Positions 1-64,000 of a stretch of DNA of 64,000 nt are shown piece after piece. Each line of letters opens with the position of its first letter. Within the stretch, counting starts at the first letter, position 1. Below the pieces are notes generated by a model, which saw only the letters and a list, made by a program, of their open reading frames with translations, was not told where the DNA came from and did not search any database. The DNA comes from an uncultured Haloferula sp. GTDB taxonomy: Bacteria; Verrucomicrobiota; Verrucomicrobiia; Verrucomicrobiales; Akkermansiaceae. A program made the position numbers and the translations under genes. The stretch spans positions 160,001 through 224,000 of the forward strand of contig CBFGTS010000001.1 in the NCBI GenBank assembly GCA_965652295.1. Reading direction: 5' to 3'.

Positions 1-447
1 ATTTCCGAAGCTCAGGAAATCGCGATGGAGGTGCTGCGTGGTCACCCGGGCATCGTGGACGATCCCGAGCCAATGGTGCTGGCGGAGTCGCTGGGAGCGG
101 CGACGGTGAATCTGAGGATCTACTTTTGGATCAACATCGCCCGCTTCGGTCAGCTCAAGGTCCGTTCTTCGGTCATCCGGCTGGTGAAAAAGGCCTTCAT
201 CAAGGGTGGCATCTCGATGCCCGACGAGGCTCGTGAAGTGGTTTTCCCCGCCGGGGTTCCGGTGCGGATGGTCGGGGAGACCTCATCTCCCTCGTCTCCG
301 GCGTCGTCGGTTTCCGCCCCTCCGGAGAGGGAGACCGGCGAGGTCGCCAGCGTCGCCGAGGGCGGGCTTCACAGCGAAGCCGACGAGATTCTCGGTCAGG
401 CCCGCTCCTCGCGCACGCCCGAGGCCGGCGCGAATCTGTTGGACTGA
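1..447 (+). CDS. Small-conductance mechanosensitive channel (MscS family), 3' part only
   Basis: Frame is open from base 1. 'HPGIVDDPEPMVLAESLGAATVNLRIYFWI...KKAFIKGGISMP' resembles the MscS C-terminal cytoplasmic domain. The start lies outside the window. Confidence 0.7.
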   Translation: MSEAQEIAMEVLRGHPGIVDDPEPMVLAESLGAATVNLRIYFWINIARFGQLKVRSSVIRLVKKAFIKGGISMPDEAREVVFPAGVPVRMVGETSSPSSPASSVSAPPERETGEVASVAEGGLHSEADEILGQARSSRTPEAGANLLD

Positions 448-466
448 AAGCCGCGCGACGCTCCGC

Positions 467-1837
467 TCAGATCACCTCGCCATACAGCGTGAACCCGGTG
501 CTTTCGTGAATCTTGAGGTCGAGCAGCTGGCCGGTGAGCTTGTTCGCATCGCCTTCGAAGATGACGATCTTGTTCTGGCTCGTGCGTCCGCCGAGGCGGG
601 CCTTGTTGTTTTTGCTGGGGCCTTCGCAGAGGACCTGCTGGACGGTGCCGACGAGGGCCTCGTTCTTCGCCTTGGTGATTTCGTTGATGACCTCCAACAG
701 CCGCTGGTTGCGCTCTTCCTTCACGCGTTCGGGGAGCTGGCCGTCCATTTCCGCCGCCGGCGTGTCCTTGCGTTTGGAGTAGCGGAAGATGAAGGCGTTG
801 TCGAAACGGAGGCGCTGGCAGGTATCGATGGTTTCCTGGAAATCCTCCTCGGTCTCGTGGGGAAAGCCGACGATGATGTCGGTGGTGATGGCGAGGTCGG
901 GCCGGGCGCCCCGCATCTTCTCGCAGATCTCGACGAACTTCTCGTTCTTGTACGGCCGGCGCATCAGCTTGAGAATGCGATCGCTGCCGCTCTGCATCGG
1001 GAAGTGGATGTGGGAGGCGAGCTTGGGCAGGTAGGTGAAGGCGGCGACGAGGTCGTCGCGGTAGCCGATCGGATGCGGCGAGGTGAAACGGATGCGCTGG
1101 AGGCCGTCGATTTCGTGAACGGCTTCGAGGAGCTGCACGAAGGGGGATTTGCCATCGATCTTCTCGAACTCGGTGCGGCCGTAGAGGTTCACGATCTGGC
1201 CGAGGAGGGTGACCTCTTTCACGCCGTGATCGACGAGCCGCTTCACCTCCTCGACGATCTCGGGGATCGGGCGGCCGCGTTCTTTTCCGCGGGTATCCGG
1301 GACGATGCAGAAGGAGCAACGCATGTTGCAGCCCTGCATGATGGAGACAAACGCGGTGGCTTCGTGGGCTTTCGGGACGTGATCGCGGATGGTGTTCTGC
1401 GAGCCGGTTTCCTCGTCGGTGTCGCAGACACTTTCGCCGGTGAGCGAAAGCGAGAGGTCGTCCATCCGGCGTTCGAGGCGCCGGCTCAGGATGCCATCCA
1501 CGTATTCGAAAACCTTGTGGTATTTCTGGGTGCCGACGACGACATCGAGGTGTTTGATGCGTTCGAAAAGCTCCGGCCCGCGGCTTTGGGCCATGCAGCC
1601 CATGAAGCCGTAGACGACGTGGGGCTTCTCCTTCCGGTGGTGGCCCATGAGGCCCATTTTTCCGAGGGCCTTCTGCTCGGCCTGGTCGCGGACCGAGCAG
1701 GTGTTGATGAGGATGGCGTCCGCCTCGGCCTCCTCGGTCGTGAGCGTGTAGCCGCCTTCGACGAACATCTGGGCGACTTGCTCGGAGTCGCGCTCGTTCA
1801 TTTGGCAGCCGTAGGTGCGGATGTGGACTTTGGGCAC
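467..1837 (-). CDS. miaB: tRNA-2-methylthio-N6-dimethylallyladenosine synthase
   Basis: N-terminal TYGCQMN, NTCSVR and GCMAQ; radical-SAM CNMRCSFC; C-terminal TRAM domain. GTG start. Confidence 0.96.
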   Translation of the reverse strand: MPKVHIRTYGCQMNERDSEQVAQMFVEGGYTLTTEEAEADAILINTCSVRDQAEQKALGKMGLMGHHRKEKPHVVYGFMGCMAQSRGPELFERIKHLDVVVGTQKYHKVFEYVDGILSRRLERRMDDLSLSLTGESVCDTDEETGSQNTIRDHVPKAHEATAFVSIMQGCNMRCSFCIVPDTRGKERGRPIPEIVEEVKRLVDHGVKEVTLLGQIVNLYGRTEFEKIDGKSPFVQLLEAVHEIDGLQRIRFTSPHPIGYRDDLVAAFTYLPKLASHIHFPMQSGSDRILKLMRRPYKNEKFVEICEKMRGARPDLAITTDIIVGFPHETEEDFQETIDTCQRLRFDNAFIFRYSKRKDTPAAEMDGQLPERVKEERNQRLLEVINEITKAKNEALVGTVQQVLCEGPSKNNKARLGGRTSQNKIVIFEGDANKLTGQLLDLKIHESTGFTLYGEVI

Positions 1838-1934
1838 GGGCCGGGAAGAAAGGGGAAATCCAGCCGCCGGATCAAACCGAAAAAGCGCGTGGTGGCTGGA
1901 CGCGGGGTGGCGGGCTCCTCAGTTTGTCGCCGCG

Positions 1935-3260
1935 ATGCACCCCGGGTCCCTGCGTGCCTACCGTGATTCCCTCCTCCGCCAGCCGCCGGTCTGGCTGTTG
2001 GTGCTGTTGGCCGTATTCTGGGGGGTGTCGGAGTGGGGCGAGCCGGGATACGAAGACCCGGCGGAGGTGGTCGAGTCGGTCGAGCGCTGCGCCGACGTTT
2101 CCCTGACGCTGGCTGAGAAGCTGGGCGAGTGGCGGAACCCGGTCGCGCTGGTGCTGTCGGAGGGCGACCCCGGTGAAATCTCGGAGTGGGTGACATCGGA
2201 CCTTGCCGAGGAGGACCTGCGCGAGCTGACCGACGTGGATGAGTTTTTCACGCGGACGCTGCCGGAGGACGCGGATGAATGGCTGCTGGCCTCGCTGGCG
2301 CTGACGGGGGACAAGCCGACGGCGGGTGAATGGGCGAGGCTGGAAGAGGATTACGACGGGCTGCCGCTCTATCGCTGGGAGGCGGACGCGCTGCGGGAGC
2401 TGGCGGGCGATGCAGGACCGGAGTGGGTCGCGGAAACGGTGGAGGTTCGGGGAGAAATGGAGCGTTGGATGGTGACCTGCACCTTGGCGGCGGCGGCGGC
2501 GACCTTGGCGGCGATCCTCCTCGGACTGCCCGGTCTTTCCTCGGTGGGGAAGGCGCTCCGGAGTCCGGAGTCTCCGCGCCGGGCGATGGCGATGATTCCG
2601 TGGCGGTGGGTTTGCCTGACGTTTCTGGTCGCGGAGCTGGTGGCGAACTGGCTGCTCACCCGCGCTTACGACGGGCTGGTTTATTTCGAGGACTGGCCGT
2701 TCGCGCTGGATGTCTTTCTGGACGCCGTCTGGCGGATCGGTGGGGCGGTGCTGTTGGTGGGATTGCTTTTTCCGCGGTGGCGGGACGCTTGGCGCTTGTT
2801 CGGGCTCGATCGTCCGTGGCAGGCGAAAGTCAGCCTTGGCATGCTGGCGGTGCTGTTGATGGCGAGCTCGGCGTGGTATCCGGTGGCGTTGGAGTGGTTT
2901 CCGGATTCGGCGGCGCTGCTTTTCGACGAGGATGGGTGGGGCGGCTTGGGCTACGCGCTGCTTTCCGGCGTGGTGCTGGCACCGGTCTGCGAGGAGATCG
3001 TTTTCCGCGGCTGCTTGTTCGGCGGGTTGTGGTCGCGGATCGGCTTCTGGCCGGCGACCTTGCTGTCCTCCGCGGTGTTTTCCTCGATCCATCACTACGG
3101 GGTCGCGGGCAGCGTGGGGGTGTTCGGGATCGGAGTGGCGGCGTGCGTGCTTTTCCGCCACACGAAATCGCTGAAAGGCCCGATGCTGGTCCACGCGGCC
3201 TACAATTTCCTGATCACGCTGGCGGTCTGGCCGGTGTATCAGGCTCCGTATTCCGTCTGA
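1935..3260 (+). CDS. CPBP/Abi (CAAX-protease family) intramembrane glutamic protease with long N-terminal extension
   Basis: EEIVFRG, FSSIH and HAAYN motifs in a multi-TM C-terminal half. Confidence 0.85.
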   Translation: MHPGSLRAYRDSLLRQPPVWLLVLLAVFWGVSEWGEPGYEDPAEVVESVERCADVSLTLAEKLGEWRNPVALVLSEGDPGEISEWVTSDLAEEDLRELTDVDEFFTRTLPEDADEWLLASLALTGDKPTAGEWARLEEDYDGLPLYRWEADALRELAGDAGPEWVAETVEVRGEMERWMVTCTLAAAAATLAAILLGLPGLSSVGKALRSPESPRRAMAMIPWRWVCLTFLVAELVANWLLTRAYDGLVYFEDWPFALDVFLDAVWRIGGAVLLVGLLFPRWRDAWRLFGLDRPWQAKVSLGMLAVLLMASSAWYPVALEWFPDSAALLFDEDGWGGLGYALLSGVVLAPVCEEIVFRGCLFGGLWSRIGFWPATLLSSAVFSSIHHYGVAGSVGVFGIGVAACVLFRHTKSLKGPMLVHAAYNFLITLAVWPVYQAPYSV

Positions 3261-3327
3261 GCGCGGTGCGAAATGCGGACCGCAACCGGGCTTGCCAGCC
3301 CGCGGGTCCGCCCCGATGCTCCCGCCC

Positions 3328-4593
3328 ATGATCACCGCTTACGACGTGGTGGATTTCTTCAGGCCGAACTTTCTCCTCCCCGGGTGGAAGAAGGAGGCAA
3401 AGCATCTGGTGAAGGGCGCGAAGAAGTTCATCCACTACAAACGCGACCTGCTGCCGGCGGACCGGATCGCCGAAATCGAGTCGCGGCGCATGGACCTGAA
3501 GTTGGCGCTGCAACGCAGCGACCGCAAGGCGACCGAGGAGGCCGGCCGGCAACTCCAGGACACCTGCGAGCGGGCGACCTCGAAGGTCTTCCACCAGAGT
3601 TGGTGGGAGGAAAACCTCGAGGTCATTTTCGTGGCGTTGGTCGTGGCTCTGGGCCTGCGGGCCTACATCGTGCAGCCGTTCCGGATTCCGACGGGGTCGA
3701 TGCAGCCGACGCTGAACGGCATCGTGATCCGCAACGAAGGTCCGGGTTTCGAGGCCCCGTGGTTTGGGAAACGGGTGTGGGATTTCCTGATCAACGGGAA
3801 GACCTACCAGAAGATCATTGCCGACGCCGACAAGCAGATTATCGGCAAGCGTGATCGTTCATGGTTTCTTTTCACCCGCACGGAAGTGATGTTTTCCGAT
3901 GGTAGCACGATGAAAATTCCAGCGGCTGGGGGGGAAGTGGCGGACACCTTCGAGATCAAACAATTCCGAGACCAAGCCGGAGGCATCCGGGAGATTGGCA
4001 AGGCTTACGAAAAGGGCGATGTCATCCTCAACGGCTCCGTCACCACCGGTGACCTCGTGCTGGTTGATCGGATTTCCTACCACTTCCGCAAACCGAAACG
4101 CGGCGAGGTCTTCGTGTTCGATACCCGCGCGATCCCGACCGGCGGCGACATCACCCCGGAACTTGCCGCGCAGGCGGGCGGATCCCACTACATCAAGCGC
4201 CTCTGCGGCGTGCCAGGCGACGCGCTCTCGATCGATCAGCCGGATCTCCTGAACCACGGCGAAATCGTTCAGGCTCCCGGAATCCGTCGCGTGGCCGAAC
4301 GGGAGGGCGAGTATGCCTTCACCTACGACGGCGAGCCGCGTCTCGGCTATCACCTGGCGGACAAACGGAACGCCGCAAATTTCCGCCGTCCACCGCTGGT
4401 GGAACCGGGCGACGTCTTTCATCTCGCCATTTCCGAACAGCAGGGGATGAGTGAATACGCCGCGCTGGGCGACAATACGGGCAACTCGCTCGACTCCCGC
4501 TACTGGGGCGCGGTGCACGAGTTCAATCTTGTCGGGCCCGGCTGGGTTTCGCTGTGGCCCTTTGGCTCGGGCCATTGGGGCGGGATCGATTGA
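3328..4593 (+). CDS. lepB: Signal peptidase I
   Basis: QPFRIPTGSMQPTL (catalytic Ser), YIKRLCG (Lys), GDNTGNSLDSRYWG. N-terminal extension of about 100 aa. Start uncertain (3316/3328 or later). Confidence 0.92.
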   Translation: MITAYDVVDFFRPNFLLPGWKKEAKHLVKGAKKFIHYKRDLLPADRIAEIESRRMDLKLALQRSDRKATEEAGRQLQDTCERATSKVFHQSWWEENLEVIFVALVVALGLRAYIVQPFRIPTGSMQPTLNGIVIRNEGPGFEAPWFGKRVWDFLINGKTYQKIIADADKQIIGKRDRSWFLFTRTEVMFSDGSTMKIPAAGGEVADTFEIKQFRDQAGGIREIGKAYEKGDVILNGSVTTGDLVLVDRISYHFRKPKRGEVFVFDTRAIPTGGDITPELAAQAGGSHYIKRLCGVPGDALSIDQPDLLNHGEIVQAPGIRRVAEREGEYAFTYDGEPRLGYHLADKRNAANFRRPPLVEPGDVFHLAISEQQGMSEYAALGDNTGNSLDSRYWGAVHEFNLVGPGWVSLWPFGSGHWGGID

Positions 4594-4658
4594 CTCGTAG
4601 GAGCACGGATGACGCAGCCAGGCCGGAACAGCCATGATTCCCGGAACCTCGTAACTGG

Positions 4659-5498
4659 ATGAGCGAAGCGGTCGACATCACCAAGCAAGCCAAGTCGAAC
4701 CTGGCGTTCGCCCTGAACATCCTGCCCAAGGATCGCCGGGACGATGCGGTGATTTTCTATGCCTTCTGCCGCATCATCGACGACCTCGCGGACGACCTCC
4801 GCCAGCCGGTGGAAACCCGGGAAGCCGCGCTCATGGAGTGGCAGCGCGGGCTTTCCGAGGGCTTCCCGGAGCCCGATGAACTCCAGCGCCAGCTGCTCGC
4901 GATGGCGGAGCGCCGTTCAATCCCGATGGAACTGCTGGGTGCCATCGTCGAAGGCTGCCGGATGGATCTCCACCCGCAGCGTTTCGAGACCTGGGAGGAG
5001 CTTTCCGAATACACCTGGAGGGTCGCCTGCGCGGTGGGGCTAGTGGCCATGCGTATCTTCGGTGCCCGCGATCCACGGACGGAAAAATACGCCGTTTCGC
5101 TCGGTCATGCTTTGCAACTCACCAACATCCTGCGCGATGTCGGCGAGGACTGGGGCAACGGCGAGCGCGTTTATCTGCCCATCGCCACTCTGCGAAAGCA
5201 TGGCTACACCGTCGAGGAGCTCGCCGCCGGAGTGCATGACGAGCGTTTCGTCGCGCTGATGCGCGAGGAGGCGGATCGGGCCGATCAGTTTTTCGCGGAG
5301 GCGGGGAAGCTTCTGCCGGAGGGCGACCGCCAGTCGATGGTTGCCGCGGAGATCATGCGCTCGATCTACTCGTCTCTTCTCGACAAGATGCGGCGCGATC
5401 GGTTTCACGTTTTTTCCCGCCGCTACCGGTTGTCGAAAGCCCGCAAGCTGGCGATTTTCTCCAAACACCTCATCGGGACCGGCTTTTCGCCTGAATAG
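4659..5498 (+). CDS. Phytoene/squalene synthase family protein (HpnD/CrtB-like)
   Basis: YAFCRIIDDLADD, VACAVG and QLTNILRDVGED...RVYLP motifs. Confidence 0.9.
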   Translation: MSEAVDITKQAKSNLAFALNILPKDRRDDAVIFYAFCRIIDDLADDLRQPVETREAALMEWQRGLSEGFPEPDELQRQLLAMAERRSIPMELLGAIVEGCRMDLHPQRFETWEELSEYTWRVACAVGLVAMRIFGARDPRTEKYAVSLGHALQLTNILRDVGEDWGNGERVYLPIATLRKHGYTVEELAAGVHDERFVALMREEADRADQFFAEAGKLLPEGDRQSMVAAEIMRSIYSSLLDKMRRDRFHVFSRRYRLSKARKLAIFSKHLIGTGFSPE

Positions 5499-5527
5499 CC
5501 GGAGTCGGAACACGTTTCATTCAGCAC

Positions 5528-5992
5528 ATGAACCCACGAATTGCGATCCTCGGAGTGGCACTGACCCTGGCGTCGTGCACGACCTATCAACAAAGTGGTG
5601 CCGTGATCGGTGCCGTCGCCGGTGGCTTGGCCGGAGCGGCATTCGGCGACGACCATCAGGACGTGGTGGCCGGAGCGGCTGTGGGGGCGGGCCTCGGTGC
5701 CGGGGCCGCGGCGGTCCACGAGAACGAAGTGCGGAAACGGAATTATGACCGCTACGGCATCCCCCAGCCCGAAGGAGGTCCGCAGGATGGCCGGGGATAC
5801 GAGCAGGTTCCGCCCGAGCCGGAGCCGGAGCCGAGGCGTGCGCAGGGCGACTACCCGACCGCGAACCCGAGCGGGGTGCCCGGTCAGGTGATCAGCCCGT
5901 ATCCGCCCTACAAGAAGATCGACGTGAGCGGCTTCAACTCCGGCCAGCTCGCGAAAGATCCGACCACCGGGAAGATCTTCCGGGTGCCGTGA
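5528..5992 (+). CDS. Glycine-zipper lipoprotein
   Basis: Lipobox LASC, GAVIGAVAGGLAG...GAAVGAGLGAG zipper, Pro-rich linker, C-terminal 'VISPYPPY..IDVSG...DP.TGKIFRVP'. Confidence 0.75.
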   Translation: MNPRIAILGVALTLASCTTYQQSGAVIGAVAGGLAGAAFGDDHQDVVAGAAVGAGLGAGAAAVHENEVRKRNYDRYGIPQPEGGPQDGRGYEQVPPEPEPEPRRAQGDYPTANPSGVPGQVISPYPPYKKIDVSGFNSGQLAKDPTTGKIFRVP

Positions 5993-6020
5993 CGGTCCGA
6001 GATCGATCGCCGGAGGCTGA

Positions 6021-7151
6021 TCATCGGCCGTAGAGCGCGTCGATGAGCGCGGTGGCGCGGATGCCGGGCATGACGCTGAGTTCCATCTGGTTCATCACGT
6101 AGGCGAAGCTCAGGCGGCTGTCGGGGTCGGCGAAGGCGTGGCTGCCACCGGCACCGGGATGACCGAAGGCATGGGTGGCCGGGCCGTAGAGATGGCGGAA
6201 CTTGCGGCCGATGTCGTCAAGCGGGTCGAGCTGGCAGCCACAGGAAAAGGCGGTGGGCTTGAGCAGGACGAGGTCGTCGCCATCGACAAGGCGGGCGGCG
6301 AGCGCCGAGTGGACCTTTTCGCTGAACGGGCCGGGAATGTGGCCGGCGACGACTTGGTAGAACTTCGCCAGCGCCGAGGCGGTGCCGACGCCGCCCATGG
6401 CGGGAAAGCCGGCGGACCAGGCGGCGGGGTCGTTCATTTCCCGCACCGATCGGACGCCGCGGGGCGACGAGAAGGCGCGCTGGGTGAGGCTGCCCTGCTG
6501 TTGGAATGCCTGATAGAAGCCCTCCTTGAAATCCTTCGGCGTGGCTTTTCCGGGGTAGAGGGTGGCGACGCGGTGATGCTGGCTTTTCGGCAGGCCGATC
6601 CAGAATTCGAGGCCGAGCGGCCGGGCGATGCGTGACTGCCAGAACCCCGCCAAGGGCAAACCGGTGAGGCGGCGGACCGGTTCGTCGATCAACGCGCCGA
6701 AGGTCCGCGGATGGTAGCCGTGGCCTTCGCCGAGCGTCCACGCGGGGGTCTGGGCTTCGATGGCGGCGACGACTTCATCGTGCCGCCAGAGGCTCGCCGG
6801 TTGGTCGAGAGCGGCCATCCCGCACTGGTGGGAAAGGAGCTGGGCGAAGGTGGCATGGGGCAGGGGAAAGCCCGGCCAGACCTCGCCGACGGGGGTTTCC
6901 GGACCGTAGCCGTGGTCTTCGAGGGCGAGGAGTAAAGCGGCGGCGGCGGGTGCCTTGGTGGCCGAATAGACGGGAACGAGGGTTTTGGTCGTCCACGGGT
7001 GGCGGTGTTCCTTTTCGCGCCAGCCATCGGCCTCGGAGAGCACCTCCTCGCCATCGACCCACACGGAAACGGAGGCACCCAGCTCGCCGCGGGAGCGGAA
7101 ATTTTCCGCGAACTCGCTGAGGAGGGCTCCGAATCCCGCGGGTGTCACCAT
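6021..7151 (-). CDS. Serine hydrolase, beta-lactamase-related (family VIII esterase-like)
   Basis: SxxK (YSATK), LLSHQCG, HGYH, FGHPGAGGS. Confidence 0.9.
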   Translation of the reverse strand: MVTPAGFGALLSEFAENFRSRGELGASVSVWVDGEEVLSEADGWREKEHRHPWTTKTLVPVYSATKAPAAAALLLALEDHGYGPETPVGEVWPGFPLPHATFAQLLSHQCGMAALDQPASLWRHDEVVAAIEAQTPAWTLGEGHGYHPRTFGALIDEPVRRLTGLPLAGFWQSRIARPLGLEFWIGLPKSQHHRVATLYPGKATPKDFKEGFYQAFQQQGSLTQRAFSSPRGVRSVREMNDPAAWSAGFPAMGGVGTASALAKFYQVVAGHIPGPFSEKVHSALAARLVDGDDLVLLKPTAFSCGCQLDPLDDIGRKFRHLYGPATHAFGHPGAGGSHAFADPDSRLSFAYVMNQMELSVMPGIRATALIDALYGR

Positions 7152-7204
7152 GGCGGGGGGAAACTCCGGAAGCCGGGGCGGAACTGCAAGAATGTTTGCG
7201 GTGC

Positions 7205-7672
7205 TCAGGGCAGCTTGCCGAGGGTGGAGAGGTCCTCGTCCTTGGCGGCGAGTTCGCGCAGGCGGCCGTTCATTTGGAACGCCCGCCGCAGATGCGAGCG
7301 CGCCGGCCCCTTTTCGCCGAGGACCGCGTGGTAGCAGGCGATGTTGTAGTGAAAGAGAGGATCCTCGATGAGACAGGTGGGCCCGGTCATGAGCCAGTTC
7401 CGCGCCGCAGCGGTGTCGCCGGTTTCGTGGAGGCAGTAGGCGGCGTGGATGAAAAACCGCGGCTCCTTCGGCTCACGCAGGCAGAGCAGTCGGCCGGTGT
7501 CCGCGCCGGCATTCCAATGGCCGGCTTTCATTTCCGCGACGAGCTTCAGCTCCAGCGCCTGGAGCCGCATTCGCTCCCGGGCGTCGAGGCTGGAAAGCTC
7601 CGCCAGAGCTTCCTCAGGCGACCCGAGTTCCAGCCAGCCGAGGGCGGAGGTCAGGGTTCTGACGAAATCCAT
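7205..7672 (-). CDS. TPR-like helical repeat protein
   Basis: ALGWLELG..EEALAEL, AYCLHE, YNIACY...A..HL..AF repeats. Confidence 0.75.
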   Translation of the reverse strand: MDFVRTLTSALGWLELGSPEEALAELSSLDARERMRLQALELKLVAEMKAGHWNAGADTGRLLCLREPKEPRFFIHAAYCLHETGDTAAARNWLMTGPTCLIEDPLFHYNIACYHAVLGEKGPARSHLRRAFQMNGRLRELAAKDEDLSTLGKLP

Positions 7673-7869
7673 CACTGGCACGATACCCAACGGCCCCTCC
7701 CACGCAAACCTTCGTTTGCTGCCCGGAATGGTGGGCCATGGAACGGTTCGTATCGGGGCGGGCGGGACGTGATGGAAATATCTCCCGGAACACTTGGCGT
7801 GAGCGGCGACATTTCCTGATTGCCCCGCCGGCGCTCGTGTCCGGCGGGCAAAAACCTCCTGAAAAACCC

Positions 7870-8388
7870 ATGCAATCCCGTGCCTTCCTCCTGGCCGGCC
7901 TTGCCTCGGCATGTATCGGAACGGGCTCCGCGCAGCTTTTGTTCGAAGATACCTTCGAGCGGCCGAACTCCAGCGACATCAATGCCGCGACCACCGGCAT
8001 CACGAACCACACCGGAACGACCTTCACCGCTGGAGCGTGGAGGGAAAACTACGAGGCGGATGCCAACGTCAACCGCACCAACATCGGTGGCCTGAACGGC
8101 GATGCCGGCAACAACGACAACCCCGGGATCTTGTTTCTCGCCGACGGAGTGGGGACCTCGAACGTTTATGTGAACCACAATTTCACGAACGCTTCGATCC
8201 TGGCAGCCGGTGGGTTCGCAGTGGAAACGAGCTACCGAGCGGCACCCGTTTCGGCGCCGCCGATGGCGCAGGCTCACTCCTGCTTCAAGATGTCCCTCCA
8301 CGGCCCGGCTATGCGGCGAAAGCCTTCTATCGCGCGACCTCCTTCCACTGGCCGGCTCCCTGAGCCAGCCGACCGCCCTGAGATTTGA
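7870..8388 (+). pseudogene. Probable remnant of a secreted multidomain protein gene (internal deletion)
   Basis: Signal peptide plus the first half of the domain that is repeated in the next gene (FEDTF.R...TSN.Y.NHNFTNA.ILAAGGF). Similarity ends near 8225. A C-terminus-like peptide (...KAFYRATSFHWPAP*) lies in another frame, ending at 8363. Confidence 0.6.
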
Positions 8389-8441
8389 TCAACCCAAGAT
8401 GCACGCCGGGGCTGCCGATGGCAGCCCTGGCCTCACTTTCC

Positions 8442-11400
8442 ATGAAGCTGCTCGCCTCCGCCGTTCTGGCGCTATCCACGTTTTCCCAAGCCCAGACGGT
8501 TCTATTTGAAGACACCTTCGATCGCGCTGATTCACGAAACATCGATCTCTCCCTGCTGGGCGTCACCGATGCCACCGGCTCGGCGCTGCCCGTCGACGGT
8601 GTCTATAGCCATGGATTCATCGATCCGGCGAATGAAACCAGCGGTCCCGACGGCATCGCGACCAACGGTGGTGGGGCAGGGATTTCAGGAAACCGATTGA
8701 ACCTGGCGGACGGCTCCGGGACCTCGAACGCCTACATCAACCACAACTTCACCAACGCCGAGATCCTCGCGGCGGGTGGCTTCGAAGTGAGCGTGGCGGT
8801 CACGGGCGTTTCGCAGACCTCCAGCGAACAGGGCGGTGGGTTCGCGATCGGCATGACCGCCGCGCAGGCGGCCGACACCGGAGATGCTTACAGCGGGCAG
8901 GGGAGCAGCGACGGTCTCCGGAAAATGACCGATGGCCTCGGGAACTTGGCATCGGGTGGAGCGGTCTCCGATTTCTGGGTGGTGCTGCGCGCGGATGCGA
9001 CCGTGGCGTGGGGCGGGGCGGGGAACCAGGCTCCCTTTGGCACGGCAAGCGTGGCCGCGAAAACGGGGACGATCTCCGCCCGTTTCGAGCTGACCAGCTT
9101 CGCCGCGGGTTCCGAGGTGATCTACTTCGTCTTCTACGATGGCGGGCAGATCGGGTCCGGAAGCTTCATGTGGGACGATGGCGGCGCGAACCACATCGGA
9201 CTCGATGCGCGGGACTCTTCGGCGGTTTCGTTCGATGATCTCAGGATCTCTATCTTGGGCGGGACTCCTCCGGTGGCGTCCCTATCTTCCTCGGTGCTGG
9301 TCGTTCCAAAGGACCATCCCGCCACCCCGGTGACGCTGAGCTGGAGCGGCGAAAACCTGCCGCCGGGGACGACCTATGAAATCGAGGCCACTCCCCCCGC
9401 GGTGTTTCCGAACGGTGGCCAGGCCGGTTCCGCCGACGGAGGTTCAGGTACGGTGGACGCCGTAGTCGATGGCACGCAGGGTGACACGGAATTCACCCTG
9501 CGGTTCCTGAATGGCACCGGGGAGATTGCGAGTGCGACGGTCGTCGTCCGCCGCCACCGGACGAATGTCGTGCTGATCCTGATGGACGACATGGGCTTCT
9601 CCGATTTCGGCTGCTACGGGTCCGAGATCCGCACGCCGGCGATCGATTCGCTGGCCGAGCACGGCATCCGCTACCGGAATTTCTACAACACCGCGCGCTG
9701 CTCCACCACCCGCTGTGCGCTGCTTTCCGGGCTCTACACCCACCAGGTGGGCGATCCTCCGGGTGCCTCACTTCCTCCTTATCGGGAGGACAACAATGTC
9801 TCGATCGCCGAGCTGCTTTCGACCACCGGATACCGCCGCTACATGACCGGAAAATGGCACTCGGGCACCGGTGACGCCCGCTCGCCGATCGGCCGGGGGT
9901 TCCAGCATATCTTCGGGCAAACCAGTGGCGGGAATTTCCCCCACAACCAGGTCAGCGGCGGCAACCAGAACTCGTTCTGGAACACCGCGAACTTCGGCTT
10001 TTACTCGGAAAACAACGAGATCCCGTCGATCGACTGGAGCGGCACGCAGTTCCATCAAACCACGGGCATCGGCGAGTACGCGGTGGACTTCATCGATCAT
10101 CACCTCGCCAAAAACGACGGTGCGCCCTTCTTCCTCTACATCCCCTTCAACGCGCAGCACTGGCCGGTGAACGCGCCCGCGGCGATGGCGGATCGCTACA
10201 CGAATGCCGGCGATCCGACGCCCGAGGGGATCACCGCGAACGGTGGCGAGGACGGCGGCGATTACTATCAGTATGAAGCCGGTTGGGACCAGGTGCGGGC
10301 CGAGCGTTTGGCGAAGCAGAAGGCGACCGGGGTCCTGCCATCGCTGACGGCTCTCTCGCCCCGGAGCCCGGCGATCAACTCGGACGGCACGGACAACCCG
10401 GACCCAAGCATCATCGTGGACATCCCTGCGTGGGACACCCTCGGCGCGTCGCGTCAGACCGATCTCGCGCGACGCATGGCGGTCTACGCGGCGATGCTGG
10501 AAATGGTCGACGACAACATCAGGAAAGTGGTCGATCACCTGGAGGCGAACAACCTGCTGGACGATACGATCATTTTCATCCTCGCCGACAATGGTGGGAA
10601 CTATGAGGGCGGCCTCTACGGTCGCACCCACGGCACGATCAATGCCGCGCCGGTGACCGGCACCGCGAATCTCGCCGCGATGGGCCAGCCCGGCACGCCC
10701 GATCTTAGGCTCGGCGGTGGCTGGGCGAACGTGAACAACACGCCGTTCCGCCTCTTCAAGCACTACCAGCATGAGGGTGGAATCCGCACGCCCTGCATCA
10801 TCCACTGGCCTGCCGGCATCACGTCGCCCGGCCGCTGGATCGATGACCGCGGTCATCTGATCGACATCATGGCGACCATTTCCGAAGTCACCGATACGCC
10901 ATGGCCGGGAACCTGGCCGGGCCGCACCTTGTTGCCGTGGGAGGGCGAGTCGCTGGTGCCGCATTTCAAACCGGAGACCGTCGACGATTTCCCGGAGCGG
11001 TCGATCGGCTTCGAGCACGAGAGCAACCGCGCGTGGTTCAAGGGGAATTACAAGTTCGTGACGAAGCACTTCTCCTACCCCGATGGATCTTCACCTCAGA
11101 ACGAGCTGGAGCTGTATGACCTCAGCGTCGATCCCACCGAATTGAACAACCTGGCGGCGAGCAAGCCCGTGGTGCTCGCCGGGATGGTCGAGGAGTGGAA
11201 CGAGTGGGCGATCCATGTGGGAGTTCCGTCCAACCGGCTGCTGCTTCCGCCCGTGCCACAGGTGGATCCCGCGCCGTTGGCTGCGGATCTTTTCGTCGAT
11301 ACGTTCAACCGGGACAACGCGCTGGATCACGACGCTGCGGGTGGCGGCATGACGGGCTCGCTGGTGCCGCCGCTGGGTGCCACGACAGCCTACTACGATT

Positions 11401-12389
11401 CCTGGGAAGAAGGTTCGACGGAGGTCGCATCGAACAACCTGATCATGGCGGGCGGCACCGGCATGTCGGAAATGGCGGTGCAGCACAACTTCGTCGATCC
11501 CGCCATTCTCGCAGCGGGGGGCTTCTCGGTGCAGGTGAGGATCGATGAGATCAACTCCGCCGGCGGTGACGAGGCGAACCGCTTCGCTGGCATCGCACTG
11601 GGCCTCAACGCCGCGGAGGCACAGAACTCGAATGATATCGGCATCTCGGGTTCATTCCGCGGTACACCGGGAACGGTCGCTGGCACCGCCGATGCCTTCG
11701 TGGAACTCGATCAGAACGGCAACGTGAAGTGCTGGGTGGGCGGCGTGGTGGTGGAAACCGTCCCGGTCGGTGCCATTCGCGGAACCTTGCTAGTTTCCTG
11801 CGAAACCGGCTCGTTCGAGGCGGGGAGCACGGCGACCTTGAATGTTTTTTTCGAAGGCGAGCCGGTGCTTTCCCGCAGCTTCACGTGGAGCCAGGCGAAC
11901 GAGAATCACATCGGCCTGAGCGCCCGGGCGAGCGGCTATGTGAAACTCGACAATCTGGCGGTCCGCACGTTGCCCCTGAGCGTTTCCCTCGCCTCGGAAT
12001 ACGCGCTTTCGGCCGGGCTTGCCGGAGCGGTGTCGGCACCGGATGCGGACCCCGACGGCGATGGCGATGACAATTTCCTCGAATGGCTGAAGGCTGGAAA
12101 CCCCGACGGATCGGACACCGGCACCAAGCTGCTCTCGGTGACTCCCTCGCCCGATGGCTCATTCCGCTTCAGCTACGCCCACGTCAACGATGCCGATGCC
12201 GCAGGCCTCACCTACACCTTCCGCTACTCCGCGGACCTGAGTGGCGACATCTCAAGCTGGCCCGAGTTCACGCCCGAGCCGGTTTCGTCCCAAGCGCTGG
12301 GTGATCGCCACGAGTTGCGCCTGGCCTCGCTGCCGGCGGTGCTCGCGGGTTCAAATCCGCGTTTGTTCATCGTGGTCGAGGTGGACTGA
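8442..12389 (+). CDS. Secreted multidomain sulfatase (S1/arylsulfatase family)
   Basis: Signal peptide; NVVLILMDDMG, RCSTTRCALLSG, GKWH, QHWP, ADNG, FKH..HEGGIRTP, ELYDL. Two flanking copies of a non-catalytic domain and a DPDGDG motif near the C-terminus. Confidence 0.9.
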   Translation: MKLLASAVLALSTFSQAQTVLFEDTFDRADSRNIDLSLLGVTDATGSALPVDGVYSHGFIDPANETSGPDGIATNGGGAGISGNRLNLADGSGTSNAYINHNFTNAEILAAGGFEVSVAVTGVSQTSSEQGGGFAIGMTAAQAADTGDAYSGQGSSDGLRKMTDGLGNLASGGAVSDFWVVLRADATVAWGGAGNQAPFGTASVAAKTGTISARFELTSFAAGSEVIYFVFYDGGQIGSGSFMWDDGGANHIGLDARDSSAVSFDDLRISILGGTPPVASLSSSVLVVPKDHPATPVTLSWSGENLPPGTTYEIEATPPAVFPNGGQAGSADGGSGTVDAVVDGTQGDTEFTLRFLNGTGEIASATVVVRRHRTNVVLILMDDMGFSDFGCYGSEIRTPAIDSLAEHGIRYRNFYNTARCSTTRCALLSGLYTHQVGDPPGASLPPYREDNNVSIAELLSTTGYRRYMTGKWHSGTGDARSPIGRGFQHIFGQTSGGNFPHNQVSGGNQNSFWNTANFGFYSENNEIPSIDWSGTQFHQTTGIGEYAVDFIDHHLAKNDGAPFFLYIPFNAQHWPVNAPAAMADRYTNAGDPTPEGITANGGEDGGDYYQYEAGWDQVRAERLAKQKATGVLPSLTALSPRSPAINSDGTDNPDPSIIVDIPAWDTLGASRQTDLARRMAVYAAMLEMVDDNIRKVVDHLEANNLLDDTIIFILADNGGNYEGGLYGRTHGTINAAPVTGTANLAAMGQPGTPDLRLGGGWANVNNTPFRLFKHYQHEGGIRTPCIIHWPAGITSPGRWIDDRGHLIDIMATISEVTDTPWPGTWPGRTLLPWEGESLVPHFKPETVDDFPERSIGFEHESNRAWFKGNYKFVTKHFSYPDGSSPQNELELYDLSVDPTELNNLAASKPVVLAGMVEEWNEWAIHVGVPSNRLLLPPVPQVDPAPLAADLFVDTFNRDNALDHDAAGGGMTGSLVPPLGATTAYYDSWEEGSTEVASNNLIMAGGTGMSEMAVQHNFVDPAILAAGGFSVQVRIDEINSAGGDEANRFAGIALGLNAAEAQNSNDIGISGSFRGTPGTVAGTADAFVELDQNGNVKCWVGGVVVETVPVGAIRGTLLVSCETGSFEAGSTATLNVFFEGEPVLSRSFTWSQANENHIGLSARASGYVKLDNLAVRTLPLSVSLASEYALSAGLAGAVSAPDADPDGDGDDNFLEWLKAGNPDGSDTGTKLLSVTPSPDGSFRFSYAHVNDADAAGLTYTFRYSADLSGDISSWPEFTPEPVSSQALGDRHELRLASLPAVLAGSNPRLFIVVEVD

Positions 12390-12417
12390 GCGGTTTTTCC
12401 GGGTTGTTCCATTGGGG

Positions 12418-12456
12418 TTCAGGGCGGTTCCGGACACGGAGCCGCCCTGAAATTTT
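12418..12456 (+). terminator. Intrinsic terminator after the sulfatase
   Basis: 15-bp stem TTCAGGGCGGTTCCG-GACA-CGGAGCCGCCCTGAA (one G-U pair) followed by ATTTT. Confidence 0.65.
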
Positions 12457-12631
12457 GCGGAGAACCCCGCGGGATCGCGGTATGTCCCGATCATCGCCTG
12501 CCGCCGAATCTCCTGCGGCGAGACGGGCGCGGACGGCGTGATTCGAGGGCCGGGTCAGCACTCATCCTTGAAAAACGCCGGACCCGCGCCCGGATCCATT
12601 GACTCCCCGGCCCTACGCGATCCCGTATGCC

Positions 12632-12810
12632 TCATCGCGGTATGCCCCGGGTTGAAATTTTCCCTAAGGTCACCTGAGAACTGAGCAGCGATGCTCGACC
12701 GGGAAACCGGTCAAGGCACAGCGGTTCGGTTCGGGACAACAAAACAAAGGGAATAGAGGGGTGGCCTAATGACTTCCGGGGGGATGTCGATGGGTCACCC
12801 CCTTTGTTTT
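12632..12810 (+). ncRNA. Candidate structured RNA (6S-like sRNA or riboswitch-like leader) with 3' terminator hairpin
   Basis: Two adjacent GNRA hairpins (12683-12696, 12697-12712) closed by nested helices; A-rich bubble; terminal hairpin with U-tract. No credible ORF. Confidence 0.5.
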
Positions 12811-12845
12811 CAGGGATTTCCGGTGTTTTCCCACCAAAACTTCCC

Positions 12846-12874
12846 TTGCCTCCCAGGCCCTCCGGCGCTATCCC
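12846..12874 (+). promoter_or_regulatory. Putative housekeeping promoter of hisG
   Basis: TTGCCT-N17-TATCCC, 11 nt before the ATG. The same pattern occurs at nuoA and the arg leader. Confidence 0.5.
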
Positions 12875-12885
12875 CGCCGCCCGCG

Positions 12886-13773
12886 ATGTCCGAGACCGCA
12901 GAGAAATCCCTCAAGCTCGCCCTGCCGAAGGGCAGCTTGCAGCAACCGACCCTCGATCTTTTCGAGAAGGCCGGCTACAACATCTATGTCTCGTCCCGCG
13001 GCTACCGGCCTTCCTCGGACGACAACGATCTCGACCTGTTCCTGATCCGTGCGCAGGAAATCGGACGCTACATCGGCCAGGGATTCATCGACTGCGGGAT
13101 CACCGGGCTCGATTGGGCATCGGAAGCCGGCAGCGAGCTGGTGGACCTCGCCGAGCTGCCGTATTCGCGCGCCACCGTCCGCCCGACGCGTTGGGTGCTC
13201 GTGGTGCCCGAGGATTCTCCGATCCGGACGCCCCAAGACCTCGAAGGAAAACGCATCGCCACTGAAGGCGTGGGCATCACCCAGCGCTACCTCGCGGAAA
13301 AAGGCATCAAGGCCGAAGTGGAATTTTCCTGGGGCGCGACCGAGGTGAAGGTCCCCGATTTGGTCGACGCCATCGTCGATGTCACCGAGACGGGGTCTTC
13401 GATCAAAGCCAACAAGCTGCGCATCGTCGATACGCTGCTGACCTCCTTCCCTCACTTCTACGCCAGTCCCGCAGCTGCGGCGGATGCCTGGAAGCGCGAG
13501 AAGATGGACCGCATCTGCATGATGCTCAAGGCGGCTCTCGACGCCCGCGACAAGGTGGGCCTCAAAATGAACCTGCCCGCCGACCGGCTCGAAGCGATGC
13601 TCCAGCGCCTGCCTTCGCTGCGGCGTCCGACCGTCTCGCAGCTCGCCGAGGACAACTGGGTGGCGGTCGAGGTCGTCATCGAGGAAAAAGTCGTCCGCCA
13701 CATCATTCCCGAGCTGAAGCAACTCGGTGCCGAAGGCATCATCGAGTATCCGCTCAACAAGCTCGTTCCCTGA
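12886..13773 (+). CDS. hisG: ATP phosphoribosyltransferase (long form)
   Basis: LKLALPKGSL, IRAQEI, DCGITGLDW, GATE, DAIVDVTETGSS, C-terminal regulatory domain (PTVSQL...GAEGII). Confidence 0.96.
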   Translation: MSETAEKSLKLALPKGSLQQPTLDLFEKAGYNIYVSSRGYRPSSDDNDLDLFLIRAQEIGRYIGQGFIDCGITGLDWASEAGSELVDLAELPYSRATVRPTRWVLVVPEDSPIRTPQDLEGKRIATEGVGITQRYLAEKGIKAEVEFSWGATEVKVPDLVDAIVDVTETGSSIKANKLRIVDTLLTSFPHFYASPAAAADAWKREKMDRICMMLKAALDARDKVGLKMNLPADRLEAMLQRLPSLRRPTVSQLAEDNWVAVEVVIEEKVVRHIIPELKQLGAEGIIEYPLNKLVP

Positions 13774-13814
13774 ATTTTCCACGCCAACAACGATAACCCC
13801 GAACCGAAACGCTC

Positions 13815-13919
13815 ATGGGATCGCTCAAAAAGCGCCGTAAGGCCAAGATCAACAAGCACAAGCGCAAGAAGCGCATGAAGCAGAACCGCCACAAGAAGCG
13901 GCTCCGCTACAAGTCCTGA
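13815..13919 (+). CDS. Small basic AURKAIP1/COX24-domain protein (bS22/mS38-like ribosomal protein)
   Basis: My translation: MGSLKKRRKAKINKHKRKKRMKQNRHKKRLRYKS* (34 aa). Below the ORF-track size cut-off. Confidence 0.85.
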   Translation: MGSLKKRRKAKINKHKRKKRMKQNRHKKRLRYKS

Positions 13920-13961
13920 CGCTTGCGTCAGCGATTGCTTGATTTGATCCAAGCAACCGAA

Positions 13962-14000
13962 ACCAGACAGGGGTCCGGGAAACCGGGTCCCTCGTTTGGT
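13962..14000 (+). terminator. Hairpin/terminator after the small basic protein gene
   Basis: GGGGTCCGG-GAAA-CCGGGTCCC stem, extendable by ACCAGAC/GTTTGGT. Confidence 0.5.
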
Positions 14001-14131
14001 GTACGGATGGTGTGGAAATTCGGACGCTCCTCTCCGGAGTCGTCGGCCGCGGATCCGGGAGAGCAGCTTTTTGGATGAGAATCCGCGGTCCTGTGGTTGT
14101 CAGGATCAGTCGGATCGCGTTGCCTTGAGCC

Positions 14132-16246
14132 GTGGGGTTTCCCGAGGGTTTTCTTTTCGGCACGGCGAACGCGGACCACCAGGTCGAGGCGCACGATCCT
14201 GAACGTGAGGACGTCTGGGATCTGTGGGAACGCAGCCAGGAATTGACGCCGCGGGGTCGGGGTACGGATTTCGAAAACCGGTACGAGGAAGACATCGCGG
14301 CGGCGGCTGCGATGGGCTGCCGTTTATTCCGTTTCTCGATCGCCTGGGCCAGGGTCGAACCGGAGTGCGGGCACTTCGATGCCGCGGCGCTGGATCATTA
14401 CCGACGGGTGGCGGAGTGCGTGAAACGCCACGGGATGGAGGTGATGGTGACCCTCCACCATTTCGTGTGGCCCCTTTGGCTGGAGCGGGATCACGGCGGT
14501 ATGATCGGCGACGCGTTCCCCGATCTGTTCTCCCGCTACGCCGACCGGGTGGCGGAGGCTCTTGACGGGGTGATTGACTGGTGGATCACCTTCAACGAGC
14601 CCAGCCAGCTGACTTTTGGCTACATCAAGCCGTGGTGGCAGAGCCGCTACTACATGCCGCCGGGGTTGCCCCGTGGGTCATCCGTCGACTCCGAAGCCGA
14701 GGCGGTGGGGAAGCTGGTGCCGAACCTGTTCCGGGCGCACGCGCGTGCCCGGCAGGCGGTCCGGCGGCGCATGCCCGGGGCGCGGGTCGGGGTGAACCCG
14801 CTGGTCACCGGCTTTCCCGGTTGGTTGCAGAGTCTCATGGACTGGGGGGCGTGTCATCGCGGTTTATCCGAGGCGCTGTTCAAGTTCACCACCCGCAGCG
14901 CCCTGGTTTCAGAGCGTTCGCAGGTGGACATCGTGATCGGTGGCATCAGCGGAGCGGATCAAACCCGTTACGAGATCAGTCATCCCTATCTCCACACCGG
15001 CAAGGCGGTGCTGGTGCGTGGGGATTTTCCCGGCTCTGGAAAGGATGGTTTGGTGGGACGGAAGGTGGGCGTCGTGGGCGTGGGAAATCAGGAGATTTCC
15101 TGGCGGCGCGATCTGCCGGAGGGTGCCCGGCGCGTCGTCCTCACCAACTACCATGAAGCGCGGCAGTGTCTCCGCGACGAGGCGGTGGACGCGATCTATG
15201 GCGATGCCTTCTATCTTCTTCCCGAGGGCTTGGAGGACGCCGGCGACTTCCGTTGGCTGTTGACCGGGCTGACCGACGAGCATTATGTCGTGGCCGCGGC
15301 CCACGGCCATGGGCGGCTCATGGCGGTGGTGAACAAGGTGGTAGCGGAGCTGCGTGGAGCTGAGGGCGTGTGGCCGGATCATCCGGGTGTGCCGGCGACC
15401 TCCCTGCATGAGGTTTTCCGAGGTGGCGACAGTCTGCCCGATCAGATGTCGAGCGCCCGTGGCGTGCGGCGGGTGAAGCGCCGGGGCCGCCTGCGGGTGG
15501 GGTTCCGCACCGATGCAGCGGGGCTTTCCTGCGATTGTCAGCAAGGCGGCACGGAGATGGAGCTGGCGCGCCGTATCGCCGAGGCCTTGCTGGGGGACCG
15601 GGAAGCGGTCGAGTTCGTCCCGCTCGAACCGGCGAAGCGCCTGGAGGTTCTCGAATCGAAGACGACCTGGTTGAACTGGGCGTGGCGGTTCTGGGGAACC
15701 ACCAGCCTCATCGCCAATGCCAACTGGTGGTATCTCGGCATGTTGGGAAGACTGCCGCGGGAGCTATGCCCCGAAGAGGCGGTCGGAGCTCAGGATTTTG
15801 TGGGGCTCGACTATTACTGGGGCCTCCCGACGTGGAAGCTGCACCGCTTCCGTTTGTTGGAGGAGGCGGCTCATGGCCGGTTCCTCAAGGCTCCGGTGTG
15901 GCCCCGGGGCCTGCGGAATGCTCTGAGACGGTTTTCCAAATGGTTTCCGGACCACGAGCTTCTCATCGTCGAGAACGGCTGTCCGCCCGAGGCCGGGGGG
16001 ATGAAACGCGGCGACTACATGGATGCCCACCTCCGGGAGGTGAAGGCGGCGCTGGCCGAGGGGATTCCGGTCCGGGCCTACAATTGGTGGTCGGTCACCT
16101 CCAACCGCGAGTGGGGGCACGCCTTCGACCCGAACACCGACTTCGGTCTCTACTTCGTCGATCTCGACAAGGACCCGGGGCTGACGCGGATCGCCACGCC
16201 GGAGACATTGCGCTATCACCAATGGATCACCGGCGGGCGCGTCTAG
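14132..16246 (+). CDS. Glycoside hydrolase family 1 with inserted solute-binding-protein (family 3) domain
   Basis: FPEGFLFGTA..HQVE, FRFSIAWAR, TLHHF, TFNEP (acid/base), DFVGLDYY, IVENG (nucleophile), WS.TSNREWG. An insert of about 250 aa lies between NEP and ENG. Confidence 0.88.
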   Translation: MGFPEGFLFGTANADHQVEAHDPEREDVWDLWERSQELTPRGRGTDFENRYEEDIAAAAAMGCRLFRFSIAWARVEPECGHFDAAALDHYRRVAECVKRHGMEVMVTLHHFVWPLWLERDHGGMIGDAFPDLFSRYADRVAEALDGVIDWWITFNEPSQLTFGYIKPWWQSRYYMPPGLPRGSSVDSEAEAVGKLVPNLFRAHARARQAVRRRMPGARVGVNPLVTGFPGWLQSLMDWGACHRGLSEALFKFTTRSALVSERSQVDIVIGGISGADQTRYEISHPYLHTGKAVLVRGDFPGSGKDGLVGRKVGVVGVGNQEISWRRDLPEGARRVVLTNYHEARQCLRDEAVDAIYGDAFYLLPEGLEDAGDFRWLLTGLTDEHYVVAAAHGHGRLMAVVNKVVAELRGAEGVWPDHPGVPATSLHEVFRGGDSLPDQMSSARGVRRVKRRGRLRVGFRTDAAGLSCDCQQGGTEMELARRIAEALLGDREAVEFVPLEPAKRLEVLESKTTWLNWAWRFWGTTSLIANANWWYLGMLGRLPRELCPEEAVGAQDFVGLDYYWGLPTWKLHRFRLLEEAAHGRFLKAPVWPRGLRNALRRFSKWFPDHELLIVENGCPPEAGGMKRGDYMDAHLREVKAALAEGIPVRAYNWWSVTSNREWGHAFDPNTDFGLYFVDLDKDPGLTRIATPETLRYHQWITGGRV

Positions 16247-16292
16247 AAAGCAGGTGGGTTGCGGATCTTTGAAATCGGCCGCATTCCCGGAC

Positions 16293-16664
16293 TCACTTCC
16301 ACGTCAGAGCACCCTTCTTGAGCGCATAGACGTAGGCGAATGCCAGAATGCCGGCGAAGCCGGAAATGCTGACCAGTGCGGTGGGATCCCCATGGTGGAC
16401 GAGGTCGCGGAACTGGACCGCCCACGGATACATGAAGACCACTTCGATGTCGAAAATGACGAAGAGCATCGCCACGAGGTAGAACTTCACGGAGAAGCGC
16501 GGAGCGCCTTCCCCGATCGGGAGCATGCCGCACTCGTAGGCGGTATCCTTCATGGCGTTGCGGCGGGCGGACTTGCCGAGGGCGACGCTGAGACCCAGGG
16601 CCACGGCCGCGAATCCCACGGCGCAGAGGATCTGGATGAAAACGGGAAGGAATTGTTCGTTCAT
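16293..16664 (-). CDS. nuoA: NADH-quinone oxidoreductase subunit A
   Basis: KDTAYECG, RFSVKFYLVAMLFVIFDIE..F.YPWA, KKGALTW. Confidence 0.95.
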   Translation of the reverse strand: MNEQFLPVFIQILCAVGFAAVALGLSVALGKSARRNAMKDTAYECGMLPIGEGAPRFSVKFYLVAMLFVIFDIEVVFMYPWAVQFRDLVHHGDPTALVSISGFAGILAFAYVYALKKGALTWK

Positions 16665-16676
16665 CGGGACGCCCGG

Positions 16677-16705
16677 GGGATAGCGGCGGGGGGTGAACGT
16701 GCCAA
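16677..16705 (-). promoter_or_regulatory. Putative promoter of nuoA
   Basis: Minus strand TTGGCA-N17-TATCCC, 12 nt before the ATG. Confidence 0.5.
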
Positions 16706-16779
16706 GCGTGAAAGCAGCCATGAGAGACCGTCGGACGGTCGTGGCGGCACCGGCTGGAGGACGGAGGCACCTCCTTTCC

Positions 16780-16814
16780 AAAAAAAAGCCCGCTTCCGGC
16801 TGACCGGAAGCGGG
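16780..16814 (-). terminator. Intrinsic terminator
   Basis: Perfect 11-bp stem CCCGCTTCCGG/CCGGAAGCGGG with a U8 tail on the minus strand. Confidence 0.85.
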
Positions 16815-16837
16815 TCTCAGGGAAAGCTTACCTAGCT

Positions 16838-17146
16838 TCAGTCCTCCTGCTGCTGAGCGATCCATTCGCTCGAGGCTTCGTGGACACGGTTCGTGCCCTT
16901 GTATTCCTTGCCGATCTTTTCGACCAGACCGCGGGTCACCAGGTTCTGAAGTTTCTCGTAAGCACGAAGGCGAAGCATTTCCTCGCCACCGCTCACGGCA
17001 TTGCGCACTTTCAGGTTCTCAAAGACGCGTTCGAAAAGGTCGTTGAAGCCAAAGACCTTGTCTTCCGCGAGGACGTTGCAGAGTTCATCCGTGACGTGAT
17101 CGGGAAGCCGGCGCGAGAACCGAGTGCGTTTCGTGGTGGTTGCCAT
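16838..17146 (-). CDS. Small hypothetical protein, possibly winged-helix DNA-binding
   Basis: 102 aa with its own terminator and AT-rich upstream region. 'EEMLRLRAYEKLQNLVTRGLVEK.GKEY' resembles a wHTH recognition helix and wing. Confidence 0.75.
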   Translation of the reverse strand: MATTTKRTRFSRRLPDHVTDELCNVLAEDKVFGFNDLFERVFENLKVRNAVSGGEEMLRLRAYEKLQNLVTRGLVEKIGKEYKGTNRVHEASSEWIAQQQED

Positions 17147-17324
17147 AGCGGCGCGAGGATAGCAGCAAGCTGTCACAAAAGCGACCCCAAAAAGATCAGG
17201 CTTTAAAAAAATGCCGCGTATTCTGGCAAACAAAAAATTAAGGATATCCAAAATAAATGCTTGTGTGCCCTTCACCCGCGTCGGGCATTGACGGATCAAA
17301 GGGCCTCGCCAAGCTGACCGCACG

Positions 17325-17918
17325 ATGATCGTGCGCTTGCGGGGAACGGTGTGGGAAAGCTACCCGAATCGGCTGGTCGTGGACGTGGCCGGGGTGGGGT
17401 ATGAAGTGCTGGTCCCGCTGAGCTGCATCGACCGCCTGCATCCGGTCGAAGGGCGCCCGATCGATCTTCGGACCTATCATCACCAGCGCGAGAACGGGCA
17501 AACGCTCTATGGTTTCTCCAGCGAAGAGGAGCGCGACGTTTTCATCCTGCTGATCGATCGGGTGAGCGGGATCGGCCCGGCGATTGCGATGTCGATCCTG
17601 AGCGGCATGCCGGCCGGGCGTTTCAAGGCCTGTGTGGCAAATGGCGAAATTGGCGAGCTTTCGAAGATCAAGGGTCTGGGGAAGAAGACGGCGGAGCGGA
17701 TCGTGCTGGAGTTGAAGGACAAGGTCGGGGTGGTGGATACGTGGCGGGAGGTGGCGGCGGGAGGCATGCAGCCAGCGGCGGCGGATGCGGAACTGGCGTT
17801 GTTGGCGTTGGGCTACAAGCAGGTGGACGCGCGCAAGGCGGTGAAGGCGGCATTGGAGGCGCAGCCGGGGGCGGCGACGGAGGAGTTGGTCCGCTGCGCG
17901 CTTCGTTCGATGGCATGA
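17325..17918 (+). CDS. ruvA: Holliday junction DNA helicase subunit A
   Basis: VVDVAGVGYEV, LYGF, VSGIGPA.A, KGLGKKTAERIVLELKDK, ALLALGY. Confidence 0.96.
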   Translation: MIVRLRGTVWESYPNRLVVDVAGVGYEVLVPLSCIDRLHPVEGRPIDLRTYHHQRENGQTLYGFSSEEERDVFILLIDRVSGIGPAIAMSILSGMPAGRFKACVANGEIGELSKIKGLGKKTAERIVLELKDKVGVVDTWREVAAGGMQPAAADAELALLALGYKQVDARKAVKAALEAQPGAATEELVRCALRSMA

Positions 17919-19198
17919 AGGCGGATTTCGAAGCATTGCGCGATGCCGGAGCCGGGGAGCGGTTCGGGCGCAGCTGGAAGGTTTCGCCGCAGCCGCTGGC
18001 GCTGTCGAAGGGCGAGGTGCGTGCGCTGCGGGGTATGGGGCACGTGCTGGCCAGATTCCAGCAGACCTGCGACGAGGTTTACCGGCGGAGCGCTGCGGGT
18101 TCGCTGCCGGGCTGGATCGCCGAACTGCTGGATACGGGCAAGCCGACGTGGATGGTCGAGGTGCAGCGGGAGGCGGGTCGCCAAGGCCAGATGCCGCGCG
18201 TGGTGAGGCCGGACCTGATGATGGGCGAAGACGGCTTTTCGCTGACGGAAATCGATGCCGTTCCAGGGGGAATGGGTCTCACCGCATGGTTGGCCCGCAC
18301 GTACAGCAAGGCGGGCTTTGAAGTGGTGGGAGGAGCGGACGGCATGGTCGAGGGCTTCCGGCGGATCACTTCGGAGGGGAATGTGACCGTCGTGGCCGAG
18401 GAGGCGGCGGATTATTTTGAAGAAATGGAGTGGCTGGCCGAACAGGCCGGCGGAGACCGGCGGATTGCGATGGTGGAGGATTTCGACGAGGCGGCGGAGG
18501 TTTACCGGTTCTTCGAATGGTTCGATTGGGAGAGCATGGATGTTTACCGCAAACTGGCGGAAGACTCCGTGGCGGGGAGGGTGGGGTTAACGCCCGGTTG
18601 CCTGCCGCACTTGGAGGACAAATTGTGGCTCGCGCTGCTGTGGACGCCGGCGCTGAAGCCGATGTGGCAGTCGATGATGCGCGGGAGTCACTTGCAGCGT
18701 TTGCGCGAGTGGGTGCCCTTCGGTTGGGTGGCGGATCCGGAACCACTGCCGCCGCAGGCGGCATTGCCGCGGCTCGGGGTGCATGGCTGGGACGAGGTGG
18801 CGGAGTTCAGCCAAAAGGAGCGGCAGCTGGTGCTCAAAATCAGTGGTTTCCACGAGATGGCGTGGGGCTCGCGGGGCGTGCACATCGGGCACGATCTTTC
18901 CTCGATGGAGTGGAAAGCGGCGTTGATGCAGGCTTTGGAGGACTTCAGCCAACAACCGTGGATTTTGCAGGAGTTTCGTGAGACGAGGCTGATCGAGCAC
19001 CCGGTTTACCAAGATGACGGCTCGGTGGAGGTGATGCCGATGAGGGCCCGGCTTTGTCCGTATTATTTCACCGATGCGGCAGGGAAGACCGAGCTGGGCG
19101 GGTGCCTGGCGACGCTGGTCCCGGCGGATAAGAAGAAGATCCACGGCATGAATGATGCCGTGCTGGTGCCCTGCGTCGAGGAGAGCGATCTGGAGTGA
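17915..19198 (+). CDS. ATP-grasp-like ligase (glutathionylspermidine-synthase/circularly permuted ATP-grasp-like)
   Basis: RPDL, LTEID..PGG.G, EDK, LVLK, WGSRGV, WILQEF, RLCPY. ATGA overlap with the ruvA stop. Confidence 0.7.
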   Translation: MKADFEALRDAGAGERFGRSWKVSPQPLALSKGEVRALRGMGHVLARFQQTCDEVYRRSAAGSLPGWIAELLDTGKPTWMVEVQREAGRQGQMPRVVRPDLMMGEDGFSLTEIDAVPGGMGLTAWLARTYSKAGFEVVGGADGMVEGFRRITSEGNVTVVAEEAADYFEEMEWLAEQAGGDRRIAMVEDFDEAAEVYRFFEWFDWESMDVYRKLAEDSVAGRVGLTPGCLPHLEDKLWLALLWTPALKPMWQSMMRGSHLQRLREWVPFGWVADPEPLPPQAALPRLGVHGWDEVAEFSQKERQLVLKISGFHEMAWGSRGVHIGHDLSSMEWKAALMQALEDFSQQPWILQEFRETRLIEHPVYQDDGSVEVMPMRARLCPYYFTDAAGKTELGGCLATLVPADKKKIHGMNDAVLVPCVEESDLE

Positions 19199-19266
19199 TC
19201 GCCATGAAGTGCTCCGGCATGACGGAACTTTGAGGATGGGGTCGCAAGTCGCCGGGCGAGCTGGCT

Positions 19267-19350
19267 CGGAGCCGACATGTCGGCTCCGGGGAGGAGCCGC
19301 GAACAAGAAGCGGCTCGGAGGAAAAAGCGGAGACACGTCTCCGCACTCCG
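19267..19350. repeat. Cluster of REP-like palindromes
   Basis: Perfect 22-bp palindrome CGGAGCCGACATGTCGGCTCCG; GAGCCGC..GCGGCTC; AAAGCGGAGACACGTCTCCGCACTCC. Lies between convergent genes. Confidence 0.6.
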
Positions 19351-19365
19351 AAGAAAGGGGACACG

Positions 19366-19396
19366 AAAAAAGCCCGGGTAGACTACCCGGGCCTTT
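19366..19396 (-). terminator. Intrinsic (possibly bidirectional) terminator of rpmB
   Basis: GCCCGGGTAG..CTACCCGGGC stem with A6 on one side and CTTT on the other. Confidence 0.8.
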
Positions 19397-19423
19397 GAAA
19401 GATGGATCGGAAATCCCGTGCGA

Positions 19424-19687
19424 TCAGACGATGCCTGCTTCCTTGAGGGTCGCGTAGGCACCGTTCTTGTTGATCGTCTTGAGCGCGCGGGCGGAAAGCT
19501 TCACGCGGACGAACCGGTCGAGCTCGGGGACCCAGATGCGCTTGGTCTGAAGGTTGGGAGCGACTTTGCGCTTCACGACCTTGGTGACGTGGCGGCCGAT
19601 CCCGCCCTTTTTTTTGGCGAGACCGGAACGGTTGATGCGGCCGCCGGAGCGGACTCGGCTTCCTCGGATGCTGCAAACGCGGGCCAT
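19424..19687 (-). CDS. rpmB: 50S ribosomal protein L28
   Basis: MARVCSI...GLAKKKGGIGRH..KRK..PNLQ.KRIWVPE..RFVR.KLSARALKTINKNG. Confidence 0.95.
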   Translation of the reverse strand: MARVCSIRGSRVRSGGRINRSGLAKKKGGIGRHVTKVVKRKVAPNLQTKRIWVPELDRFVRVKLSARALKTINKNGAYATLKEAGIV

Positions 19688-19818
19688 GGTGGGAAAGTGG
19701 TTAGGGATTGAGGTCCGGTCTTCGGACGGGCGGCGAAGGATGCACGGCACCAATGACCGGTCAAGGCAAAACCCGGTGATTTCCGAAGACAATTTGCGGA
19801 CGGTGGAACGGCGCGAAA

Positions 19819-20745
19819 TCAACGGGCGAAATCCGCTGCCGTTTCGGCCAGCCGGGCGGTCTCCGGCTTTCCATGATGCAGAAGGACGCGGTAGCGAAGT
19901 TCGAGAGTAGCGCCCTTTTTCAGAAGAAAGTCGCCGCTCCCCGCCGGCTTTCCTTTCTCGAAATCATGGATGCCGAAGGGGTTGGCAGCGAGCAGACCGT
20001 AGTCGCGCGCGTGCCACCAGGTGGGGAAACGCAGGTTTTCAGGGTGGTCGAACATGGCGACCACGGCGGGTTCTCCTTTTTCATCAGGCCCATAAAACGC
20101 CACCCATTCCGAGCGCTGGCCCCAGCTCTGGTCGTCGGTGCGCCCCTCGCTGTCGAGGATCCCGCCCTTGGCCAGCGTGCCTTTGAGGCGCAGGGTGCGA
20201 TCGACCCGGACCGCGCAGGTGCCTTCCTTGGTGTCGCCGAACTTCACATCATCATCGGCGGCGGTGAGCTTTGAGATCAGATCGATCCACAGGGTTTCTT
20301 CATCCGGCCTGTGGAAACGGTAGTGGCGGGTTTCGGCGAGCTGGCGTCGGCCATCGGCCACCCATTCCAGATCGACGGCGAACGAGACGCCGTTCTCCGT
20401 TTCCGTTTCCCCATGGGTTCGGAGGTGCCGGATCTCGGGTTCTCCGCCGCCGGTCCAGGCCCAGAAATCGTAGCCGTTCACCGCGCCGTGGGAAAACCAC
20501 ATCGAGCGGTGGTGCGGGTGGTCTTTTTCCTCACCTTCGACGCCTTTCTTGATCGGCCAGTTCCGGGCGAGGTTCGCGCCGGACGCGCTGGGCAGGGGAT
20601 ACACGTAGGGCACCCGGCCGGTGTGGTAGGCGGTGAGGAGCGCGCCGTCTTCCCACACTTCCACGCCGTCGTCAGTGGGCTTTAGTTCCATCGCCGTGGC
20701 GACCATGGCCAGCATCGGGGCGGTCCAGCAGAACATTCGTAACAT
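19819..20745 (-). CDS. Secreted DUF6807/'PmoA-like' family protein (not a methane monooxygenase)
   Basis: PYVYPL, DHPHHRSMWFSHG, FGDTKEG, WHARDYGL.AANPF. Confidence 0.75.
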   Translation of the reverse strand: MLRMFCWTAPMLAMVATAMELKPTDDGVEVWEDGALLTAYHTGRVPYVYPLPSASGANLARNWPIKKGVEGEEKDHPHHRSMWFSHGAVNGYDFWAWTGGGEPEIRHLRTHGETETENGVSFAVDLEWVADGRRQLAETRHYRFHRPDEETLWIDLISKLTAADDDVKFGDTKEGTCAVRVDRTLRLKGTLAKGGILDSEGRTDDQSWGQRSEWVAFYGPDEKGEPAVVAMFDHPENLRFPTWWHARDYGLLAANPFGIHDFEKGKPAGSGDFLLKKGATLELRYRVLLHHGKPETARLAETAADFAR

Positions 20746-21019
20746 GCACGCATTCAACGCCAGATGGATCATCTAGCAAGAGCGGGATCATCCCCCGAAG
20801 CGGGCATGGTGAGATTTCCGGGTAACATGAAAACAGATGAATACGGATAATTAAGAAAGTAAAAGTATCTTAAAATCAGTGAATTATGGCTTGATCGATG
20901 GTGCGTCTATGGGTTTTATCAACCCCGTTCACCCACACCCGCATGGTCGCGCCCGTGCCCCCCAAGGTCAGGCCGTCGGGAGTAGTGGTTCTCACCCAAC
21001 CTCTATTCCACACCACACC

Positions 21020-21208
21020 ATGAGCCGCGAGGCAGTATTGAAACTGTCCTTCCTTGGGAAGGCACCGACCGATCGAAATGACTTGTTCCGGATTCTCGAC
21101 CTAGCCGGGAAGGTCCTGGAGGGCGACCAGCGCCCTGGGCTTCCCGAGGACGAGGAGTTTCCGGGAAACGTGATCCCGTTTCCCGGGACATGCCTGATGG
21201 GCGGCTGA
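21020..21208 (+). CDS. Small hypothetical protein (62 aa)
   Basis: ATG after an AC-rich leader; ends with a GNVIPFP motif; precedes the ECF sigma gene. Confidence 0.5.
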   Translation: MSREAVLKLSFLGKAPTDRNDLFRILDLAGKVLEGDQRPGLPEDEEFPGNVIPFPGTCLMGG

Positions 21209-21282
21209 CCGCCGGGTCCGGGAAGCAGTGGCGGCGAGTTTTCCCGGAATAGATGCCGCCCTGCCTACTCCAACCCGGGTCC

Positions 21283-21831
21283 ATGAGCGAATTCGAGGCA
21301 TTGGTCGACGCGCACTACGAGGGGCTTTACCGCTTCGCCCTGTCGTTGGCCAAGAATCGTGACACGGCTGCGGATCTCGTTCAGCAAACCTTCTGCATCT
21401 GGGCCCGGAAAGGGGACCAGCTTCGCGACCGGTCGAAGGCCAAGACCTGGCTTTTCACCACCCTCCACCGTGAGTTTCTCAGCCACGCGCGGAGGACGCG
21501 GCGCTATGCGGACGGGGAGCTGACCGAGGAAATCATCGAACGGGCCGGTGCCGGAGAAGACGATGCCGATCGCCAGCTCGATGGTCAGCGCGTGCTCGAA
21601 TTGCTCGGCGGACTTGACGAGACCTTCCGTGCGCCGATCACGCTCTTCTACCTCCAGCAGCACAGCTACAAGGAGATCGCCCAAATCCTCGACATCCCGA
21701 TCGGGACGGTGATGTCGCGCATTTCCCGGGCGAAGGAGATGTTGAAAAAGCGCATGACCCAGGAACCGGCCAGCGCGCCGAAGAACATCCTGCAACTGCA
21801 ACCCGAGCACCTGCGCAAGCACCATGGATAG
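21283..21831 (+). CDS. ECF RNA polymerase sigma factor
   Basis: LYRFA, AADLVQQTF, KTWLFT; region 4 SYKEIAQILDIPIGTVMSRISRAK. Confidence 0.95.
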   Translation: MSEFEALVDAHYEGLYRFALSLAKNRDTAADLVQQTFCIWARKGDQLRDRSKAKTWLFTTLHREFLSHARRTRRYADGELTEEIIERAGAGEDDADRQLDGQRVLELLGGLDETFRAPITLFYLQQHSYKEIAQILDIPIGTVMSRISRAKEMLKKRMTQEPASAPKNILQLQPEHLRKHHG

Positions 21832-22732
21832 GGAACAGGCACGATTCATCCTCCGGTCGTTCCGCGCGAGTAGCGCGGACGCGAGCGACGCGGAGTTCGC
21901 CGAGGCGCTGGCCTTGGCGGCGAACGACCGCGAGCTGGGCGAGTGGCTCGCCCGCGAGCACGCGACGGACACCGCTTTTGCCGCGGCCCTGAGCCGTGTG
22001 AGTTTGCCCGAAGGGTTGCGCGAGGAAGTGCTCGCATCTTTTGATGCCACCGGGGACACGCCGGTGGAGCGTGATGGCGCAGACCAGCTGTGGTCGTCCG
22101 CTCTCGCTTCCGTTTCTCCGCCTTCCGGTCTGCGGGCGGAAATCCTCGCCGCCATGGAGATGTCGGCTCCGCGGGTGATCCGACGGCCGGCGTGGAAACG
22201 ATTCGCCCTGCCTCTCGCCGCTGCGGCGGGCATCGCACTCGCCTTGGTGGTGACCCGGCCCGGCGCTTCGCCGCCCGCGGTTCCAGTGGCTGCGTTGCCG
22301 ACAGCGCCATCCGGTGCCGTACCGATCAGTCACGTCGAGGATTCCGCCATTTCCCTGCTCGAATCTCCCGGTTTCACGCTCGATCTCAGCAATCCGGATC
22401 ACGAAGTGCTTTTCCAACACATCCGCAAGTCCGGCCGCGCCTGCCCTGGCGGCGCCGTGCCGAAGGGCCTTGAAGACATTCCCGGCCTCGGCTGCCGCAA
22501 CCTCGAAGTGGAGGGAAAGGAAGGAGCCATCGTCTGCTTCCGCCGGGCCGAGGGCGACGTGGTCCACCTCGTGGTGTTCCGGCAGTCGGACATCAGCTGC
22601 AAGCTGCCGACCTGCGGCCACCCGAAACTCGGCAAGCACGGCGACTGGTCGGTCGCCCGCTGGCAGAAGGACGGCCGCGTCTTCCTGCTGCTCGGCCACG
22701 TGCCGGAAAAGCAGCTCGACGAGCTGTTCTGA
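21824..22732 (+). CDS. Probable membrane-anchored anti-sigma factor
   Basis: Overlaps the sigma gene; helical N-terminal domain, single TM (LAAAAGIALALVV), Cys-containing C-terminal domain. Confidence 0.75.
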   Translation: MDREQARFILRSFRASSADASDAEFAEALALAANDRELGEWLAREHATDTAFAAALSRVSLPEGLREEVLASFDATGDTPVERDGADQLWSSALASVSPPSGLRAEILAAMEMSAPRVIRRPAWKRFALPLAAAAGIALALVVTRPGASPPAVPVAALPTAPSGAVPISHVEDSAISLLESPGFTLDLSNPDHEVLFQHIRKSGRACPGGAVPKGLEDIPGLGCRNLEVEGKEGAIVCFRRAEGDVVHLVVFRQSDISCKLPTCGHPKLGKHGDWSVARWQKDGRVFLLLGHVPEKQLDELF

Positions 22733-22741
22733 GCCGCGGTG

Positions 22742-23497
22742 CTACGGGAAAGCCAGTAGTTTCACGGCAAGACCGATGCCGATCGCGGCGACGATGATCC
22801 GGACGATGTTGGCCGGGATCCGTTGCGCGTAGTGGGCTCCGATGAAATAGCCCGGAAATGCGCCCGCCAACAGGACCAGCGTCAGAGGTAGGTCGTAACG
22901 ACCGCTGATCAGGAAACCGATCGTCGCGGCCGTGTTGCAGAGGGCACCGAGGAGATTCTTGAGCGCGTTCATCCGGTGGACGTCGCGAAATCCCAGCAGA
23001 CCCAGCCCGGCCAGCATCATGATTCCGATCCCTGCCCCGAAGTAGCCGCCGTAGATCGCCACCACGCTTTGAAACGCCATCGCCTTCGGCGTCGGTCCCA
23101 CGGGCTCAGCGGCGTGGGCGCGGGTCCAGCGGCGCAGCGGTTCGTTGAAAAGGAAAAGCCCCGTGGCGAGGAGGATCAGCCATGGCACGGAGGCTTCGAA
23201 GATGCTCTCCGGCATGGCCAGCAGCAGCCACGCGCCGATGCCGCCACCGATGAGCGAGACGAGTCCCATCGGCAGAATCCAGGCCCGGACCTCGCGCAGC
23301 CGCTGGCGGAACGACCACACCGAACCCGGGATGCCAAACCACAGCGCGATCGTGGAACTCGTATTGGCCATCACCGGAGGCAGGCCGGCCGCGAGCAGCG
23401 CGGGAAAGGTGAGCAGCGTGCCGCCGCCGGCAATGGCGTTCACCGCCCCGGCGGCGAAACCGGCGAGCAGGACGAGCCAGGGAAAGGGATCGGGCAC
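22742..23497 (-). CDS. Sulfite exporter TauE/SafE (TSUP) family transporter
   Basis: NAIAGGGTLLTFPAL, ANTS, YGGYFGAGIG, NALKN. Confidence 0.9.
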   Translation of the reverse strand: MPDPFPWLVLLAGFAAGAVNAIAGGGTLLTFPALLAAGLPPVMANTSSTIALWFGIPGSVWSFRQRLREVRAWILPMGLVSLIGGGIGAWLLLAMPESIFEASVPWLILLATGLFLFNEPLRRWTRAHAAEPVGPTPKAMAFQSVVAIYGGYFGAGIGIMMLAGLGLLGFRDVHRMNALKNLLGALCNTAATIGFLISGRYDLPLTLVLLAGAFPGYFIGAHYAQRIPANIVRIIVAAIGIGLAVKLLAFP

Positions 23498-23543
23498 GGC
23501 CCCAATAGCATCGCACACAAGGTTTCCCGCAAGGCTGAACGCC

Positions 23544-24443
23544 TCAACGGCGCGTCACCCGCAGGCGGAAAAAATCGCGTCCCGATTCCGGAGCGGGAAA
23601 CACCACGCTCAGGATCTCCAGGCCGGCGTCCGCCGGGTGCGGACCCACCGAAACGCTCTGGATGGCGCCATCGAAAGTCGCCCAACCCGAGAGATCGGTG
23701 GAACGCTGGATTTCGTAGTGGAAGGCCGCACTCGAAAACTGCGAGCCGGTGCCGGAAGACCCGACGCGGCGGACGAGGTTCAAGGTGCCGGGGTGGAGGT
23801 CCAGCGGCAGCGGATCGGACGTGCCGGGATCGCTGCCCGTGGCGAATTCGATCAACGCGCTCCGACCATCGCCATCCGCGTCGGAATCATCCGGATTCGC
23901 CAGTGCCACGGCCTGATGCAGCTCGCCGCCGAGCGTGGCCGAGTTGACGCCGGGCTCACGCACGGAAACCAGCACCGCGCCGGGGCTCATGAGTGCGGCC
24001 GAGGTGGTCTGGCAGGAGATCGAACCGAATGCCGGCACGGTCCAGGTCGGAGCGGAAAAAACGAGCTGACCGGTGGCTTGGGCAAAATCCGGAGCGTCCA
24101 GAATCCACAGGTAGATGCGCTTGCCGGATTGGCTTGAGGCGTCGACCGAAGCCGCTCCGGAAAAGGAGCCGGCAAAACCCTGTGCCACGCCATTGAAGGT
24201 GCCGACCGCAGTCGTGGCATAGCTCACGAAATGCGCTTGGAGGGTGAAGTGGTCGTTTCCCGCCGCGATCACCTCCGCCGGGGTCAGATCGAAGGTGCCA
24301 ACCATCACCCGGCAGCCGACCGGGAGGTCGAGACCCTGGATGCTGCCCACCCCTCCGCCGGCACCTTGGGCACCATAGCTCACGGAAACCCCGTCGGCGC
24401 AGGCGCAGGCCGCCACCAGGAAGAAAGCGAGGGCGCGGATCAT
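23544..24443 (-). CDS. Secreted hypothetical protein
   Basis: Signal peptide; DSDADGDG...EFATGSDP; YEIQRSTDL..W; terminal RDFFRLRV. 4-nt overlap with the upstream giant gene. Confidence 0.8.
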   Translation of the reverse strand: MIRALAFFLVAACACADGVSVSYGAQGAGGGVGSIQGLDLPVGCRVMVGTFDLTPAEVIAAGNDHFTLQAHFVSYATTAVGTFNGVAQGFAGSFSGAASVDASSQSGKRIYLWILDAPDFAQATGQLVFSAPTWTVPAFGSISCQTTSAALMSPGAVLVSVREPGVNSATLGGELHQAVALANPDDSDADGDGRSALIEFATGSDPGTSDPLPLDLHPGTLNLVRRVGSSGTGSQFSSAAFHYEIQRSTDLSGWATFDGAIQSVSVGPHPADAGLEILSVVFPAPESGRDFFRLRVTRR

Positions 24444-27400
24444 TCCTCGTAGATGAACGGTTGCGGGCGTTCCCAGAGGCCGTCCTCCGTGAAACGGAAG
24501 AGCAACCAGGCAGATGCCGGATCGATCGGACGGATGGAAGCGTCGGTCAAATCATCCCCGATCGCGCGCCAGCCACTGCCGCCGGGATTCGTCGCGTCCT
24601 TTTGATAGTAGGGCTGATAACCCCACGGGCTTTCGAGATAGACGTGGCTGTGGTTGTTGGCGTCCGGGCTCACGAGGAAGAACGGGTTCAGCCCGAGAGT
24701 GCCGAGGGTGGCGTGCTCCACCGGTGTCTGGCTGCCGAGGATGCGGATGCCTTGGTCCATCACGCGCAGCCGCTTGCCGAGCACCACCTCGCCGTGGAAC
24801 CAGAGATCGAGCGGCTGATCCTCCGGATGGCGGAAGGTGAAGCCCTCGCCCGGTTGGACGATGCTGTCGGCCATGTCCTCGAAGGGGTCGGCGGTGGAAC
24901 GCCAGCCCGCCCCTCCCAAACCACCACTACGATAGTAGTAGTCGCTGAACGAGCCGTCCGGGTTCACGAAGGAAATCAGATCGCCCCCGTCCGGCGTGCC
25001 GGGGACGAGTCCGTCCTCATTGAAGCGTCCGAAGAGCGAAGCCAGCGAATGGCTACGGCGGATGACGTAGGTGCCTCCCCCGCCGGATGCCAGCCGGGCG
25101 GCGAGCAGCTCGTTCGCCCGACCCAGCTCCAAGGTGCTGCTGGCGTTTCCGGTGATGGCCATGAGCGCGCCCTCGGCGGGGCCGGAGGTGATCTGCACTT
25201 CGTGATCGAGCCACTGGCCCGGCGTCCAGGACGTCCGGGTGTCGGTGAGGGTGAAGCCGTCGGCCGTGGTGAAGCGGCCGCCATCCAGCGCCCCGCGGGC
25301 AAAGGGAGGAGCGAAGAGGTTCTGCTCCCGTGTCACCGGTCGCTTCAGCCAGCCGAAGGGGGCCGAGCGCACGGTGCCGCCGCCCACATCCACCGCGAGG
25401 CGGAGGTAGGCGGAATCGAAGGCATAGAGGCTCGATCGCACCTCCTCGGTGCCATCGGCGAGGTCGGAGACGTCGATGCTGAGGACGTTCGCTGGAATAT
25501 CGCTGCCTCCGGGACCATTGAGATCGGCGAGGGTGCCCCAGCCGCTTTCGAGATCGAGCGTGCCTTCCAGCCAGTAGCTGACGCCGGCGCGAGTGGCGGA
25601 GGGACGCGTGAAGACAAGCTCGAAGCGCCGCGAGCCATCGGGCAGGATCACCGCCTCCAGATGCGGGGTGCGGAGGACGCCGGCAAGAGCGCCGGGGACG
25701 GTGGAAACGGTGGCATCGCCACGGGTCGGATCGGTTGCCAGGGCGAACTCGATGCCATCGTTCAGCATGTCACCATCGTGATCATCCGCCGGATCGCCGC
25801 TCAGGCCGTAGCGGCCGGCCCATTCCTGCCAAGTGCCCGCGACGGGCGGCTGGCTGACCTCGACGATGACGTTGGCACTGGTCGTGCCGGCCGCGTTGGT
25901 GGCGGTGAGGGTGTAGGTGGTGGTCGAGTTCGGAGCTACGGTGATCGTGGTGGAGCCGCGGACGTCGGTGCCGTTCATGCTCAGGGTGGTGAGCGGCGAG
26001 CCTCCGGAAACGACCGTCCACGAGAGGGTGACTTCCGTTCCCGCGGTCACGGCATCGGGGGAGGCGTTGAAGACGATGATGTCCGGGGCACCGGGCGCGG
26101 GTGCGGCGGCATCGGCGTCCTCGATCTGCAGGAGGTAGGCGGCGAGGTCGTCGAGTTCCTGCGAGGTGAGGTCCACTCCGTCGTGGGCGGAAATGGCGGC
26201 GGCGACGGTCGTTGCGGAGCCATCGTGAAGGAAGGGAGCTCCATCGTGCAGGCCGCGCAGCGTGGGCGTGTCGAGACCGGTGAGAGTGCCGCCGAGGCGG
26301 GATCCACTGGAAGGCTTGAGCGTGCCGATGTCATGCAGCGGGGCTTTCCCCGAGTCGGTGAAATTCACGCCGCTGTGGCAGGAGGCGCAGTTCTCGGCGA
26401 TGAAGATGTTTTTCCCTCGCAACGCGGCGAGCGTATTCGCGCCGTCCTGCTGGCGGTGCGGCGTTTCGGCGAAGCCGGACAGCGAGGTGACGTAGGCGGC
26501 GAGTGCGTCGAGATCGGCGCTGCGGCCGGCGTTCGGAGTGCCAAGCGGCGGGTGCGGCGTCCCGTTGATCATCCCGTTGCCATCGGCCAGGTCGCGGACC
26601 TGGTTGTCGAAATCCTGGACTTCGTCGAAATTGGCGGACCAGTGGAGCGGGCCGTGGCCGGTGCCGGCGCGGCCGCGCAGGTCGGTGGTATTCCGAAGAC
26701 CTTCGCCGAAACCGGTGAAGTCCCAAACGCGACCATCGTGGCCGCCTTCGTTGTGGCAGGCGGCGCAGGAAATGTAGTCCTGCGAGCCCATGCGGTCGTC
26801 GGCTGCATCGTAGAAGAGCTGCTTGCCGAGCAGCACGTCGGGGGCAAGGGCGTCGGTTTCCACCGGGCTCAGTGTGGCGAGCAGTGTGGCTTGGGGGACG
26901 CCGTGGTTGATGATGTCGGACACGGCGTGAAGCGTCACCGTGCGGCTCATGAAGTTGTGGGTGAAAAGCACGCTGCCATCCCGCGAAAGCGCGAGGCCCT
27001 GAGGGGCGCGGCCGACCGGGATGCGGAGGAGTTCTTGTCCGCCGTAGACATCGATCACCGAAACCTGGCGCGAGCCTTCGAGGGCGACGAAGAGGAACAG
27101 GCCGAAAGGATCGAAGATGGCGGTGGACGGCACGGATCCGTCGTCGTGGTCGATGCGGCGCTCCGGCAGTTCCGCGCCAGCGGCGAGGTCGATGACCGAG
27201 GTGATGGCGCGAACGGTGGTGTCGTGGGTGAGGTTTCGGCCATCGCGCAGCACGCCGCGCTGGATGTTGTCCTGCTTCGAAGGCACCCACGCGAAGTCGC
27301 CCGCGGGTGAGATGACGGCGGGCCCGAGGTAGTTCGGAAGGCCCCGGCCACCGCCGCCGGAGTCCGGCTTCTGCGAGGGGGCGAGCAGGATGGTGTCGAG

Positions 27401-30400
27401 GGCCGACATGGCCGCGGTATCGACCTTCACGACTTCGCCGCCGCCTTGGTCGGGCGAGGGCTCACCCGTAACCTCACCGGGGACGAGCGGCGTGATGAAG
27501 CGCGAGACGTAGGCGGTGATGCCATCGGCCGTGATCGAGACATGCCGGGGGTGCGGGCCGACTTCGGCGAGGGCGAGGATTTCGCCGCTGGCGGGATCGA
27601 GCTTCGCGAGCTGGCCGGTGGCTTGCAGTGCGACATAGGCGGCCGAGCCATCGGGAGCGAAGGCGAGCCCGAAGGGCGCGGATCCGCGAGGTAGGACGAT
27701 GTTACGGGAAATATCGTAGGTGGCGGGATCGATGACCGCGATGGTGGCGTCACCCGCGTTGGCGACCCACAGCGAACCGTCCGGCGCGAAGGCGAGGGAG
27801 TGGGGTTTTTCACCGGTCGGGATCTCGGCGATGAGGGCACCGGTGGTGGTGTCGAGAGCGCTGACGGAGCCGTTGTCCGGGTTCACGTTCCAGACGCTGG
27901 CTGGTGCCGTGACGATGGCCTGCGAGACGGTGGGTGCGGGGCCGGAACTTACGAGCCGGATGTTCTGGTAGAACGTGGTGACGGTTTCCGTGCCGCTGGC
28001 ATCAATGGCGGTCAGCGTGACGAGAAAACGCCCGGGGCGGCTGAAGACGTGGCGGTTGAAGGGCTCGGTGGTGGTTTCCTCCGGTGATTCGTCGCCGAAG
28101 TTCCAGAGGTAGAGGACGTTGGTTCCGCCCGTGGCATCGATGTTGAAATCCGTCTCGCTGCCCACCCAGTTCACCCCGGTGATGGGCGGCTGGATGGCGA
28201 GCGCCGGATGAATCGTCCAAAGGAAACTGGTGGAGGCTGACTCACCGGAGGGATCGGTGGCGGTGAGCGTGACGCTCATGGTTACCGGAGCGGTGGGAAC
28301 GCCGAGGATTTCCCCGGTGCTCGGATTCAGCGTGAGTCCGGAGGGCAGGCCGCTGGTGGAAAATGAAAGTGGATCGCCGTCGGGATCGCTCGCCTGCGGT
28401 TTGAGGGTGACGCCGGTGCCGACGGTGTGCGCGCGGTCGGCGATGCTGGCGAGGGTGGGCGGGCGGTTCGGTTCGAAGGGCGAGAGGTAGGAGCCTTCGA
28501 CGATCACCTTGGCGGGATCTCCCGGGCGCTGCCAGGCGAGGTTGATGTGGTCGTTGCCGCTGTCTTCCTTGTGAAGAATTTCAAGGTAGTAACGGCGTCC
28601 TCCGACGAGCGTCACGGGAGCGGACTGCTGGCTTGGCGATTTGTCCCACTGGCTCAGGGTCGAGCCGCCTTCGATGCTGGCGATGGCAATGGCTTGCTCG
28701 GGCGATTCGTCGCTGCTGAGCAGGAGTCGCGCGGAGTCGTCGGCGGAAATCCAGAAGACGTAGGCACCGCTCACGGGAGTATGGATGTATCCTCGGACGC
28801 GGGTTCCGTAGCTGTTGCCCGAGTTGACGCCTGCGGGAAAGCCGACGATGGCATCCTGAGCGGTGGGCGTATCCGGGAAGCGTGGGTCGGAGGTCAACAG
28901 GTCGATCGTATTGCCCGGGAGGCTGGTCCACGTTTCGCGCAGCAGCAATCCCTCGCCTTGCCCCGGGAGCCGGATGGTCCACACGAAGCCCACGGTGTCG
29001 GAGGCGGCACCATCGACGTGGACGGACAGCGTGACCGGGAACACGCCTTCGGCGGTGGGACTGCCGGTGATGCGGCCGGTGGAGGCGTTGATCTGCAAAC
29101 CGGGAGGAAGCCCGGTGGCGGTGAAGGTGACGCCGGCGGCATCGAACGCCGAGGTGGGCGGCGTGAAGGAAACGGATTGGCCGGTGATGTCGACGCGATC
29201 GCTGATTTCGGCGAAGGAGGGAAAGCCCACGGTGAAGCGGAGGAATACCTCGTTGTCGGCATTGCGGTTGGCGGACCAGATCCAGCGGGCGTCGGAGCCG
29301 GTGGGAAAGCCTTTCACGACGTCGCCCCACGGCGCGGATCCATAGGGGCCGTATTCGGTGGCGGCGGCCCACGCGGAGTCGTCGAAGCCGGGCAGCTGCC
29401 AGCCTTCGGGTGCCGAGGTCGCGACCTTCCAGCCGGAGTCGGTGAGGACCGTTTTGCCATCGATGGCGAACTGGCCGATCACCCCACCGACGTCGCCGGA
29501 ATCCATCGCGCGGATGGCGAGGGTGGCGCGGCCATCGGTGCTGAAGGCGGCACGCAGGGCTTTCGTCCAGTCGGTGCCGATGGCGACGAGTTCGCCGTTG
29601 ACGTAGAGTTCGTGGCGGTTGTCGGCGGCGATGACGGATTCGTTCTCCGGTTGGATGGCGCGGAGGCAGCGGGAGGGGACGATCGCTTTCGGGGTCCTCG
29701 GGGACGACCACTTCAGTTGCACGACGGCTTCGTTGATGGCTTGGAAATATTCCAAGCGGATGGGAACGGGCACGCCGGCGATGAGTTGGGCGGTGCCCGA
29801 AAACTCGGTTGCGGCGTGGCCGCTCCATTCATCGATGGCCTTCGTGCCGTCGATCCAGAGCCTCACGCCATCGTCGCTGTTCACGTGGAATTGGTAGGTT
29901 TCGGTGAATTCGGGAATCACCCATCCGGTCCAGGTCGTTTTCCAAGTGTTGGGACCTAGCAGATCTGGGAACGGGCTTTCCGTGCCGTAGTCGAAGTCCA
30001 CCACGGGGTCGACGCGGGATACTTCGCCGTCCGTTTCCGAGTCGGAATAAACTCCGAGGAGCCCGCTGGCGGGGGCGTCGATGGTTTCGCGGACGTGGAT
30101 GATGGAGGCCTTCGAGTAGGAGCCATTGGCATCGAGGCCGAAGAGCATCCAGTAGCCGGGCACCATCACGTTGGCATTGGGATGGGCGACGAGACGGTAG
30201 TCACCGGGAGTTTTCTCCGAGAACGGGATGTTCAGAAAACGCTGGTCGGTGGAGAGGCCGTGGGTGGTGGCCATCATGCGGATCATCGCAAACCGATGAA
30301 GCCCGGGCGTGGCATTGACGCCGAAAACCGATCCGAGCGTGACACTGTCCGGCGCGGACGAAAGGACCGGCCGAGTGGCGGGCTGGCCGTTCGATGAATA

Positions 30401-31648
30401 CAAGGACGGCGGCGTGTAGAGCTGCGCGTCGGTGTGGGTGAAGGAGGCATTGGGGTCCCCCGGGGTGTAGCCACCTCCGCCGGAGAACACGCGGCCGTCC
30501 GGCAGAAGCAGGGCGGTGGAGTGGTAGTTCCGCGGAACCGAGATGTCGGCAACGGTGCGCCAGGTGCCGGTTTGCGGATTCCAGATCTCGGAGGCGAGGA
30601 TGGTGCCTTGGTCGCTGAACTTGATGCCTGAGGTGTTGCCGCCGACGACGAGAACTTCTCCCGTGGGAAGCACGATCGCGTTGTGAAAACGCCGTGGGAA
30701 CTGCATCGGCGAGGTGAGGGCGACGGTCGGAGGGGTGGTGTTGAGGTCGATGGTGTAACTGGTGGTCGAGGAAGTTTTCGCGTTGGTGAACGACGAAGCA
30801 CCGCCGGCGACGAGGAATTTACCGGACTCGTACATCACCACGCCGGCGTGCTTCGGGTAGTAGTCGCCGGGGACCTGGAGGCCGGCGGAAACGCGGGTGC
30901 CGTTGCCGTCCGGGGACACCCAGTGCATTTCCTTGGTGGGGCCGAAGTGGAACAGGCGGCCATCGGGCGCGACGAACACGTAGGGCCACCAATTCGACTC
31001 AAAGCCGGTGGCACCTGCGACGGGTTGCCAGTTGATGCCGCCGAGCCGCTGCCAGATGTCGGTTTCGGGCGAATACCGCTCCGCCGTGTTGGGGCCGCCG
31101 TTGCCGGAGACGGTGAAGACGTCGCCGTCCGGCAGCGCGACGCTGGTGGTGTACCAGCGGGGATCGAACATGTTTTTGACCCGCTGCCAGCGATTCTTCC
31201 GCCAATCGTAGGCCGACGAATCGCGGACGGTGTAGCGCCCACCCATCGTCTGGAGGGTGCCGTCGGTGCGCATCACGAGGTGGGCGCAGAACATCTCGTG
31301 ATCGAGATAGAGGTCGTTGGAAAACGTGCCGGTGGCCGGGTCCCACACCGCCCACTGGGTTTGGGTTTTCGTGCCCGGCCAGTGCTTCACCTCCTGCCCG
31401 GAAAACGTAAGGATCTTGCCGTTCGGCAGGGAGGCAGCGGAGACCGGCGTGTGCGGCCACGTGACGATCGCACTCCAGCTGCCGGCCTGGTTTGAGGGGC
31501 CCGGAGGTGCGGGCGTGCCGTCGAACCCGGGAAGCAGCGCGGCGGCATCGGCCCAAAAGGCGTCGTCCTCGGCGTGTTGGTTCGGATCGGCGAGCAACGG
31601 CAAAGCGAGTGCCGCTGCCAAAAGAGGCAGAAGGGATCGGGGGGACAT
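24440..31648 (-). CDS. Giant secreted protein: AA5/galactose-oxidase-like copper radical oxidase + PA14 x2 + Ig/PKD + YVTN beta-propeller + di-heme cytochrome c domain + TIGR02597-like C-terminus
   Basis: HEMFC, PRWY, RNYHS, TTH..STDQR; SDDG/SADD PA14 motifs; LPPGL.I...TG.I.G.P Ig repeats; CAACH and CASCH heme motifs. Confidence 0.88.
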   Translation of the reverse strand: MSPRSLLPLLAAALALPLLADPNQHAEDDAFWADAAALLPGFDGTPAPPGPSNQAGSWSAIVTWPHTPVSAASLPNGKILTFSGQEVKHWPGTKTQTQWAVWDPATGTFSNDLYLDHEMFCAHLVMRTDGTLQTMGGRYTVRDSSAYDWRKNRWQRVKNMFDPRWYTTSVALPDGDVFTVSGNGGPNTAERYSPETDIWQRLGGINWQPVAGATGFESNWWPYVFVAPDGRLFHFGPTKEMHWVSPDGNGTRVSAGLQVPGDYYPKHAGVVMYESGKFLVAGGASSFTNAKTSSTTSYTIDLNTTPPTVALTSPMQFPRRFHNAIVLPTGEVLVVGGNTSGIKFSDQGTILASEIWNPQTGTWRTVADISVPRNYHSTALLLPDGRVFSGGGGYTPGDPNASFTHTDAQLYTPPSLYSSNGQPATRPVLSSAPDSVTLGSVFGVNATPGLHRFAMIRMMATTHGLSTDQRFLNIPFSEKTPGDYRLVAHPNANVMVPGYWMLFGLDANGSYSKASIIHVRETIDAPASGLLGVYSDSETDGEVSRVDPVVDFDYGTESPFPDLLGPNTWKTTWTGWVIPEFTETYQFHVNSDDGVRLWIDGTKAIDEWSGHAATEFSGTAQLIAGVPVPIRLEYFQAINEAVVQLKWSSPRTPKAIVPSRCLRAIQPENESVIAADNRHELYVNGELVAIGTDWTKALRAAFSTDGRATLAIRAMDSGDVGGVIGQFAIDGKTVLTDSGWKVATSAPEGWQLPGFDDSAWAAATEYGPYGSAPWGDVVKGFPTGSDARWIWSANRNADNEVFLRFTVGFPSFAEISDRVDITGQSVSFTPPTSAFDAAGVTFTATGLPPGLQINASTGRITGSPTAEGVFPVTLSVHVDGAASDTVGFVWTIRLPGQGEGLLLRETWTSLPGNTIDLLTSDPRFPDTPTAQDAIVGFPAGVNSGNSYGTRVRGYIHTPVSGAYVFWISADDSARLLLSSDESPEQAIAIASIEGGSTLSQWDKSPSQQSAPVTLVGGRRYYLEILHKEDSGNDHINLAWQRPGDPAKVIVEGSYLSPFEPNRPPTLASIADRAHTVGTGVTLKPQASDPDGDPLSFSTSGLPSGLTLNPSTGEILGVPTAPVTMSVTLTATDPSGESASTSFLWTIHPALAIQPPITGVNWVGSETDFNIDATGGTNVLYLWNFGDESPEETTTEPFNRHVFSRPGRFLVTLTAIDASGTETVTTFYQNIRLVSSGPAPTVSQAIVTAPASVWNVNPDNGSVSALDTTTGALIAEIPTGEKPHSLAFAPDGSLWVANAGDATIAVIDPATYDISRNIVLPRGSAPFGLAFAPDGSAAYVALQATGQLAKLDPASGEILALAEVGPHPRHVSITADGITAYVSRFITPLVPGEVTGEPSPDQGGGEVVKVDTAAMSALDTILLAPSQKPDSGGGGRGLPNYLGPAVISPAGDFAWVPSKQDNIQRGVLRDGRNLTHDTTVRAITSVIDLAAGAELPERRIDHDDGSVPSTAIFDPFGLFLFVALEGSRQVSVIDVYGGQELLRIPVGRAPQGLALSRDGSVLFTHNFMSRTVTLHAVSDIINHGVPQATLLATLSPVETDALAPDVLLGKQLFYDAADDRMGSQDYISCAACHNEGGHDGRVWDFTGFGEGLRNTTDLRGRAGTGHGPLHWSANFDEVQDFDNQVRDLADGNGMINGTPHPPLGTPNAGRSADLDALAAYVTSLSGFAETPHRQQDGANTLAALRGKNIFIAENCASCHSGVNFTDSGKAPLHDIGTLKPSSGSRLGGTLTGLDTPTLRGLHDGAPFLHDGSATTVAAAISAHDGVDLTSQELDDLAAYLLQIEDADAAAPAPGAPDIIVFNASPDAVTAGTEVTLSWTVVSGGSPLTTLSMNGTDVRGSTTITVAPNSTTTYTLTATNAAGTTSANVIVEVSQPPVAGTWQEWAGRYGLSGDPADDHDGDMLNDGIEFALATDPTRGDATVSTVPGALAGVLRTPHLEAVILPDGSRRFELVFTRPSATRAGVSYWLEGTLDLESGWGTLADLNGPGGSDIPANVLSIDVSDLADGTEEVRSSLYAFDSAYLRLAVDVGGGTVRSAPFGWLKRPVTREQNLFAPPFARGALDGGRFTTADGFTLTDTRTSWTPGQWLDHEVQITSGPAEGALMAITGNASSTLELGRANELLAARLASGGGGTYVIRRSHSLASLFGRFNEDGLVPGTPDGGDLISFVNPDGSFSDYYYRSGGLGGAGWRSTADPFEDMADSIVQPGEGFTFRHPEDQPLDLWFHGEVVLGKRLRVMDQGIRILGSQTPVEHATLGTLGLNPFFLVSPDANNHSHVYLESPWGYQPYYQKDATNPGGSGWRAIGDDLTDASIRPIDPASAWLLFRFTEDGLWERPQPFIYEE

Positions 31649-31711
31649 GGGGGGTGGGGGTGCGGAAGGTTACGTGGGACTACGGACCGGCGTATTACGC
31701 GATCGCGGAGG

Positions 31712-33439
31712 TCAGGGGGGAGGCGGGGGCGAGAACCGGGTGTCGGTGAGAGCGTGGAGGAAGGCGAGGAGGTCGTGTTTGTCCTGCTCGCTCAGGCCGA
31801 GCCCATCATGCTTGGAAAGGTTCGGGTCCAGCGTGGGGGAGGGGTGGATGCCGGAATCGTAGTGTTCGATCACCTCTGCCAGCGTGGCGAACCGGCCGTC
31901 GTGCATGTAGGGCGCGGTCAGGGCAACGTTGCGCAGCGAGGGTGTCTTGAATTTCCCCAGATCGGCTTCGTTTTCCGTGATCCCGGCCAGCCCGGCATCC
32001 TTGGAGAAGTCCGAGTCCAGGCCGTTGTTGTGGAAGTCGTGATTGGTGAAAAGCGCGCCGCCGTGGCAGTGAAAGCAGTCGGCACCGTGGAGGCCGCGGG
32101 CTGGATCGTTCTCGGTGATGAAAAGCTGGAAGCCCCGCTTCTCCTCCTCGCTGAACTGGGTTTCGCCGCGAAGCGCGCGGTCGAAGCGGGAGTCTTGGGA
32201 GAGCAGGCTCAGCAGGAACTGCTCGAGGGCGAGACCGAGCCGCTCTTCGGTCACGCCGGGCGACCCGAACGCCTTGGCGAAGGCTTCGGCGTACGTCTTC
32301 TCCAGCGCGGTGACCAGCTCGCCGAGATCGTGGCCCATTTCATCCGGATGCTCGATCGGCACGCGGATCTGCTCGCGCAAGGTCGGCGAACGACCGTCCC
32401 AGAAGAACGAGCGGTGCCAGGCGAGGTTGAAGAGGGGCATAGAGTGGCGGGCTGACAAGCGGCCGCCGATGCCGGTGCTCAGGGGTTTCGGATCGGAAAA
32501 CGCCAGCTCCGCCTGATGACAGGACGCGCAGGAAACCGAGCCATCGCGCGACAGGGCGGGGTCGGAAAACAGGGCCTTGCCGAGGGCGATGCCCTCGCGG
32601 GTGAGGGGATTGTCGGCGGGCAGGGTCACCTTGGGGAAACGCGGTGAGATTTCCAACCGGTAGGGTGTGGTCCCGGGAGGGGCGTTCACGGCGGGGGCCG
32701 CCGTGTTTTCCTGGCTCATCTCACGGCGGGTGGCGAGGAAATGAAAGGCACCGGCGGCGTGGACGGCGATCTCACCCGCCAAAGCATCTCCCTCGCGCGA
32801 GTGAGTGCTGGGCTTCGCGTCGGCCAGGTCGAACGCCAGCACCTTGTCGAGATCCAGCGCGAGCCGGAGCGTCTGGTGGTCGGCAGGGAGCTCGATGGGC
32901 ACGGTGATCTCCAAATGCTGCGGGTCGTTTCCGATGTGGTAGGAGAATCCGCGGTCCTCCTGACCCTCGCGCGCCAGCCGGCCTTCGAGGGCGAGGAAGA
33001 TGAAGCCGGTCTGCCATTCCCAGTGCATGTTGTTCAGTGCGGGATTCAGCGGGTCGTCCGCGCCGAAGCTCGCCGGGTCGGCGTGGTTGAGCTTCGGCGG
33101 CGGGCCGAGGCGGAAACGCACCGCCTGCATCGGCTCACCGGGAAGCCCGCGGAGGGGAGGAGACAAGCCCCGACCGGCCGCGCTGAAGAAGCCGTTCCAG
33201 TCCGCGTTCGGCAGCCAAGTTCCGTCGGACTTTTGAAACGACACCTGGGAGAGAATCACATCTGCCCGGGAAATCGCCACGCCTCCGCGGATTTCCGAGG
33301 TGAGGGGGCGGTCACCGCGCACGAATTCGACCTCCAGCCGAAGATCCCGCGCGTCCTGCGACCAAGCGGTTGCGGAAACGAGAAAGATAAACGGGGGGAG
33401 GAGAAAGAAGAATGGGAGCTGGCGGAATGCACCGAGCAC
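31712..33439 (-). CDS. MbnP-like copper-binding domain fused to MbnH/MauG-like di-heme cytochrome c peroxidase
   Basis: NHADP...L...MHWEWQTGFIFL.LEG...YHIG (MbnP WxW motif), then DNPLT..G.ALGK.LF.D, CASCH, FFWDGR, CFHCH, FKTPSLRN..LTAPYMHDG. GTG start at 33439 inferred from the signal peptide and an extended -10 TGCTAGGAT. Confidence 0.88.
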   Translation of the reverse strand: MLGAFRQLPFFFLLPPFIFLVSATAWSQDARDLRLEVEFVRGDRPLTSEIRGGVAISRADVILSQVSFQKSDGTWLPNADWNGFFSAAGRGLSPPLRGLPGEPMQAVRFRLGPPPKLNHADPASFGADDPLNPALNNMHWEWQTGFIFLALEGRLAREGQEDRGFSYHIGNDPQHLEITVPIELPADHQTLRLALDLDKVLAFDLADAKPSTHSREGDALAGEIAVHAAGAFHFLATRREMSQENTAAPAVNAPPGTTPYRLEISPRFPKVTLPADNPLTREGIALGKALFSDPALSRDGSVSCASCHQAELAFSDPKPLSTGIGGRLSARHSMPLFNLAWHRSFFWDGRSPTLREQIRVPIEHPDEMGHDLGELVTALEKTYAEAFAKAFGSPGVTEERLGLALEQFLLSLLSQDSRFDRALRGETQFSEEEKRGFQLFITENDPARGLHGADCFHCHGGALFTNHDFHNNGLDSDFSKDAGLAGITENEADLGKFKTPSLRNVALTAPYMHDGRFATLAEVIEHYDSGIHPSPTLDPNLSKHDGLGLSEQDKHDLLAFLHALTDTRFSPPPPP

Positions 33440-33461
33440 AAAAAGAATCCTAGCATGGCGG

Positions 33462-33980
33462 TCAAACTCCGGATGCGGCCGGTCCCAGCCGTTTGCGATA
33501 CCGCGTTTCGTCGAGCCACGCTTCGCCGAGCTGAAATCGTTTCTCCGAGCCGTCCGCCTCAAACCCGGCTTCTTCGTAAAACGCTCGGGCGGCCATATTC
33601 TCTTTGAGAACCCAGAGAACGATTTCATCCCAGCCGGCCTCCCGGGCAAGCTCATCGGCAAACTTCATCAGGCGCGACCCCAGACCCTGGCGCCAGTGAG
33701 CCGGGGAAACATACAGGGCCCAGATTTCCCCGCAACGGAGGCCGCACCCGTCACGGTTGGCTCCGACCGAAATCCACGCCGAAACCCGTCCACCAGAGGT
33801 GTTCACATAGGTCCGGCTCTCAGAGCGTTCTAAAATCCCGCGCCAGCGATCCGCCCGTTGGCGAACGTCCATGCTGTCCAAGGTTTCGTCGGGCACGATC
33901 CCCCGGTAGGCGGTCTGCCACGCCTCCACATGGACCAAAGCGATCTCCTCGGCATCTTTTACCGTCGCGATGCGGATCAC
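33462..33980 (-). CDS. GNAT family N-acetyltransferase
   Basis: W..AYRGI.P, ALYV.P.HWRQGLGS.L, LWVL.EN..AR.FYE..GF. Confidence 0.9.
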   Translation of the reverse strand: MIRIATVKDAEEIALVHVEAWQTAYRGIVPDETLDSMDVRQRADRWRGILERSESRTYVNTSGGRVSAWISVGANRDGCGLRCGEIWALYVSPAHWRQGLGSRLMKFADELAREAGWDEIVLWVLKENMAARAFYEEAGFEADGSEKRFQLGEAWLDETRYRKRLGPAASGV

Positions 33981-34010
33981 GGTCTTGAAATGGCCGGTTA
34001 GGTGGTGCCG

Positions 34011-34982
34011 CTAGACGATTTTCAGGCGGGCGAGGTCCTGGGTGTCGATGAGGCCGACGGGATGGCCCTCGGCGTCGAGGACCACGACATCGTCGACGCG
34101 GTGCGAGCCGATGGTCTGAACCGCCTCGGCGGCGAGGGCGTCGGCGGCGACGCTGATCGGGTTGCGGGTCATCAGCTCGGCCACGGGTCGATCGCCGACG
34201 TTGGCATCCTGTTGGTAGGAGCGTGCGAAGTCGCCGTGGGTGAAGATTCCGGCCAGCCCGCCGTTTTCCTGAACAACCACACATGCGCCCGACCGGGCGG
34301 CGGACATGGCGGTGAGGGCATCGCGGACAGTGGCCTGGTGCGGCACTGCGGCCAGCGCCTCGCCGGCGCGCATGATGTCGGAAACTTTCGTCAGCAGCGC
34401 CCGGCCGAGGGCTCCGCCGGGGTGGAAACGGGCAAACTCCTTCTCGGTGAAGCCTCGTACTTCAAGCAGGGCCATCGCCAGAGCGTCGCCCATCACGAGC
34501 ATGGCGGTGGAGGACGAGGTCGGGGCGAGATTCAGCGGGCAGGCCTCGCGCTCGACGGAGGTGTCCAGCGTGACATCGGAATGATGGGCGAGGGTGGAGT
34601 CCGTGCGGCCGGTCATACCGATCAGGCTGATGTCGAACCGCCGGAGGTGGGGGAGAAGGTCGAGCAGCTCGACCGTTTCTCCGGAATAGGAGAGGGCGAT
34701 CACCGCGTCGCCATCGCACACCAGGCCGAGGTCGCCGTGGAGGGCGTTCTGGGAGTTGAGGACGACGGCGGTGGAACCGGTGGAGTTGAGGGTGGCGGCG
34801 ATCTTGTGGCCGATGTTCCCGCTCTTGCCGATGCCGACGACGACGACCTTGCCGCGGTTTCCGACGGCTTGGTGGAGAAGTTCGACCGCGTGCCCGAAGG
34901 CCCCGTCCAGCCGCTGCCCGAGAGCGCTCAGGGCGGCGGCTTCCATCTCGATGACCTGCTTGCCACGGGTGATCGCGTCCAT
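34011..34982 (-). CDS. kdsD: Arabinose-5-phosphate isomerase (KpsF/GutQ family, SIS + 2 CBS)
   Basis: GIGKSG.IG.KIAATL.STG, HGDLG, EACPLNLAPTSS, FHPGGALG, CBS pair. Confidence 0.93.
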   Translation of the reverse strand: MDAITRGKQVIEMEAAALSALGQRLDGAFGHAVELLHQAVGNRGKVVVVGIGKSGNIGHKIAATLNSTGSTAVVLNSQNALHGDLGLVCDGDAVIALSYSGETVELLDLLPHLRRFDISLIGMTGRTDSTLAHHSDVTLDTSVEREACPLNLAPTSSSTAMLVMGDALAMALLEVRGFTEKEFARFHPGGALGRALLTKVSDIMRAGEALAAVPHQATVRDALTAMSAARSGACVVVQENGGLAGIFTHGDFARSYQQDANVGDRPVAELMTRNPISVAADALAAEAVQTIGSHRVDDVVVLDAEGHPVGLIDTQDLARLKIV

Positions 34983-35069
34983 GCCCGGAGCGTGGGGGGA
35001 AACAGTGAGGGAGCAAACCGCAAACTTTGGCTGCGGGGGAGGCATCCAAACATGCGACACCTGCCCATG

Positions 35070-35100
35070 AAAAAACCGGAAGGCGAAAGCCTTCCGGTTC
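35070..35100 (-). terminator. Intrinsic terminator of the pilin-like gene
   Basis: AACCGGAAGGC-GAAA-GCCTTCCGGTT stem with a U6 tail on the minus strand. Confidence 0.8.
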
Positions 35101-35128
35101 GGGATTCTTGAGTGGATCGACCGGCTCG

Positions 35129-35887
35129 TTAGAGTTCGAGCTCGAGTTCGTCGTCCGCTTGATTCGCGGAGTTGCCGCTCGACGAGCCGACGCCGCCCGC
35201 GTCAGGAGCCTTGAGGACGGGCTCGACGGAACCCCAGACGGTGCCTTTGCCGTTCTTCTGGAGGGTCCGGCCGCCGCCGATGGTGACGTTGTTGTCGGTC
35301 TCACGAATGATCGGGGCTTCGACGCTGTTGTCGAGGCGCAGGATCACGGCTTTGCCGCCGTACGGGCCGGGATCGAACTGCCAGTTGGTTTGGGCATTGA
35401 GCAGCGGGGTCGCGAGAACCGGGCGGTTCGAGTTGCCGGTGCTGTTCTGGCCGGTGGCGGCGTCGAGCATGACGTAGCCGAAGCCGACTTCGCCTTGGCT
35501 GAGGGCCTTGCCGGGCTCCATGTTCTTGTCGGGCTTCCGGGTGTAGGGCGTCTTGGTGTAGAAGATGTCCTCGTTGTCGGCACCGTAGGCGATGAGCTGA
35601 CGGAAGTAGTCGTTGGACTTGTTGCCGGAGAAGTCCAGCGAGCTGCCGGTGGCATCCGCGACGTTCTGGGCGGTGTTGTTGTCCGGGTAGGAGCCGAATT
35701 CCTGGTCGAACTCGATCAGATACATGCCGACTTGCTTGGCGTTGTTGATGGCCTGGGTCCGGTCGGCGGCCTTGCGCTGACGGAGGACCATGGGGGCCGA
35801 AAGGCCCGCGAGGGCCGCGATGATGACGATGACCACCAGAAGCTCCACAAGGGTGAAGCCACGGCGGCGCGTGCTGTTGGTTTTCAT
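35129..35887 (-). CDS. Prepilin-type N-terminal cleavage/methylation domain protein (T2SS/T4P pseudopilin-like)
   Basis: RRRG|FTLVELLVVIVIIAALAGL. Confidence 0.9.
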   Translation of the reverse strand: MKTNSTRRRGFTLVELLVVIVIIAALAGLSAPMVLRQRKAADRTQAINNAKQVGMYLIEFDQEFGSYPDNNTAQNVADATGSSLDFSGNKSNDYFRQLIAYGADNEDIFYTKTPYTRKPDKNMEPGKALSQGEVGFGYVMLDAATGQNSTGNSNRPVLATPLLNAQTNWQFDPGPYGGKAVILRLDNSVEAPIIRETDNNVTIGGGRTLQKNGKGTVWGSVEPVLKAPDAGGVGSSSGNSANQADDELELEL

Positions 35888-36050
35888 GGTTTTATGTATG
35901 TTTTTGCTATGGATTGGAGCCAATCGGCTCCGTTTTTATAAGCCCGGAGGTTTTTCAACATCCGAGTCAGTCCAAGGTAGATGCGGCACCTGCCCACACA
36001 AGGAGAAAGATGGAAGCGGAGTGGCATGATTTCCCGCTTCCACCGGGGTC

Positions 36051-36314
36051 TCAGCGGCGGATCCACTTCCACAAACCCAGCAGGATGATGGCTCCGGCGG
36101 TGGCGGAAACGAGCGAACGCAGGGTGGGGAGCCAGTCGGATGACCGGGGCGCGAGAAATCCGGCTTGGCGGGCGAGCCAGCCGCCGAGAAGGGCACCGGC
36201 AATGCCCAGGACAAGGGCGGAGATCCACCCGCCACGCTCCTGGCCGGGCAGGATCCATCGGGCAAGACACCCGGCCACGAGTCCCAAGATGATCCAGCTC
36301 GCCAAGTGTGCCAT
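36051..36314 (-). CDS. GlsB/YeaQ/YmgE family (transglycosylase-associated) membrane protein
   Basis: WIILGLVAG.LARWILPG...LGIAGALLGG...ATAGAIILL. Confidence 0.85.
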   Translation of the reverse strand: MAHLASWIILGLVAGCLARWILPGQERGGWISALVLGIAGALLGGWLARQAGFLAPRSSDWLPTLRSLVSATAGAIILLGLWKWIRR

Positions 36315-36399
36315 GAGCCCGAGTAGCCGGTCGTGTGCCAGAGGTCGAGCTGCATTTCGCTGGGGCGGATCGGTCTTGCTGGCGGGGAGGGTGCGGCGG

Positions 36400-37347
36400 A
36401 TGATCCGGCCGATGTGGGAGGGGCACGATGGCTTCGCGGAAATGGCCCGGGACGAGCGGTTCCTGGTCGGAGTGTCGGGTGGGGCGGATTCGGTGGCGCT
36501 GCTCCAGCTCCTGACCGAGAGGGGCTTCGACGATCTGGTGGTGTGTCATTTGAACCACGGCCTGCGCGGGGCGGAGTCGGAGGCGGACGAGCGCTTCGTC
36601 GTGGAAATGGCGGAGAGCCTGGGGCACCGGGTCGCGGTGGGGCAGTGGCGGTTCGAGGAGGGGGGATCATCGATGGAAACGGCGGCGCGTGAAGCGAGGC
36701 ATCGGTTTTTTATGGAAACGGCGCGCACGACCGGATGCCGGAAGGTGGTGCTGGGGCATCACGCCGACGATCAGGCCGAGACGGCGCTCTGGAACCTGCT
36801 GCGTGGCAGCCGCGGCGCGGTGGGAATGAAGCCGGTGCAGCGAATCGTTTGCGAAGGCGTGGAGCTGGAGATCCTGCGGCCGCTGCGGGGGGTGCGGCGG
36901 GCGGAGTTGCGGGCCTGGTTGAGGGAGCGGGGGATCGCGTGGCGGGAGGACGCGACGAATGCCGAGCCGGTGGCGGTGAGAAACCGGCTGCGGCACGAGG
37001 CGATTCCGCTGCTGGATGAAATCACGGGCCGGGACGCGGTGGCGGCGTTGGTCAAGGCGGTGGAAACGACGCGCGAGCTGGGTGAAATCGAGGCCTGGGC
37101 GGTGGAGCAGGCGGCGGCGATGGATCCGCAAGGGCGGCTGCATGTCGGGCGTCTGGACGCGCTGCCGGCGGCGGTACGGCGTGCGTGTGTCTTCCGGTAT
37201 TTGCAGTCGGCGGGGGTGGTGGATCTGGGCCGAGCCGAGGTGGAGCGGGTGCTGGGGATGTTGGAGGAGGGCGGTGCGGCGAAGGTTTCGCTGCCGGGGG
37301 GAAGGATCGCGCGCAGACGCCAAGGAAGGTTGTGGGTGGAGGAATGA
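36400..37347 (+). CDS. tilS: tRNA(Ile)-lysidine synthetase
   Basis: VSGGADS PP-loop, HLNHGLRG, AREAR, GHHADDQAET, RPL, EDATN, RNRLRH. Confidence 0.95.
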   Translation: MIRPMWEGHDGFAEMARDERFLVGVSGGADSVALLQLLTERGFDDLVVCHLNHGLRGAESEADERFVVEMAESLGHRVAVGQWRFEEGGSSMETAAREARHRFFMETARTTGCRKVVLGHHADDQAETALWNLLRGSRGAVGMKPVQRIVCEGVELEILRPLRGVRRAELRAWLRERGIAWREDATNAEPVAVRNRLRHEAIPLLDEITGRDAVAALVKAVETTRELGEIEAWAVEQAAAMDPQGRLHVGRLDALPAAVRRACVFRYLQSAGVVDLGRAEVERVLGMLEEGGAAKVSLPGGRIARRRQGRLWVEE

Positions 37348-37365
37348 GCTGCTTGGCTGGTTGGC

Positions 37366-38253
37366 ATGATGAAACGACTGATGCTGGCCTTTTCCGCGAT
37401 GACCGTGATGGCGGCGGGGGATTGGAAACCGCTGTGGGAGGGCGACGCGCCGGGAGCGGATCGGGCGTCGGCCGGGGTCGAGAAAATCGGCGAGGGCGGC
37501 CGATATTCGGACATCGAGCAGCCGCAGTATTTCCTCTATCCAGCGGCGGCGGAAAAGCGGACGGGTCAGGGCGTGGTGATCTTTCCGGGCGGCGGCTACA
37601 CGATCCTGGCGATGAATCACGAGGGCCACGACTACGCCAAATGGCTCAACGAGCGCGGCATTAGCGCGATGGTGGTGAAATACCGGGTGAGCGGGAATGA
37701 TGCCCTCGGCTACGGCTATCCCGTACCCTATCTCGACGCCCGGCGGGCGATCCGGACGATGCGGTCGATGGCCGGTGAACTCGGATTGAAGTCGGTGGGC
37801 GTGATGGGTTCCTCGGCGGGTGGACATCTGGCGAGCACCTGCGCGACGCGGTTCGGCGATACCTTCGAGGAGGAATCGGGCGACGCGATCGACCAGTTGA
37901 GTTGCCGTCCCGACTTCGCCGTGCTGGTTTACCCGGTCATTTCGATGGGGGAGCTTTCCCATGAGGGATCGCGGCGACGGTTGCTTGGGGCCGATCCCTC
38001 ACCCGAGGCGGTGGAGAAACTTTCGACCGAAAAGCAGGTCGGCCCCGAAACCCCGCCGTGTTTTCTCCTGACCACCGCGGACGATTTCGTGGACTGCCGC
38101 AACAGCCTGCGTTTCGCCGAAGCCTGCAAGGCCCACGGCGTGCCGGTGACCCTGCATCTGTTCGAAAAGGGCGGCCATGGCTACGGCCTGAACGGTCGGG
38201 GAGACGTCAGCGGATGGCCGGGCTTGCTGGAGGGGTGGTTGAAGGGGCGTTGA
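37366..38253 (+). CDS. Secreted alpha/beta hydrolase (acetyl-esterase-like)
   Basis: PGGGY, GSSAGGHL nucleophile elbow, DD.V, GGHGYG. Confidence 0.9.
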   Translation: MMKRLMLAFSAMTVMAAGDWKPLWEGDAPGADRASAGVEKIGEGGRYSDIEQPQYFLYPAAAEKRTGQGVVIFPGGGYTILAMNHEGHDYAKWLNERGISAMVVKYRVSGNDALGYGYPVPYLDARRAIRTMRSMAGELGLKSVGVMGSSAGGHLASTCATRFGDTFEEESGDAIDQLSCRPDFAVLVYPVISMGELSHEGSRRRLLGADPSPEAVEKLSTEKQVGPETPPCFLLTTADDFVDCRNSLRFAEACKAHGVPVTLHLFEKGGHGYGLNGRGDVSGWPGLLEGWLKGR

Positions 38254-38254
38254 A

Positions 38255-39160
38255 TCAACCCCGCGCCACGGCAGCCAGCGCGGCGAGAACGGCCTTCTGG
38301 GCGTGGAGGCGGTTCTCGGCTTGCTGGAAGATCGTGTCGGCGTGGGCTTCGAGGACCTCCTCGGTGATCTCCTTGCCGCGGTAGGCGGGGAGGCAGTGGA
38401 GTACGATGTGCTCCGTAGCCGCGTTCGCGAGCAGCTCCGCATTCACCTGATAGGGGCCGAAGGCGGCTTCCTTTTCAGCCTGACCCTCCTGGCCCATGGA
38501 AAGCCAGACGTCGGTGTTGATGACGTGGGCTCCCTCGACGGCCTCGGCGGGATCGGGGGTGACGCTGATGTTCGGCGCGTTGAGCTCCTGCAGGAACGCG
38601 GCGGTGGGTGCGTAGTCGGGCGGGCAGGCGACGGCGAAGTCGAAGCCGAGCTTTTTGGCGGCCCACATCCAGGAAATGGTCATGTTCGAGAAGCCATCGC
38701 CGACCCACGCGATCTTCTTGCCTTCCCAGCCGCCGAGCTTTTCCCGGATGGTGAGAAGGTCGGCGAGGATCTGGCAGGGATGCTCGTCGTCGGTCAGGGC
38801 ATTGATGGTGGGAATGCCGGAGTAGTTCGCGAAGTCCACGACGTCCTGCTGGGCGAAGGTCCGGATGACGGCACCATGGACCATGCGCCCGAGGACGCGG
38901 GCGGTGTCGATGATCGGTTCGCCGCGGCCGAGCTGGATGTCGTTCTTGGAAAGGAACATGGGCGCACCGCCGAGTTCGCGGATGCCGACTTCGAAGGAGA
39001 CGCGCGTGCGGGTGGATGACTTGGTGAAAATCATCGCCCAGGTCTGGCCTTCGAGGGGCTTGCCATCGCGGCCGCGCTGCCGCTTGAGCAGCTCGGCGCT
39101 GTCGAGCAGGTGGACGAGTTCCTTGTCGGTGAGTTCTTCGATGGAAAGGAGATTTTTCAT
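38255..39160 (-). CDS. argF: Ornithine carbamoyltransferase
   Basis: SSTRTRVSFE, HPCQ, DVWLSMG, HCLP. Confidence 0.96.
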   Translation of the reverse strand: MKNLLSIEELTDKELVHLLDSAELLKRQRGRDGKPLEGQTWAMIFTKSSTRTRVSFEVGIRELGGAPMFLSKNDIQLGRGEPIIDTARVLGRMVHGAVIRTFAQQDVVDFANYSGIPTINALTDDEHPCQILADLLTIREKLGGWEGKKIAWVGDGFSNMTISWMWAAKKLGFDFAVACPPDYAPTAAFLQELNAPNISVTPDPAEAVEGAHVINTDVWLSMGQEGQAEKEAAFGPYQVNAELLANAATEHIVLHCLPAYRGKEITEEVLEAHADTIFQQAENRLHAQKAVLAALAAVARG

Positions 39161-40395
39161 GACTGGGAAAGTAAGGAGTCGAGAGTGATGCGGACGATTT
39201 CGAGAGCTTCGGAAACCTCCGTTTCGGTGACGTTGAGGGGTGGCAGGAGCCGCAAGGTTACGGGGCCGGCGGGCGGGGCGAGGAGGCCGTGGGTGATGAG
39301 TTCAGCGGAGAGGTGGAGGGCGGGAAGCTTGCCCTCGGGAACACTCATTTTCGAAACATCGAGGCCGATGCCGATGAGCAGTCCGAGGCCGCGGACGCCG
39401 GTGACGAGAGGATGGTTCCATGAGGAAACGGTCTCGTGGATTTGCGTGGCGCGGGCGCGGACGTTGTCGATGAGCTGCAACTCCGAGATTTCCCGGAGCA
39501 CGGCCAGGGCGGCGGCGCAGGCGAGCGGGCTGCCGCCGTAGGTGGTGCCGTGGGAGCCGGGACCCATGAGGGCGGAAAGAGGCTTTTCGCCATCGATCAA
39601 CCGGTCGGACAGCCAGAAGGCACCGATCGGGAAACCGCCGCCGAGGCCCTTGGCCCAGCTGATGCCGTCGGGCTCAAGTTCCGGAGCGATCTCGCGCCAG
39701 GCCATGGGATCACCGCAGCGGCCGAAACCGGTCTGGACTTCGTCGAGCAGCAGCAGCAGGTCGTGCTTTTCGCAGAGCGCCTTGACGCCGCGGAGGAACT
39801 CGGGTGTGGCGACGTTGACGCCGCCCTCGCCTTGCACGGGTTCGAGCAGGATGGCGGCGGTTTCCGGCTGGATGGCAGCGGCGAGCGCGTCGAGGTCGTT
39901 GTAGGGCAGGTGGCGGAAGCCGGGCAGCAGGGGATCGAAGCCCTCCTTCACCTTGTCCTGCCCGGTGGCGTTGATGCCGCCGAGGGTCCGGCCGTGGAAG
40001 GATTGTGTGAAACTAAGAACCTCGTACCTCGGCGAGCCATCGGGTTGGGGCCGGGCGTGACCGAACCTGCGCGCGGACTTGATGAGTCCGTCGTTCGACT
40101 CGGCCCCGGAGTTGGAGAAGAAGACTTTCCCGGGGAGCTTCACGTGGTTCTCGACGATGAGGCGGGCGAGTTCTTCCTGCTGCGGGATGTGATAGAGATT
40201 GGAGCAGTGAATGAGGGTCGCGGCCTGTTGCGTGATGGCATCGACCAACGACTTCGGCGAGTGGCCGAGGGCGCAGACGGCGATGCCGGAGCAGAAGTCG
40301 AGGTAGCTCTTGCCCGAGTCGTCCCACACTCGGGGACCCTCGCCTTTGATGAGGGTGAGCGGGAAACGGCCGTAGGTCTGGAGGATGTGAGACAT
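39157..40395 (-). CDS. argD: Acetylornithine aminotransferase
   Basis: NSGAE.N, SFHGRT, EPVQGEGG, DEVQTGFGR, AKGLGGGFP, HGTTYGG. Coupled to argF. Confidence 0.93.
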   Translation of the reverse strand: MSHILQTYGRFPLTLIKGEGPRVWDDSGKSYLDFCSGIAVCALGHSPKSLVDAITQQAATLIHCSNLYHIPQQEELARLIVENHVKLPGKVFFSNSGAESNDGLIKSARRFGHARPQPDGSPRYEVLSFTQSFHGRTLGGINATGQDKVKEGFDPLLPGFRHLPYNDLDALAAAIQPETAAILLEPVQGEGGVNVATPEFLRGVKALCEKHDLLLLLDEVQTGFGRCGDPMAWREIAPELEPDGISWAKGLGGGFPIGAFWLSDRLIDGEKPLSALMGPGSHGTTYGGSPLACAAALAVLREISELQLIDNVRARATQIHETVSSWNHPLVTGVRGLGLLIGIGLDVSKMSVPEGKLPALHLSAELITHGLLAPPAGPVTLRLLPPLNVTETEVSEALEIVRITLDSLLSQS

Positions 40396-40411
40396 GGGAA
40401 AGGGGCGGGGT

Positions 40412-41311
40412 TTAGGGATTGACGGAGGCTTTTACAAGCCGCGGCTTTGGGGTGGGATGGGCGACGACGCGCCAGGTGGCGACGAGGGTCAGAGCCCCGC
40501 CGGCGATTTCGGTAAGAGTGAAAATCTCATCGAAGAACAGCCAGCCACCGAGAGCGGTGACGAGCGGAAGGATCATCTGGATCGAGGAACCGCGGGCGAC
40601 CGAGAGCGTGCGGTAGGCGTGGGTCATGGAAAGCTGTGCGGCGGCGACGAGGACCGCGGCCAGTACCATGAGCCAGAAGGCTCCGCCGGGCAGCGTGGCC
40701 GACGGCACGGCGGCGGGTCCGGCCGCGAAGATGGCGCTGGCGAGACATTGCGACGCGTAGATGGTGGCGGTGTGCTCGCTGTGCCGGAGCTGGCGGATCA
40801 GGGTGATGACCGCGCCGGCCGCCACGGCTCCGGCGAGCGCCAGGACGTCGTATTTCCCGATGGAGAAAGTCAGGCCGCCGCTGAGGAAAACGAGCAGCCC
40901 GGCGAAGCCCGCGAACATCCACGACCATGACCGGACGGTCAGCGTTTCCTTGAGCCACAGCGAGGCGAAGAGGCAACCGAAGATCGGGTAGCTGAGATTG
41001 ATGATGACCGCGCGTCCGGCGCCGAGATGGACGACGGTGATGTAGAATGCGAGGATGCCGAATCCGCCGATGAGGCCGCGGGCGATCAGCAGCGGCCGGG
41101 TGAAGAGGTGCCGCGGCTGAAAACCCTTTTTCAGGAAGAACGCGCTGACGATGGCGAGCCCGACGACGCCGCGGAAAAGCGAGGCCACCCAGCCATCGGC
41201 CGCGGGCACGGCGAGGGCAATGCCGCGGATCATCAGCGCGTTCACGGCGAAGGCGACGACGGAACCGAGCATCAGGGTGATGCCGGCCTTTTCGGTCGGG
41301 GTGGTGGTCAT
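40412..41311 (-). CDS. DMT/EamA family transporter
   Basis: About 10 hydrophobic segments; two EamA-like halves (..LKE.., ..FDE..). Confidence 0.88.
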   Translation of the reverse strand: MTTTPTEKAGITLMLGSVVAFAVNALMIRGIALAVPAADGWVASLFRGVVGLAIVSAFFLKKGFQPRHLFTRPLLIARGLIGGFGILAFYITVVHLGAGRAVIINLSYPIFGCLFASLWLKETLTVRSWSWMFAGFAGLLVFLSGGLTFSIGKYDVLALAGAVAAGAVITLIRQLRHSEHTATIYASQCLASAIFAAGPAAVPSATLPGGAFWLMVLAAVLVAAAQLSMTHAYRTLSVARGSSIQMILPLVTALGGWLFFDEIFTLTEIAGGALTLVATWRVVAHPTPKPRLVKASVNP

Positions 41312-41346
41312 GGTTTCGGCGGGCGCCGCACAGGTCCGGTCGGGGT

Positions 41347-41384
41347 AAAAACAAAAAACCCGGCGGACCATGGAGGCGCCGGGT
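41347..41384 (-). terminator. Intrinsic terminator in the 5' leader of DMT-argD-argF (attenuator)
   Basis: Minus strand CCCGGCG...CGCCGGG followed by TTTTTTGTTTTT, 35 nt before the DMT ATG. Confidence 0.75.
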
Positions 41385-41416
41385 GGGTGGTGGTTCGGTG
41401 GTATCCTTGATTCCCA

Positions 41417-41485
41417 TCACACGCCGGCAGCTCCGAGCCAAATGGCACGGGCGACGAGACGACGGAGATGGAGTTTATGGGTCAA
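41417..41485 (-). CDS. Putative leader peptide MTHKLHLRRLVARAIWLGAAGV
   Basis: TTG start 10 nt after a TATCCC -10 box; three CGT Arg codons; stop lies just upstream of the terminator. Confidence 0.5.
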   Translation of the reverse strand: MTHKLHLRRLVARAIWLGAAGV

Positions 41486-41495
41486 GGCGGGGAGT

Positions 41496-41524
41496 GGGAT
41501 AGTCGGGCGACGGGGTTGTGGCAA
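41496..41524 (-). promoter_or_regulatory. Putative promoter of leader-DMT-argD-argF
   Basis: Minus strand TTGCCA-N17-TATCCC. Confidence 0.55.
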
Positions 41525-41564
41525 GGGCGGAGTGGAGAATCTGGGAGATGGCGACGGGCTGTAG

Positions 41565-41644
41565 GTAGTTCCCCCTTCAGGGGGTGGCGGAGAGCAGGGC
41601 TGCCGGTTCGCTCGGGCAGCGCAGCCCCCTGAAGGGGGAACTAC
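41565..41644. repeat. REP doublet (REPIN-like)
   Basis: Perfect 20-bp inverted arms GTAGTTCCCCCTTCAGGGGG / CCCCCTGAAGGGGGAACTAC. Each begins with GTAG and is internally palindromic. Confidence 0.75.
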
Positions 41645-41663
41645 GTGCGGGTGATGGCGGGCT

Positions 41664-42569
41664 TCAAGGGACGGGAGTGCTTTGCAAGGCGGAGCGGATC
41701 AGCGGTTCGGGATCGGAGGCGTCGGCGGGGAGGAGGCGGTGGCGGAGAATGGCGGGGAAGACGCGCTGGACGTGGTCGGGATGGACGGCGGCGGCACCCT
41801 CCATGAAGGCGGCGGCACGGGCGGCCTGCATTACGGCGAGAGCGGCGCGGATGGAAACGGTGGCGTCGCTGCCGGCGAGGCGACGCAGAGTCTCACAAAG
41901 TTCGGTGATGTAGCCGGCGATCGTTTCGGATACGGGAACGCGGCGGACCTGCTGTTGAAGGTCGAGGATTTCCGCGGGATCCAGCAGCGCCTCAAGGTTG
42001 ACGTCGAGCTTGCCGGCGGCGTGCTCCAGCAGGATGCGGTTCTGGGTTTCCGCGGCCGGGAGCCCCATGTGAATGGAGAGCAGGAAGCGATCGAGCTGCG
42101 GCTCAGGCAGCGGGAAGGTGCCGTGGAGGTCGGTGTCGTTGCGGGTGGCGATGACGAAAAACGGTTCGGGCAGCGGTCGCGTGACGCCATCGAGCGTGAC
42201 TTGATGCTCGTTCATGCACTCGAGCAGCGCGCTCTGGACGCGGGGCGAGGTGCGGTTGATCTCATCGGCCAGCAGGCAGTGGGTGAAAACCGGGCCGGGG
42301 ATGAACTCGAAGTCGCCGCGGTCCATGCGGTAGAGCGAGTAGCCGAGGAGGTCGGCGGGAAGCAGGTCGGGCGTGAACTGGACGCGCTTGAAACGACCGC
42401 CGGTGGAGCTGGCGAGAGTGTGGGCGAGCGAGGTTTTTCCAATGCCGGGCGGTCCCTCGATCAACACGTGTCCGCGGGCCAGCAGGGCGATGAGGAGGAG
42501 CGACGCGGCATCCTCCGAGCCGAGTACGGTGGCGGTGAGACGATCGTGGAGGGTGTGGATGGACTGCAT
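41664..42569 (-). CDS. MoxR family AAA+ ATPase
   Basis: GHVLIEGPPGIGKT, RVQFTPDLLPAD, LADEINR..PRVQSALLE.M.E, GTFPLPEPQLDRF. Confidence 0.93.
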   Translation of the reverse strand: MQSIHTLHDRLTATVLGSEDAASLLLIALLARGHVLIEGPPGIGKTSLAHTLASSTGGRFKRVQFTPDLLPADLLGYSLYRMDRGDFEFIPGPVFTHCLLADEINRTSPRVQSALLECMNEHQVTLDGVTRPLPEPFFVIATRNDTDLHGTFPLPEPQLDRFLLSIHMGLPAAETQNRILLEHAAGKLDVNLEALLDPAEILDLQQQVRRVPVSETIAGYITELCETLRRLAGSDATVSIRAALAVMQAARAAAFMEGAAAVHPDHVQRVFPAILRHRLLPADASDPEPLIRSALQSTPVP

Positions 42570-42585
42570 GGGCGGGGCGGGCGAG

Positions 42586-43170
42586 CTAAGGCTCGCGGTC
42601 CAATTCGGAAGCAACCTTTTTGATGGCCTCGGGGTAGAGCCGGTGTTCCTCGACCTGGATCCGGGCGTGGAGGGTCTCGGCCGTATCGCCGGGCAAGACC
42701 GGGACTTTGGCCTGGAGAATGGCGGGGCCGGTATCCATCCCGGCATCGACGTAGTGGACGGTGCAGCCGCTTTCGGTGACCCCGGCTTCGATGGCCTGCT
42801 GCCAGGCGGCGACGCCGGGAAACGCCGGCAGAAGGGCGGGGTGGATGTTCAGGATGCGGTCGGGAAAGGCGTCGAGCAGCGGTTGCTTCACGAGGCGCAT
42901 GAAGCCGGCCAGGCAAACAAGATCACACCCGGCGGCTTTCAGTGCGGCGGCGGTTTCATGCTGCGCTTCATCGGGAAACTTCGTTTTGAAACCCCGGCAG
43001 TCGATGAGTTGCGTGGGGACGCCGTGTTTTGCGGCCCGTTCAAGGATGTAGGCGTCCGGAACGTCGGACATGACGAGGGCGATCTCGGCATCGAGAGTGC
43101 CGGCTGCGATCGCGTCGAGGATGGCCTGCATGTTCGAGCCGGAGCCGGAGCCGAGAATGCCAATGCGCAT
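42586..43170 (-). CDS. purN: Phosphoribosylglycinamide formyltransferase
   Basis: SG.GSNMQAI, LAGFMRL, NIHPALLP.FPG, GCTVH.VD.G.DTGP. Confidence 0.96.
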   Translation of the reverse strand: MRIGILGSGSGSNMQAILDAIAAGTLDAEIALVMSDVPDAYILERAAKHGVPTQLIDCRGFKTKFPDEAQHETAAALKAAGCDLVCLAGFMRLVKQPLLDAFPDRILNIHPALLPAFPGVAAWQQAIEAGVTESGCTVHYVDAGMDTGPAILQAKVPVLPGDTAETLHARIQVEEHRLYPEAIKKVASELDREP

Positions 43171-43241
43171 GGCGGTAGTCAGGCGGGCGGAGGGGGAACT
43201 TCAAAGTGCAAAATCCGGGAGGATGGATAGGGTGGCTGGAG

Positions 43242-45455
43242 ATGGACGAACCGAGCGTGGGCAAACCGAAGGGCTGGGCGGCGGGGCTGCCGGGGGTGGC
43301 TTCATCGCTGAAGCACGTGATCGGGCGCGACGGCATCGTGCGGGGGAGCAAGGCGCTGCTGGAACTCAATCAGATCGGCGGCTTCGACTGCCCGAGCTGT
43401 GCCTGGCCGGATCCGGACGGTGAGCGGTCGGTGGCGGAGTTCTGCGAAAACGGCGCCAAGGCAGTGGCGTCCGAGGCGATGCGACGGACGATCGGCCGCG
43501 AGTTCTTTGCCGCCCATTCCGTCGCGGAGCTGCTGGAGAAGGACGATGCCTGGCATGATCAACAAGGCCGCCTGGCCGAGCCGATGCTGCTGCGAGCCGG
43601 CGCGACGCACTATCAACCGGTTACATGGGACGAGGCGATGGCCGTGCTGGCGGAGGAGCTGGGATCGCTCGGTTCGCCGGATGAGGCGTTGTTTTACACC
43701 TCCGGCCGCGCCAGCAACGAGGCCGCGTTTCTCTATCAAATGTTCGCCCGTGCGTTCGGGACGAACAACCTGCCGGATTGCTCGAACATGTGCCATGAGT
43801 CGAGCGGTGAGGCGCTGAAGCGCTCGATCGGGGTGGGCAAGGGCACGGTGACGCTCGACGATTTTCTGGAAGCCGATGTGATTCTCTGCGTCGGTCAGAA
43901 CCCGGGCACGAACCATCCGCGGATGCTCGGCACATTGGAGCAGGCGGTGAAACGCGGCTCGAGGCTGGTCGCCATCAATCCCATGAAGGAAGCCGGCTTG
44001 ATGGGCTTCGCGCATCCGCAAACGGTCGCCGGGATGCTGGGGAAAGCCACGCCGCTGGCCTCGATGTATCTCCAGGTCCGGGTGAACGGCGACTTCGCGC
44101 TTTTCCGCGGCATTGCCAAATGCCTGGAGCCGGACGGGGATTTCGTGGCGCGGCACACGCTCGGCTACGAGGCTTACCGTAGTTCGGTGGAGGCCACCCC
44201 GTGGGATCGCATCGAGGCGCTTTCCGGGGTTTCCCGTGGGGAGATCGAAGCGCTGGCGGCGCTGATGGCTTCCCGTGAAAAGCGGGTGATCACCTGTTGG
44301 GCGATGGGGCTGACGCAGCATCGCAATGCCGTGGCGACGATCCGCGAGATCGTGAACGTCCATCTGATGCTTGGCGCGGTCGGCAGGCCGGGAGCGGGGC
44401 TCTGCCCGGTGCGCGGACACAGCAACGTGCAGGGCGATCGCACGGTGGGGATCTGGGAGAAAATGCCGGAGGGTTTTCTAGCGGCGCTCGATGCAAAGGC
44501 GGGCATGGTTTCACCCCGAAACCACGGGCACGACACGGTGGCCTCGATCCTGGCGATGCACCGGGGCGAGGCGAAGGTGTTCGTCGGCCTCGGTGGGAAT
44601 TTCGCGCAGGCGGCACCGGACAGCACGTTCACGGCGGAAGCGCTGCGGAAATGCCGCCTGACCTGTCATGTTTCGACGAAGCTCAACCGCAGTCACCTGA
44701 TCCACGGGCGGCGCGGGCTGATCCTGCCGTGCCTGGGGCGCAGCGAGGACGATGACGGGCGCTTCGTGAGTTGTGAGAACTCGATGGGCGTCGTCCAGAT
44801 GTCCCGGGGAAAACTTCGGCCCGCGTCCGGCTCGTTGCTCTCCGAAGCGGAGATCGTCGCCCGGATGGCGGAGGCGGTGGTGGGGGATGTGGGAAACATC
44901 CGCTGGCGTTGGCTGGCGGCGGACTACGATCGGATCCGCGAATGGATCGAGGCGGTGGTTCCGGGTTTCGAGAATTACAATCGGCGGGTCCGCGAGCCGG
45001 GCGGATTCTATCTGCCAAATGCCGCGAAGCAGCGGGTGTGGGGCACGGATTCGGGAAAAGCGGAGTTTTCCGCGGGCGGGATCGATGCCTTCGATCCGGG
45101 TGCGGGCCGGCTGGTGCTCCAGACGCTGCGCAGCCACGACCAGTTCAACACGACCGTCTATGGCAACTACGACCGCTACCGCGGGATCGCCAACGCGCGG
45201 AAGATCGTGTTCGTGAACCCGGAGGATTTGAAGCAGCGCGGGATCGGGCCGATGAAGCCGGTCCGCATCACGAGCTACTGGGAAGATCGTAGCAGGAGTG
45301 TTGAAGGATTTCTCGCCGTGCCCTACGAGATGCCGCGCGGGATGGCGGCGGCGTATTTCCCGGAAGCGAACGAGCTGGTGCCGGTGGGCAGCGTGGCGGA
45401 GGGAAGCAACACGCCGACGAGCAAGAGCGTGGCGGTGGAGATCAAGGAGGTGTGA
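43242..45455 (+). CDS. FdhF/YdeP family molybdopterin oxidoreductase
   Basis: GFDCPSCAWPD, EFCENGAKA, YTSGRASNE, NNLPDCSNMCHE, RGHSNVQGDRT, RSHDQFNTT. Confidence 0.93.
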   Translation: MDEPSVGKPKGWAAGLPGVASSLKHVIGRDGIVRGSKALLELNQIGGFDCPSCAWPDPDGERSVAEFCENGAKAVASEAMRRTIGREFFAAHSVAELLEKDDAWHDQQGRLAEPMLLRAGATHYQPVTWDEAMAVLAEELGSLGSPDEALFYTSGRASNEAAFLYQMFARAFGTNNLPDCSNMCHESSGEALKRSIGVGKGTVTLDDFLEADVILCVGQNPGTNHPRMLGTLEQAVKRGSRLVAINPMKEAGLMGFAHPQTVAGMLGKATPLASMYLQVRVNGDFALFRGIAKCLEPDGDFVARHTLGYEAYRSSVEATPWDRIEALSGVSRGEIEALAALMASREKRVITCWAMGLTQHRNAVATIREIVNVHLMLGAVGRPGAGLCPVRGHSNVQGDRTVGIWEKMPEGFLAALDAKAGMVSPRNHGHDTVASILAMHRGEAKVFVGLGGNFAQAAPDSTFTAEALRKCRLTCHVSTKLNRSHLIHGRRGLILPCLGRSEDDDGRFVSCENSMGVVQMSRGKLRPASGSLLSEAEIVARMAEAVVGDVGNIRWRWLAADYDRIREWIEAVVPGFENYNRRVREPGGFYLPNAAKQRVWGTDSGKAEFSAGGIDAFDPGAGRLVLQTLRSHDQFNTTVYGNYDRYRGIANARKIVFVNPEDLKQRGIGPMKPVRITSYWEDRSRSVEGFLAVPYEMPRGMAAAYFPEANELVPVGSVAEGSNTPTSKSVAVEIKEV

Positions 45456-45458
45456 GGG

Positions 45459-45553
45459 TAAGGAGAGCGGGTTTGCAACCCGCTTTTATTCCCCACCCAC
45501 TGATTGTTCGGTCGGTGGGTAAGAAGGGGCGGCTTTCAAAGCCGCTCTCCTTA
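45459..45553. repeat. REP doublet/MITE-like inverted repeat between convergent genes
   Basis: TAAGGAGAGCGG...CCGCTCTCCTTA ends; internal hairpins GCGGGTTTGCAACCCGC and GCGGCTTTCAAAGCCGC. Confidence 0.7.
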
Positions 45554-47617
45554 TTGAAGATTCTCTTCAAGAAACGCCCACTGGTCGGCGGTGAGCTGGA
45601 TGATTTTATCGAGCGCGGTGCCGGCACCATGGCCGGCACTGGTCTCGATGCGGATCAGCACCGGCGGGCCGTCCTCGACCTGACAGGCCTGGAGGCGGGC
45701 GGCGAACTTGAAGCTGTGGGCAGGCACGACGCGGTCGTCGTGGTCGGCGGTGGTGACCAGCGTGGCGGGGTAGCGGGTGCCGGGCTCAAGGTTGTGGTAG
45801 GGGGAAATCCGGAGAAGGTTGGCGAATTCGGCGGGGTCCTCGGGATCGCCGTAGTCGCGCTTCCATGCCCAGCCGATCGTGAACTTGTGGAAACGTAGCA
45901 GATCCATCACGCCGACGGCGGGAAGGCAGGCTCCGAAGAGCTCCGGACGCTGGGTCATGCAGACCCCGACGAGCAGACCGCCGTTGCTACCGCCCTGGAT
46001 GGCGAGATTACTGGATGTGCAGTATTTTTCCGACACAAGCCACTCGGCGACGGCAGTGAAGTCATCGTAGCTGGTCTGTTTCTTCAGGCGGATGGCCGAC
46101 TCGTGCCAGTCCTTTCCATATTCGCCGCCGCCGCGGATGCAAGCCTGGGCGAAGACGCCGCCGCGCTCCAGCCACACGGCGCGGGAGACGGAAAAGCCGG
46201 GCGTCATGGGGATGTTGAAACCGCCGTAACCGTAGAGCAGAGTGCGGTGCGAGCCGTCCATTTCGAGGCCCTTCTTGTGGACCAGGAACACCGGGATCTT
46301 CGTTCCGTCCTTGCTGGGAACGAAGACCTCGCGGGTCTCGTAGACGGAGCCGTCGAAGTCGAGTTCCGGGCTTTTCCAGAGGGTGCTCTTGCCGCTGGCG
46401 ATGTCGTAGCGGTAGATCGCGCCGGGATCGGTGAAGCTACTAAATCCGTAGTAGGTTGCCTCGTCGCCCTGCCGCCCGCCGAAGCCGCCGGCGGAGCCGA
46501 TGCCGGGCAGGCCGACCTTGCCGGTGCGGGTGCCGTCCAGCTCGTGCACGGCGACTTCCGTGTGCGCATCGACGAGGTAGCTGCAGATGAGCTTGCCGCC
46601 GACCATGGACGCCTCCTCCAACAGATCCTCGCCTTGCGGGACGATTTCCTTCCACTGCTCACGCGCCGGATTCCGGGTGTCGATGGCGATGATCCGATAG
46701 CGCGGGGCGTCGAGATTGGTGAGGAAATAAAAGGTCGGGCCGGTGTTTCCGATGAAGCCGTAGGAGGCGTCGGCATCCGGCAGCAGCTCGATGACTTCTC
46801 CCCCGGCGGCCTTGCGGTAGGCGACGCGGTTGTCGGTGGAGGTGCCGTCGTAGATATTGATGACGAGGAAGTCGCCGTCATCGGTGACGAAGGCGGAGAG
46901 GTTCCAGTCGGGGTGGTCGTCGCGCGTGTAAACGAGATCGTCCTCCTCCTGCGACGTGCCGATTTCGTGGGAATAGACCTGGTGGTTGCGGTTGCGTTCG
47001 GTGAGGGCGCCATCTCCCTCCGGCGCGGGATAGCGGCTGTAGAAGAAGCCGCTGTGATCGGGCAGCCAGGAGAGGCCGCTGAATTTGACCCATTTCAGGT
47101 GGTCCTCCAGATCCTCGCCGGTGGCGACGTCGCGCACGCGGACCTCGTTCCAGTCACTGCCGCCGCGGGAAATCGACCAGGCGAGGAGCTTGCCATCCCG
47201 GCTGGCCTGCCAGCTGGCGAGCGCGATGGTGCCGTCTTCGGAAAGGGCGTTGGGATCGATCAGCACCCGCGGCTCGGCATCGGGCCCGGAGGCGGTCATG
47301 AGGACGCTCTGATTCTGCAGGCCGGTGTTGTGGGTGTAGAACCACTGCCCGCCTTGTTCCTCCGGCAGGCCGAAACGTTCGAAGTTCCAGAGTTTGGCGA
47401 GCCGCTCGCGGATGGGTTCGCGCTGCGGGAGCTTTTCGAGATAGGCGAACGTGACGGCGTTCTGCGCCTTCACCCAGGCCTTGGTTTCTTCCGAGTTGTC
47501 ATCCTCAAGCCAGCGGTAGGGGTCGGCGACCTCCACGCCGTGGAGCGTTTCGACGAGGTCGGACGTGCGCGTGGCGGGGTAGTCGATGGCGGCGAGGGCG
47601 AGAAGAGGCATGAGCAT
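45551..47617 (-). CDS. Prolyl oligopeptidase (S9A)
   Basis: DPYRWLED, YGYGGF, GGSNGGLL, DHDDRV, GHGAG. Confidence 0.95.
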   Translation of the reverse strand: MLMPLLALAAIDYPATRTSDLVETLHGVEVADPYRWLEDDNSEETKAWVKAQNAVTFAYLEKLPQREPIRERLAKLWNFERFGLPEEQGGQWFYTHNTGLQNQSVLMTASGPDAEPRVLIDPNALSEDGTIALASWQASRDGKLLAWSISRGGSDWNEVRVRDVATGEDLEDHLKWVKFSGLSWLPDHSGFFYSRYPAPEGDGALTERNRNHQVYSHEIGTSQEEDDLVYTRDDHPDWNLSAFVTDDGDFLVINIYDGTSTDNRVAYRKAAGGEVIELLPDADASYGFIGNTGPTFYFLTNLDAPRYRIIAIDTRNPAREQWKEIVPQGEDLLEEASMVGGKLICSYLVDAHTEVAVHELDGTRTGKVGLPGIGSAGGFGGRQGDEATYYGFSSFTDPGAIYRYDIASGKSTLWKSPELDFDGSVYETREVFVPSKDGTKIPVFLVHKKGLEMDGSHRTLLYGYGGFNIPMTPGFSVSRAVWLERGGVFAQACIRGGGEYGKDWHESAIRLKKQTSYDDFTAVAEWLVSEKYCTSSNLAIQGGSNGGLLVGVCMTQRPELFGACLPAVGVMDLLRFHKFTIGWAWKRDYGDPEDPAEFANLLRISPYHNLEPGTRYPATLVTTADHDDRVVPAHSFKFAARLQACQVEDGPPVLIRIETSAGHGAGTALDKIIQLTADQWAFLEENLQ

Positions 47618-47628
47618 GGCGGAGGGAG

Positions 47629-48396
47629 TCAGCGTTGGAGATCGCCGGTGTAAAGGTTGAAGGTGGGTGGACGGAGAAAGGCGACGAGCGTCTGCCCGGA
47701 GTGCTGGGCGAACTCGACCGCCAGCGACGATGGCGCGGAAATGGCGGCGATCAAGGGAACGTGCGCGCCGAGGGCCTTCTGCATGATTTCGAAGGAGACG
47801 CGGCCGGAGACGAGGAGGAAGGATTCTTCTACGGCGAGTCCCGTAGTCAGCGCGTGGCCGATGAGCTTGTCGACCGCGTTGTGGCGGCCGACGTCCTCCC
47901 GCAGGGCGAGCATTTCGCCGGAGGCGGAGAAGAGCGCGGCGGCGTGGAGGCCGCCGGTGGTGTCGAAGGTTTCCTGCGCGGCGCGGAGTTTCGCCGGGGC
48001 GGCCAGCAGCGCGGAGGCGGGGAAGCGGACAGGGGTTTCGAGCGGCGGGAAGTCGTTGAAAATGCGGTCGATGCTGGCTTTTCCGCAGATCCCGCAGGAG
48101 GAGGCGCTGAAGAGGTTCCGCTGGAGCCGCTCCGAGTCGAAACTGGCGTCATCGTGGAGGAAAACCAGGGCGTGATTCGCGGTGGAACCCAGATCGATGC
48201 GGCGGATGGCGGCGGGTGACGGCAGGATGCCTTCGGTGACGAGGAATCCCCGGACGAGGTCGTCGTCGTGTCCCGGCGTTCGCATCACCACGGCGATCGG
48301 CAGGCCATCGAGCGTGATCTGCAGCGGCTCCTCCACGGCGACCCGCTCGTTTTTCGACGAGCCATCGGCGGCGCGGGCGGGGAAGGGGCGGTCCAT
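47629..48396 (-). CDS. fdhD: Formate dehydrogenase accessory sulfurtransferase
   Basis: EEPL, MRTPG, SSCGICGK, TGGLHAAA, REDVGRHNAVDK, SAPSSLA. Confidence 0.95.
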   Translation of the reverse strand: MDRPFPARAADGSSKNERVAVEEPLQITLDGLPIAVVMRTPGHDDDLVRGFLVTEGILPSPAAIRRIDLGSTANHALVFLHDDASFDSERLQRNLFSASSCGICGKASIDRIFNDFPPLETPVRFPASALLAAPAKLRAAQETFDTTGGLHAAALFSASGEMLALREDVGRHNAVDKLIGHALTTGLAVEESFLLVSGRVSFEIMQKALGAHVPLIAAISAPSSLAVEFAQHSGQTLVAFLRPPTFNLYTGDLQR

Positions 48397-48438
48397 GGGT
48401 GGAAATGGGATTGCTTGCAGGATTGCGACAAAACACAC

Positions 48439-48474
48439 CTGACGCAACGGCGATGACCGTGTAGCGTCGCGTCA
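48439..48474 (+). promoter_or_regulatory. Putative hicBA promoter with inverted-repeat operator
   Basis: CTGACG-N17-TAGCGT, 6 nt before the ATG. TGACGCAACG/CGTCGCGTCA inverted repeat. Confidence 0.4.
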
Positions 48475-48683
48475 TGAAGTTCGTCATCACCTTGGATCGC
48501 GATGAAGACGGGGCCTGGATCGCGGAATGTCCTTCGATCCCGGGCTGCATCAGCCAAGGGGAAACCCGGGAGGAGGCCGAGGCCAACATCCGGGAAGCCA
48601 TCGTGGGGTGCTTGGAAGTCAGGGCTGAGCAAGGAATGCCGCTGACTGTGGAAACGCGGACCGTCGAAGTCGCCGTCGCTTGA
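48474..48683 (+). CDS. hicB: HicB family antitoxin (short form)
   Basis: DEDG.WIAECPSIPGCISQGETREEA.ANIREAI. Confidence 0.9.
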   Translation: MKFVITLDRDEDGAWIAECPSIPGCISQGETREEAEANIREAIVGCLEVRAEQGMPLTVETRTVEVAVA

Positions 48684-48687
48684 AATC

Positions 48688-48911
48688 GTGCCGCAACTTC
48701 CCACCATCAGTGGTCGAGAGGCCCTTGCTGCTTTTGAAGGGGATGGCTGGGTTTTCCAGCGTCAGCGGGGCAGCACATGATTCTCACCAAGCCAGGTCAC
48801 ATCGCGAGCCTGTCGATGCCGGACCACAAGGAGCTGGCGAAGGGAACGCTTCGCGGCTTGATCCGATCCGCCGGAATCACCGTCGAGCGCTTCCTCGAAC
48901 TGGTGGGGTGA
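48688..48911 (+). pseudogene. hicA: HicA family toxin, frameshifted
   Basis: MPQLPTISGREA..AF..DGW.F.RQRGS, then a 1-nt deletion (agc ac atg), then MILTKPG...MPDHKELAKGTLRGLIRSAG in the shifted frame. Confidence 0.85.
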
Positions 48912-48932
48912 TCGGCCTTTTCTGAAGACTTT

Positions 48933-50021
48933 TCAAACATGCAGCCGCATCACGCGCGGAGTGATGCCGGTGAGGATTTCCCAGGCGATGGTGCCGGCTT
49001 TCGCGGCGATTTCATCGACGCGGATGTGCGGGCCGAAGCATTCGACTTCATCGCCGGTGGCGACGTCGGAGCCGGTCACGTCGATCATGATCTGGTCCAT
49101 GGTGACGCGGCCGATGACCGGGAAACGGCGGCCGCGGATGAAGACCTCCGCCCCGTTTCCTGAAAGCGAGCGCGGGTAGCCATCGCCGTAGCCGATGCCG
49201 ACGGTGGCGACTTCGGTCGGCCGTGTGGTGACGTAGGTGCGGCCGTAGGAAACTCCGTGGCCGGCGGGCAGCGTGCGGACGAGGGTGACGCGGGATTTGA
49301 GCGTCATGACGTTGCGCAGACGGTCGGCGTGGCCGGGCAGAGGGGAAATGCCGTAGGTCATCAGGCCGGGACGGACGAGATTGCAGGGCCCGAGGTCGTA
49401 GCCGAGGAGTCCGGCGCTGTTTCCGAGGTGGATCCAGCGGAAACGCTCCGCTCCGCCGAGGTGGGCGACGATTTCCGCGAAGCGGATGCACTGGCCGCGG
49501 GTGAAGTCCTCGTCTTCGTCGGCGCTCGGCAGGTGCGAGCCGATGCCCTCGATCTCGATGCCGGGCAGAGCTTCGAGCTCCGGCAACGCGGCGGGCAGCA
49601 GGTCGGCCACGAAGCCGCCGCGGCCCATGCCGGTATCGACGGCGAGGTGGCACTTCAGGCGGGTGCCGGCGGCGAGTTCGGAGAAATGCCGGGCTTCGTC
49701 GAGATTCGAAAGGCAGGGCGTCCAGCCGCGGGCAACGATTTCCTCGCGCTCCGCCTCCCAGGTGGCCCCGAGCAGGTAGATGCGCGTGGAAACGCCGGCA
49801 TCCGCGATGCGGCGGGCCTCGCCGACGTTGGCGACGCCGAAAAACGCGATGTCCTCCGCGGCGAGGCAGCGTGCAATTTCCTCAAGCCCATGGCCATAGG
49901 CACCGGCCTTGACCACGGCCATCACGGCGCAGCCGGAGATTTCGCGGGCGGTGGCAAGGTTGTGCTTGAGGGCGGAAAGGTCGATCTCCGCCCACGCGCG
50001 AGGTGGGGAAATGGCGGGCAT
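48933..50021 (-). CDS. alr: Alanine racemase
   Basis: AVVKAGAYGHG, VDTGMGR, NSAG, VRPGL..YG, VSYG, GYGDG, GRVTMDQ. Confidence 0.96.
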   Translation of the reverse strand: MPAISPPRAWAEIDLSALKHNLATAREISGCAVMAVVKAGAYGHGLEEIARCLAAEDIAFFGVANVGEARRIADAGVSTRIYLLGATWEAEREEIVARGWTPCLSNLDEARHFSELAAGTRLKCHLAVDTGMGRGGFVADLLPAALPELEALPGIEIEGIGSHLPSADEDEDFTRGQCIRFAEIVAHLGGAERFRWIHLGNSAGLLGYDLGPCNLVRPGLMTYGISPLPGHADRLRNVMTLKSRVTLVRTLPAGHGVSYGRTYVTTRPTEVATVGIGYGDGYPRSLSGNGAEVFIRGRRFPVIGRVTMDQIMIDVTGSDVATGDEVECFGPHIRVDEIAAKAGTIAWEILTGITPRVMRLHV

Positions 50022-50113
50022 AGGTGGCGGGTGGAGTGGAGCGTCGATGGCCTGCCTCCGCAAGTGTTTGGCCTAGAATGAAGCCGCGGAATGGAGGGCG
50101 CTGACACCGATGG

Positions 50114-50515
50114 TCACCAAATCACCGTCAGCCCGTAGACTTCGGCCATTCTGTCGGAGCTGATCAGTTCCAAATCTTTCGCGAGAGCCTGGGTGAAGAT
50201 CATGCGGTCGAAGGGATCCCTGTGGTGGAGCGGGAGGGTCTCGATGAGCTTGCAGTGGCGAGGCTCGATGCCGATGCAGTCGATGCCCTGTTCGTGCAGA
50301 CCTTCGACCAGAGCCGTGTCCCAATCCGACGGAATGCGGAGATCGGAATGACTTCCTCTGATGCGCTTGAGTCCGATTTCCCAGAGGCTGACCACGCTGT
50401 AGAAGAGCGGCCCGACATCGAGATCCAGCAACCTTTGAGAGGCCCGCCGGGACAATAAATCCGGTCGATATCCCGCCCGCAGGACGGTCATGGTATCCAG
50501 CAATGCTCCCCTCAT
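50114..50515 (-). CDS. vapC: PIN-domain (VapC) toxin
   Basis: LLDT, S..SLWEI..K, HHRDPFDR, ISSD acidic quartet. Confidence 0.88.
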   Translation of the reverse strand: MRGALLDTMTVLRAGYRPDLLSRRASQRLLDLDVGPLFYSVVSLWEIGLKRIRGSHSDLRIPSDWDTALVEGLHEQGIDCIGIEPRHCKLIETLPLHHRDPFDRMIFTQALAKDLELISSDRMAEVYGLTVIW

Positions 50516-50517
50516 CT

Positions 50518-50805
50518 TTACTCTCCCGTGCGCTCGTGCGGCGGATACGGTTTGTCGACCATGACGGAATCCATGAAGTCCCGGGCGATTTCATCGTCCA
50601 AGGCAGGATCGTCGAATCCTTCGATGCTGACCTTTTCCCCCGCCTTCAACGCGAAGCCCAGCACCCGCTTTTTTCGCGCCGGCAGTTCCGCCACCAGCCG
50701 GGCGACCGGCTTGTCCCGCCGGGCGATGATGACCTCCTCGCCCCGCTCGACGGCGGCGATCAACTTGGAAAGCTGGGTCTTGGCCTGGTGGATGGTGACT
50801 TTCAC
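50518..50805 (-). CDS. Phd/YefM family antitoxin
   Basis: VTIHQAKTQLSKLI..VE.GEEVIIAR..KPVARL. Confidence 0.9.
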   Translation of the reverse strand: MKVTIHQAKTQLSKLIAAVERGEEVIIARRDKPVARLVAELPARKKRVLGFALKAGEKVSIEGFDDPALDDEIARDFMDSVMVDKPYPPHERTGE

Positions 50806-50811
50806 GGCGGC

Positions 50812-50840
50812 AACTTAGCTAAGTTAGTCAGGTGGGTCAA
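50812..50840 (-). promoter_or_regulatory. Leaderless TA promoter with palindromic operator
   Basis: TTGACC-N17-TAAGTT-N6-GTG. A perfect 14-bp palindrome AACTTAGCTAAGTT (50812-50825) covers the -10. Confidence 0.7.
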
Positions 50841-50894
50841 TTCCACGGATCCCGCCGTCGGAAACCTGCGCAAATCCGGCCTCCGCCCCGGTGG

Positions 50895-50923
50895 TTGACC
50901 CGGTCGGGCGGCGTTGCTAGCGT
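50895..50923 (+). promoter_or_regulatory. Putative ileS promoter
   Basis: TTGACC-N17-TAGCGT. Confidence 0.5.
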
Positions 50924-50944
50924 CCGCGCCCTTTTCCTCCGAAC

Positions 50945-53671
50945 ATGAGCGCCGACTACAAAGACACGGTCCTGCTGCCGAAGACCGATTTCCCGATGAA
51001 GGGGGATCTGGTCACGCGCGAGCCGGAACGCATCGCCCGCTGGGAGTCCGATGGTCTTTACGCGCGCATTATCGCCCGCCGCAAAGCGCAGAAGGCTCCG
51101 AAATTCGTGCTGCACGACGGTCCGCCGTTCGCGAACGGCGATGTCCACATGGGTACGGCGCTGAACAAGGTATTGAAGGACCTGGTGGTGAAATCGAAGA
51201 CCATGGCCGGCTTCGAGGCACCCTTCGTGCCGGGCTGGGACTGCCACGGGCTGCCGATCGAGTTCAAGGTGGTGAAACAGGCGCAGGGCCTGGAGCCAGC
51301 CGAAATCCGCCGTCGGTGCACGGAATTCGCGGAGAAATTCATCGATATCCAGCGCGGCTCGTTCAAGCGCCTCGGGGTGTTCGGCGACTGGGAAAATCCT
51401 TACCTGACGATGAATCCGGGCTACGAAGCCGAGATCGTACGGGTTTTCGCCAAGATGGTGGAGGACGGCGTGGTGTATCAATCGAAGAAGCCGGTCCAGT
51501 GGAGCTACGGCGCACACACGGCGCTGGCCGAGGCGGAGGTCGAGTATGCGGACAAGATCAGCCCGTCGATCTATGTGAAATTCGCGATGACCCCCGAGTC
51601 GTCCGCGAAACTGGGGATTGGCAACGCTTCGATCGCGATCTGGACGACGACGCCATGGACGCTGCCGGCGAACCTCGGTGTGGCGGTGCATCCGGACTTC
51701 GACTACGTGGTAGGCCAGTTCGGCGGCAATGGCCGCAAGGAAATCCTGATCGTGGTGAAGGAGCTGGTCGAGGCGCTGACGGAAAAAACCGGCATGCGCT
51801 TGGTCAACACGCTCAAGGAGCTGAAGGGCCGCGAGCTGGAAAACCTGTCGGCGAAGCATCCTTTCCTTGATCGCGAATCGAAGATCATCCTCGGTCAATT
51901 CGTGACGACGGAGACGGGCACGGGCGCGGTGCACATCGCGCCGGGCCATGGCTCGGACGACTACGTGGTCGGCCAGCAATACGGCCTGGGCGTGCTTTCG
52001 CCGGTCGATGACGACGGAAATTTCACCGACGAGTGCGGGCTGCCGGATCTGGTGGGCCAGCATGTTTTCAAGAGCAACGAGCCGATCATCGAGCTACTCG
52101 AAAGCAAAGGGGTGCTGCTGGCGCGCGAGGACTACGCGCACAGCTATCCGCATTGCTGGCGCTCGAAAACGCCGATCATCTTCCGTGCGGTCGAGCAGTT
52201 CTTCATTTCCCTCGATTCGCTGCGCCAGACGGCACTGGAGGAGATCGACAAGACCGAGTGGCTGCCGGCGTGGGGTCGGAACCGCATCTACGGCACCGTG
52301 GAAGCGCGGCCGGACTGGTGCATCAGCCGCCAACGCACCTGGGGTGTGCCGCTGCCGGTGTTTTTCGAGGATGGCAAGGCGGTCCTTTGCGCCGAGACGG
52401 CCCGCAAGGTGGCCGATCTGGTGGAAAAGGAAGGGACGAATGTGTGGTTCGAGCTTTCCGATGAGGAATTGTGCGAACGGCTGGGCCTGAAGCCGGGCCT
52501 GACGAAGTGCCGCGACACGCTGGATGTGTGGATCGACTCCGGTTGCTCGCATGTCTCGGTTCTGGAAAAGCATCCGGAGCTGCGGGTGCCGGCGGATCTT
52601 TATCTGGAGGCGACCGACCAGCACCGCGGCTGGTTCCAGAGTTCCCTGATGATGTCCGTGGCCTACCGCGGCGTGGCCCCCTACAAGGCGGTGCTGACGC
52701 ACGGGTTCGTCGTCGACAAGGACAAGAAGAAGCTCTCGAAGTCCGAGGCGGAAAAGGCGGGCAAACCGATCGATGCGGCCCACTTTTACAACAAATACGG
52801 ATCGGACATCGTGCGCCTGTGGGTCAGCTCGGTGGATTGGCAGAACGAGGTGCCATTCGGTGAGGAGCTGTTCAAGCAGGTGGCCGAGCCCTATCGCCGC
52901 CTGCGCAACACGCTGCGGATCCTGCTGGGAAATCTCGACGGCTTCGATCCGGAGAGCGATCGCGTGGCTCCGAGCCACATGCTGGTGCTCGACCAATGGA
53001 TCCTGGAGCGCTTGCACGCGGTGGTGTCCGAATGCCGCAAGGCCTACGAGCGTTACGAATTCCGCAAGGTCTTCAACGAGCTGAACCAGTTCTGCGCCGC
53101 GGATCTCTCGGCGGTTTACATCGATGCGACGAAGGATCGGATGTATTGCGACGCACCGAAATCGGTCCGCCGCCGTGCGAGCCAGACGGCGATGTACGAT
53201 ATTTTCAGTAATTTGACCCGGCTGCTGGCCCCGATCCTGGCCTTCACGGCGGACGAGGCGTGGGAACATGCGCCGTTCACCGACGGCAGTGTGCACGAGC
53301 AGGATTTCCCCGAGCCGGACCCGAACTTCGCCGGCGGCGGGGCGACGGCGAAGGTGGCCCGCCTGTTGGAGATCCGCCACGACGTGCAGCAGGCGATCGA
53401 GGAGCAGGTCAAGGCGAAGGCTTTCAAGAAGAACAACGAAGCGGCGGTGAAGCTGGTCGTGAAGGAGGGCGAGACGGTTTATCCGCTGCTCAGCGACGAG
53501 GCATTCGCGAAGGAGTTCTTCATCGTGGCCGAGTTCGACGTGTCCGCCGGGCCGGAGTTTTCCGTGAAGGTGACGAAGTCGGAGCATCCGATGTGCCCGC
53601 GCTGCCGGCGCTATGAAACGCTGGTGGCGGAGGTGTGCGAACGTTGCGACGGAGTGGTCGCGAAGGCATGA
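50945..53671 (+). CDS. ileS: Isoleucine--tRNA ligase (type 1)
   Basis: LHDGPPFANG, GWDCHGLPIE, WTTTPWTLPAN, DWCISRQR.WG, DQHRGWFQSS, C-terminal CPRC...CERC zinc finger. Confidence 0.97.
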   Translation: MSADYKDTVLLPKTDFPMKGDLVTREPERIARWESDGLYARIIARRKAQKAPKFVLHDGPPFANGDVHMGTALNKVLKDLVVKSKTMAGFEAPFVPGWDCHGLPIEFKVVKQAQGLEPAEIRRRCTEFAEKFIDIQRGSFKRLGVFGDWENPYLTMNPGYEAEIVRVFAKMVEDGVVYQSKKPVQWSYGAHTALAEAEVEYADKISPSIYVKFAMTPESSAKLGIGNASIAIWTTTPWTLPANLGVAVHPDFDYVVGQFGGNGRKEILIVVKELVEALTEKTGMRLVNTLKELKGRELENLSAKHPFLDRESKIILGQFVTTETGTGAVHIAPGHGSDDYVVGQQYGLGVLSPVDDDGNFTDECGLPDLVGQHVFKSNEPIIELLESKGVLLAREDYAHSYPHCWRSKTPIIFRAVEQFFISLDSLRQTALEEIDKTEWLPAWGRNRIYGTVEARPDWCISRQRTWGVPLPVFFEDGKAVLCAETARKVADLVEKEGTNVWFELSDEELCERLGLKPGLTKCRDTLDVWIDSGCSHVSVLEKHPELRVPADLYLEATDQHRGWFQSSLMMSVAYRGVAPYKAVLTHGFVVDKDKKKLSKSEAEKAGKPIDAAHFYNKYGSDIVRLWVSSVDWQNEVPFGEELFKQVAEPYRRLRNTLRILLGNLDGFDPESDRVAPSHMLVLDQWILERLHAVVSECRKAYERYEFRKVFNELNQFCAADLSAVYIDATKDRMYCDAPKSVRRRASQTAMYDIFSNLTRLLAPILAFTADEAWEHAPFTDGSVHEQDFPEPDPNFAGGGATAKVARLLEIRHDVQQAIEEQVKAKAFKKNNEAAVKLVVKEGETVYPLLSDEAFAKEFFIVAEFDVSAGPEFSVKVTKSEHPMCPRCRRYETLVAEVCERCDGVVAKA

Positions 53672-54321
53672 AGACCGGGGATGACGCTTCAGCGGCTGGA
53701 AGCCGCAGCAACGGCCTGCGGCAGGATGCCGCAGCTACGCCCTTGAAGCTCTGGCCGTGGTTGCTGGCGGTGACGGTGCCGCTCTACATCCTCGACCAGG
53801 TGACGAAGTTCTGGGTGGTCGATCGTTTCGTGCCGCCGTGGCGGGATGCACCGGTGGATCAGAAGATCATCGAGGTGATCCCGGGTTTCCTGAACTGGGT
53901 CCGCGTGCACAACCAGGGCGTGGCGTGGGGCATGGGGAACGGGACGGAATGGGCACCGCTGGTGTTTCCTGTCATCTCCTTGGCAGCCTTCATCCTGATA
54001 GCGGTGGGGCTGAAGAAGAGATTCTTCGTGGGAAAAGTGGGCATGCTGGCGGTGGCGCTGCTGCTCACGGGGATCATCGGGAATCTGACGGACCGGCTGG
54101 TCCAGGGCTCGCTGCTGGATGAAATGCAAGGCGCGCCTTTGTGGGAGCGACTGAAGGCGGGCTATGTCGTGGATTTCATCGACGTCACGATCCCGGTCAT
54201 CGGCTACCGCTGGCCGTCGTTCAATGTGGCGGACTCGTGTATCTGCATCGCGGCGGTGCTGCTTTTCCTCTCCGGCATGAAGGCGGAGAAGGAAGCGGCC
54301 AAGCGCAAGGCGGAGGGGTGA
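53668..54321 (+). CDS. lspA: Lipoprotein signal peptidase (SPase II)
   Basis: LDQVTK, N.G.AWG, GNL.DR, VVDFI, FNVADS.I. ATGA-coupled to ileS. Confidence 0.95.
   Translation: MKTGDDASAAGSRSNGLRQDAAATPLKLWPWLLAVTVPLYILDQVTKFWVVDRFVPPWRDAPVDQKIIEVIPGFLNWVRVHNQGVAWGMGNGTEWAPLVFPVISLAAFILIAVGLKKRFFVGKVGMLAVALLLTGIIGNLTDRLVQGSLLDEMQGAPLWERLKAGYVVDFIDVTIPVIGYRWPSFNVADSCICIAAVLLFLSGMKAEKEAAKRKAEG
53692..53738. repeat. Tandem REP-like pair inside the lspA 5' region
   Basis: GCGGCTGGAAGCCGCAGCAAC and GCGGCAGGATGCCGCAGCTAC; 21-mers with a hairpin and a CTAC (GTAG) end. Confidence 0.65.
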
Positions 54322-54358
54322 GAGCGGCGGCTTGCGGCGGCGCGATCGCTGGATCAGC

Positions 54359-55132
54359 ATGTCGCCGGTGAGAATCTTCTGGGTATGGCTGATGGTGGTG
54401 TGCCTGTCCGCGCGGGGTGCGCAGGGCTGGAGGGATTTACCCGTCCCGCCGCCGCCAGCGAGCGGAATCCTGGATGATGCGCGGCTTTTCCAGACCGCAC
54501 CCGAGCGGCTCGCGGCGCTGGAACAGCGCGTGACCGGGCTCGCGCAACGGACCGGGCTGCCGGTTTTCGTGGTGTTTTATGACAGCCTGATCGGGCGCAC
54601 TCTGAGCGAGGAGGTCGTGCGCCTGCAGGACGCGTGGCTGGGCGATGAGGCCGGGGTGCTGCTGGCGGTGGAGACGGGGAGCGGACGGTATTGGCTGCTG
54701 TGGGCGGATGGGGATCCGGTGGCACCGCCGGAAAGTCCGATGGAGGTGCCGGTGCTGCGCAAAGGGGTCTTGCCGCCGCATGACCAGTTGATGATCGATC
54801 AACAAATCCAGGATCTGGGCCGGATGCGGACCGGCTCGGTGGACCACGCGGAGAAGATGGTCGGGGTGCTGGTCGATGGGATCGAGCGTTCTCTGGCGGC
54901 GGGCGAGAGTGATCGGGGCACGGCGCGCTGGACCGTGCTGGGGCTGGGAGTTCTCGGGCTCCTACTGGCGCTCGTGGTGGGCTGGGTTTTCACCTGCTGG
55001 ACGAAACGCGGCGAGGCGCGGGCGAGCGAACGCTACCTGTTTCCCGAGCTGCGGATCGAACGCCGCCTCGGAGCACCCTACGGGGCCGGGAAAGTCAGGG
55101 AGACGAGCTTTGCTTCCCCTTCTTCCGGATGA
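54359..55132 (+). CDS. TPM-domain-like membrane-anchored protein
   Basis: Signal peptide, 'ILDDARLF...L.QRTGLPVFVV', C-terminal TM. Confidence 0.6.
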   Translation: MSPVRIFWVWLMVVCLSARGAQGWRDLPVPPPPASGILDDARLFQTAPERLAALEQRVTGLAQRTGLPVFVVFYDSLIGRTLSEEVVRLQDAWLGDEAGVLLAVETGSGRYWLLWADGDPVAPPESPMEVPVLRKGVLPPHDQLMIDQQIQDLGRMRTGSVDHAEKMVGVLVDGIERSLAAGESDRGTARWTVLGLGVLGLLLALVVGWVFTCWTKRGEARASERYLFPELRIERRLGAPYGAGKVRETSFASPSSG

Positions 55133-55670
55133 TGAGCGGCCGGATCGGCAGGTGGTGGGGCAGCAGCGCGGAAAAAAGGTGCACGATGGGAAAGGCGGCG
55201 AGAGCCACGATGATTCCACTGACGAGGAAGCCGAGGATGAAGTCGGAGACATTGACCTCCATCATGGTGCTGCGGAACTGGAAATCGACTTCGCCGAGCT
55301 GTGGCATGGGCACGTGAAGGTGCTCGCGCAGCCAGCCGCCGAACTGGTGCTGGAGCGGCCGGATGATCGGTGAGGTGAAGGGGTTGGTGACGAGGGTCGA
55401 GCCGACGGCGAAAGGAATGTTCGCCCGGGCGCGGGCGGCGATGGTGGCGGCGGCGAGCGACTGCCCCGGAAGGGGCATCATGGCGAAGAACAGGCCGATC
55501 GAGAGGCCGTTGGCGACGGTGTCCCGGCATGGGTGCCAGAGCCGCCGGTCGGTGAGCGTGGCACGGATCGGTTTCCACCATTCCCGATGGCGCAGCCGCC
55601 GGTGACCGACGATCCGGTGCACCCGCCGAACGAGGCGGAGGTAGCGGATCTTCCACTTGCGGCTTTCCAT
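55095..55670 (-). CDS. DUF2062 family membrane protein
   Basis: LWHP.R.TVA.G.SIGLF.A.MP.PGQ...RANIP.A....VTNPFT. Confidence 0.85.
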   Translation of the reverse strand: MESRKWKIRYLRLVRRVHRIVGHRRLRHREWWKPIRATLTDRRLWHPCRDTVANGLSIGLFFAMMPLPGQSLAAATIAARARANIPFAVGSTLVTNPFTSPIIRPLQHQFGGWLREHLHVPMPQLGEVDFQFRSTMMEVNVSDFILGFLVSGIIVALAAFPIVHLFSALLPHHLPIRPLIIRKKGKQSSSP

Positions 55671-55754
55671 GGCGCGACCATGGCTCCGCGTTGGGTCGAA
55701 TCAATCGCAAATCCCTTGTCGGAAGCGGCGCTTTCTCCATGCTGCGCCCGCGTC

Positions 55755-56642
55755 ATGAACTGGATCGAAGCGTTGATTCTCGGCATCGTCGAAGGCCTGA
55801 CCGAGTATCTGCCGGTCAGTTCCACGGGGCATCTGATCGTGACCCAGCGGTTCATGTCGATCGGTCTGGAGGGCCGGGACAAGGCGGCGGCGGATTGTTT
55901 TGCGATCTGCATCCAGGCCGGAGCCATTCTGGCGGTGCTGGGTCTCTACTGGCCGCGGGTGCGGCAGATGTTCATGGGGCTCTCGGGCAGGGACAAGGAG
56001 GGGCTGAACCTGTTGTTCGCGCTCGTTGCCGGTTTTCTGCCTGCGGCGGTGATCGGGGTACTGGCGAACGACTGGATCGAGGCGCGGCTGTTCGGTCTGA
56101 AGCCGGTGGTGGCGGCGCTGTTTGTCGGGGGGGTGGCGATTCTTTTCGTCGACCGCTGGATGAAAAAGGGCGGCGGTGCCGCGGGCGTGGAGCTTTCAAA
56201 AATCACGCTCAAGATGGCGTTCCTGATCGGCCTGGCGCAGTGCGTGGCGATGTGGCCGGGGACGAGCCGCAGCCTGATGACCATTCTGGGCGGCGTGCTG
56301 ATTGGGCTGCGACTGAGTGCGGCGGTCGAGTTTTCCTTCCTGCTGGGCGTCGTCACTCTGACTGCGGCCACGGCCAAAAAAGCGGTGTGGCCGCTCGGGG
56401 GCTTCGGCGAGCGCTACGACTCGGCTTTTGGCGGCGCGCTGTTGATGTGGGACGACTATGGGCTGGTGCCCTTGGTGGTCGGCGTGGTGGCGGCCACGGT
56501 GGCTGCGGCGCTGGCGGTGAAATGGATGGTGGGCTACCTGAACCGGCACGGATTGGGGGTTTTCGGCTACTACCGGATCGCCCTGGCGTTGGTCATGGCG
56601 GGCATGATCGCCAGCGACTTCCACGGTTTTGGAGGGGCCTGA
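55755..56642 (+). CDS. uppP: Undecaprenyl-diphosphatase
   Basis: GIVEGLTEYLPVSSTGH, IQ.GAILA, Q..A..PGTSRS, EFSFLL, FG.YR. Confidence 0.95.
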   Translation: MNWIEALILGIVEGLTEYLPVSSTGHLIVTQRFMSIGLEGRDKAAADCFAICIQAGAILAVLGLYWPRVRQMFMGLSGRDKEGLNLLFALVAGFLPAAVIGVLANDWIEARLFGLKPVVAALFVGGVAILFVDRWMKKGGGAAGVELSKITLKMAFLIGLAQCVAMWPGTSRSLMTILGGVLIGLRLSAAVEFSFLLGVVTLTAATAKKAVWPLGGFGERYDSAFGGALLMWDDYGLVPLVVGVVAATVAAALAVKWMVGYLNRHGLGVFGYYRIALALVMAGMIASDFHGFGGA

Positions 56643-56685
56643 TTTCTCTTGCTCCGGGCCCGCCGGGGCACTGAACATGGCCGCG

Positions 56686-57348
56686 ATGTCGAGGAGGAAC
56701 CCACCTTTTTTCCTAATCCTGCGTGCGCTGATCGTCGCAGTGGGGATGGTGGGGATGGCCTTCGGACAGAAGTCGGTGCGGGTGGCGATCGCTGATGGGT
56801 TCGATTTTCCCGTCGGGCATCCCAATGCCGATGGCTATTACAAAGCCCGCGGATTACGTCTGCGGCCGCCGGTGCACTTCGGTGAGGATTGGAACGGGCG
56901 CGGCGGGGGGGATACCGACCTCGGCGACCCGATTTACGCGATGGGGAACGGCGTGGTGGTGTTCGCCTATGACGTGCGCGTCGGGTGGGGGAACGTCGTC
57001 ATCATCCGCCACGCCTACCGGGACCCGTCCACGGGGAAGGTGAAGCATTGCGATTCGCTATACGGGCACCTGCTGAAAATGTCCGTAAAGGTGGGCGAAC
57101 AGGTGAAACGGGGCCAGCAGATCGGCACTTTGGGATCAAACCGGGGAATGTACCCCGCGCACCTGCATTTCGAGATCCGGCACAACCTGAGCGTCGGGAT
57201 GCAGCGCGAAAGCGTCGGCCGGAATCTGGACAACTGGGCGGATCCGACGCAGTTCATCAACCGCTACCGGCGCCTGAACAAGGAGTGGGGGAAGCAGGCC
57301 GTGCCGATCGGCACCTTTCGGGAATACCGGGGATTCAAGGGTCTCTGA
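56686..57348 (+). CDS. M23 family metallopeptidase
   Basis: HFGED (HxxxD), WGNVVIIRH, YGHL, HLHFE. Confidence 0.9.
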   Translation: MSRRNPPFFLILRALIVAVGMVGMAFGQKSVRVAIADGFDFPVGHPNADGYYKARGLRLRPPVHFGEDWNGRGGGDTDLGDPIYAMGNGVVVFAYDVRVGWGNVVIIRHAYRDPSTGKVKHCDSLYGHLLKMSVKVGEQVKRGQQIGTLGSNRGMYPAHLHFEIRHNLSVGMQRESVGRNLDNWADPTQFINRYRRLNKEWGKQAVPIGTFREYRGFKGL

Positions 57349-57351
57349 GTC

Positions 57352-58011
57352 ATGGCCATCAAGGCGAAGACCGGGAGCTGGCAGGTGGTTCTGCTGCTGG
57401 TACTGGCAACGGGGCTGTGGGTGCTGGAACAATGGAATCCCGGTCTGTTGCAGAGTTGGCACGGCCGGGCGGTCGGTCCACCCGTTGGAACAACGTCCAG
57501 AGGAGAGGGCGAACCGGCGCGGGTCGGCGGCTATGAGCGGATCGATGGCTGCCGCTGGGTCGATCACCGGCAGAACGATGGCGACAGTTTCCGCCTTGAG
57601 CTGCCGGACGGGCGCGTGGTCCAGTTCCGGCTGTATTTCGTCGACACCCCGGAGAGCGCGTTCCGTCGGTACGGCGGAGGGCGCGACAACCACGACCGGA
57701 TCCGGGATCAGGCCCGGGATATGGGCGTGACGGATCAGCAGGCGGTGGAAATCGGCAAGGAAGCGAAACAGCGGGTCGAGGCGATGCTCCGCGGGCGGGA
57801 TGTGACGGTTTTCACCGCGTGGGACGATCCCTTCGGCGACCAGCGGTTCCATGCATTCGTGCTAACTCCGGATGGCGGTTGGTTGCATGAGTGGTTGGTA
57901 GTGAAAGGCTTGGCGAGGGTGCATACCAAGGGGGCGATGCTGCCGGATGGAACTAAACAAGGCGATCACAAGTCGAAATTGAAAGATCTGGAGAAGGCGG
58001 CTACGCGATAA
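57352..58011 (+). CDS. Thermonuclease (SNase-like) family protein
   Basis: DGDSF, RLYFVDTPE, LV..GLAR. N-terminal anchor. Confidence 0.85.
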   Translation: MAIKAKTGSWQVVLLLVLATGLWVLEQWNPGLLQSWHGRAVGPPVGTTSRGEGEPARVGGYERIDGCRWVDHRQNDGDSFRLELPDGRVVQFRLYFVDTPESAFRRYGGGRDNHDRIRDQARDMGVTDQQAVEIGKEAKQRVEAMLRGRDVTVFTAWDDPFGDQRFHAFVLTPDGGWLHEWLVVKGLARVHTKGAMLPDGTKQGDHKSKLKDLEKAATR

Positions 58012-58132
58012 CGTGGCTATTATGACGCAAAGTTTGAGTTGCGCCGGTCTGACATGAATGCTTCGTATGGCGTCTGCTCAAAACATTGGGGGTCCTGGCA
58101 TGACTTCCGCTTGGTTGGGCGATCCCTTCGAT

Positions 58133-58489
58133 ATGAAAAGTTATTTGTCCGTGTTTCTGGCTCTGAGCCTTTCGAGCGTGGTGGCAGCGGCTGTTGTGGA
58201 TTGTAAGGAACGCCGCACCGCGACGCTTTTCATTGCGAAGGCACCGGTAAAGCCCGAGACGCTGGGAGTGACCGTGGATGTTGTGTCCACGGCGTTGCCC
58301 TCCTTTTCTTTCGATAACCATACGATCACGCTCAGTGCGGCGGCGAATGGAACCAAGATGGAAGCGGAGGTTCTAAAGCTCCGGGCTCCGCTTTCGGTAC
58401 CTGGAATGTCTCCGGTGCCCGAGACCTCCGCCGCTTTGTTGGGTGGGATTGGCGTCTTGGCGTTGCTCCGGCGCTTCCGGCGGGCTTGA
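58133..58489 (+). CDS. Small PEP-CTERM-type surface protein
   Basis: Signal peptide plus C-terminal VPETSAALLGGIGVLALLRRFRRA. Confidence 0.8.
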   Translation: MKSYLSVFLALSLSSVVAAAVVDCKERRTATLFIAKAPVKPETLGVTVDVVSTALPSFSFDNHTITLSAAANGTKMEAEVLKLRAPLSVPGMSPVPETSAALLGGIGVLALLRRFRRA

Positions 58490-58496
58490 TTGGGGC

Positions 58497-59210
58497 GTGA
58501 GCAACGGATTGATTGAAGCATCGAGAGCGCTGACGGCGGCCCTCAAGCCTCTGAAGTTTTCCAAAGCAAGTCATGTCTACCTGCCGACCGATTACGCCCG
58601 CGTTCCCCATGAGGTCTATCTGCGGCGGTTCGGGTCAGGTAGGAAACGGGTCTTGTTTTTGGGGATGAATCCGGGTCCCTGGGGCATGGCCCAGACCGGG
58701 GTGCCGTTTGGTGAGATCCCTGCCGTCAGGGATTGGATGGGAATCGAGGAAACGGTGGAGAAACCTCGGTTAGAGCATCCGAAGCGCCCGATCGAGGGTT
58801 TCGCCTGCGCGAAGTCCGAGGTCAGCGGACGGAGGTTGTGGGGCTACTTCGCGGCGCGGTTTCCGAAAGCGGAGGATTTCTTCGCGGGCCATTTCGTGGC
58901 CAATTATTGTCCGCTGGTCTGGATGAGCGAAACCGGGGCGAACCTCACGCCGGACAAGCTGCCCTCGGTGGAGATGGAGCCGGTGGAGAAAGCCTGCATG
59001 CTCCATCTGGAACGGCTGGTCACGGTGATGGAGCCCGAGTTTCTGATCGGCGTGGGAGCCTACGCGGAAGGCAAGCTGCGGCTCGCGGCGGAGCGGGTGG
59101 GTTCGAAGGCGATCATCGGCAAGGTGCTGCATCCGTCCCCGGCGTCGCCGGCGGCCAACCGCGGCTGGGCGGAGGCGGCGGAAAAGCAACTGCTGGCGCT
59201 CGGGGTGTGA
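58497..59210 (+). CDS. SMUG1-family (family 3) uracil-DNA glycosylase
   Basis: GMNPGPWGMAQTGVPFG, SEVSGRRLW, NYCPL, HPSPASP.AN.GW. Confidence 0.9.
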   Translation: MSNGLIEASRALTAALKPLKFSKASHVYLPTDYARVPHEVYLRRFGSGRKRVLFLGMNPGPWGMAQTGVPFGEIPAVRDWMGIEETVEKPRLEHPKRPIEGFACAKSEVSGRRLWGYFAARFPKAEDFFAGHFVANYCPLVWMSETGANLTPDKLPSVEMEPVEKACMLHLERLVTVMEPEFLIGVGAYAEGKLRLAAERVGSKAIIGKVLHPSPASPAANRGWAEAAEKQLLALGV

Positions 59211-59297
59211 AGGCGGACGGGCGGTCTTGTGTGCCGAAACGAAGGAAGATTTTCCCTTGCCCCCCATGGTCCGGGCCGGGATACCTCCGCCCGAGCC

Positions 59298-60260
59298 ATG
59301 TCCGCCGATACCATCCTCACCACCGTCCGGCAGTATCTGGAGTTCGATCCGACGCAGCCGGTCACGCTGACGCCGATCGCGAAGGGTGCCTCGGGCCGGA
59401 CGATCGTGCGGGTGGTGACGGAGGAATATGAGCCGTTCATCGGGATCCACTGGACCGACGAGCGGCCGGACAATGATGCCTACCCGAAGGTCGCGCATTT
59501 TCTTGAGGAGAAAGCCGGCGTGAAGGTGGCCTCAATCCTGCATGAAAACCTCAAGTGGCGGGTGGCGCTGGTCGAGGATCTGGGCGATGACGACCTGCTT
59601 TCCTTGAAAGGACGGCCGTGGAAAGAGCGCGAACCCTATTACCGCTCGGCCTTCAAGCAGCTCGACAAGCTGTTCTACTGCCGCGCGGCCCGTGATGCGG
59701 AATTCAATCCTCCCTTCGATGCCTCGCTGTACCGCTGGGAGCAGGAATACTTTTTCGATCACTTCGTGGAGGGTCTGCTGGATCTGGATGCGGACGATCT
59801 CCGGGCGGCATCGGAGTTCACGGACCTAGCGGAGCGGCTGGGGGCCTCGGCCAAGCACCTGGTTCACCGCGATTTCCAGTCGCAGAACCTGATGCTGTGG
59901 GATGAGGAGGTTTACTGGATCGATTTCCAAGGCATGCGCAAGGGTCGGCAGGAATACGACCTGGCTTCGCTGATTTACGATCCCTACATGGATCACTCCG
60001 CGGACGACCGGCGGAGGCTGATGGACCTGTGGGAGGATATTTCCGAGGACCGTCCGGCGGAGCAGGTGTTCCGGGAATGTGCGGCGCAGCGTCTGATGCA
60101 GGCAATGGGTGCGTTCGGGAACATCATCCGGAACCGCAAGGACGAGTGGTACCGGCCGCACGTGCCGGTCGCGGCGAAATTCCTGATGGAGGTGACGGAG
60201 GGGATGCCGGTCGGGCCGCTGCTGAAACCGGTGCTGGAGAAGGCGGTAGCGGGCAAGTAG
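59298..60260 (+). CDS. Phosphotransferase, AmgK/APH-like (probable anomeric MurNAc/GlcNAc kinase)
   Basis: GAS.R, EDLGD, VHRDFQSQNLM, IDFQG, YDLASL..DPY, A.GAFG. Confidence 0.8.
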   Translation: MSADTILTTVRQYLEFDPTQPVTLTPIAKGASGRTIVRVVTEEYEPFIGIHWTDERPDNDAYPKVAHFLEEKAGVKVASILHENLKWRVALVEDLGDDDLLSLKGRPWKEREPYYRSAFKQLDKLFYCRAARDAEFNPPFDASLYRWEQEYFFDHFVEGLLDLDADDLRAASEFTDLAERLGASAKHLVHRDFQSQNLMLWDEEVYWIDFQGMRKGRQEYDLASLIYDPYMDHSADDRRRLMDLWEDISEDRPAEQVFRECAAQRLMQAMGAFGNIIRNRKDEWYRPHVPVAAKFLMEVTEGMPVGPLLKPVLEKAVAGK

Positions 60261-60308
60261 CAGGGAGCTTTCGCTTTCCTCTGCCGTGGCATCCGCTATC
60301 CGTCGGGG

Positions 60309-61664
60309 GTGATTCGGATCGAGCATCCCCGCTTGGCTGGTGTCGTCGCGGCTTTGGGCGCGGGGCTGCTGCTGCTCGCGGTCACGCCCTCGGTTCCGTG
60401 GCTGGAGAGAGCCGACCGTGCGGTGTTCTCGTGGCTGGCGGGGGGGGATCCCGAAGTCGAGGGAAGAGGCTCGGCAGCCGATCCGCGCAAGATCGCGGAG
60501 TATGCCCGGCCCGCGGAGCCGGAGCCGATGGCGCTGTTGACGCTGGAGGAAGATCCGGAGGGCTGGTTCGAATCGATGCCACCGCCGCCCTCCGACATCG
60601 CAGTGGTGCTGGCGCGCCTGCACGAGTCCGGCTTGAGGCATCTGGGGATCGGCTACCCGTTGCAGTGGGACGAGGCGGACACCTTGGCGATCCAGGCGAT
60701 GCGCGGGGTGATGGACCGCTATGACGGACTGGTGCTGGGCTTTCCCCTGAAGGATGCGACGGCCGGAGATCCGGTGGCGGCACCGTTTCTCCGGGCCTCG
60801 GTGGATGACGCGGAGGTGATCGGAGACGTCACCGAACTGCCGGTGGTGAACGCGATCCGCGGCGTGACCCCCGAGCTGGGAGGGCGGAACTCGCTGGCTG
60901 GATTTACCCGGCTGGAGAGCGAGAAGGACGAACAGGAGCGCACCTACCTGTTGGCGCGGTGGGGCGATCGGGTGGTGTTTTCGCTACCGCTGGCGTTGGA
61001 GATCGCGCGGCGCGGCGTGGCTTTCGAGGACGTGGAGATCGAGGTGGGGAAGGCCATCCGCATCGGCGACTCCGGCCCGCGGATTCCGATCGATTTCCGG
61101 GGCCGGGCGCGGCTTCCGGCGACCGCGGCGGAGGTGTCGGAAATCCCGCTGAGGGCGGTGATCGAGGAATCGCTGCCGGAGGATTTCGCGGCGCAGGACC
61201 GGCCGGTGATGATCGGTGACGCCCGGCTGCTCGGGCCGAAGGAGGACGTGGCGTGGGCTGCCGGTGTGGGAGCGGTGGACCGCTTGATCCGCACCGCGCC
61301 GGTGCGGACTGCGCTGCGCGAGGTGCCGCGGTTGAACGGGCTGGCGGAGCTGGGCTTGTTGATCGCGAGCGCGCTTTTCTGCGGGTGGATTCTGAAGGCG
61401 GGGATGATCGAGGTGCGGGTGGGCATCGCGGTGACGGCCATGCTCGCTTTGGGTGCGCTGGCGCTGGTGGTGATCCGCTATCTGGGTGTCACCCCGCCGT
61501 TGCTGGCGCTGCTCTGTCAGCCTCCGGTCGCCCTGCTGGCAGGAGAATACGCGCGGATTTCGACGCGGGTGGGAATCGTGACCGGCGGTGAAGAGCCGGT
61601 GGCCCCCGAACCGGTGCGGAAGAAGGAGGGCGGCAGGAAGCGGCGCAGGAAGCGGCGGCGTTGA
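60309..61664 (+). CDS. Membrane protein with CHASE2-like extracytoplasmic region and three C-terminal TMs
   Basis: N-terminal TM, about 300-aa soluble region ('IPIDFRGR'), three TMs, basic tail. CHASE2 likeness is from architecture only. Confidence 0.55.
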   Translation: MIRIEHPRLAGVVAALGAGLLLLAVTPSVPWLERADRAVFSWLAGGDPEVEGRGSAADPRKIAEYARPAEPEPMALLTLEEDPEGWFESMPPPPSDIAVVLARLHESGLRHLGIGYPLQWDEADTLAIQAMRGVMDRYDGLVLGFPLKDATAGDPVAAPFLRASVDDAEVIGDVTELPVVNAIRGVTPELGGRNSLAGFTRLESEKDEQERTYLLARWGDRVVFSLPLALEIARRGVAFEDVEIEVGKAIRIGDSGPRIPIDFRGRARLPATAAEVSEIPLRAVIEESLPEDFAAQDRPVMIGDARLLGPKEDVAWAAGVGAVDRLIRTAPVRTALREVPRLNGLAELGLLIASALFCGWILKAGMIEVRVGIAVTAMLALGALALVVIRYLGVTPPLLALLCQPPVALLAGEYARISTRVGIVTGGEEPVAPEPVRKKEGGRKRRRKRRR

Positions 61665-61719
61665 GCGTGGCTTGCGCTTTTCCTCCGGCGCAGGGCGGCT
61701 ATGGTCGCCGGACCAGACC

Positions 61720-62598
61720 ATGAGCCTCTACGAACCGACCAACAAAGCGCAGGCGCTGATCGAGGCGCTGCCCTACTTGCAGTCCTTCCGCGGAAAGACC
61801 TTTCTCATCAAGATGGGTGGCTCGGCGATGGAAGACCCGGAGCTGGTGCGGAAGGTGATGCGCGACATCGTGTTTCTCGAAGTGGCGGGGATCAATCCAG
61901 TCGTCGTCCATGGCGGCGGCAAGGCGATCTCGGCGGCGATGAAGACCGCCGGCCTTGAGGCCGAATTCGTCGGTGGACTGCGGCGCACCAGTGAGGAGGC
62001 GATCGGGATCGTGGAAAAGGTGCTCTCGAATGAGATCAATCCCGGTCTCGTCCAGATGATCCGCGAGTTCGGTGGGAAAGCCACGGGGATTCCCGGAACG
62101 GACGTGTTTCTTGGCGAAAAGATGCAGGTCAAGGGTGCCGACGGTGAAGCGGTGGACATCGGCCGTGTGGGCGAGGTGGTCGGCTGCAAGCTGGCCAACA
62201 TGGATCCCGCTTTCGAAGCCGGGATCGTGCCGGTGATTTCGCCTTTGGCGGCCGAGCTGGCGACGGGCAAGCCGCTCAACATCAATGCCGATCTGGCGGC
62301 AGCCGCGTTGGCGAAGGACCTCCGTGTTTCCAAGCTGGTTTACCTTTCCGATGTTCCCGGGGTGATGCGAGATCCCTCGTATCCGGATACCTTGATTCAT
62401 TCGATCAACCGCGAGGAAGCCGAGGCTTTGATCGCGGATGGCACCATCAATGGCGGGATGATTCCGAAGATCCGCAGCGCGCTGGATGCGCTCAACGCCG
62501 GCGTCCGCAAGGTGCATTTCATCGATGGCCGCTTGCCGCATGCGCTGCTGCTGGAGATCTTCACGGACGGCGGCGTGGGAACCGAGGTGACCTTGTGA
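61720..62598 (+). CDS. argB: Acetylglutamate kinase
   Basis: LIEALPY, IKMGGSAM, VVHGGG, GLR.T, NINAD, GGMIPKI, LLLEIFTD.G.GT. Confidence 0.96.
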   Translation: MSLYEPTNKAQALIEALPYLQSFRGKTFLIKMGGSAMEDPELVRKVMRDIVFLEVAGINPVVVHGGGKAISAAMKTAGLEAEFVGGLRRTSEEAIGIVEKVLSNEINPGLVQMIREFGGKATGIPGTDVFLGEKMQVKGADGEAVDIGRVGEVVGCKLANMDPAFEAGIVPVISPLAAELATGKPLNINADLAAAALAKDLRVSKLVYLSDVPGVMRDPSYPDTLIHSINREEAEALIADGTINGGMIPKIRSALDALNAGVRKVHFIDGRLPHALLLEIFTDGGVGTEVTL

Positions 62599-63134
62599 TG
62601 TTCGGCGAAATCGACGATCCGTTCGCCGCTCCCGGCGATGACCACTGGATGCGCCAGGCGCTGAGGGAGGCAGAGCGGGCGTATGAGGCGACCGAGGTGC
62701 CGATCGGCTGCGTGATCGTGCGGGAAGGTCGAGTGATCGGCCGCGCGTGGAATCAGGTGGAGACGCTGAAAGACGCCACCGCTCACGCGGAAATGCTGGC
62801 CCTGACGGCGGCGCAGCAGGCGCTGGGCGATTGGCGGCTGGAGGGCTGCACGCTCTATGTGACCAAGGAGCCATGCCCGATGTGCGCCGGGGCGATCGTC
62901 CACTGCCGGCCGGACCGGGTGGTGTTCGGCTGCCCGGATGACAAGGGCGGGGCGGCGGGAGGTTGGATCAATCTGCTCGATTCGAACCCACCGCTCAATC
63001 ATCGCTGCGAGGTGACGAGCGGGGTGCTGGGTGAGGAAAGCCTGGCGCTGTTGCAGGGTTTTTTCCGGGAGGCGAGGGCGAAAAAAAAGGCCCTGAGGGA
63101 TGGGGCGAAACTCCCGCCCGATGAGCCGGTGTGA
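62598..63134 (+). CDS. tadA: tRNA-specific adenosine deaminase
   Basis: EVPIG, TAHAEM, TKEPCPMCAGA, D.K.GA.G, LNH. Confidence 0.92.
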   Translation: MFGEIDDPFAAPGDDHWMRQALREAERAYEATEVPIGCVIVREGRVIGRAWNQVETLKDATAHAEMLALTAAQQALGDWRLEGCTLYVTKEPCPMCAGAIVHCRPDRVVFGCPDDKGGAAGGWINLLDSNPPLNHRCEVTSGVLGEESLALLQGFFREARAKKKALRDGAKLPPDEPV

Positions 63135-63145
63135 CCGAGGCTCGG

Positions 63146-63192
63146 GGAGCGCCGGCATCTTGCCGGCAGCTTTCGGCAGGATGCCGAAAGCT
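63146..63192. repeat. REP-like pair at the tadA/aminopeptidase junction
   Basis: GGAGCGCCGGCATCTTGCCGGC followed by AGCTTTCGGCAGGATGCCGAAAGCT. Confidence 0.6.
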
Positions 63193-64000
63193 CTTCTTTG
63201 CGTCGTCCCCTGCTTGCTGAGTTCGTGCAGCACCCTGGAATTCTACTCGCAGGCGGTCGCCGGCCAGCTCGACGTGATGAGCCGGACGCAGCCGAACGAA
63301 CGTGTCATCCGCCAGACGCGGGATCCGGAACTCCGGGAACGCCTGGAGTTGACCGCACGTCTGCTGGCATTTGCCGAGGCGGAGCTGAAGATGCCGTCCG
63401 GCGGGGCCTACGAACGCTACGCAGCGTTGGGCAGGGAGCATCTCGTGTGGGTGATCCACGCCGCGCCCGAGCTCTCGCTGGAGCCGAAGAAGTGGTGGTA
63501 TCCGGTAGTCGGCTGGCAGGCGTATCGCGGCTACTTCAGGGAGGATCTGGCGGAAAAGGAAACCGCCCGGCTGGAGGCGGAGGGCTATGAAGTGTGGTCG
63601 GGCGGAGTCGATGCGTTTTCCACGCTCGGTTGGTTCAAGGATCCGGTGCTGGACACCTTTGCCGATTACGAGGAGGTGGACTTCGCCGAGACGATCTTCC
63701 ACGAGCTGACCCATCGGAAATACTACATTCCTGGTACTACCGATGAGAACGAGGCTTTGGCCGAGGCCGTGGCCCGCGAGGGGGTGCGGCGGTGGTTCCG
63801 CCACACCGGCAGGCCGGAGCTGGTGGCGAAATACGACGAGCGGCTGCACAAGCTGGGCGAGGCCAGGGCGGCGATCGTTTCCACGGTGAACCGGCTGGAG
63901 AAAATCTACGGCAGCCCCCGTAGCGACGCCGAAAAGCGGGCGACGAAGAAGGGGGAGCTGGCGAATCTGCGGAATCGCCTGCTGGAGTTACGCACCCGCT
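63181..64000 (+). CDS. Putative zinc aminopeptidase lipoprotein (DUF2265-like), runs off the window
   Basis: My translation: MPKALLCVVPCLLSSC lipobox, WWYPVVG..AYRGYF, AFSTLGWF.DP, IFHELTH, NE..A. Not in the ORF track because there is no stop in the window. Alternative in-frame ATG at 63121. Confidence 0.85.
   Translation, partial: MPKALLCVVPCLLSSCSTLEFYSQAVAGQLDVMSRTQPNERVIRQTRDPELRERLELTARLLAFAEAELKMPSGGAYERYAALGREHLVWVIHAAPELSLEPKKWWYPVVGWQAYRGYFREDLAEKETARLEAEGYEVWSGGVDAFSTLGWFKDPVLDTFADYEEVDFAETIFHELTHRKYYIPGTTDENEALAEAVAREGVRRWFRHTGRPELVAKYDERLHKLGEARAAIVSTVNRLEKIYGSPRSDAEKRATKKGELANLRNRLLELRTR

Follow-up and report, generated by a model that had tools for sequence, protein, structure and literature searches.

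A GH1 β-glycosidase with a circularly permuted binding-protein domain inserted in its barrel: a possible ligand-sensing module

Introduction

In protein engineering, enzymes are put under ligand control by insertion of domains, binding-protein and enzyme domains being combined and in many cases circularly permuted as well. If a natural family had precisely the topology of these engineered switches, it would show evolution's own solution to the problem of coupling the two. The question is raised by a single gene in the window, by which we mean the whole 64,000-nucleotide stretch of DNA from an uncultured Haloferula sp. that was analysed. A preliminary description, made from the sequence and its open reading frames, saw in this gene a glycoside hydrolase of family 1 (GH1) whose barrel is interrupted by two segments resembling parts of a family-3 solute-binding protein (SBP). 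Do these segments amount to one complete domain, how widely is the arrangement found, and might the inserted domain sense a ligand on behalf of the enzyme around it?

Catalytic barrel and domain layout

The gene is the open reading frame at 14132..16246 on the forward strand, which has a GTG start and encodes 704 amino acids. Its parts are set out in Table 1. Since the frame is open for 705 codons only there is no room for an N-terminal signal peptide, and the protein begins at GH1 strand β1 with no export signal. The lack of a signal peptide noted in the preliminary description is thereby borne out, and the 704-residue product is predicted to be cytoplasmic.

Table 1. Coordinates of the GH1 gene's parts and of the upstream hairpin (positions in the window)
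Feature	Positions	Strand	Residues	Contents and remarks
Terminator-like hairpin	13969..13992	+		Between hisG (12769-13773) and the GH1 gene; 10-pair stem, T-rich tail
GH1 barrel, N-terminal part	14132..14866	+	1-245	Strands β1-β5; Q17, H110, TFNEP
Connector 1, barrel to inserted domain	14867..14923	+	246-264	
Inserted SBP domain, piece 1	14924..15361	+	265-410	Equivalent to the C-terminal three quarters of a family-3 SBP
Lobe 2 of inserted domain	14993..15280	+	288-383	Missing in natural short forms
Linker of 33 residues	15362..15460	+	411-443	Joins the original C-terminus of the SBP to its original N-terminus
Inserted SBP domain, piece 2	15461..15661	+	444-510	Equivalent to the N-terminal quarter of a family-3 SBP
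Return to barrel	15662..15766	+	511-545	Trp-rich WLNWAWRFWG and NWWxLG...LPxxLCP motif (helix α5)
GH1 barrel, C-terminal part	15767..16246	+	546-704	Followed by the stop codon

Assignment to GH1 is clear from several searches. With Pfam, the whole protein matches Glyco_hydro_1 (PF00232) in two stretches with E = 1.1e-50 and 172.9 bits, against a cut-off of 22.6; residues 3-224 correspond to profile positions 5-221 and the C-terminal part is matched as well. The sequence match to PDB entry 4r27 (7.2e-45 overall) pairs 4r27 residues 7-162 with query residues 3-158 (2.7e-38) and 269-391 with 551-678. Foldseek searches with the model of the whole protein find 8znv (5.6e-18) and 4r27 (8.2e-18), the TM-scores by target lying at 0.62-0.70 (0.65 for 8znv). 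The NCBIfam model for GH1 β-glucosidase equivalogs (TIGR03356, BGL) gives 164.1 bits, below its cut-off of 478.5, and does not class the protein among the ordinary β-glucosidase equivalogs.

Both catalytic glutamates are intact, as had been claimed from the letters alone. The acid/base, E156, lies in the NEP motif after β4 (TFNEP, residues 153-157, positions 14588-14602) and the nucleophile, E614, follows β7 in the ENG motif (residues 614-616, positions 15971-15979, within IVENG at 612-616). In the C-terminal part, β6 contributes DYYWG with Y562, and W653, E660 and W661 lie beyond the ENG motif. Among 71 family members, Q17, H110, N155, E156 and W653 are each found in 70, Y562 and E614 in every one and E660 in 68, while the catalytic and glycone residues overall are retained in 67-71. 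By analogy with other GH1 enzymes, Q17, H110, Y562, W653 and E660/W661 are presumed to be glycone or active-site residues; as a set they would fit an unphosphorylated sugar of β-gluco- or galacto-type as substrate. Outside the catalytic positions, W532, G536, G539, L541 and P547 are invariant in 25 distant members, including those that have no SBP domain.

The alignment columns spanning residues 245-512 hold 267 residues in the window's protein as against 0-1 in eight ordinary GH1 sequences, which agrees with the approximately 250 extra residues between the two glutamates noticed earlier. They sit between strands β5 and β6 of the GH1 barrel.

The inserted domain

The origin of the insert was assessed with a family profile of it (A2), searched against solved chains in the PDB. 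At E ≤ 1, 95 distinct PDB sequences are retrieved, among them 4zv1 with an E-value of 6.2e-24 (profile 7-158 on chain residues 67-221, 6.9e-22). Three chains are matched by both ends of the profile: 1xt8, by profile 197-265 on chain residues 34-105 (7.6e-11) and profile 8-157 on 105-255 (3.3e-4); 2yjp, by 187-262 on 35-113 (3.9e-7) and 7-158 on 115-267 (2.9e-7); and 5eyf, by 225-262 on 37-74 and 7-156 on 76-226. The two pieces of the insert are thus complementary on a single SBP chain, abut at one residue and occur in swapped order, so that the order of SBP elements is non-canonical with its junction at residue 113/115 of the 2yjp chain. Piece 1 comprises strand β3, the hinge, the whole of lobe 2, the return strand and the C-terminal helix; piece 2 comprises β1, α1, β2 and α2 and completes lobe 1. 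Searching the PDB with the single window sequence gives the same swapped pattern, more weakly.

Because both pieces match the same SBP chain, swapped and complementary, the insert can be read as one complete, circularly permuted family-3 (amino-acid) SBP domain, a reading confirmed by the profile comparisons together with the predicted structures described below. The preliminary description had proposed just this, a natural circular permutation plus domain insertion with a linker of about 33 residues, and each of these elements has survived comparison with PDB chains and, for the fold, structural searches. Of the split Pfam matches in swapped order that it expected, GH1 is seen in two stretches and SBP_bac_3 is absent, the swapped pieces being visible against the PDB instead. 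Indeed, SBP_bac_3 (PF00497) gives no match to the window's protein at E ≤ 1 or to the insert alone at E ≤ 10. The same entry does match distant full-length relatives (34-42% identical), 15 out of 16 of them and with E-values down to 2.8e-21, and a precomputed PF00497 match exists for 12 of the 120 listed close relatives. In NCBIfam the window's protein is matched by PRK11260 (2.9e-7; residues 257-408 on profile 95-247 of 266) and TIGR01096 (3.8e-4), both far under their curated cut-offs.

Structure prediction recovers both folds. The full-protein model has a mean pLDDT of 74 and a pTM of 0.68, with values under 50 at residues 244-257 (connector 1), 410-424 and 427-435 (linker). Given that pTM and these poorly defined connectors, the orientation of the domains and their interface in the full model are unreliable; of the two-lobed binding protein seated on a TIM barrel that had been anticipated, the folds are therefore found and a dependable relative orientation is not. 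Modelled alone, the insert reaches a pLDDT of 77 and a pTM of 0.77 with the expected order of secondary structure elements, and the blocks of its second piece have pLDDT values of 84-95. Foldseek matches the insert to the arginine-binding protein ArgBP (6q3u, 3.9e-10) and to the VFT2 domain of BvgS (7.3e-10). VIA aligns 155 residues with 5l9o (Z 13.1, rmsd 3.4) and overall gives Z-scores of 11-13 over some 155-165 residues, with model residues 1-160 placed on the C-terminal part of the chains; such sequential aligners span SBP piece 1 only and the packing of piece 2 rests on model confidence. Taking profile and fold searches together, the insert has the bilobed type II fold and is homologous to solved family-3 SBPs.

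These results bear on whether the segments might instead be left over from two separate SBP copies in tandem, with no relation to one another and no common fold. Circular permutation usually arises via tandem duplication, and two copies probably did once exist; the linker, too, is poorly conserved and of low confidence. Nevertheless, the pieces tile one SBP chain once, with neither overlap nor gap, in 2yjp, 1xt8 and 5eyf alike, the insert alone is predicted as a single, confidently modelled unit, and the identical permutation junction is kept across phyla. Already largely refuted, the idea of two remnants is extremely improbable.

Family distribution and losses

The arrangement is not a one-off. 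Among the candidates scored there were 538 matches, and the 120 relatives listed are 701-763 residues long with identities of 63-100%. Homologues with the same architecture, for which the preliminary description had recommended a search, are found in Verrucomicrobiota, Cyanobacteria, Eremiobacterota/Vulcanimicrobiota, Chloroflexota and other phyla, and automatic database names already give both domains for this architecture. A 677-codon open frame in one genome (G064) was rejected as a family member, being an ordinary GH1 enzyme with an N-terminal extension. A phylum-wide genome sample gave a full-length match in the window's own genome only and missed distant members that a later search found; of the 23 genomes by which the sample represents the window's family, 22 are small ones of a single genus, and its negative outcome does not show that the architecture is absent.

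In phylogenetic analysis the subfamily groups apart from ordinary GH1 enzymes, as a clade whose SH-aLRT support is 100%. Forms without lobe 2 (L032, L033, L035-L038 and P0137) and forms without any SBP domain are nested among full-length forms on the tree of the GH1 core, from which repeated losses follow: on well-supported branches the whole domain has been lost at least three times and lobe 2 at least three times. A tree forcing the short forms together is rejected (ΔlnL 393, p-AU 1.9e-36, for a group named after the tree had been seen). The sequence results show a single old origin of the multi-phylum family, followed by those losses. When lobe 2 is deleted lobe 1 stays, in three separate lineages, and every GH1 residue is still present in proteins that lack lobe 2 or the entire domain. 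The enzyme does not need its inserted domain, since the domain or its lobe 2 has been lost several times with the GH1 residues kept, and the nesting of the short forms speaks for a domain that is accessory and not catalytic. Furthermore, 6 of 32 genomes of the same genus have no match at all, and these together with the repeated losses imply that any regulation by the inserted domain is dispensable.

Conservation within the window's clade varies along the protein. Pairwise identity is 56-59% for the SBP parts as against 74-79% for GH1; it is lowest in the linker (43%), whose length also differs among relatives, stands at 76% in connector 1 and is highest in the return segment (84%). The dN/dS ratios, which are rough owing to saturated dS (about 1-2), are 0.15-0.19 for the SBP domain compared with 0.05-0.11 for GH1, and 0.15-0.26 for lobe 2. 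The inserted domain is under purifying selection.

Genomic neighbourhood

In the window the gene's neighbours are a sulfatase, hisG, nuoA, an unnamed open reading frame, ruvA and a frame of 485 amino acids. Compared by tblastn with the loci of 29 relatives, including 1.5-kb flanks, these neighbours gave one weak sulfatase match, and clustering of neighbours in sets of 9 and 39 loci revealed no conserved operon and no transporter genes adjoining the GH1 gene. With neighbours that differ from locus to locus, there is no pathway from which a ligand could be guessed. The hairpin downstream of hisG (Table 1) suggests that the GH1 gene may form its own transcription unit, though such sites come from a consensus scan only and their number in the region, four where 2.5 are expected, makes this a weak signal. 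Rfam gave no matches across the whole window.

The ligand pocket

In HisJ, GlnBP and related family-3 SBPs, an S/T-x-T-x-x-R loop and a hinge Asp serve as the amino-acid anchors. Outside the window's clade these are retained, the Arg in 49 of 50 members and the Thr and Asp each in 47; the Calothrix/Nostocaceae and Baltobacteraceae forms are examples with the canonical pocket. With the canonical Thr, Arg and Asp kept in this way, the ligand in most lineages would be an α-amino acid.

Matters are different in the window's Akkermansiaceae clade. There Asp occupies the Arg column in 16 of 21 members, and all 21 have a deletion of the Thr that should precede that column by two residues; the window's protein itself has D276 in the Arg column, lacks the Thr and retains D358. 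With Asp in place of Arg and the Thr gone, a standard amino-acid ligand is doubtful for this protein. In lobe 2, the S/T-T-A of other lineages is replaced by G-N-Q (G318-N319-Q320 in the window's protein), which is found in 19 of 21 members, and Y-G-D (Y356-G357-D358) in 20-21, with R459 in 20 and D358 and D461 in all 21. Within this clade, few positions of the domain are as well conserved as those aligned to the cleft residues of SBPs. The pattern makes it likely that the pocket has been remodelled here and so accommodates a different ligand, probably one that is not a standard amino acid.

The same residues help in judging whether, in the window's clade, the domain might bind no ligand at all and serve as a structural element, contributing to stability, oligomer contacts or the shape of the active-site rim. 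Loss of the canonical Arg and Thr and the lower conservation of the SBP parts relative to GH1 are compatible with it, and the survival of lobe 1 when lobe 2 is deleted, in three lineages, fits a packing role for lobe 1. Lobe 2, though, is still under purifying selection, and the near-invariance of G-N-Q, Y-G-D, R459 and D461 would be unexpected in a pure spacer. We regard a purely structural role as distinctly unlikely.

Another reading takes the pocket as part of a composite active site, the inserted domain being a substrate-recognition lid. It would bind an aglycone such as the free amino-acid end of a glycosylated amino acid, or of some similar conjugate, and so offer the glycosidic bond to the GH1 site. 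The insertion does sit on the barrel's catalytic face, between β5 and α5, and 47-49 of 50 distant members retain the anchors for free α-amino and α-carboxylate groups. In addition, the top VIA row is SocA, a binder of sugar-amino-acid conjugates (Z 13.1), with rows within 1 Z unit of one another counting as tied. The geometry is less favourable, however: the tether at the start of β3 and the end of α2 is at the end of lobe 1 far from the cleft, and from SBP topology the pocket is probably at least 20 Å away from it. Forms devoid of lobe 2 or of the whole domain retain every GH1 residue, and the flanking regions lack conserved genes for a transporter or pathway that would handle such a substrate. 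A substrate lid is accordingly rather unlikely in our estimation.

A possible mechanism

The reading that we prefer, although at somewhat short of an even chance, is of a GH1 β-glycosidase in which the permuted SBP insert acts as a ligand-sensing module that modulates the active site. Gating of glycoside hydrolysis by the inserted domain is plausible. Lobe 1 would be fixed to the barrel through the two connectors and lobe 2 would swing closed over a small ligand in the cleft between the lobes, this ligand being presumably an α-amino acid in most lineages. Closure could be transmitted through the connectors and the invariant α5 helix (NWWxLG) at the catalytic face, and the resulting movement might alter substrate access or catalysis. 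The retention of the anchors in distant relatives and purifying selection on the domain count for gating; the absence of the canonical Arg and Thr from the window's clade, the dispensability of the domain and the lack of conserved neighbours count against it. The broader proposal, of an ancient, multi-phylum natural allosteric switch in which glycoside hydrolysis would be gated by an amino acid of the cytosol (by some other metabolite in the case of Akkermansiaceae), is a tentative one.

Relation to known systems

When compared with ordinary GH1 enzymes such as BGL167 (4r27) and Cba3 (8znv), the window's protein shares the (β/α)8 fold, the NEP and ENG motifs and the glycone residues; it differs in its 267-residue insert and in the motifs NWWxLG..LPxxLCP and TSNREWG. 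With family-3 SBPs (AncQR 4zv1, 5eyf, 1xt8, 2yjp and ArgBP 6q3u) the insert shares homology, the bilobed type II fold and, in most members, the anchors. Unlike them it is permuted at the α2/β3 junction, has the 33-residue linker and is nested inside an enzyme; nor is it exported, it serves no transporter, and its pocket in the window's clade is remodelled.

SBP_bac_3-type domains that act as sensors rather than in transport are among the best fold matches, namely BvgS VFT2 (3mpk) and the PBP domain of RmcA (7ejg), but these are extracytoplasmic and unpermuted, in end-to-end fusions with kinases or c-di-GMP enzymes. The N-terminal domain of the lytic transglycosylase MltF is also SBP_bac_3-like. 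When muropeptides bind to the regulatory N-terminal domain, the MltF active site opens (PMC10746161). MltF thus offers a precedent for a glycan-cleaving enzyme under the allosteric control of an attached ligand-binding domain, a coupling that is only conjectured here, although it is a periplasmic, end-to-end fusion, neither permuted nor inserted, with another catalytic fold.

Natural circular permutation also occurs within the superfamily. TpMglB-2 (Tp0684), a naturally permuted ligand-binding protein, has kept the ability to bind ligand in its cleft (PMC4990184); it is a member of the type I/cluster B sugar-binding class and, in contrast to the insert, is a free-standing lipoprotein that is not nested in an enzyme. 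Comparable in topology are engineered switches, such as the xylose-stimulated xylanase-XBP chimera, which are reported to join a periplasmic-binding-protein fold and a glycoside hydrolase by domain insertion, with activity modulated by a ligand (PMC4896006, PMC6335823). Those are laboratory constructs in which the enzyme is usually inserted into the binding protein, whereas here a permuted binding protein lies inside the enzyme and coupling is only proposed.

A full-text literature search found engineered chimeras, MltF and the permuted MglB, and no paper on a natural GH1 enzyme with an inserted SBP. Of two other papers, PMC12632509 has both Pfam names in unrelated table rows only, and PMC13114784 deals with inserted domains without any mention of GH1 or of binding proteins.

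Implications

The family would define an uncharacterised GH1 subfamily spanning Verrucomicrobiota, Cyanobacteria, Eremiobacterota and others. Comparison sets are already at hand in the full-length, lobe-2-less and domain-less forms. Should the domain turn out to have a structural role, the clean removal of lobe 2 on repeated occasions remains a useful case in domain evolution. If the ligand-sensing reading is true, these enzymes are a natural counterpart of engineered binding-protein/enzyme switches, with the lobe-2-less and domain-less forms as built-in constitutive controls, and the inserted domain could tie nitrogen or metabolite status to the breakdown of glycosides.

The GH1 enzyme and its insertion

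Pfam Glyco_hydro_1 matches the product of the GH1-SBP gene, a GH1 barrel with an inserted solute-binding domain (SBP), in two stretches (1.1e-50), residues 3-224 aligning with profile positions 5-221 and the second stretch with the C-terminal part. PDB sequence matches of the whole protein are exclusively to GH1, the top one being 4r27 (query 3-158 to chain 7-162; query 551-678 to chain 269-391). Both glutamate motifs lie where the preliminary description had placed them, and the catalytic apparatus is intact. The description's estimate of about 250 extra residues between the motifs agrees with our alignment, in which this protein has 267 residues over the stretch 245-512 where eight ordinary GH1 proteins have 0-1. 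The insertion site lies between strands β5 and β6, on the barrel's catalytic face. Absence of a signal peptide, also claimed, is upheld, since the open frame of just 705 codons leaves no room for one upstream and the protein opens directly at the first GH1 strand (FPEGFLFG). A Trp-rich stretch, invariant in the Akkermansiaceae clade and variable in other phyla, is placed exactly where the chain leaves the inserted domain and re-enters the barrel.

Features of the GH1-SBP gene, its protein and the surrounding window
Feature	Position	Strand	Remarks
GH1-SBP ORF	14132-16246	+	GTG start, 704 residues
TFNEP motif	residues 153-157	+	protein sequence
Strand β5	residues 218-222		RVGVN
Linker joining old SBP termini	residues 411-443		least conserved part, 43% pairwise identity
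Trp-rich stretch	15662-15700 (residues 511-523)		WLNWAWRFWG
Strand β6	residues 556-561		FVGLDY
IVENG motif	residues 612-616	+	protein sequence
Sulfatase protein	8385-12389	+	1334 aa; central sulfatase domain, long flanks; 1.7 kb upstream of GH1 gene
hisG	12769-13773	+	HisG + HisG_C, long form; upstream of GH1 gene
Terminator-like hairpin	13969-13992	+	between hisG and GH1 gene; weak evidence
2402-aa ORF	24440-31648	-	longest in window

Circular permutation of the inserted domain

Of the Pfam matches anticipated for the protein, the split one to Glyco_hydro_1 was obtained and that to SBP_bac_3 was not, either in the window's protein or with the insert alone at E<=10. An NCBIfam cystine-binding model of 266 positions aligns (95-247 to residues 257-408) at 2.9e-7, far under its cut-off, and the insert as a single sequence gives two-piece matches to solved amino-acid-binding proteins among PDB sequences. 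The pattern becomes unambiguous with A2, a profile built from the insert region of 20 family members, which was searched against solved structures and matches 4zv1 at 6.2e-24. For 1xt8, profile 197-265 aligns with chain 34-105 (7.6e-11) and 8-157 with chain 105-255; for 2yjp, 187-262 aligns with 35-113 and 7-158 with 115-267 (each about 3e-7); for 5eyf, 225-262 aligns with 37-74 and 7-156 with 76-226. The two pieces cover one SBP chain exactly once, abutting at one residue, in reversed order. Such coverage is the mark of circular permutation and makes it highly improbable that the segments are unrelated remnants which do not fold together. The insert is one complete, circularly permuted solute-binding domain, and the proposed permutation and domain insertion are thus borne out. 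The permutation junction falls between helix α2 and strand β3 of the binding protein.

The full-length AF2 model, built on a 31-sequence alignment, is of middling confidence (mean pLDDT 74.3, pTM 0.68), with connectors 244-257, 410-435 and 520-528 below pLDDT 50; Foldseek finds only GH1 matches with it (8znv, 5.6e-18, TM by target 0.65). The insert-only model, also middling (pLDDT 77.1, pTM 0.77), runs β3, lobe 2, return strand, C-terminal helix, linker, β1, α1, β2. The linker has low confidence in both. With the insert model Foldseek retrieves ArgBP (3.9e-10), BvgS VFT2, the PBP domain of RmcA and numerous amino-acid-binding proteins, aligned across about 157 columns; VIA-align gives Z of 11-13, pairing model residues 1-160 with the C-terminal part of the chains. 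Both aligners are sequential and blind to the second piece, so that its packing rests on model confidence (block pLDDT 84-95).

The binding pocket

The pocket was compared across 71 full-length members, 50 outside and 21 inside the window's clade (Akkermansiaceae). Outside it, the S/T-x-T-x-x-R loop keeps its Arg in 49/50 and its Thr in 47/50, and the hinge Asp is present in 47/50; these presumably hold the amino-acid α-carboxylate and α-ammonium, as in HisJ, GlnBP and similar proteins. Inside the clade a two-residue deletion takes out the Thr in all 21, the Arg column reads Asp in 16 and Arg in one, and G-N-Q replaces the S/T-T-A turn of lobe 2 in 19. D358 is retained in 21/21, as is D461, with R459 in 20/21, the last two being clade-specific. 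As read from the alignment, the pocket is remodelled yet tightly conserved, and a standard amino acid is unlikely as ligand of the window's own protein. That in this clade the domain acts as a structural element which binds no ligand we consider quite unlikely. Within the clade, pairwise identity is 56-59% in the SBP parts and 74-79% in GH1. Pairwise dN/dS, rough since dS is saturated, lies at 0.15-0.19 in the SBP and at 0.15-0.26 in its lobe 2, versus 0.05-0.11 in GH1. The inserted domain is not decaying.

Taxonomic range and reduced forms

Homologues of the same architecture were sought, as had been suggested, and occur in several phyla. Among the candidates that a word-indexed search scored, 538 matched. 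The 120 of these that were listed measure 701-763 aa, with 63-100% identity and 97-100% query coverage, and carry the names Haloferula, Luteolibacter and Akkermansiaceae, several JGI names combining "beta-glucosidase" with "ABC-type amino acid transport". Exhaustive representative search added full-length relatives of 34-42% identity (680-792 aa), one named from a Thermoflexales bacterium; SBP_bac_3 is significant in 15 of 16. Six further, very long proteins from that search (P0167, P0181, P0190, P0196, P0213, P0220; 985-4269 aa), apparently multi-GH1 giants, each contain between four and seven distinct GH1-like stretches. Species-genome scanning found full-length matches in Luteolibacter, Haloferula, Chthoniobacterales, Chloroflexota, Eisenbacteria and Acidiferrales, with others in Cyanobacteria (Calothrix, Iphinoe, Nostocaceae, Amazonocrinis, Cyanosarcina, Prochloraceae) and Eremiobacterota/Vulcanimicrobiota (Baltobacteraceae, Cybelea, Tumulicola); a Blastocatellaceae match ends at a contig edge, and one from Dormibacterota, only about 440 codons long, probably represents a reduced form. 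In ESM Atlas, both Pfam families are carried by 39% of the members in a cluster of 176, by 84% in one of 93 and by 98% in one of 51.

In a partial sample of the window's family, 60/251 genomes have matches, a few of them to ordinary GH1. They cluster in a handful of genera: 26/32 in genus g1, 17/33 in g151, 8/9 in g160, 5/6 in g153 and 0/33 in the small-genome genus g2. In the window's genus, six of the 32 genomes sampled (G081, G342, G413, G459, G499, G504), all 90-99% complete, have no match at E<=1e-20, so the gene is not universal even in close kin.

Two reduced types occur beside the full-length proteins. In one, window residues ~288-383, exactly lobe 2, are missing; it is represented by L032 and L033 from the window's genus, by L035-L038 from g153 and by P0137 from elsewhere. 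In the other the entire domain is gone; it is represented by L034, again from the window's genus, and by P0140, P0141, P0145, P0149, P0150 and P0151. All reduced forms keep the subfamily α5 motif and the GH1 residues; the inserted domain is dispensable. A quick IQ-TREE analysis of the GH1 core, on 45 rows stripped of the insert columns, sets the subfamily apart from ordinary GH1 as a single clade (100% support). Full forms are spread throughout this clade, and its well-supported branches require a minimum of three changes per reduced type. Constraining all 13 reduced forms together, a group chosen after the tree was seen, costs 393 log-likelihood units (p-AU 1.9e-36). Since insertion site and permutation junction are identical in all full forms, the simplest history is a single old insertion that was later lost several times, in part or whole.

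Gene neighbourhood

nuoA and ruvA lie downstream of the GH1 gene, and the window's neighbour genes are not shared by relatives' loci. The listed hisG ORF opens about 40 codons ahead of the conserved domain, so its true start is probably a later ATG (MSETAEK...). A sulfatase accompanies the GH1-SBP gene in three further loci of nine, two from close kin, which could be chance in sulfatase-rich Verrucomicrobiota; all three are plain sulfatases of 516-531 aa directly beside the gene (L047:10146-11723, L049:10209-11759 and L051:5606-7201). A GMC oxidoreductase is adjacent in six loci (L077, L078, L082, L091, L094, L100; one Vulcanimicrobiota, the rest cyanobacteria) and a GH31 enzyme in three cyanobacterial ones (L078, L082, L114), which hints at a sugar-processing context in Cyanobacteria only. 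No pathway is readable from the neighbours in the window's and relatives' loci.

Possible function and relation to known systems

Ligand-driven allosteric control of GH1 by the inserted domain is a serious possibility, falling somewhat short of probable. Lobe 1 of the flytrap would be tethered to the barrel at its catalytic face, ligand would shut lobe 2 onto lobe 1, and the motion might pass through the connectors and the invariant α5 helix to the active-site rim. That the domain is instead a substrate-presenting lid seems rather unlikely, since the tether appears to be at the end of lobe 1 far from the cleft.

Partial parallels are known. MltF is described as a glycan-cleaving enzyme opened when ligand binds an attached regulatory domain (PMC10746161), but as an end-to-end periplasmic fusion, whereas here the domain is nested in the enzyme. 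TpMglB-2, a natural circular permutation of a binding protein (PMC4990184), stands alone, unlike the permuted domain inside GH1. Engineered xylanase-XBP and related switches embody the same idea but are laboratory-made (PMC4896006, PMC6335823). A literature search, restricted to journals outside subscription, turned up no paper describing a GH1 enzyme that naturally carries a binding domain within it. Automatic annotation already gives both domains; what appears to be new is the recognition that the domain is permuted and nested, and that the family is old, spans several phyla and includes a natural series of deletions.

Follow-up and report, generated by a model that had tools for sequence, protein, structure and literature searches.

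What does an MbnP-MbnH fusion do beside a copper-radical oxidase? MbnP is reported to bind copper through a kynurenine produced by MbnH, and the biological role of such kynurenine copper proteins is described as an open question (cited passages of PMC11951088); deletion of mbnP/mbnH leaves copper on methanobactin, according to the cited portion of PMC13729199. The pairing was found in an uncultured Haloferula sp. (GCA_965652295.1, contig CBFGTS010000001.1), within a 64,000-nt stretch, positions 160,001 to 224,000, here called the window. As the locus offers a defined candidate client for MbnP-type proteins, and as Sco occupies the equivalent slot elsewhere and so allows a natural comparison, the question of MbnP function becomes testable.

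Gene layout and the conserved unit

An initial annotation proposed a system of four co-oriented genes. All four minus-strand reading frames are borne out (33439-31712, 31648-24440, 24443-23544, and 23518/23497-22742), with gaps of 63, -4, and 46 nt; the last is 46 nt from the TauE GTG at 23497, a start also found in locus L053, and 25 nt from the longest reading frame. The genes and their neighbors are as follows.

34011..35060, minus strand: KdsD, flanking gene, co-oriented, 30 nt upstream of GNAT
33462..33980, minus strand: GNAT, flanking gene, co-oriented, 22 nt upstream of the MbnP-MbnH fusion (MbnPH)
31712..33439, minus strand: MbnP-MbnH fusion, core gene 1, 575 aa from GTG 33439, Sec-type signal peptide
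24440..31648, minus strand: copper-radical oxidase/di-heme fusion, core gene 2, exported, 2402 aa
23544..24443, minus strand: accessory gene, 299-aa secreted protein from a hypothetical verrucomicrobial family
22742..23518, minus strand: TauE/TSUP transporter (PF01925 match), bystander

The run does not end at 33439, as GNAT and KdsD continue it upstream on the same strand. Nor does the four-gene system persist in relatives, with TauE in 1 of 18 loci and the secreted partner in 4 of 18; TauE was rejected as a copper or sulfur partner. The conserved unit is two genes, MbnPH and the oxidase, without the secreted protein, TauE, GNAT, or KdsD. Atlas searches with the 299-aa secreted protein returned hypothetical clusters only, and a promoter/terminator scan was at chance level (1 versus 1.1 and 9 versus 9.6). 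The absence of TonB receptor and methanobactin families (mbnABC, MbnT), previously used to argue for a dedicated role, is confirmed among the 48 reading frames scanned in Pfam, the likely genes picked out of 223 listed. That absence concerns the window alone and does not support the argument: TonB receptors occur near the genome's second MbnPH fusion (L001:9283-11052), which lies two genes from a convergent one.

Domains and residues of the two proteins

The MbnPH chain comprises the following features.

32834..33346, minus strand: MbnP domain, aa 32-202 (PF20243), with H119, H139, and H168; H213/D218 lie just past it
33014..33028, minus strand: MHWEW motif, aa 138-142, with M138, W140 (predicted kynurenine site), and W142
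31712..32674, minus strand: MbnH/MauG-type di-heme domain, with CASCH 304, CFHCH 455, and axial Tyr527; top match 6e1c

Profile searches bear out the fusion call (PF20243, 75.1 bits against a cut-off of 27; PF03150, 170.8 bits). The MbnP domain scores 35.5 bits against TIGR04052, below its cut-off of 140, and the MbnP fold is present, with 201 residues aligned to 7l6g_A (Z 16.0, rmsd 3.5) in a wide VIA search with model residues 2-211; 7l6g is absent among the matches listed for a Foldseek search with the whole MbnPH model. In a weak alignment (E 1.5), MHWEW aligns to MAWNW of 7l6g, and H119, M138, and W140 match positions in that structure. The WxW motif is kept, W140 and W142 occurring in 20/20 oxidase-linked copies and W140 in 62/62 MbnPs. 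Invariant across the family are H139, H168, H213, and D218, not the canonical His/Met: among oxidase-linked MbnPs H119 is found in 5/20, M138 in 4/20, and both in 3/20, and the two occur together in 3/42 MbnPs of other loci. The MbnH domain has 6e1c as its top match (E 2e-45; fold Z 33.3) and retains two CxxCH motifs and the axial Tyr of the second heme (Tyr in 61/62). As it scores 229 bits against TIGR04039, its best NCBIfam model and yet under the curated cut-off of 362.85, we file it as MbnH-like. The fusion was at first suggested to be dedicated to the oxidase; as MbnP is likewise joined to MbnH at each of the 42 MbnP loci examined that lack the oxidase, fusion was rejected as an oxidase-specific trait.

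The oxidase is built from five regions.

30074..31498, minus strand: AA5 Kelch propeller and E-set, with the C121-Y166 pair, W165, Y375, H376, and H463; 9g8h match
27971..30067, minus strand: two PA14, two Ig (He_PIG), and PKD domains, of spacer or glycan-binding type (Pfam)
26879..27943, minus strand: YVTN propeller of seven blades; hydrazine synthase beta is the nearest solved fold
26099..26878, minus strand: built-in di-heme domain, with CAACH 1628, CASCH 1754, W1670, D1679, and H1822; 5c2v_C match
24443..25828, minus strand: C-terminal verrucomicrobial surface-type region, with a DxDxD-type module and a weak TIGR02597 match

The AA5 assignment is upheld by PF09118, PF07250, and Kelch matches and by a full-length match to 9g8h (E 1.9e-77). 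The Cys-Tyr pair, axial Tyr, and two His are present, and all six AA5 residues (C121, W165, Y166, Y375, H376, and H463) are kept in 124/124 homologues; we take the Trp-Tyr motif at the cross-linked Tyr to match that of GlxA. Galactose binding in AA5_2 sensu stricto involves a pocket Arg and a stacking Trp. Against galactose oxidases, the Arg of RSDNH aligns to E217, a position variable among oxidase homologues, and the stacking Trp of GGSW to a non-aromatic residue. With neither kept, assignment as a galactose 6-oxidase was rejected, and the substrate, to judge from these residues, is probably not galactose.

The YVTN propeller and the di-heme domain were overlooked in the earlier reading. For the propeller, 5c2v_B ranks first in both Foldseek and VIA (Z 38.0, rmsd 1.8, 302 aligned); for the di-heme domain, 5c2v_C (E 1e-9) is a sequence match alone, as the propeller fills the fold lists. 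W1670 occurs in 237/237 homologues, and the domain has just four Cys; its second heme is probably bis-His, via H1822. Modeled as a complex, the AA5 propeller and the propeller/di-heme unit scored 0.00, which speaks neither for nor against contact between them. Fusion of this unit to AA5 is widespread, in 65/68 testable metagenome loci. The oxidase would oxidize an alcohol or aldehyde and release H2O2, and the built-in unit would most likely consume that H2O2 and/or re-oxidize the Cu/Cys-Tyr centre, as the separate fungal peroxidase does. The suggestion that oxidase-derived H2O2 drives MbnH is unsupported, the oxidase having a di-heme module of its own, and such feedback was dropped as a needed step. 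A copper-radical oxidase with a built-in activator would be of interest to biocatalysis, which has to supply horseradish peroxidase separately (cited passages of PMC9770985).

Linkage in relatives and the partner slot

Besides this genome, 13 Verrucomicrobiales genomes hold the oxidase; MbnPH adjoins it in 11, and the remaining 2 break at contig ends. The family of the window genome contributes 8 of 10 genomes with a full-length oxidase match (the other 2 at matching contig ends) and a second family 3 of 3. MbnPH and oxidase stop/start codons overlap in 13/22 relatives, and the gap is ≤11 nt in 18/22, so the synteny proposed as a check does recur across two families, with translational coupling. 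Flanking genes vary among loci, as in a moving block, and the trees are compatible with a single origin, as would be expected had the two genes, once joined, traveled together without functional contact. We regard linkage by descent alone as very improbable, given that it has held across two families, down to about 50% identity between oxidases, with every other neighbor changing, that the reading frames are coupled, and that both partners are copper-related.

MbnPH is far from confined to oxidases. An MbnP match occurs in 114/301 family genomes and the oxidase in 11, and 36 of the 42 other MbnPH loci have a YHYH gene in place of the oxidase, so the MbnPH family is not oxidase-specific; an Atlas search with the YHYH protein returned YHYH clusters. 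For two verrucomicrobial oxidases (L054 and L055), MbnPH is absent from the locus and lies at another place in the genome. These distributions favor general envelope copper capture or buffering by MbnPH, co-transcribed with copper-hungry secreted proteins (oxidase or YHYH) and with no direct handover. We think this unlikely: all 20 oxidase-linked MbnPHs fall within a single set of 29 rows with 97* support in a quick tree, they are retained in 5 genomes that also have a second copy linked to YHYH, and their codons overlap those of the oxidase. In 9/13 genomes, the copy linked to the oxidase (or the one at the matching contig end) is the sole MbnP match.

The partner slot is not always filled by MbnPH. 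Among 67 metagenome oxidase loci, an adjacent, co-oriented Sco gene with CxxxC intact (Pfam check on 6) is found at 37, MbnPH at 4, and both at 0; Sco is found at 0/42 control MbnPH loci. Sco is required for GlxA maturation at low copper, as is DtpA for that maturation, in the cited passages of PMC4736821. The presence of Sco beside the oxidase in the sister branch supports a copper-supply role for MbnPH, and the swap suggests copper delivery. As the Sco/MbnPH split maps to one branch (1 change, 99*, FastTree), it is a single event, confounded with lineage. Neither gene is found at 10/32 testable metagenome loci and 8/26 testable genome loci; a YtkA-MauG-like fusion (L062) and an HMBD protein (L145) are other putative metal-binding neighbors.

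MbnPH might instead be the oxidant, its His/Tyr di-heme in a bis-Fe(IV) state forming or re-activating the Cys-Tyr radical, or modifying another residue, in the style of MauG, DtpA, or the tandem peroxidases, with MbnP for docking or hole hopping. Tyr527 (61/62) and both hemes are kept where the canonical copper ligands vary, fungal copper-radical oxidases need a gene-linked peroxidase (cited passages of PMC9770985), and DtpA is needed for GlxA. We nevertheless hold it to be quite unlikely, as a di-heme module already resides within the oxidase in all branches, an MbnH-like gene flanks 0/76 non-MbnP metagenome loci, the neighbor in the swapped slot is a copper chaperone and not a peroxidase, and the invariant H139/H168/H213/D218 suggest a metal site.

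On balance we lean toward a two-gene module in which MbnPH is the periplasmic copper-supply partner of an exported AA5 oxidase with a built-in propeller/di-heme unit. The genes would be co-transcribed; the MbnH domain would oxidize W140, in the MbnP domain of the same chain, to kynurenine, and the MbnP domain would bind copper and pass it to the apo-oxidase in the periplasm, doing the job of the adjacent Sco in the other branch. The chaperone/maturase role first proposed thus gains from recurrent coupled synteny and from Sco in the sister branch, and loses its oxidase-dedicated fusion and its four-gene system. Several observations bear on copper delivery from the other side: MbnPs linked to the oxidase seldom retain the canonical His/Met, both partners are missing from many oxidase loci, five proteobacterial carriers (metagenome-assembled genomes of unstated completeness) gave no MbnP match by two models, and the window genome has three Sco genes above cut-off elsewhere. 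Cys-Tyr formation is also described as autocatalytic once copper is present (cited passages of PMC11951088), which counts against a need for MbnPH.

More tentatively, MbnPH fusions may form a class of kynurenine-based copper chaperones that load copper into cuproenzyme clients and could stand in for Sco, or Sco for them. A single clade would serve a self-activating copper-radical oxidase, whose hydrazine-synthase-like di-heme recycles H2O2 to keep the Cys-Tyr radical oxidized, and others YHYH, which would then be an unrecognized family of secreted cuproproteins.

Comparison with known systems

Outside the MbnH and MbnP primary papers, either of which could mention them, our literature search returned no description of the pair or of the fusion. 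The claim that no such pathway is described therefore stands for MbnPH in the literature searched; a chaperone-plus-heme-peroxidase route is known in Streptomyces (cited passages of PMC4736821).

The best AA5 sequence matches, a "galactose oxidase" from bacteria (PDB 9G8H/9G43) and GalOx from fungi (1GOF), share the full copper ligand set, whereas their pocket Arg and stacking Trp are not retained in the window oxidase. With Methylosinus trichosporium OB3b MbnP and MbnH (PDB 7L6G and 6E1C), MbnPH shares the MbnP fold, the WxW motif, the His/Met positions (in the window protein, by the weak alignment), and a MauG-type di-heme with axial Tyr. It differs in being one fused chain that scores under the TIGR04052 and TIGR04039 cut-offs and in having an oxidase or YHYH gene, instead of methanobactin genes, as its neighbor.

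Like hydrazine synthase beta-gamma (PDB 5C2V), the oxidase combines a propeller of seven blades with a di-heme domain against which it packs and whose second heme is probably bis-His. Here Trp replaces gamma-His144, a third heme-linking Cys and the alpha subunit are absent, and an AA5 domain is fused; with NF052342 at 66.4 against a cut-off of 1250, membership in hydrazine synthase was rejected. Fused beta-gamma homologues are widespread (PMC12758564), and the oxidase gives these uncharacterized proteins a first functional context.

The tandem AlcOx (AA5_2)-peroxidase pair of Colletotrichum/Magnaporthe likewise links a copper-radical oxidase gene to a heme protein able to activate it by one-electron oxidation, a separate class II peroxidase there (cited passages of PMC9770985) and a fused propeller/di-heme, with putative activation, here. 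In Streptomyces, the copper-radical oxidase GlxA comes with Sco, ECuC, and DtpA, a heme peroxidase of the DyP type, and its maturation involves both copper chaperoning and that peroxidase (cited passages of PMC4736821). In the present locus, which has no adjoining CslA cellulose synthase, the heme module is instead a c-type di-heme in the same chain, and MbnPH fills the chaperone slot.

Arrangement and recurrence of the MbnPH-oxidase pair

The initial annotation gave the orientation of four ORFs and their gaps of 63, -4, and 46 nt correctly:

33439-31712, minus strand: MbnP-MbnH fusion (MbnPH), 575 aa
31648-24440, minus strand: AA5 copper-radical oxidase with a propeller/di-heme module, 2402 aa
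24443-23544, minus strand: secreted protein, 299 aa
23518/23497-22742, minus strand: TauE/TSUP protein

Co-orientation is not enough to delimit the unit, since the run extends upstream into GNAT (gap 22 nt) and then KdsD (gap 30 nt). GC content is level throughout the window, and the genome is 98% complete. The GTG start of MbnPH is supported because VPG or MPG also begins its orthologues; 17 nt ahead of it, at 33456, an out-of-frame ATG begins a short ORF. At the other end, an ECF sigma factor and a probable anti-sigma gene (21253-22732) converge toward TauE with a gap of 9 nt, a layout that recurs at two compared loci (L053 and L057).

The neighborhood of MbnPH and oxidase, which the initial annotation had proposed to look for in relatives, recurs in two families. 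Among 300 other genomes of the organism's family, 113 have an MbnP match and 10 a full-length oxidase; MbnPH lies immediately upstream in 8 of these 10, and in the remaining 2 both genes stop at contig edges in an orientation compatible with adjacency. Across 400 genomes of the phylum, 3 others, from a second family, carry the oxidase, with the sole MbnP match immediately upstream in 3/3. A GTDB pattern scan yielded 15 verrucomicrobial oxidase loci, partly the same DNA as these genome sets, so that the counts are not additive: 11 are adjacent to MbnPH (one split, one partial), 1 has an intervening gene, 1 is not scorable, and 2 lack an adjacent MbnPH, with MbnP present elsewhere in the same genomes. 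The stop codon of MbnPH overlaps the oxidase start codon in 13/22 pairs, and the two lie no more than 11 nt apart in 18. We regard a functional link of some kind as very likely and linkage only as highly improbable. The four-gene system first proposed is not supported: where downstream DNA is available (18 compared loci), the 299-aa gene is found in 4, TauE in 1, and GNAT in none.

Fusion of MbnP to MbnH is the norm in the phylum (42/42 non-oxidase loci examined). In a quick MbnPH tree, all 20 oxidase-linked copies fall inside one set of 29 rows supported at 97*, and a single origin for them is allowed, but at a branch support of 27. A YHYH gene is found at 36/42 non-oxidase MbnPH loci versus 0/20 oxidase loci, a hint that copper clients may include the YHYH proteins. 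These neighbors (PF14240; L087-L130, L001) are often YHYH-sulfatase fusions. At L001:9283-12929 (G000:C6 about 231300-234900), another locus of the window's own genome, a second MbnPH fusion overlaps the end of a YHYH gene and converges on a run of genes with a TonB receptor; the locus also has another MauG-like gene, at L001:18373-19746.

Domains and conserved residues of the two proteins

In MbnPH, a signal peptide precedes the MbnP domain (PF20243 at 75 bits) and a PF03150 di-heme domain, whose top NCBIfam model, TIGR04039, scores below its cut-off. Its AlphaFold model (pLDDT 87) matches MbnH 6e1c (Z 33.3, rmsd 2.0, 286 aligned) and MbnP 7l6g (Z 16.0, rmsd 3.5, 201 aligned), and the Tyr of MbnH aligns with Tyr527. 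In a weak profile alignment, H119 falls on the VNH segment of 7l6g and M138-W140-W142 on its MAWNW segment. According to PMC11951088, MbnP coordinates copper through His, Met, Kyn174, and water, from which, with our own assignment, it follows that the H119 and M138-W140 positions would be copper ligands. W140, H168, H213, and D218 are invariant in 62 verrucomicrobial fusions and H139 is kept in 61/62, whereas oxidase-linked copies retain H119 in 5/20 and M138 in 4/20; a metal site in this family, if there is one, would therefore probably be rich in His instead of canonical. Asp at 129 is always accompanied by His at 119 (5/5 copies; window 33053-33085), a compensation between H119 and H129, and WxP or WxQ replaces WxW in seven copies (L087, L090, L107, L109, L110, L128, and L130).

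The closest titled relatives of the oxidase are from Haloferula species (85% and 77%), which assigns the window to a genome of Verrucomicrobiaceae type. Its AA5 domain, with a complete ligand set, is followed by PA14/Ig/PKD domains, a YVTN propeller, and a di-heme domain, the last two absent from the initial annotation. The five ligand residues and W165 are kept in 124/124 full AA5 domains. The propeller/di-heme module is confidently predicted as a single unit (pLDDT 93.5, pTM 0.94); the top solved-structure match of the propeller is hydrazine synthase beta, and the top sequence match of the heme domain is hydrazine synthase gamma (E 1e-9). Both CxxCH motifs, W1670, and D1679 are invariant among 237 module homologues, and H1822, kept in 234/237, sits where MbnH has Tyr. 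The mature N terminus (window 31560-31590) bears an acidic/His motif, DPNQHAEDD, a possible copper landing site; of 22 relatives, 15 show a His among the first 30 residues.

The AA5/di-heme fusion is a large family. The module matches 3440 long proteins at E≤1e-20, in a search that favors long proteins, and 113 of the best 120 have AA5 in full and 3 in part, always N-terminal. Among the best 120 short matches, 92 are without AA5; many are fragments, and those on long contigs indicate that stand-alone modules exist. A scan of 80 loci free of length bias gave 65 fused, 12 5'-cut, 2 with AA5 in a separate frame, and 1 without AA5. Oxidase paralogues occur in tandem or as multiple copies within a single locus or genome (L161, L205, and L219; L070-L072), and MbnPH or oxidase genes are split or frameshifted in three MAG or metagenome loci (L059:4432-6467, L075:9776-14243, and L183).

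Sco in the position of MbnPH

Outside Verrucomicrobiota, MbnPH is found at 0/8 fused oxidase loci (6 genomes); five proteobacterial MAGs with the oxidase gave no MbnP match by PF20243 or TIGR04052, and only 4/41 fused metagenome loci with at least 2.5 kb upstream have MbnPH. Blind clustering of oxidase neighbors produced one dominant family, Sco/SenC. Leaving out 13/80 metagenome loci with no AA5 gene in view, the remaining 67 have Sco within 1.5 kb in 37, MbnPH in 4, both in 0, and neither in 26; for the 32 with sufficient flank, the counts are 19, 3, 0, and 10. All 37 adjacent Sco genes are co-oriented and encode CxxxC, and the third-ligand His is present in 36/38 cores. The Sco profile was built from the same loci, with six members confirmed by Pfam and near-duplicate rows counted. 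Genome oxidase loci (n = 33) have MbnP in 19, Sco in 0, and neither in 14, and Sco is found at 0/42 control non-oxidase MbnPH loci. In a tree of 79 oxidase modules, which leaves out L219, L067, and short-flank loci, one 99* branch divides Sco-linked from MbnPH-linked rows. Because the separation lies on a single branch, the split is one event rather than statistical evidence and is only suggestive.

Of 20 scanned loci with neither partner, 2 have a putative metal-binding neighbor and the rest housekeeping genes. At L062:9548-11677 (Myxococcales), the oxidase is followed by a fusion of YtkA-like (HGHG) and MauG-like Tyr-type di-heme domains, an architecture parallel to that of MbnPH. A heavy-metal-binding-domain (PF19335) gene lies immediately downstream of the oxidase at L145:12301-13317, and a catalase gene downstream at L169.

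Proposed copper supply and comparison with known systems

We lean toward a reading in which MbnPH would be the periplasmic copper supplier of the oxidase, by analogy with Sco in the sister branch and with Streptomyces GlxA, which receives copper from Sco (PMC4736821). In methanotrophs, copper stays on methanobactin after loss of mbnP or mbnH (PMC13729199), which is consistent with a copper-handling role; conservation of the mbnPH pair reaches far outside methanobactin producers (PMC3621798). Counted against copper supply are the poor conservation of canonical MbnP ligands, the many oxidases with neither partner, three Sco genes elsewhere in the window's genome, and YHYH as a more frequent MbnPH neighbor than the oxidase. 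General copper buffering by MbnPH is an unlikely alternative.

The internal di-heme unit most likely would consume the oxidase's H2O2 and re-oxidize the radical, as judged from a fungal tandem peroxidase (PMC9770985); alternatively, it could serve as an exit for electrons, in a dehydrogenase role. The initial annotation had suggested that this H2O2 could drive MbnH, a loop made unnecessary by such an internal unit and beset by an ordering problem, as MbnP modification would have to precede oxidase activity. That MbnH acts as an oxidant on the oxidase appears quite unlikely.

H1822 probably gives the oxidase's second heme bis-His ligation and an electron-transfer role, like gamma-II; the oxidase differs from gamma-II in a peroxidase-type Trp and the lack of a third Cys. 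Both features are common to the non-anammox homologues of PMC12758564, in whose examined text the oxidase fusion is unmentioned and "galactose oxidase" has 0 occurrences. The literature searched, to the exclusion of the primary MbnH/MbnP papers and supplements, describes neither MbnPH adjoining a copper-radical oxidase nor an AA5/di-heme fusion. The logic of copper-radical oxidase, chaperone, and heme peroxidase is known; what is new is the component parts and their fusion.
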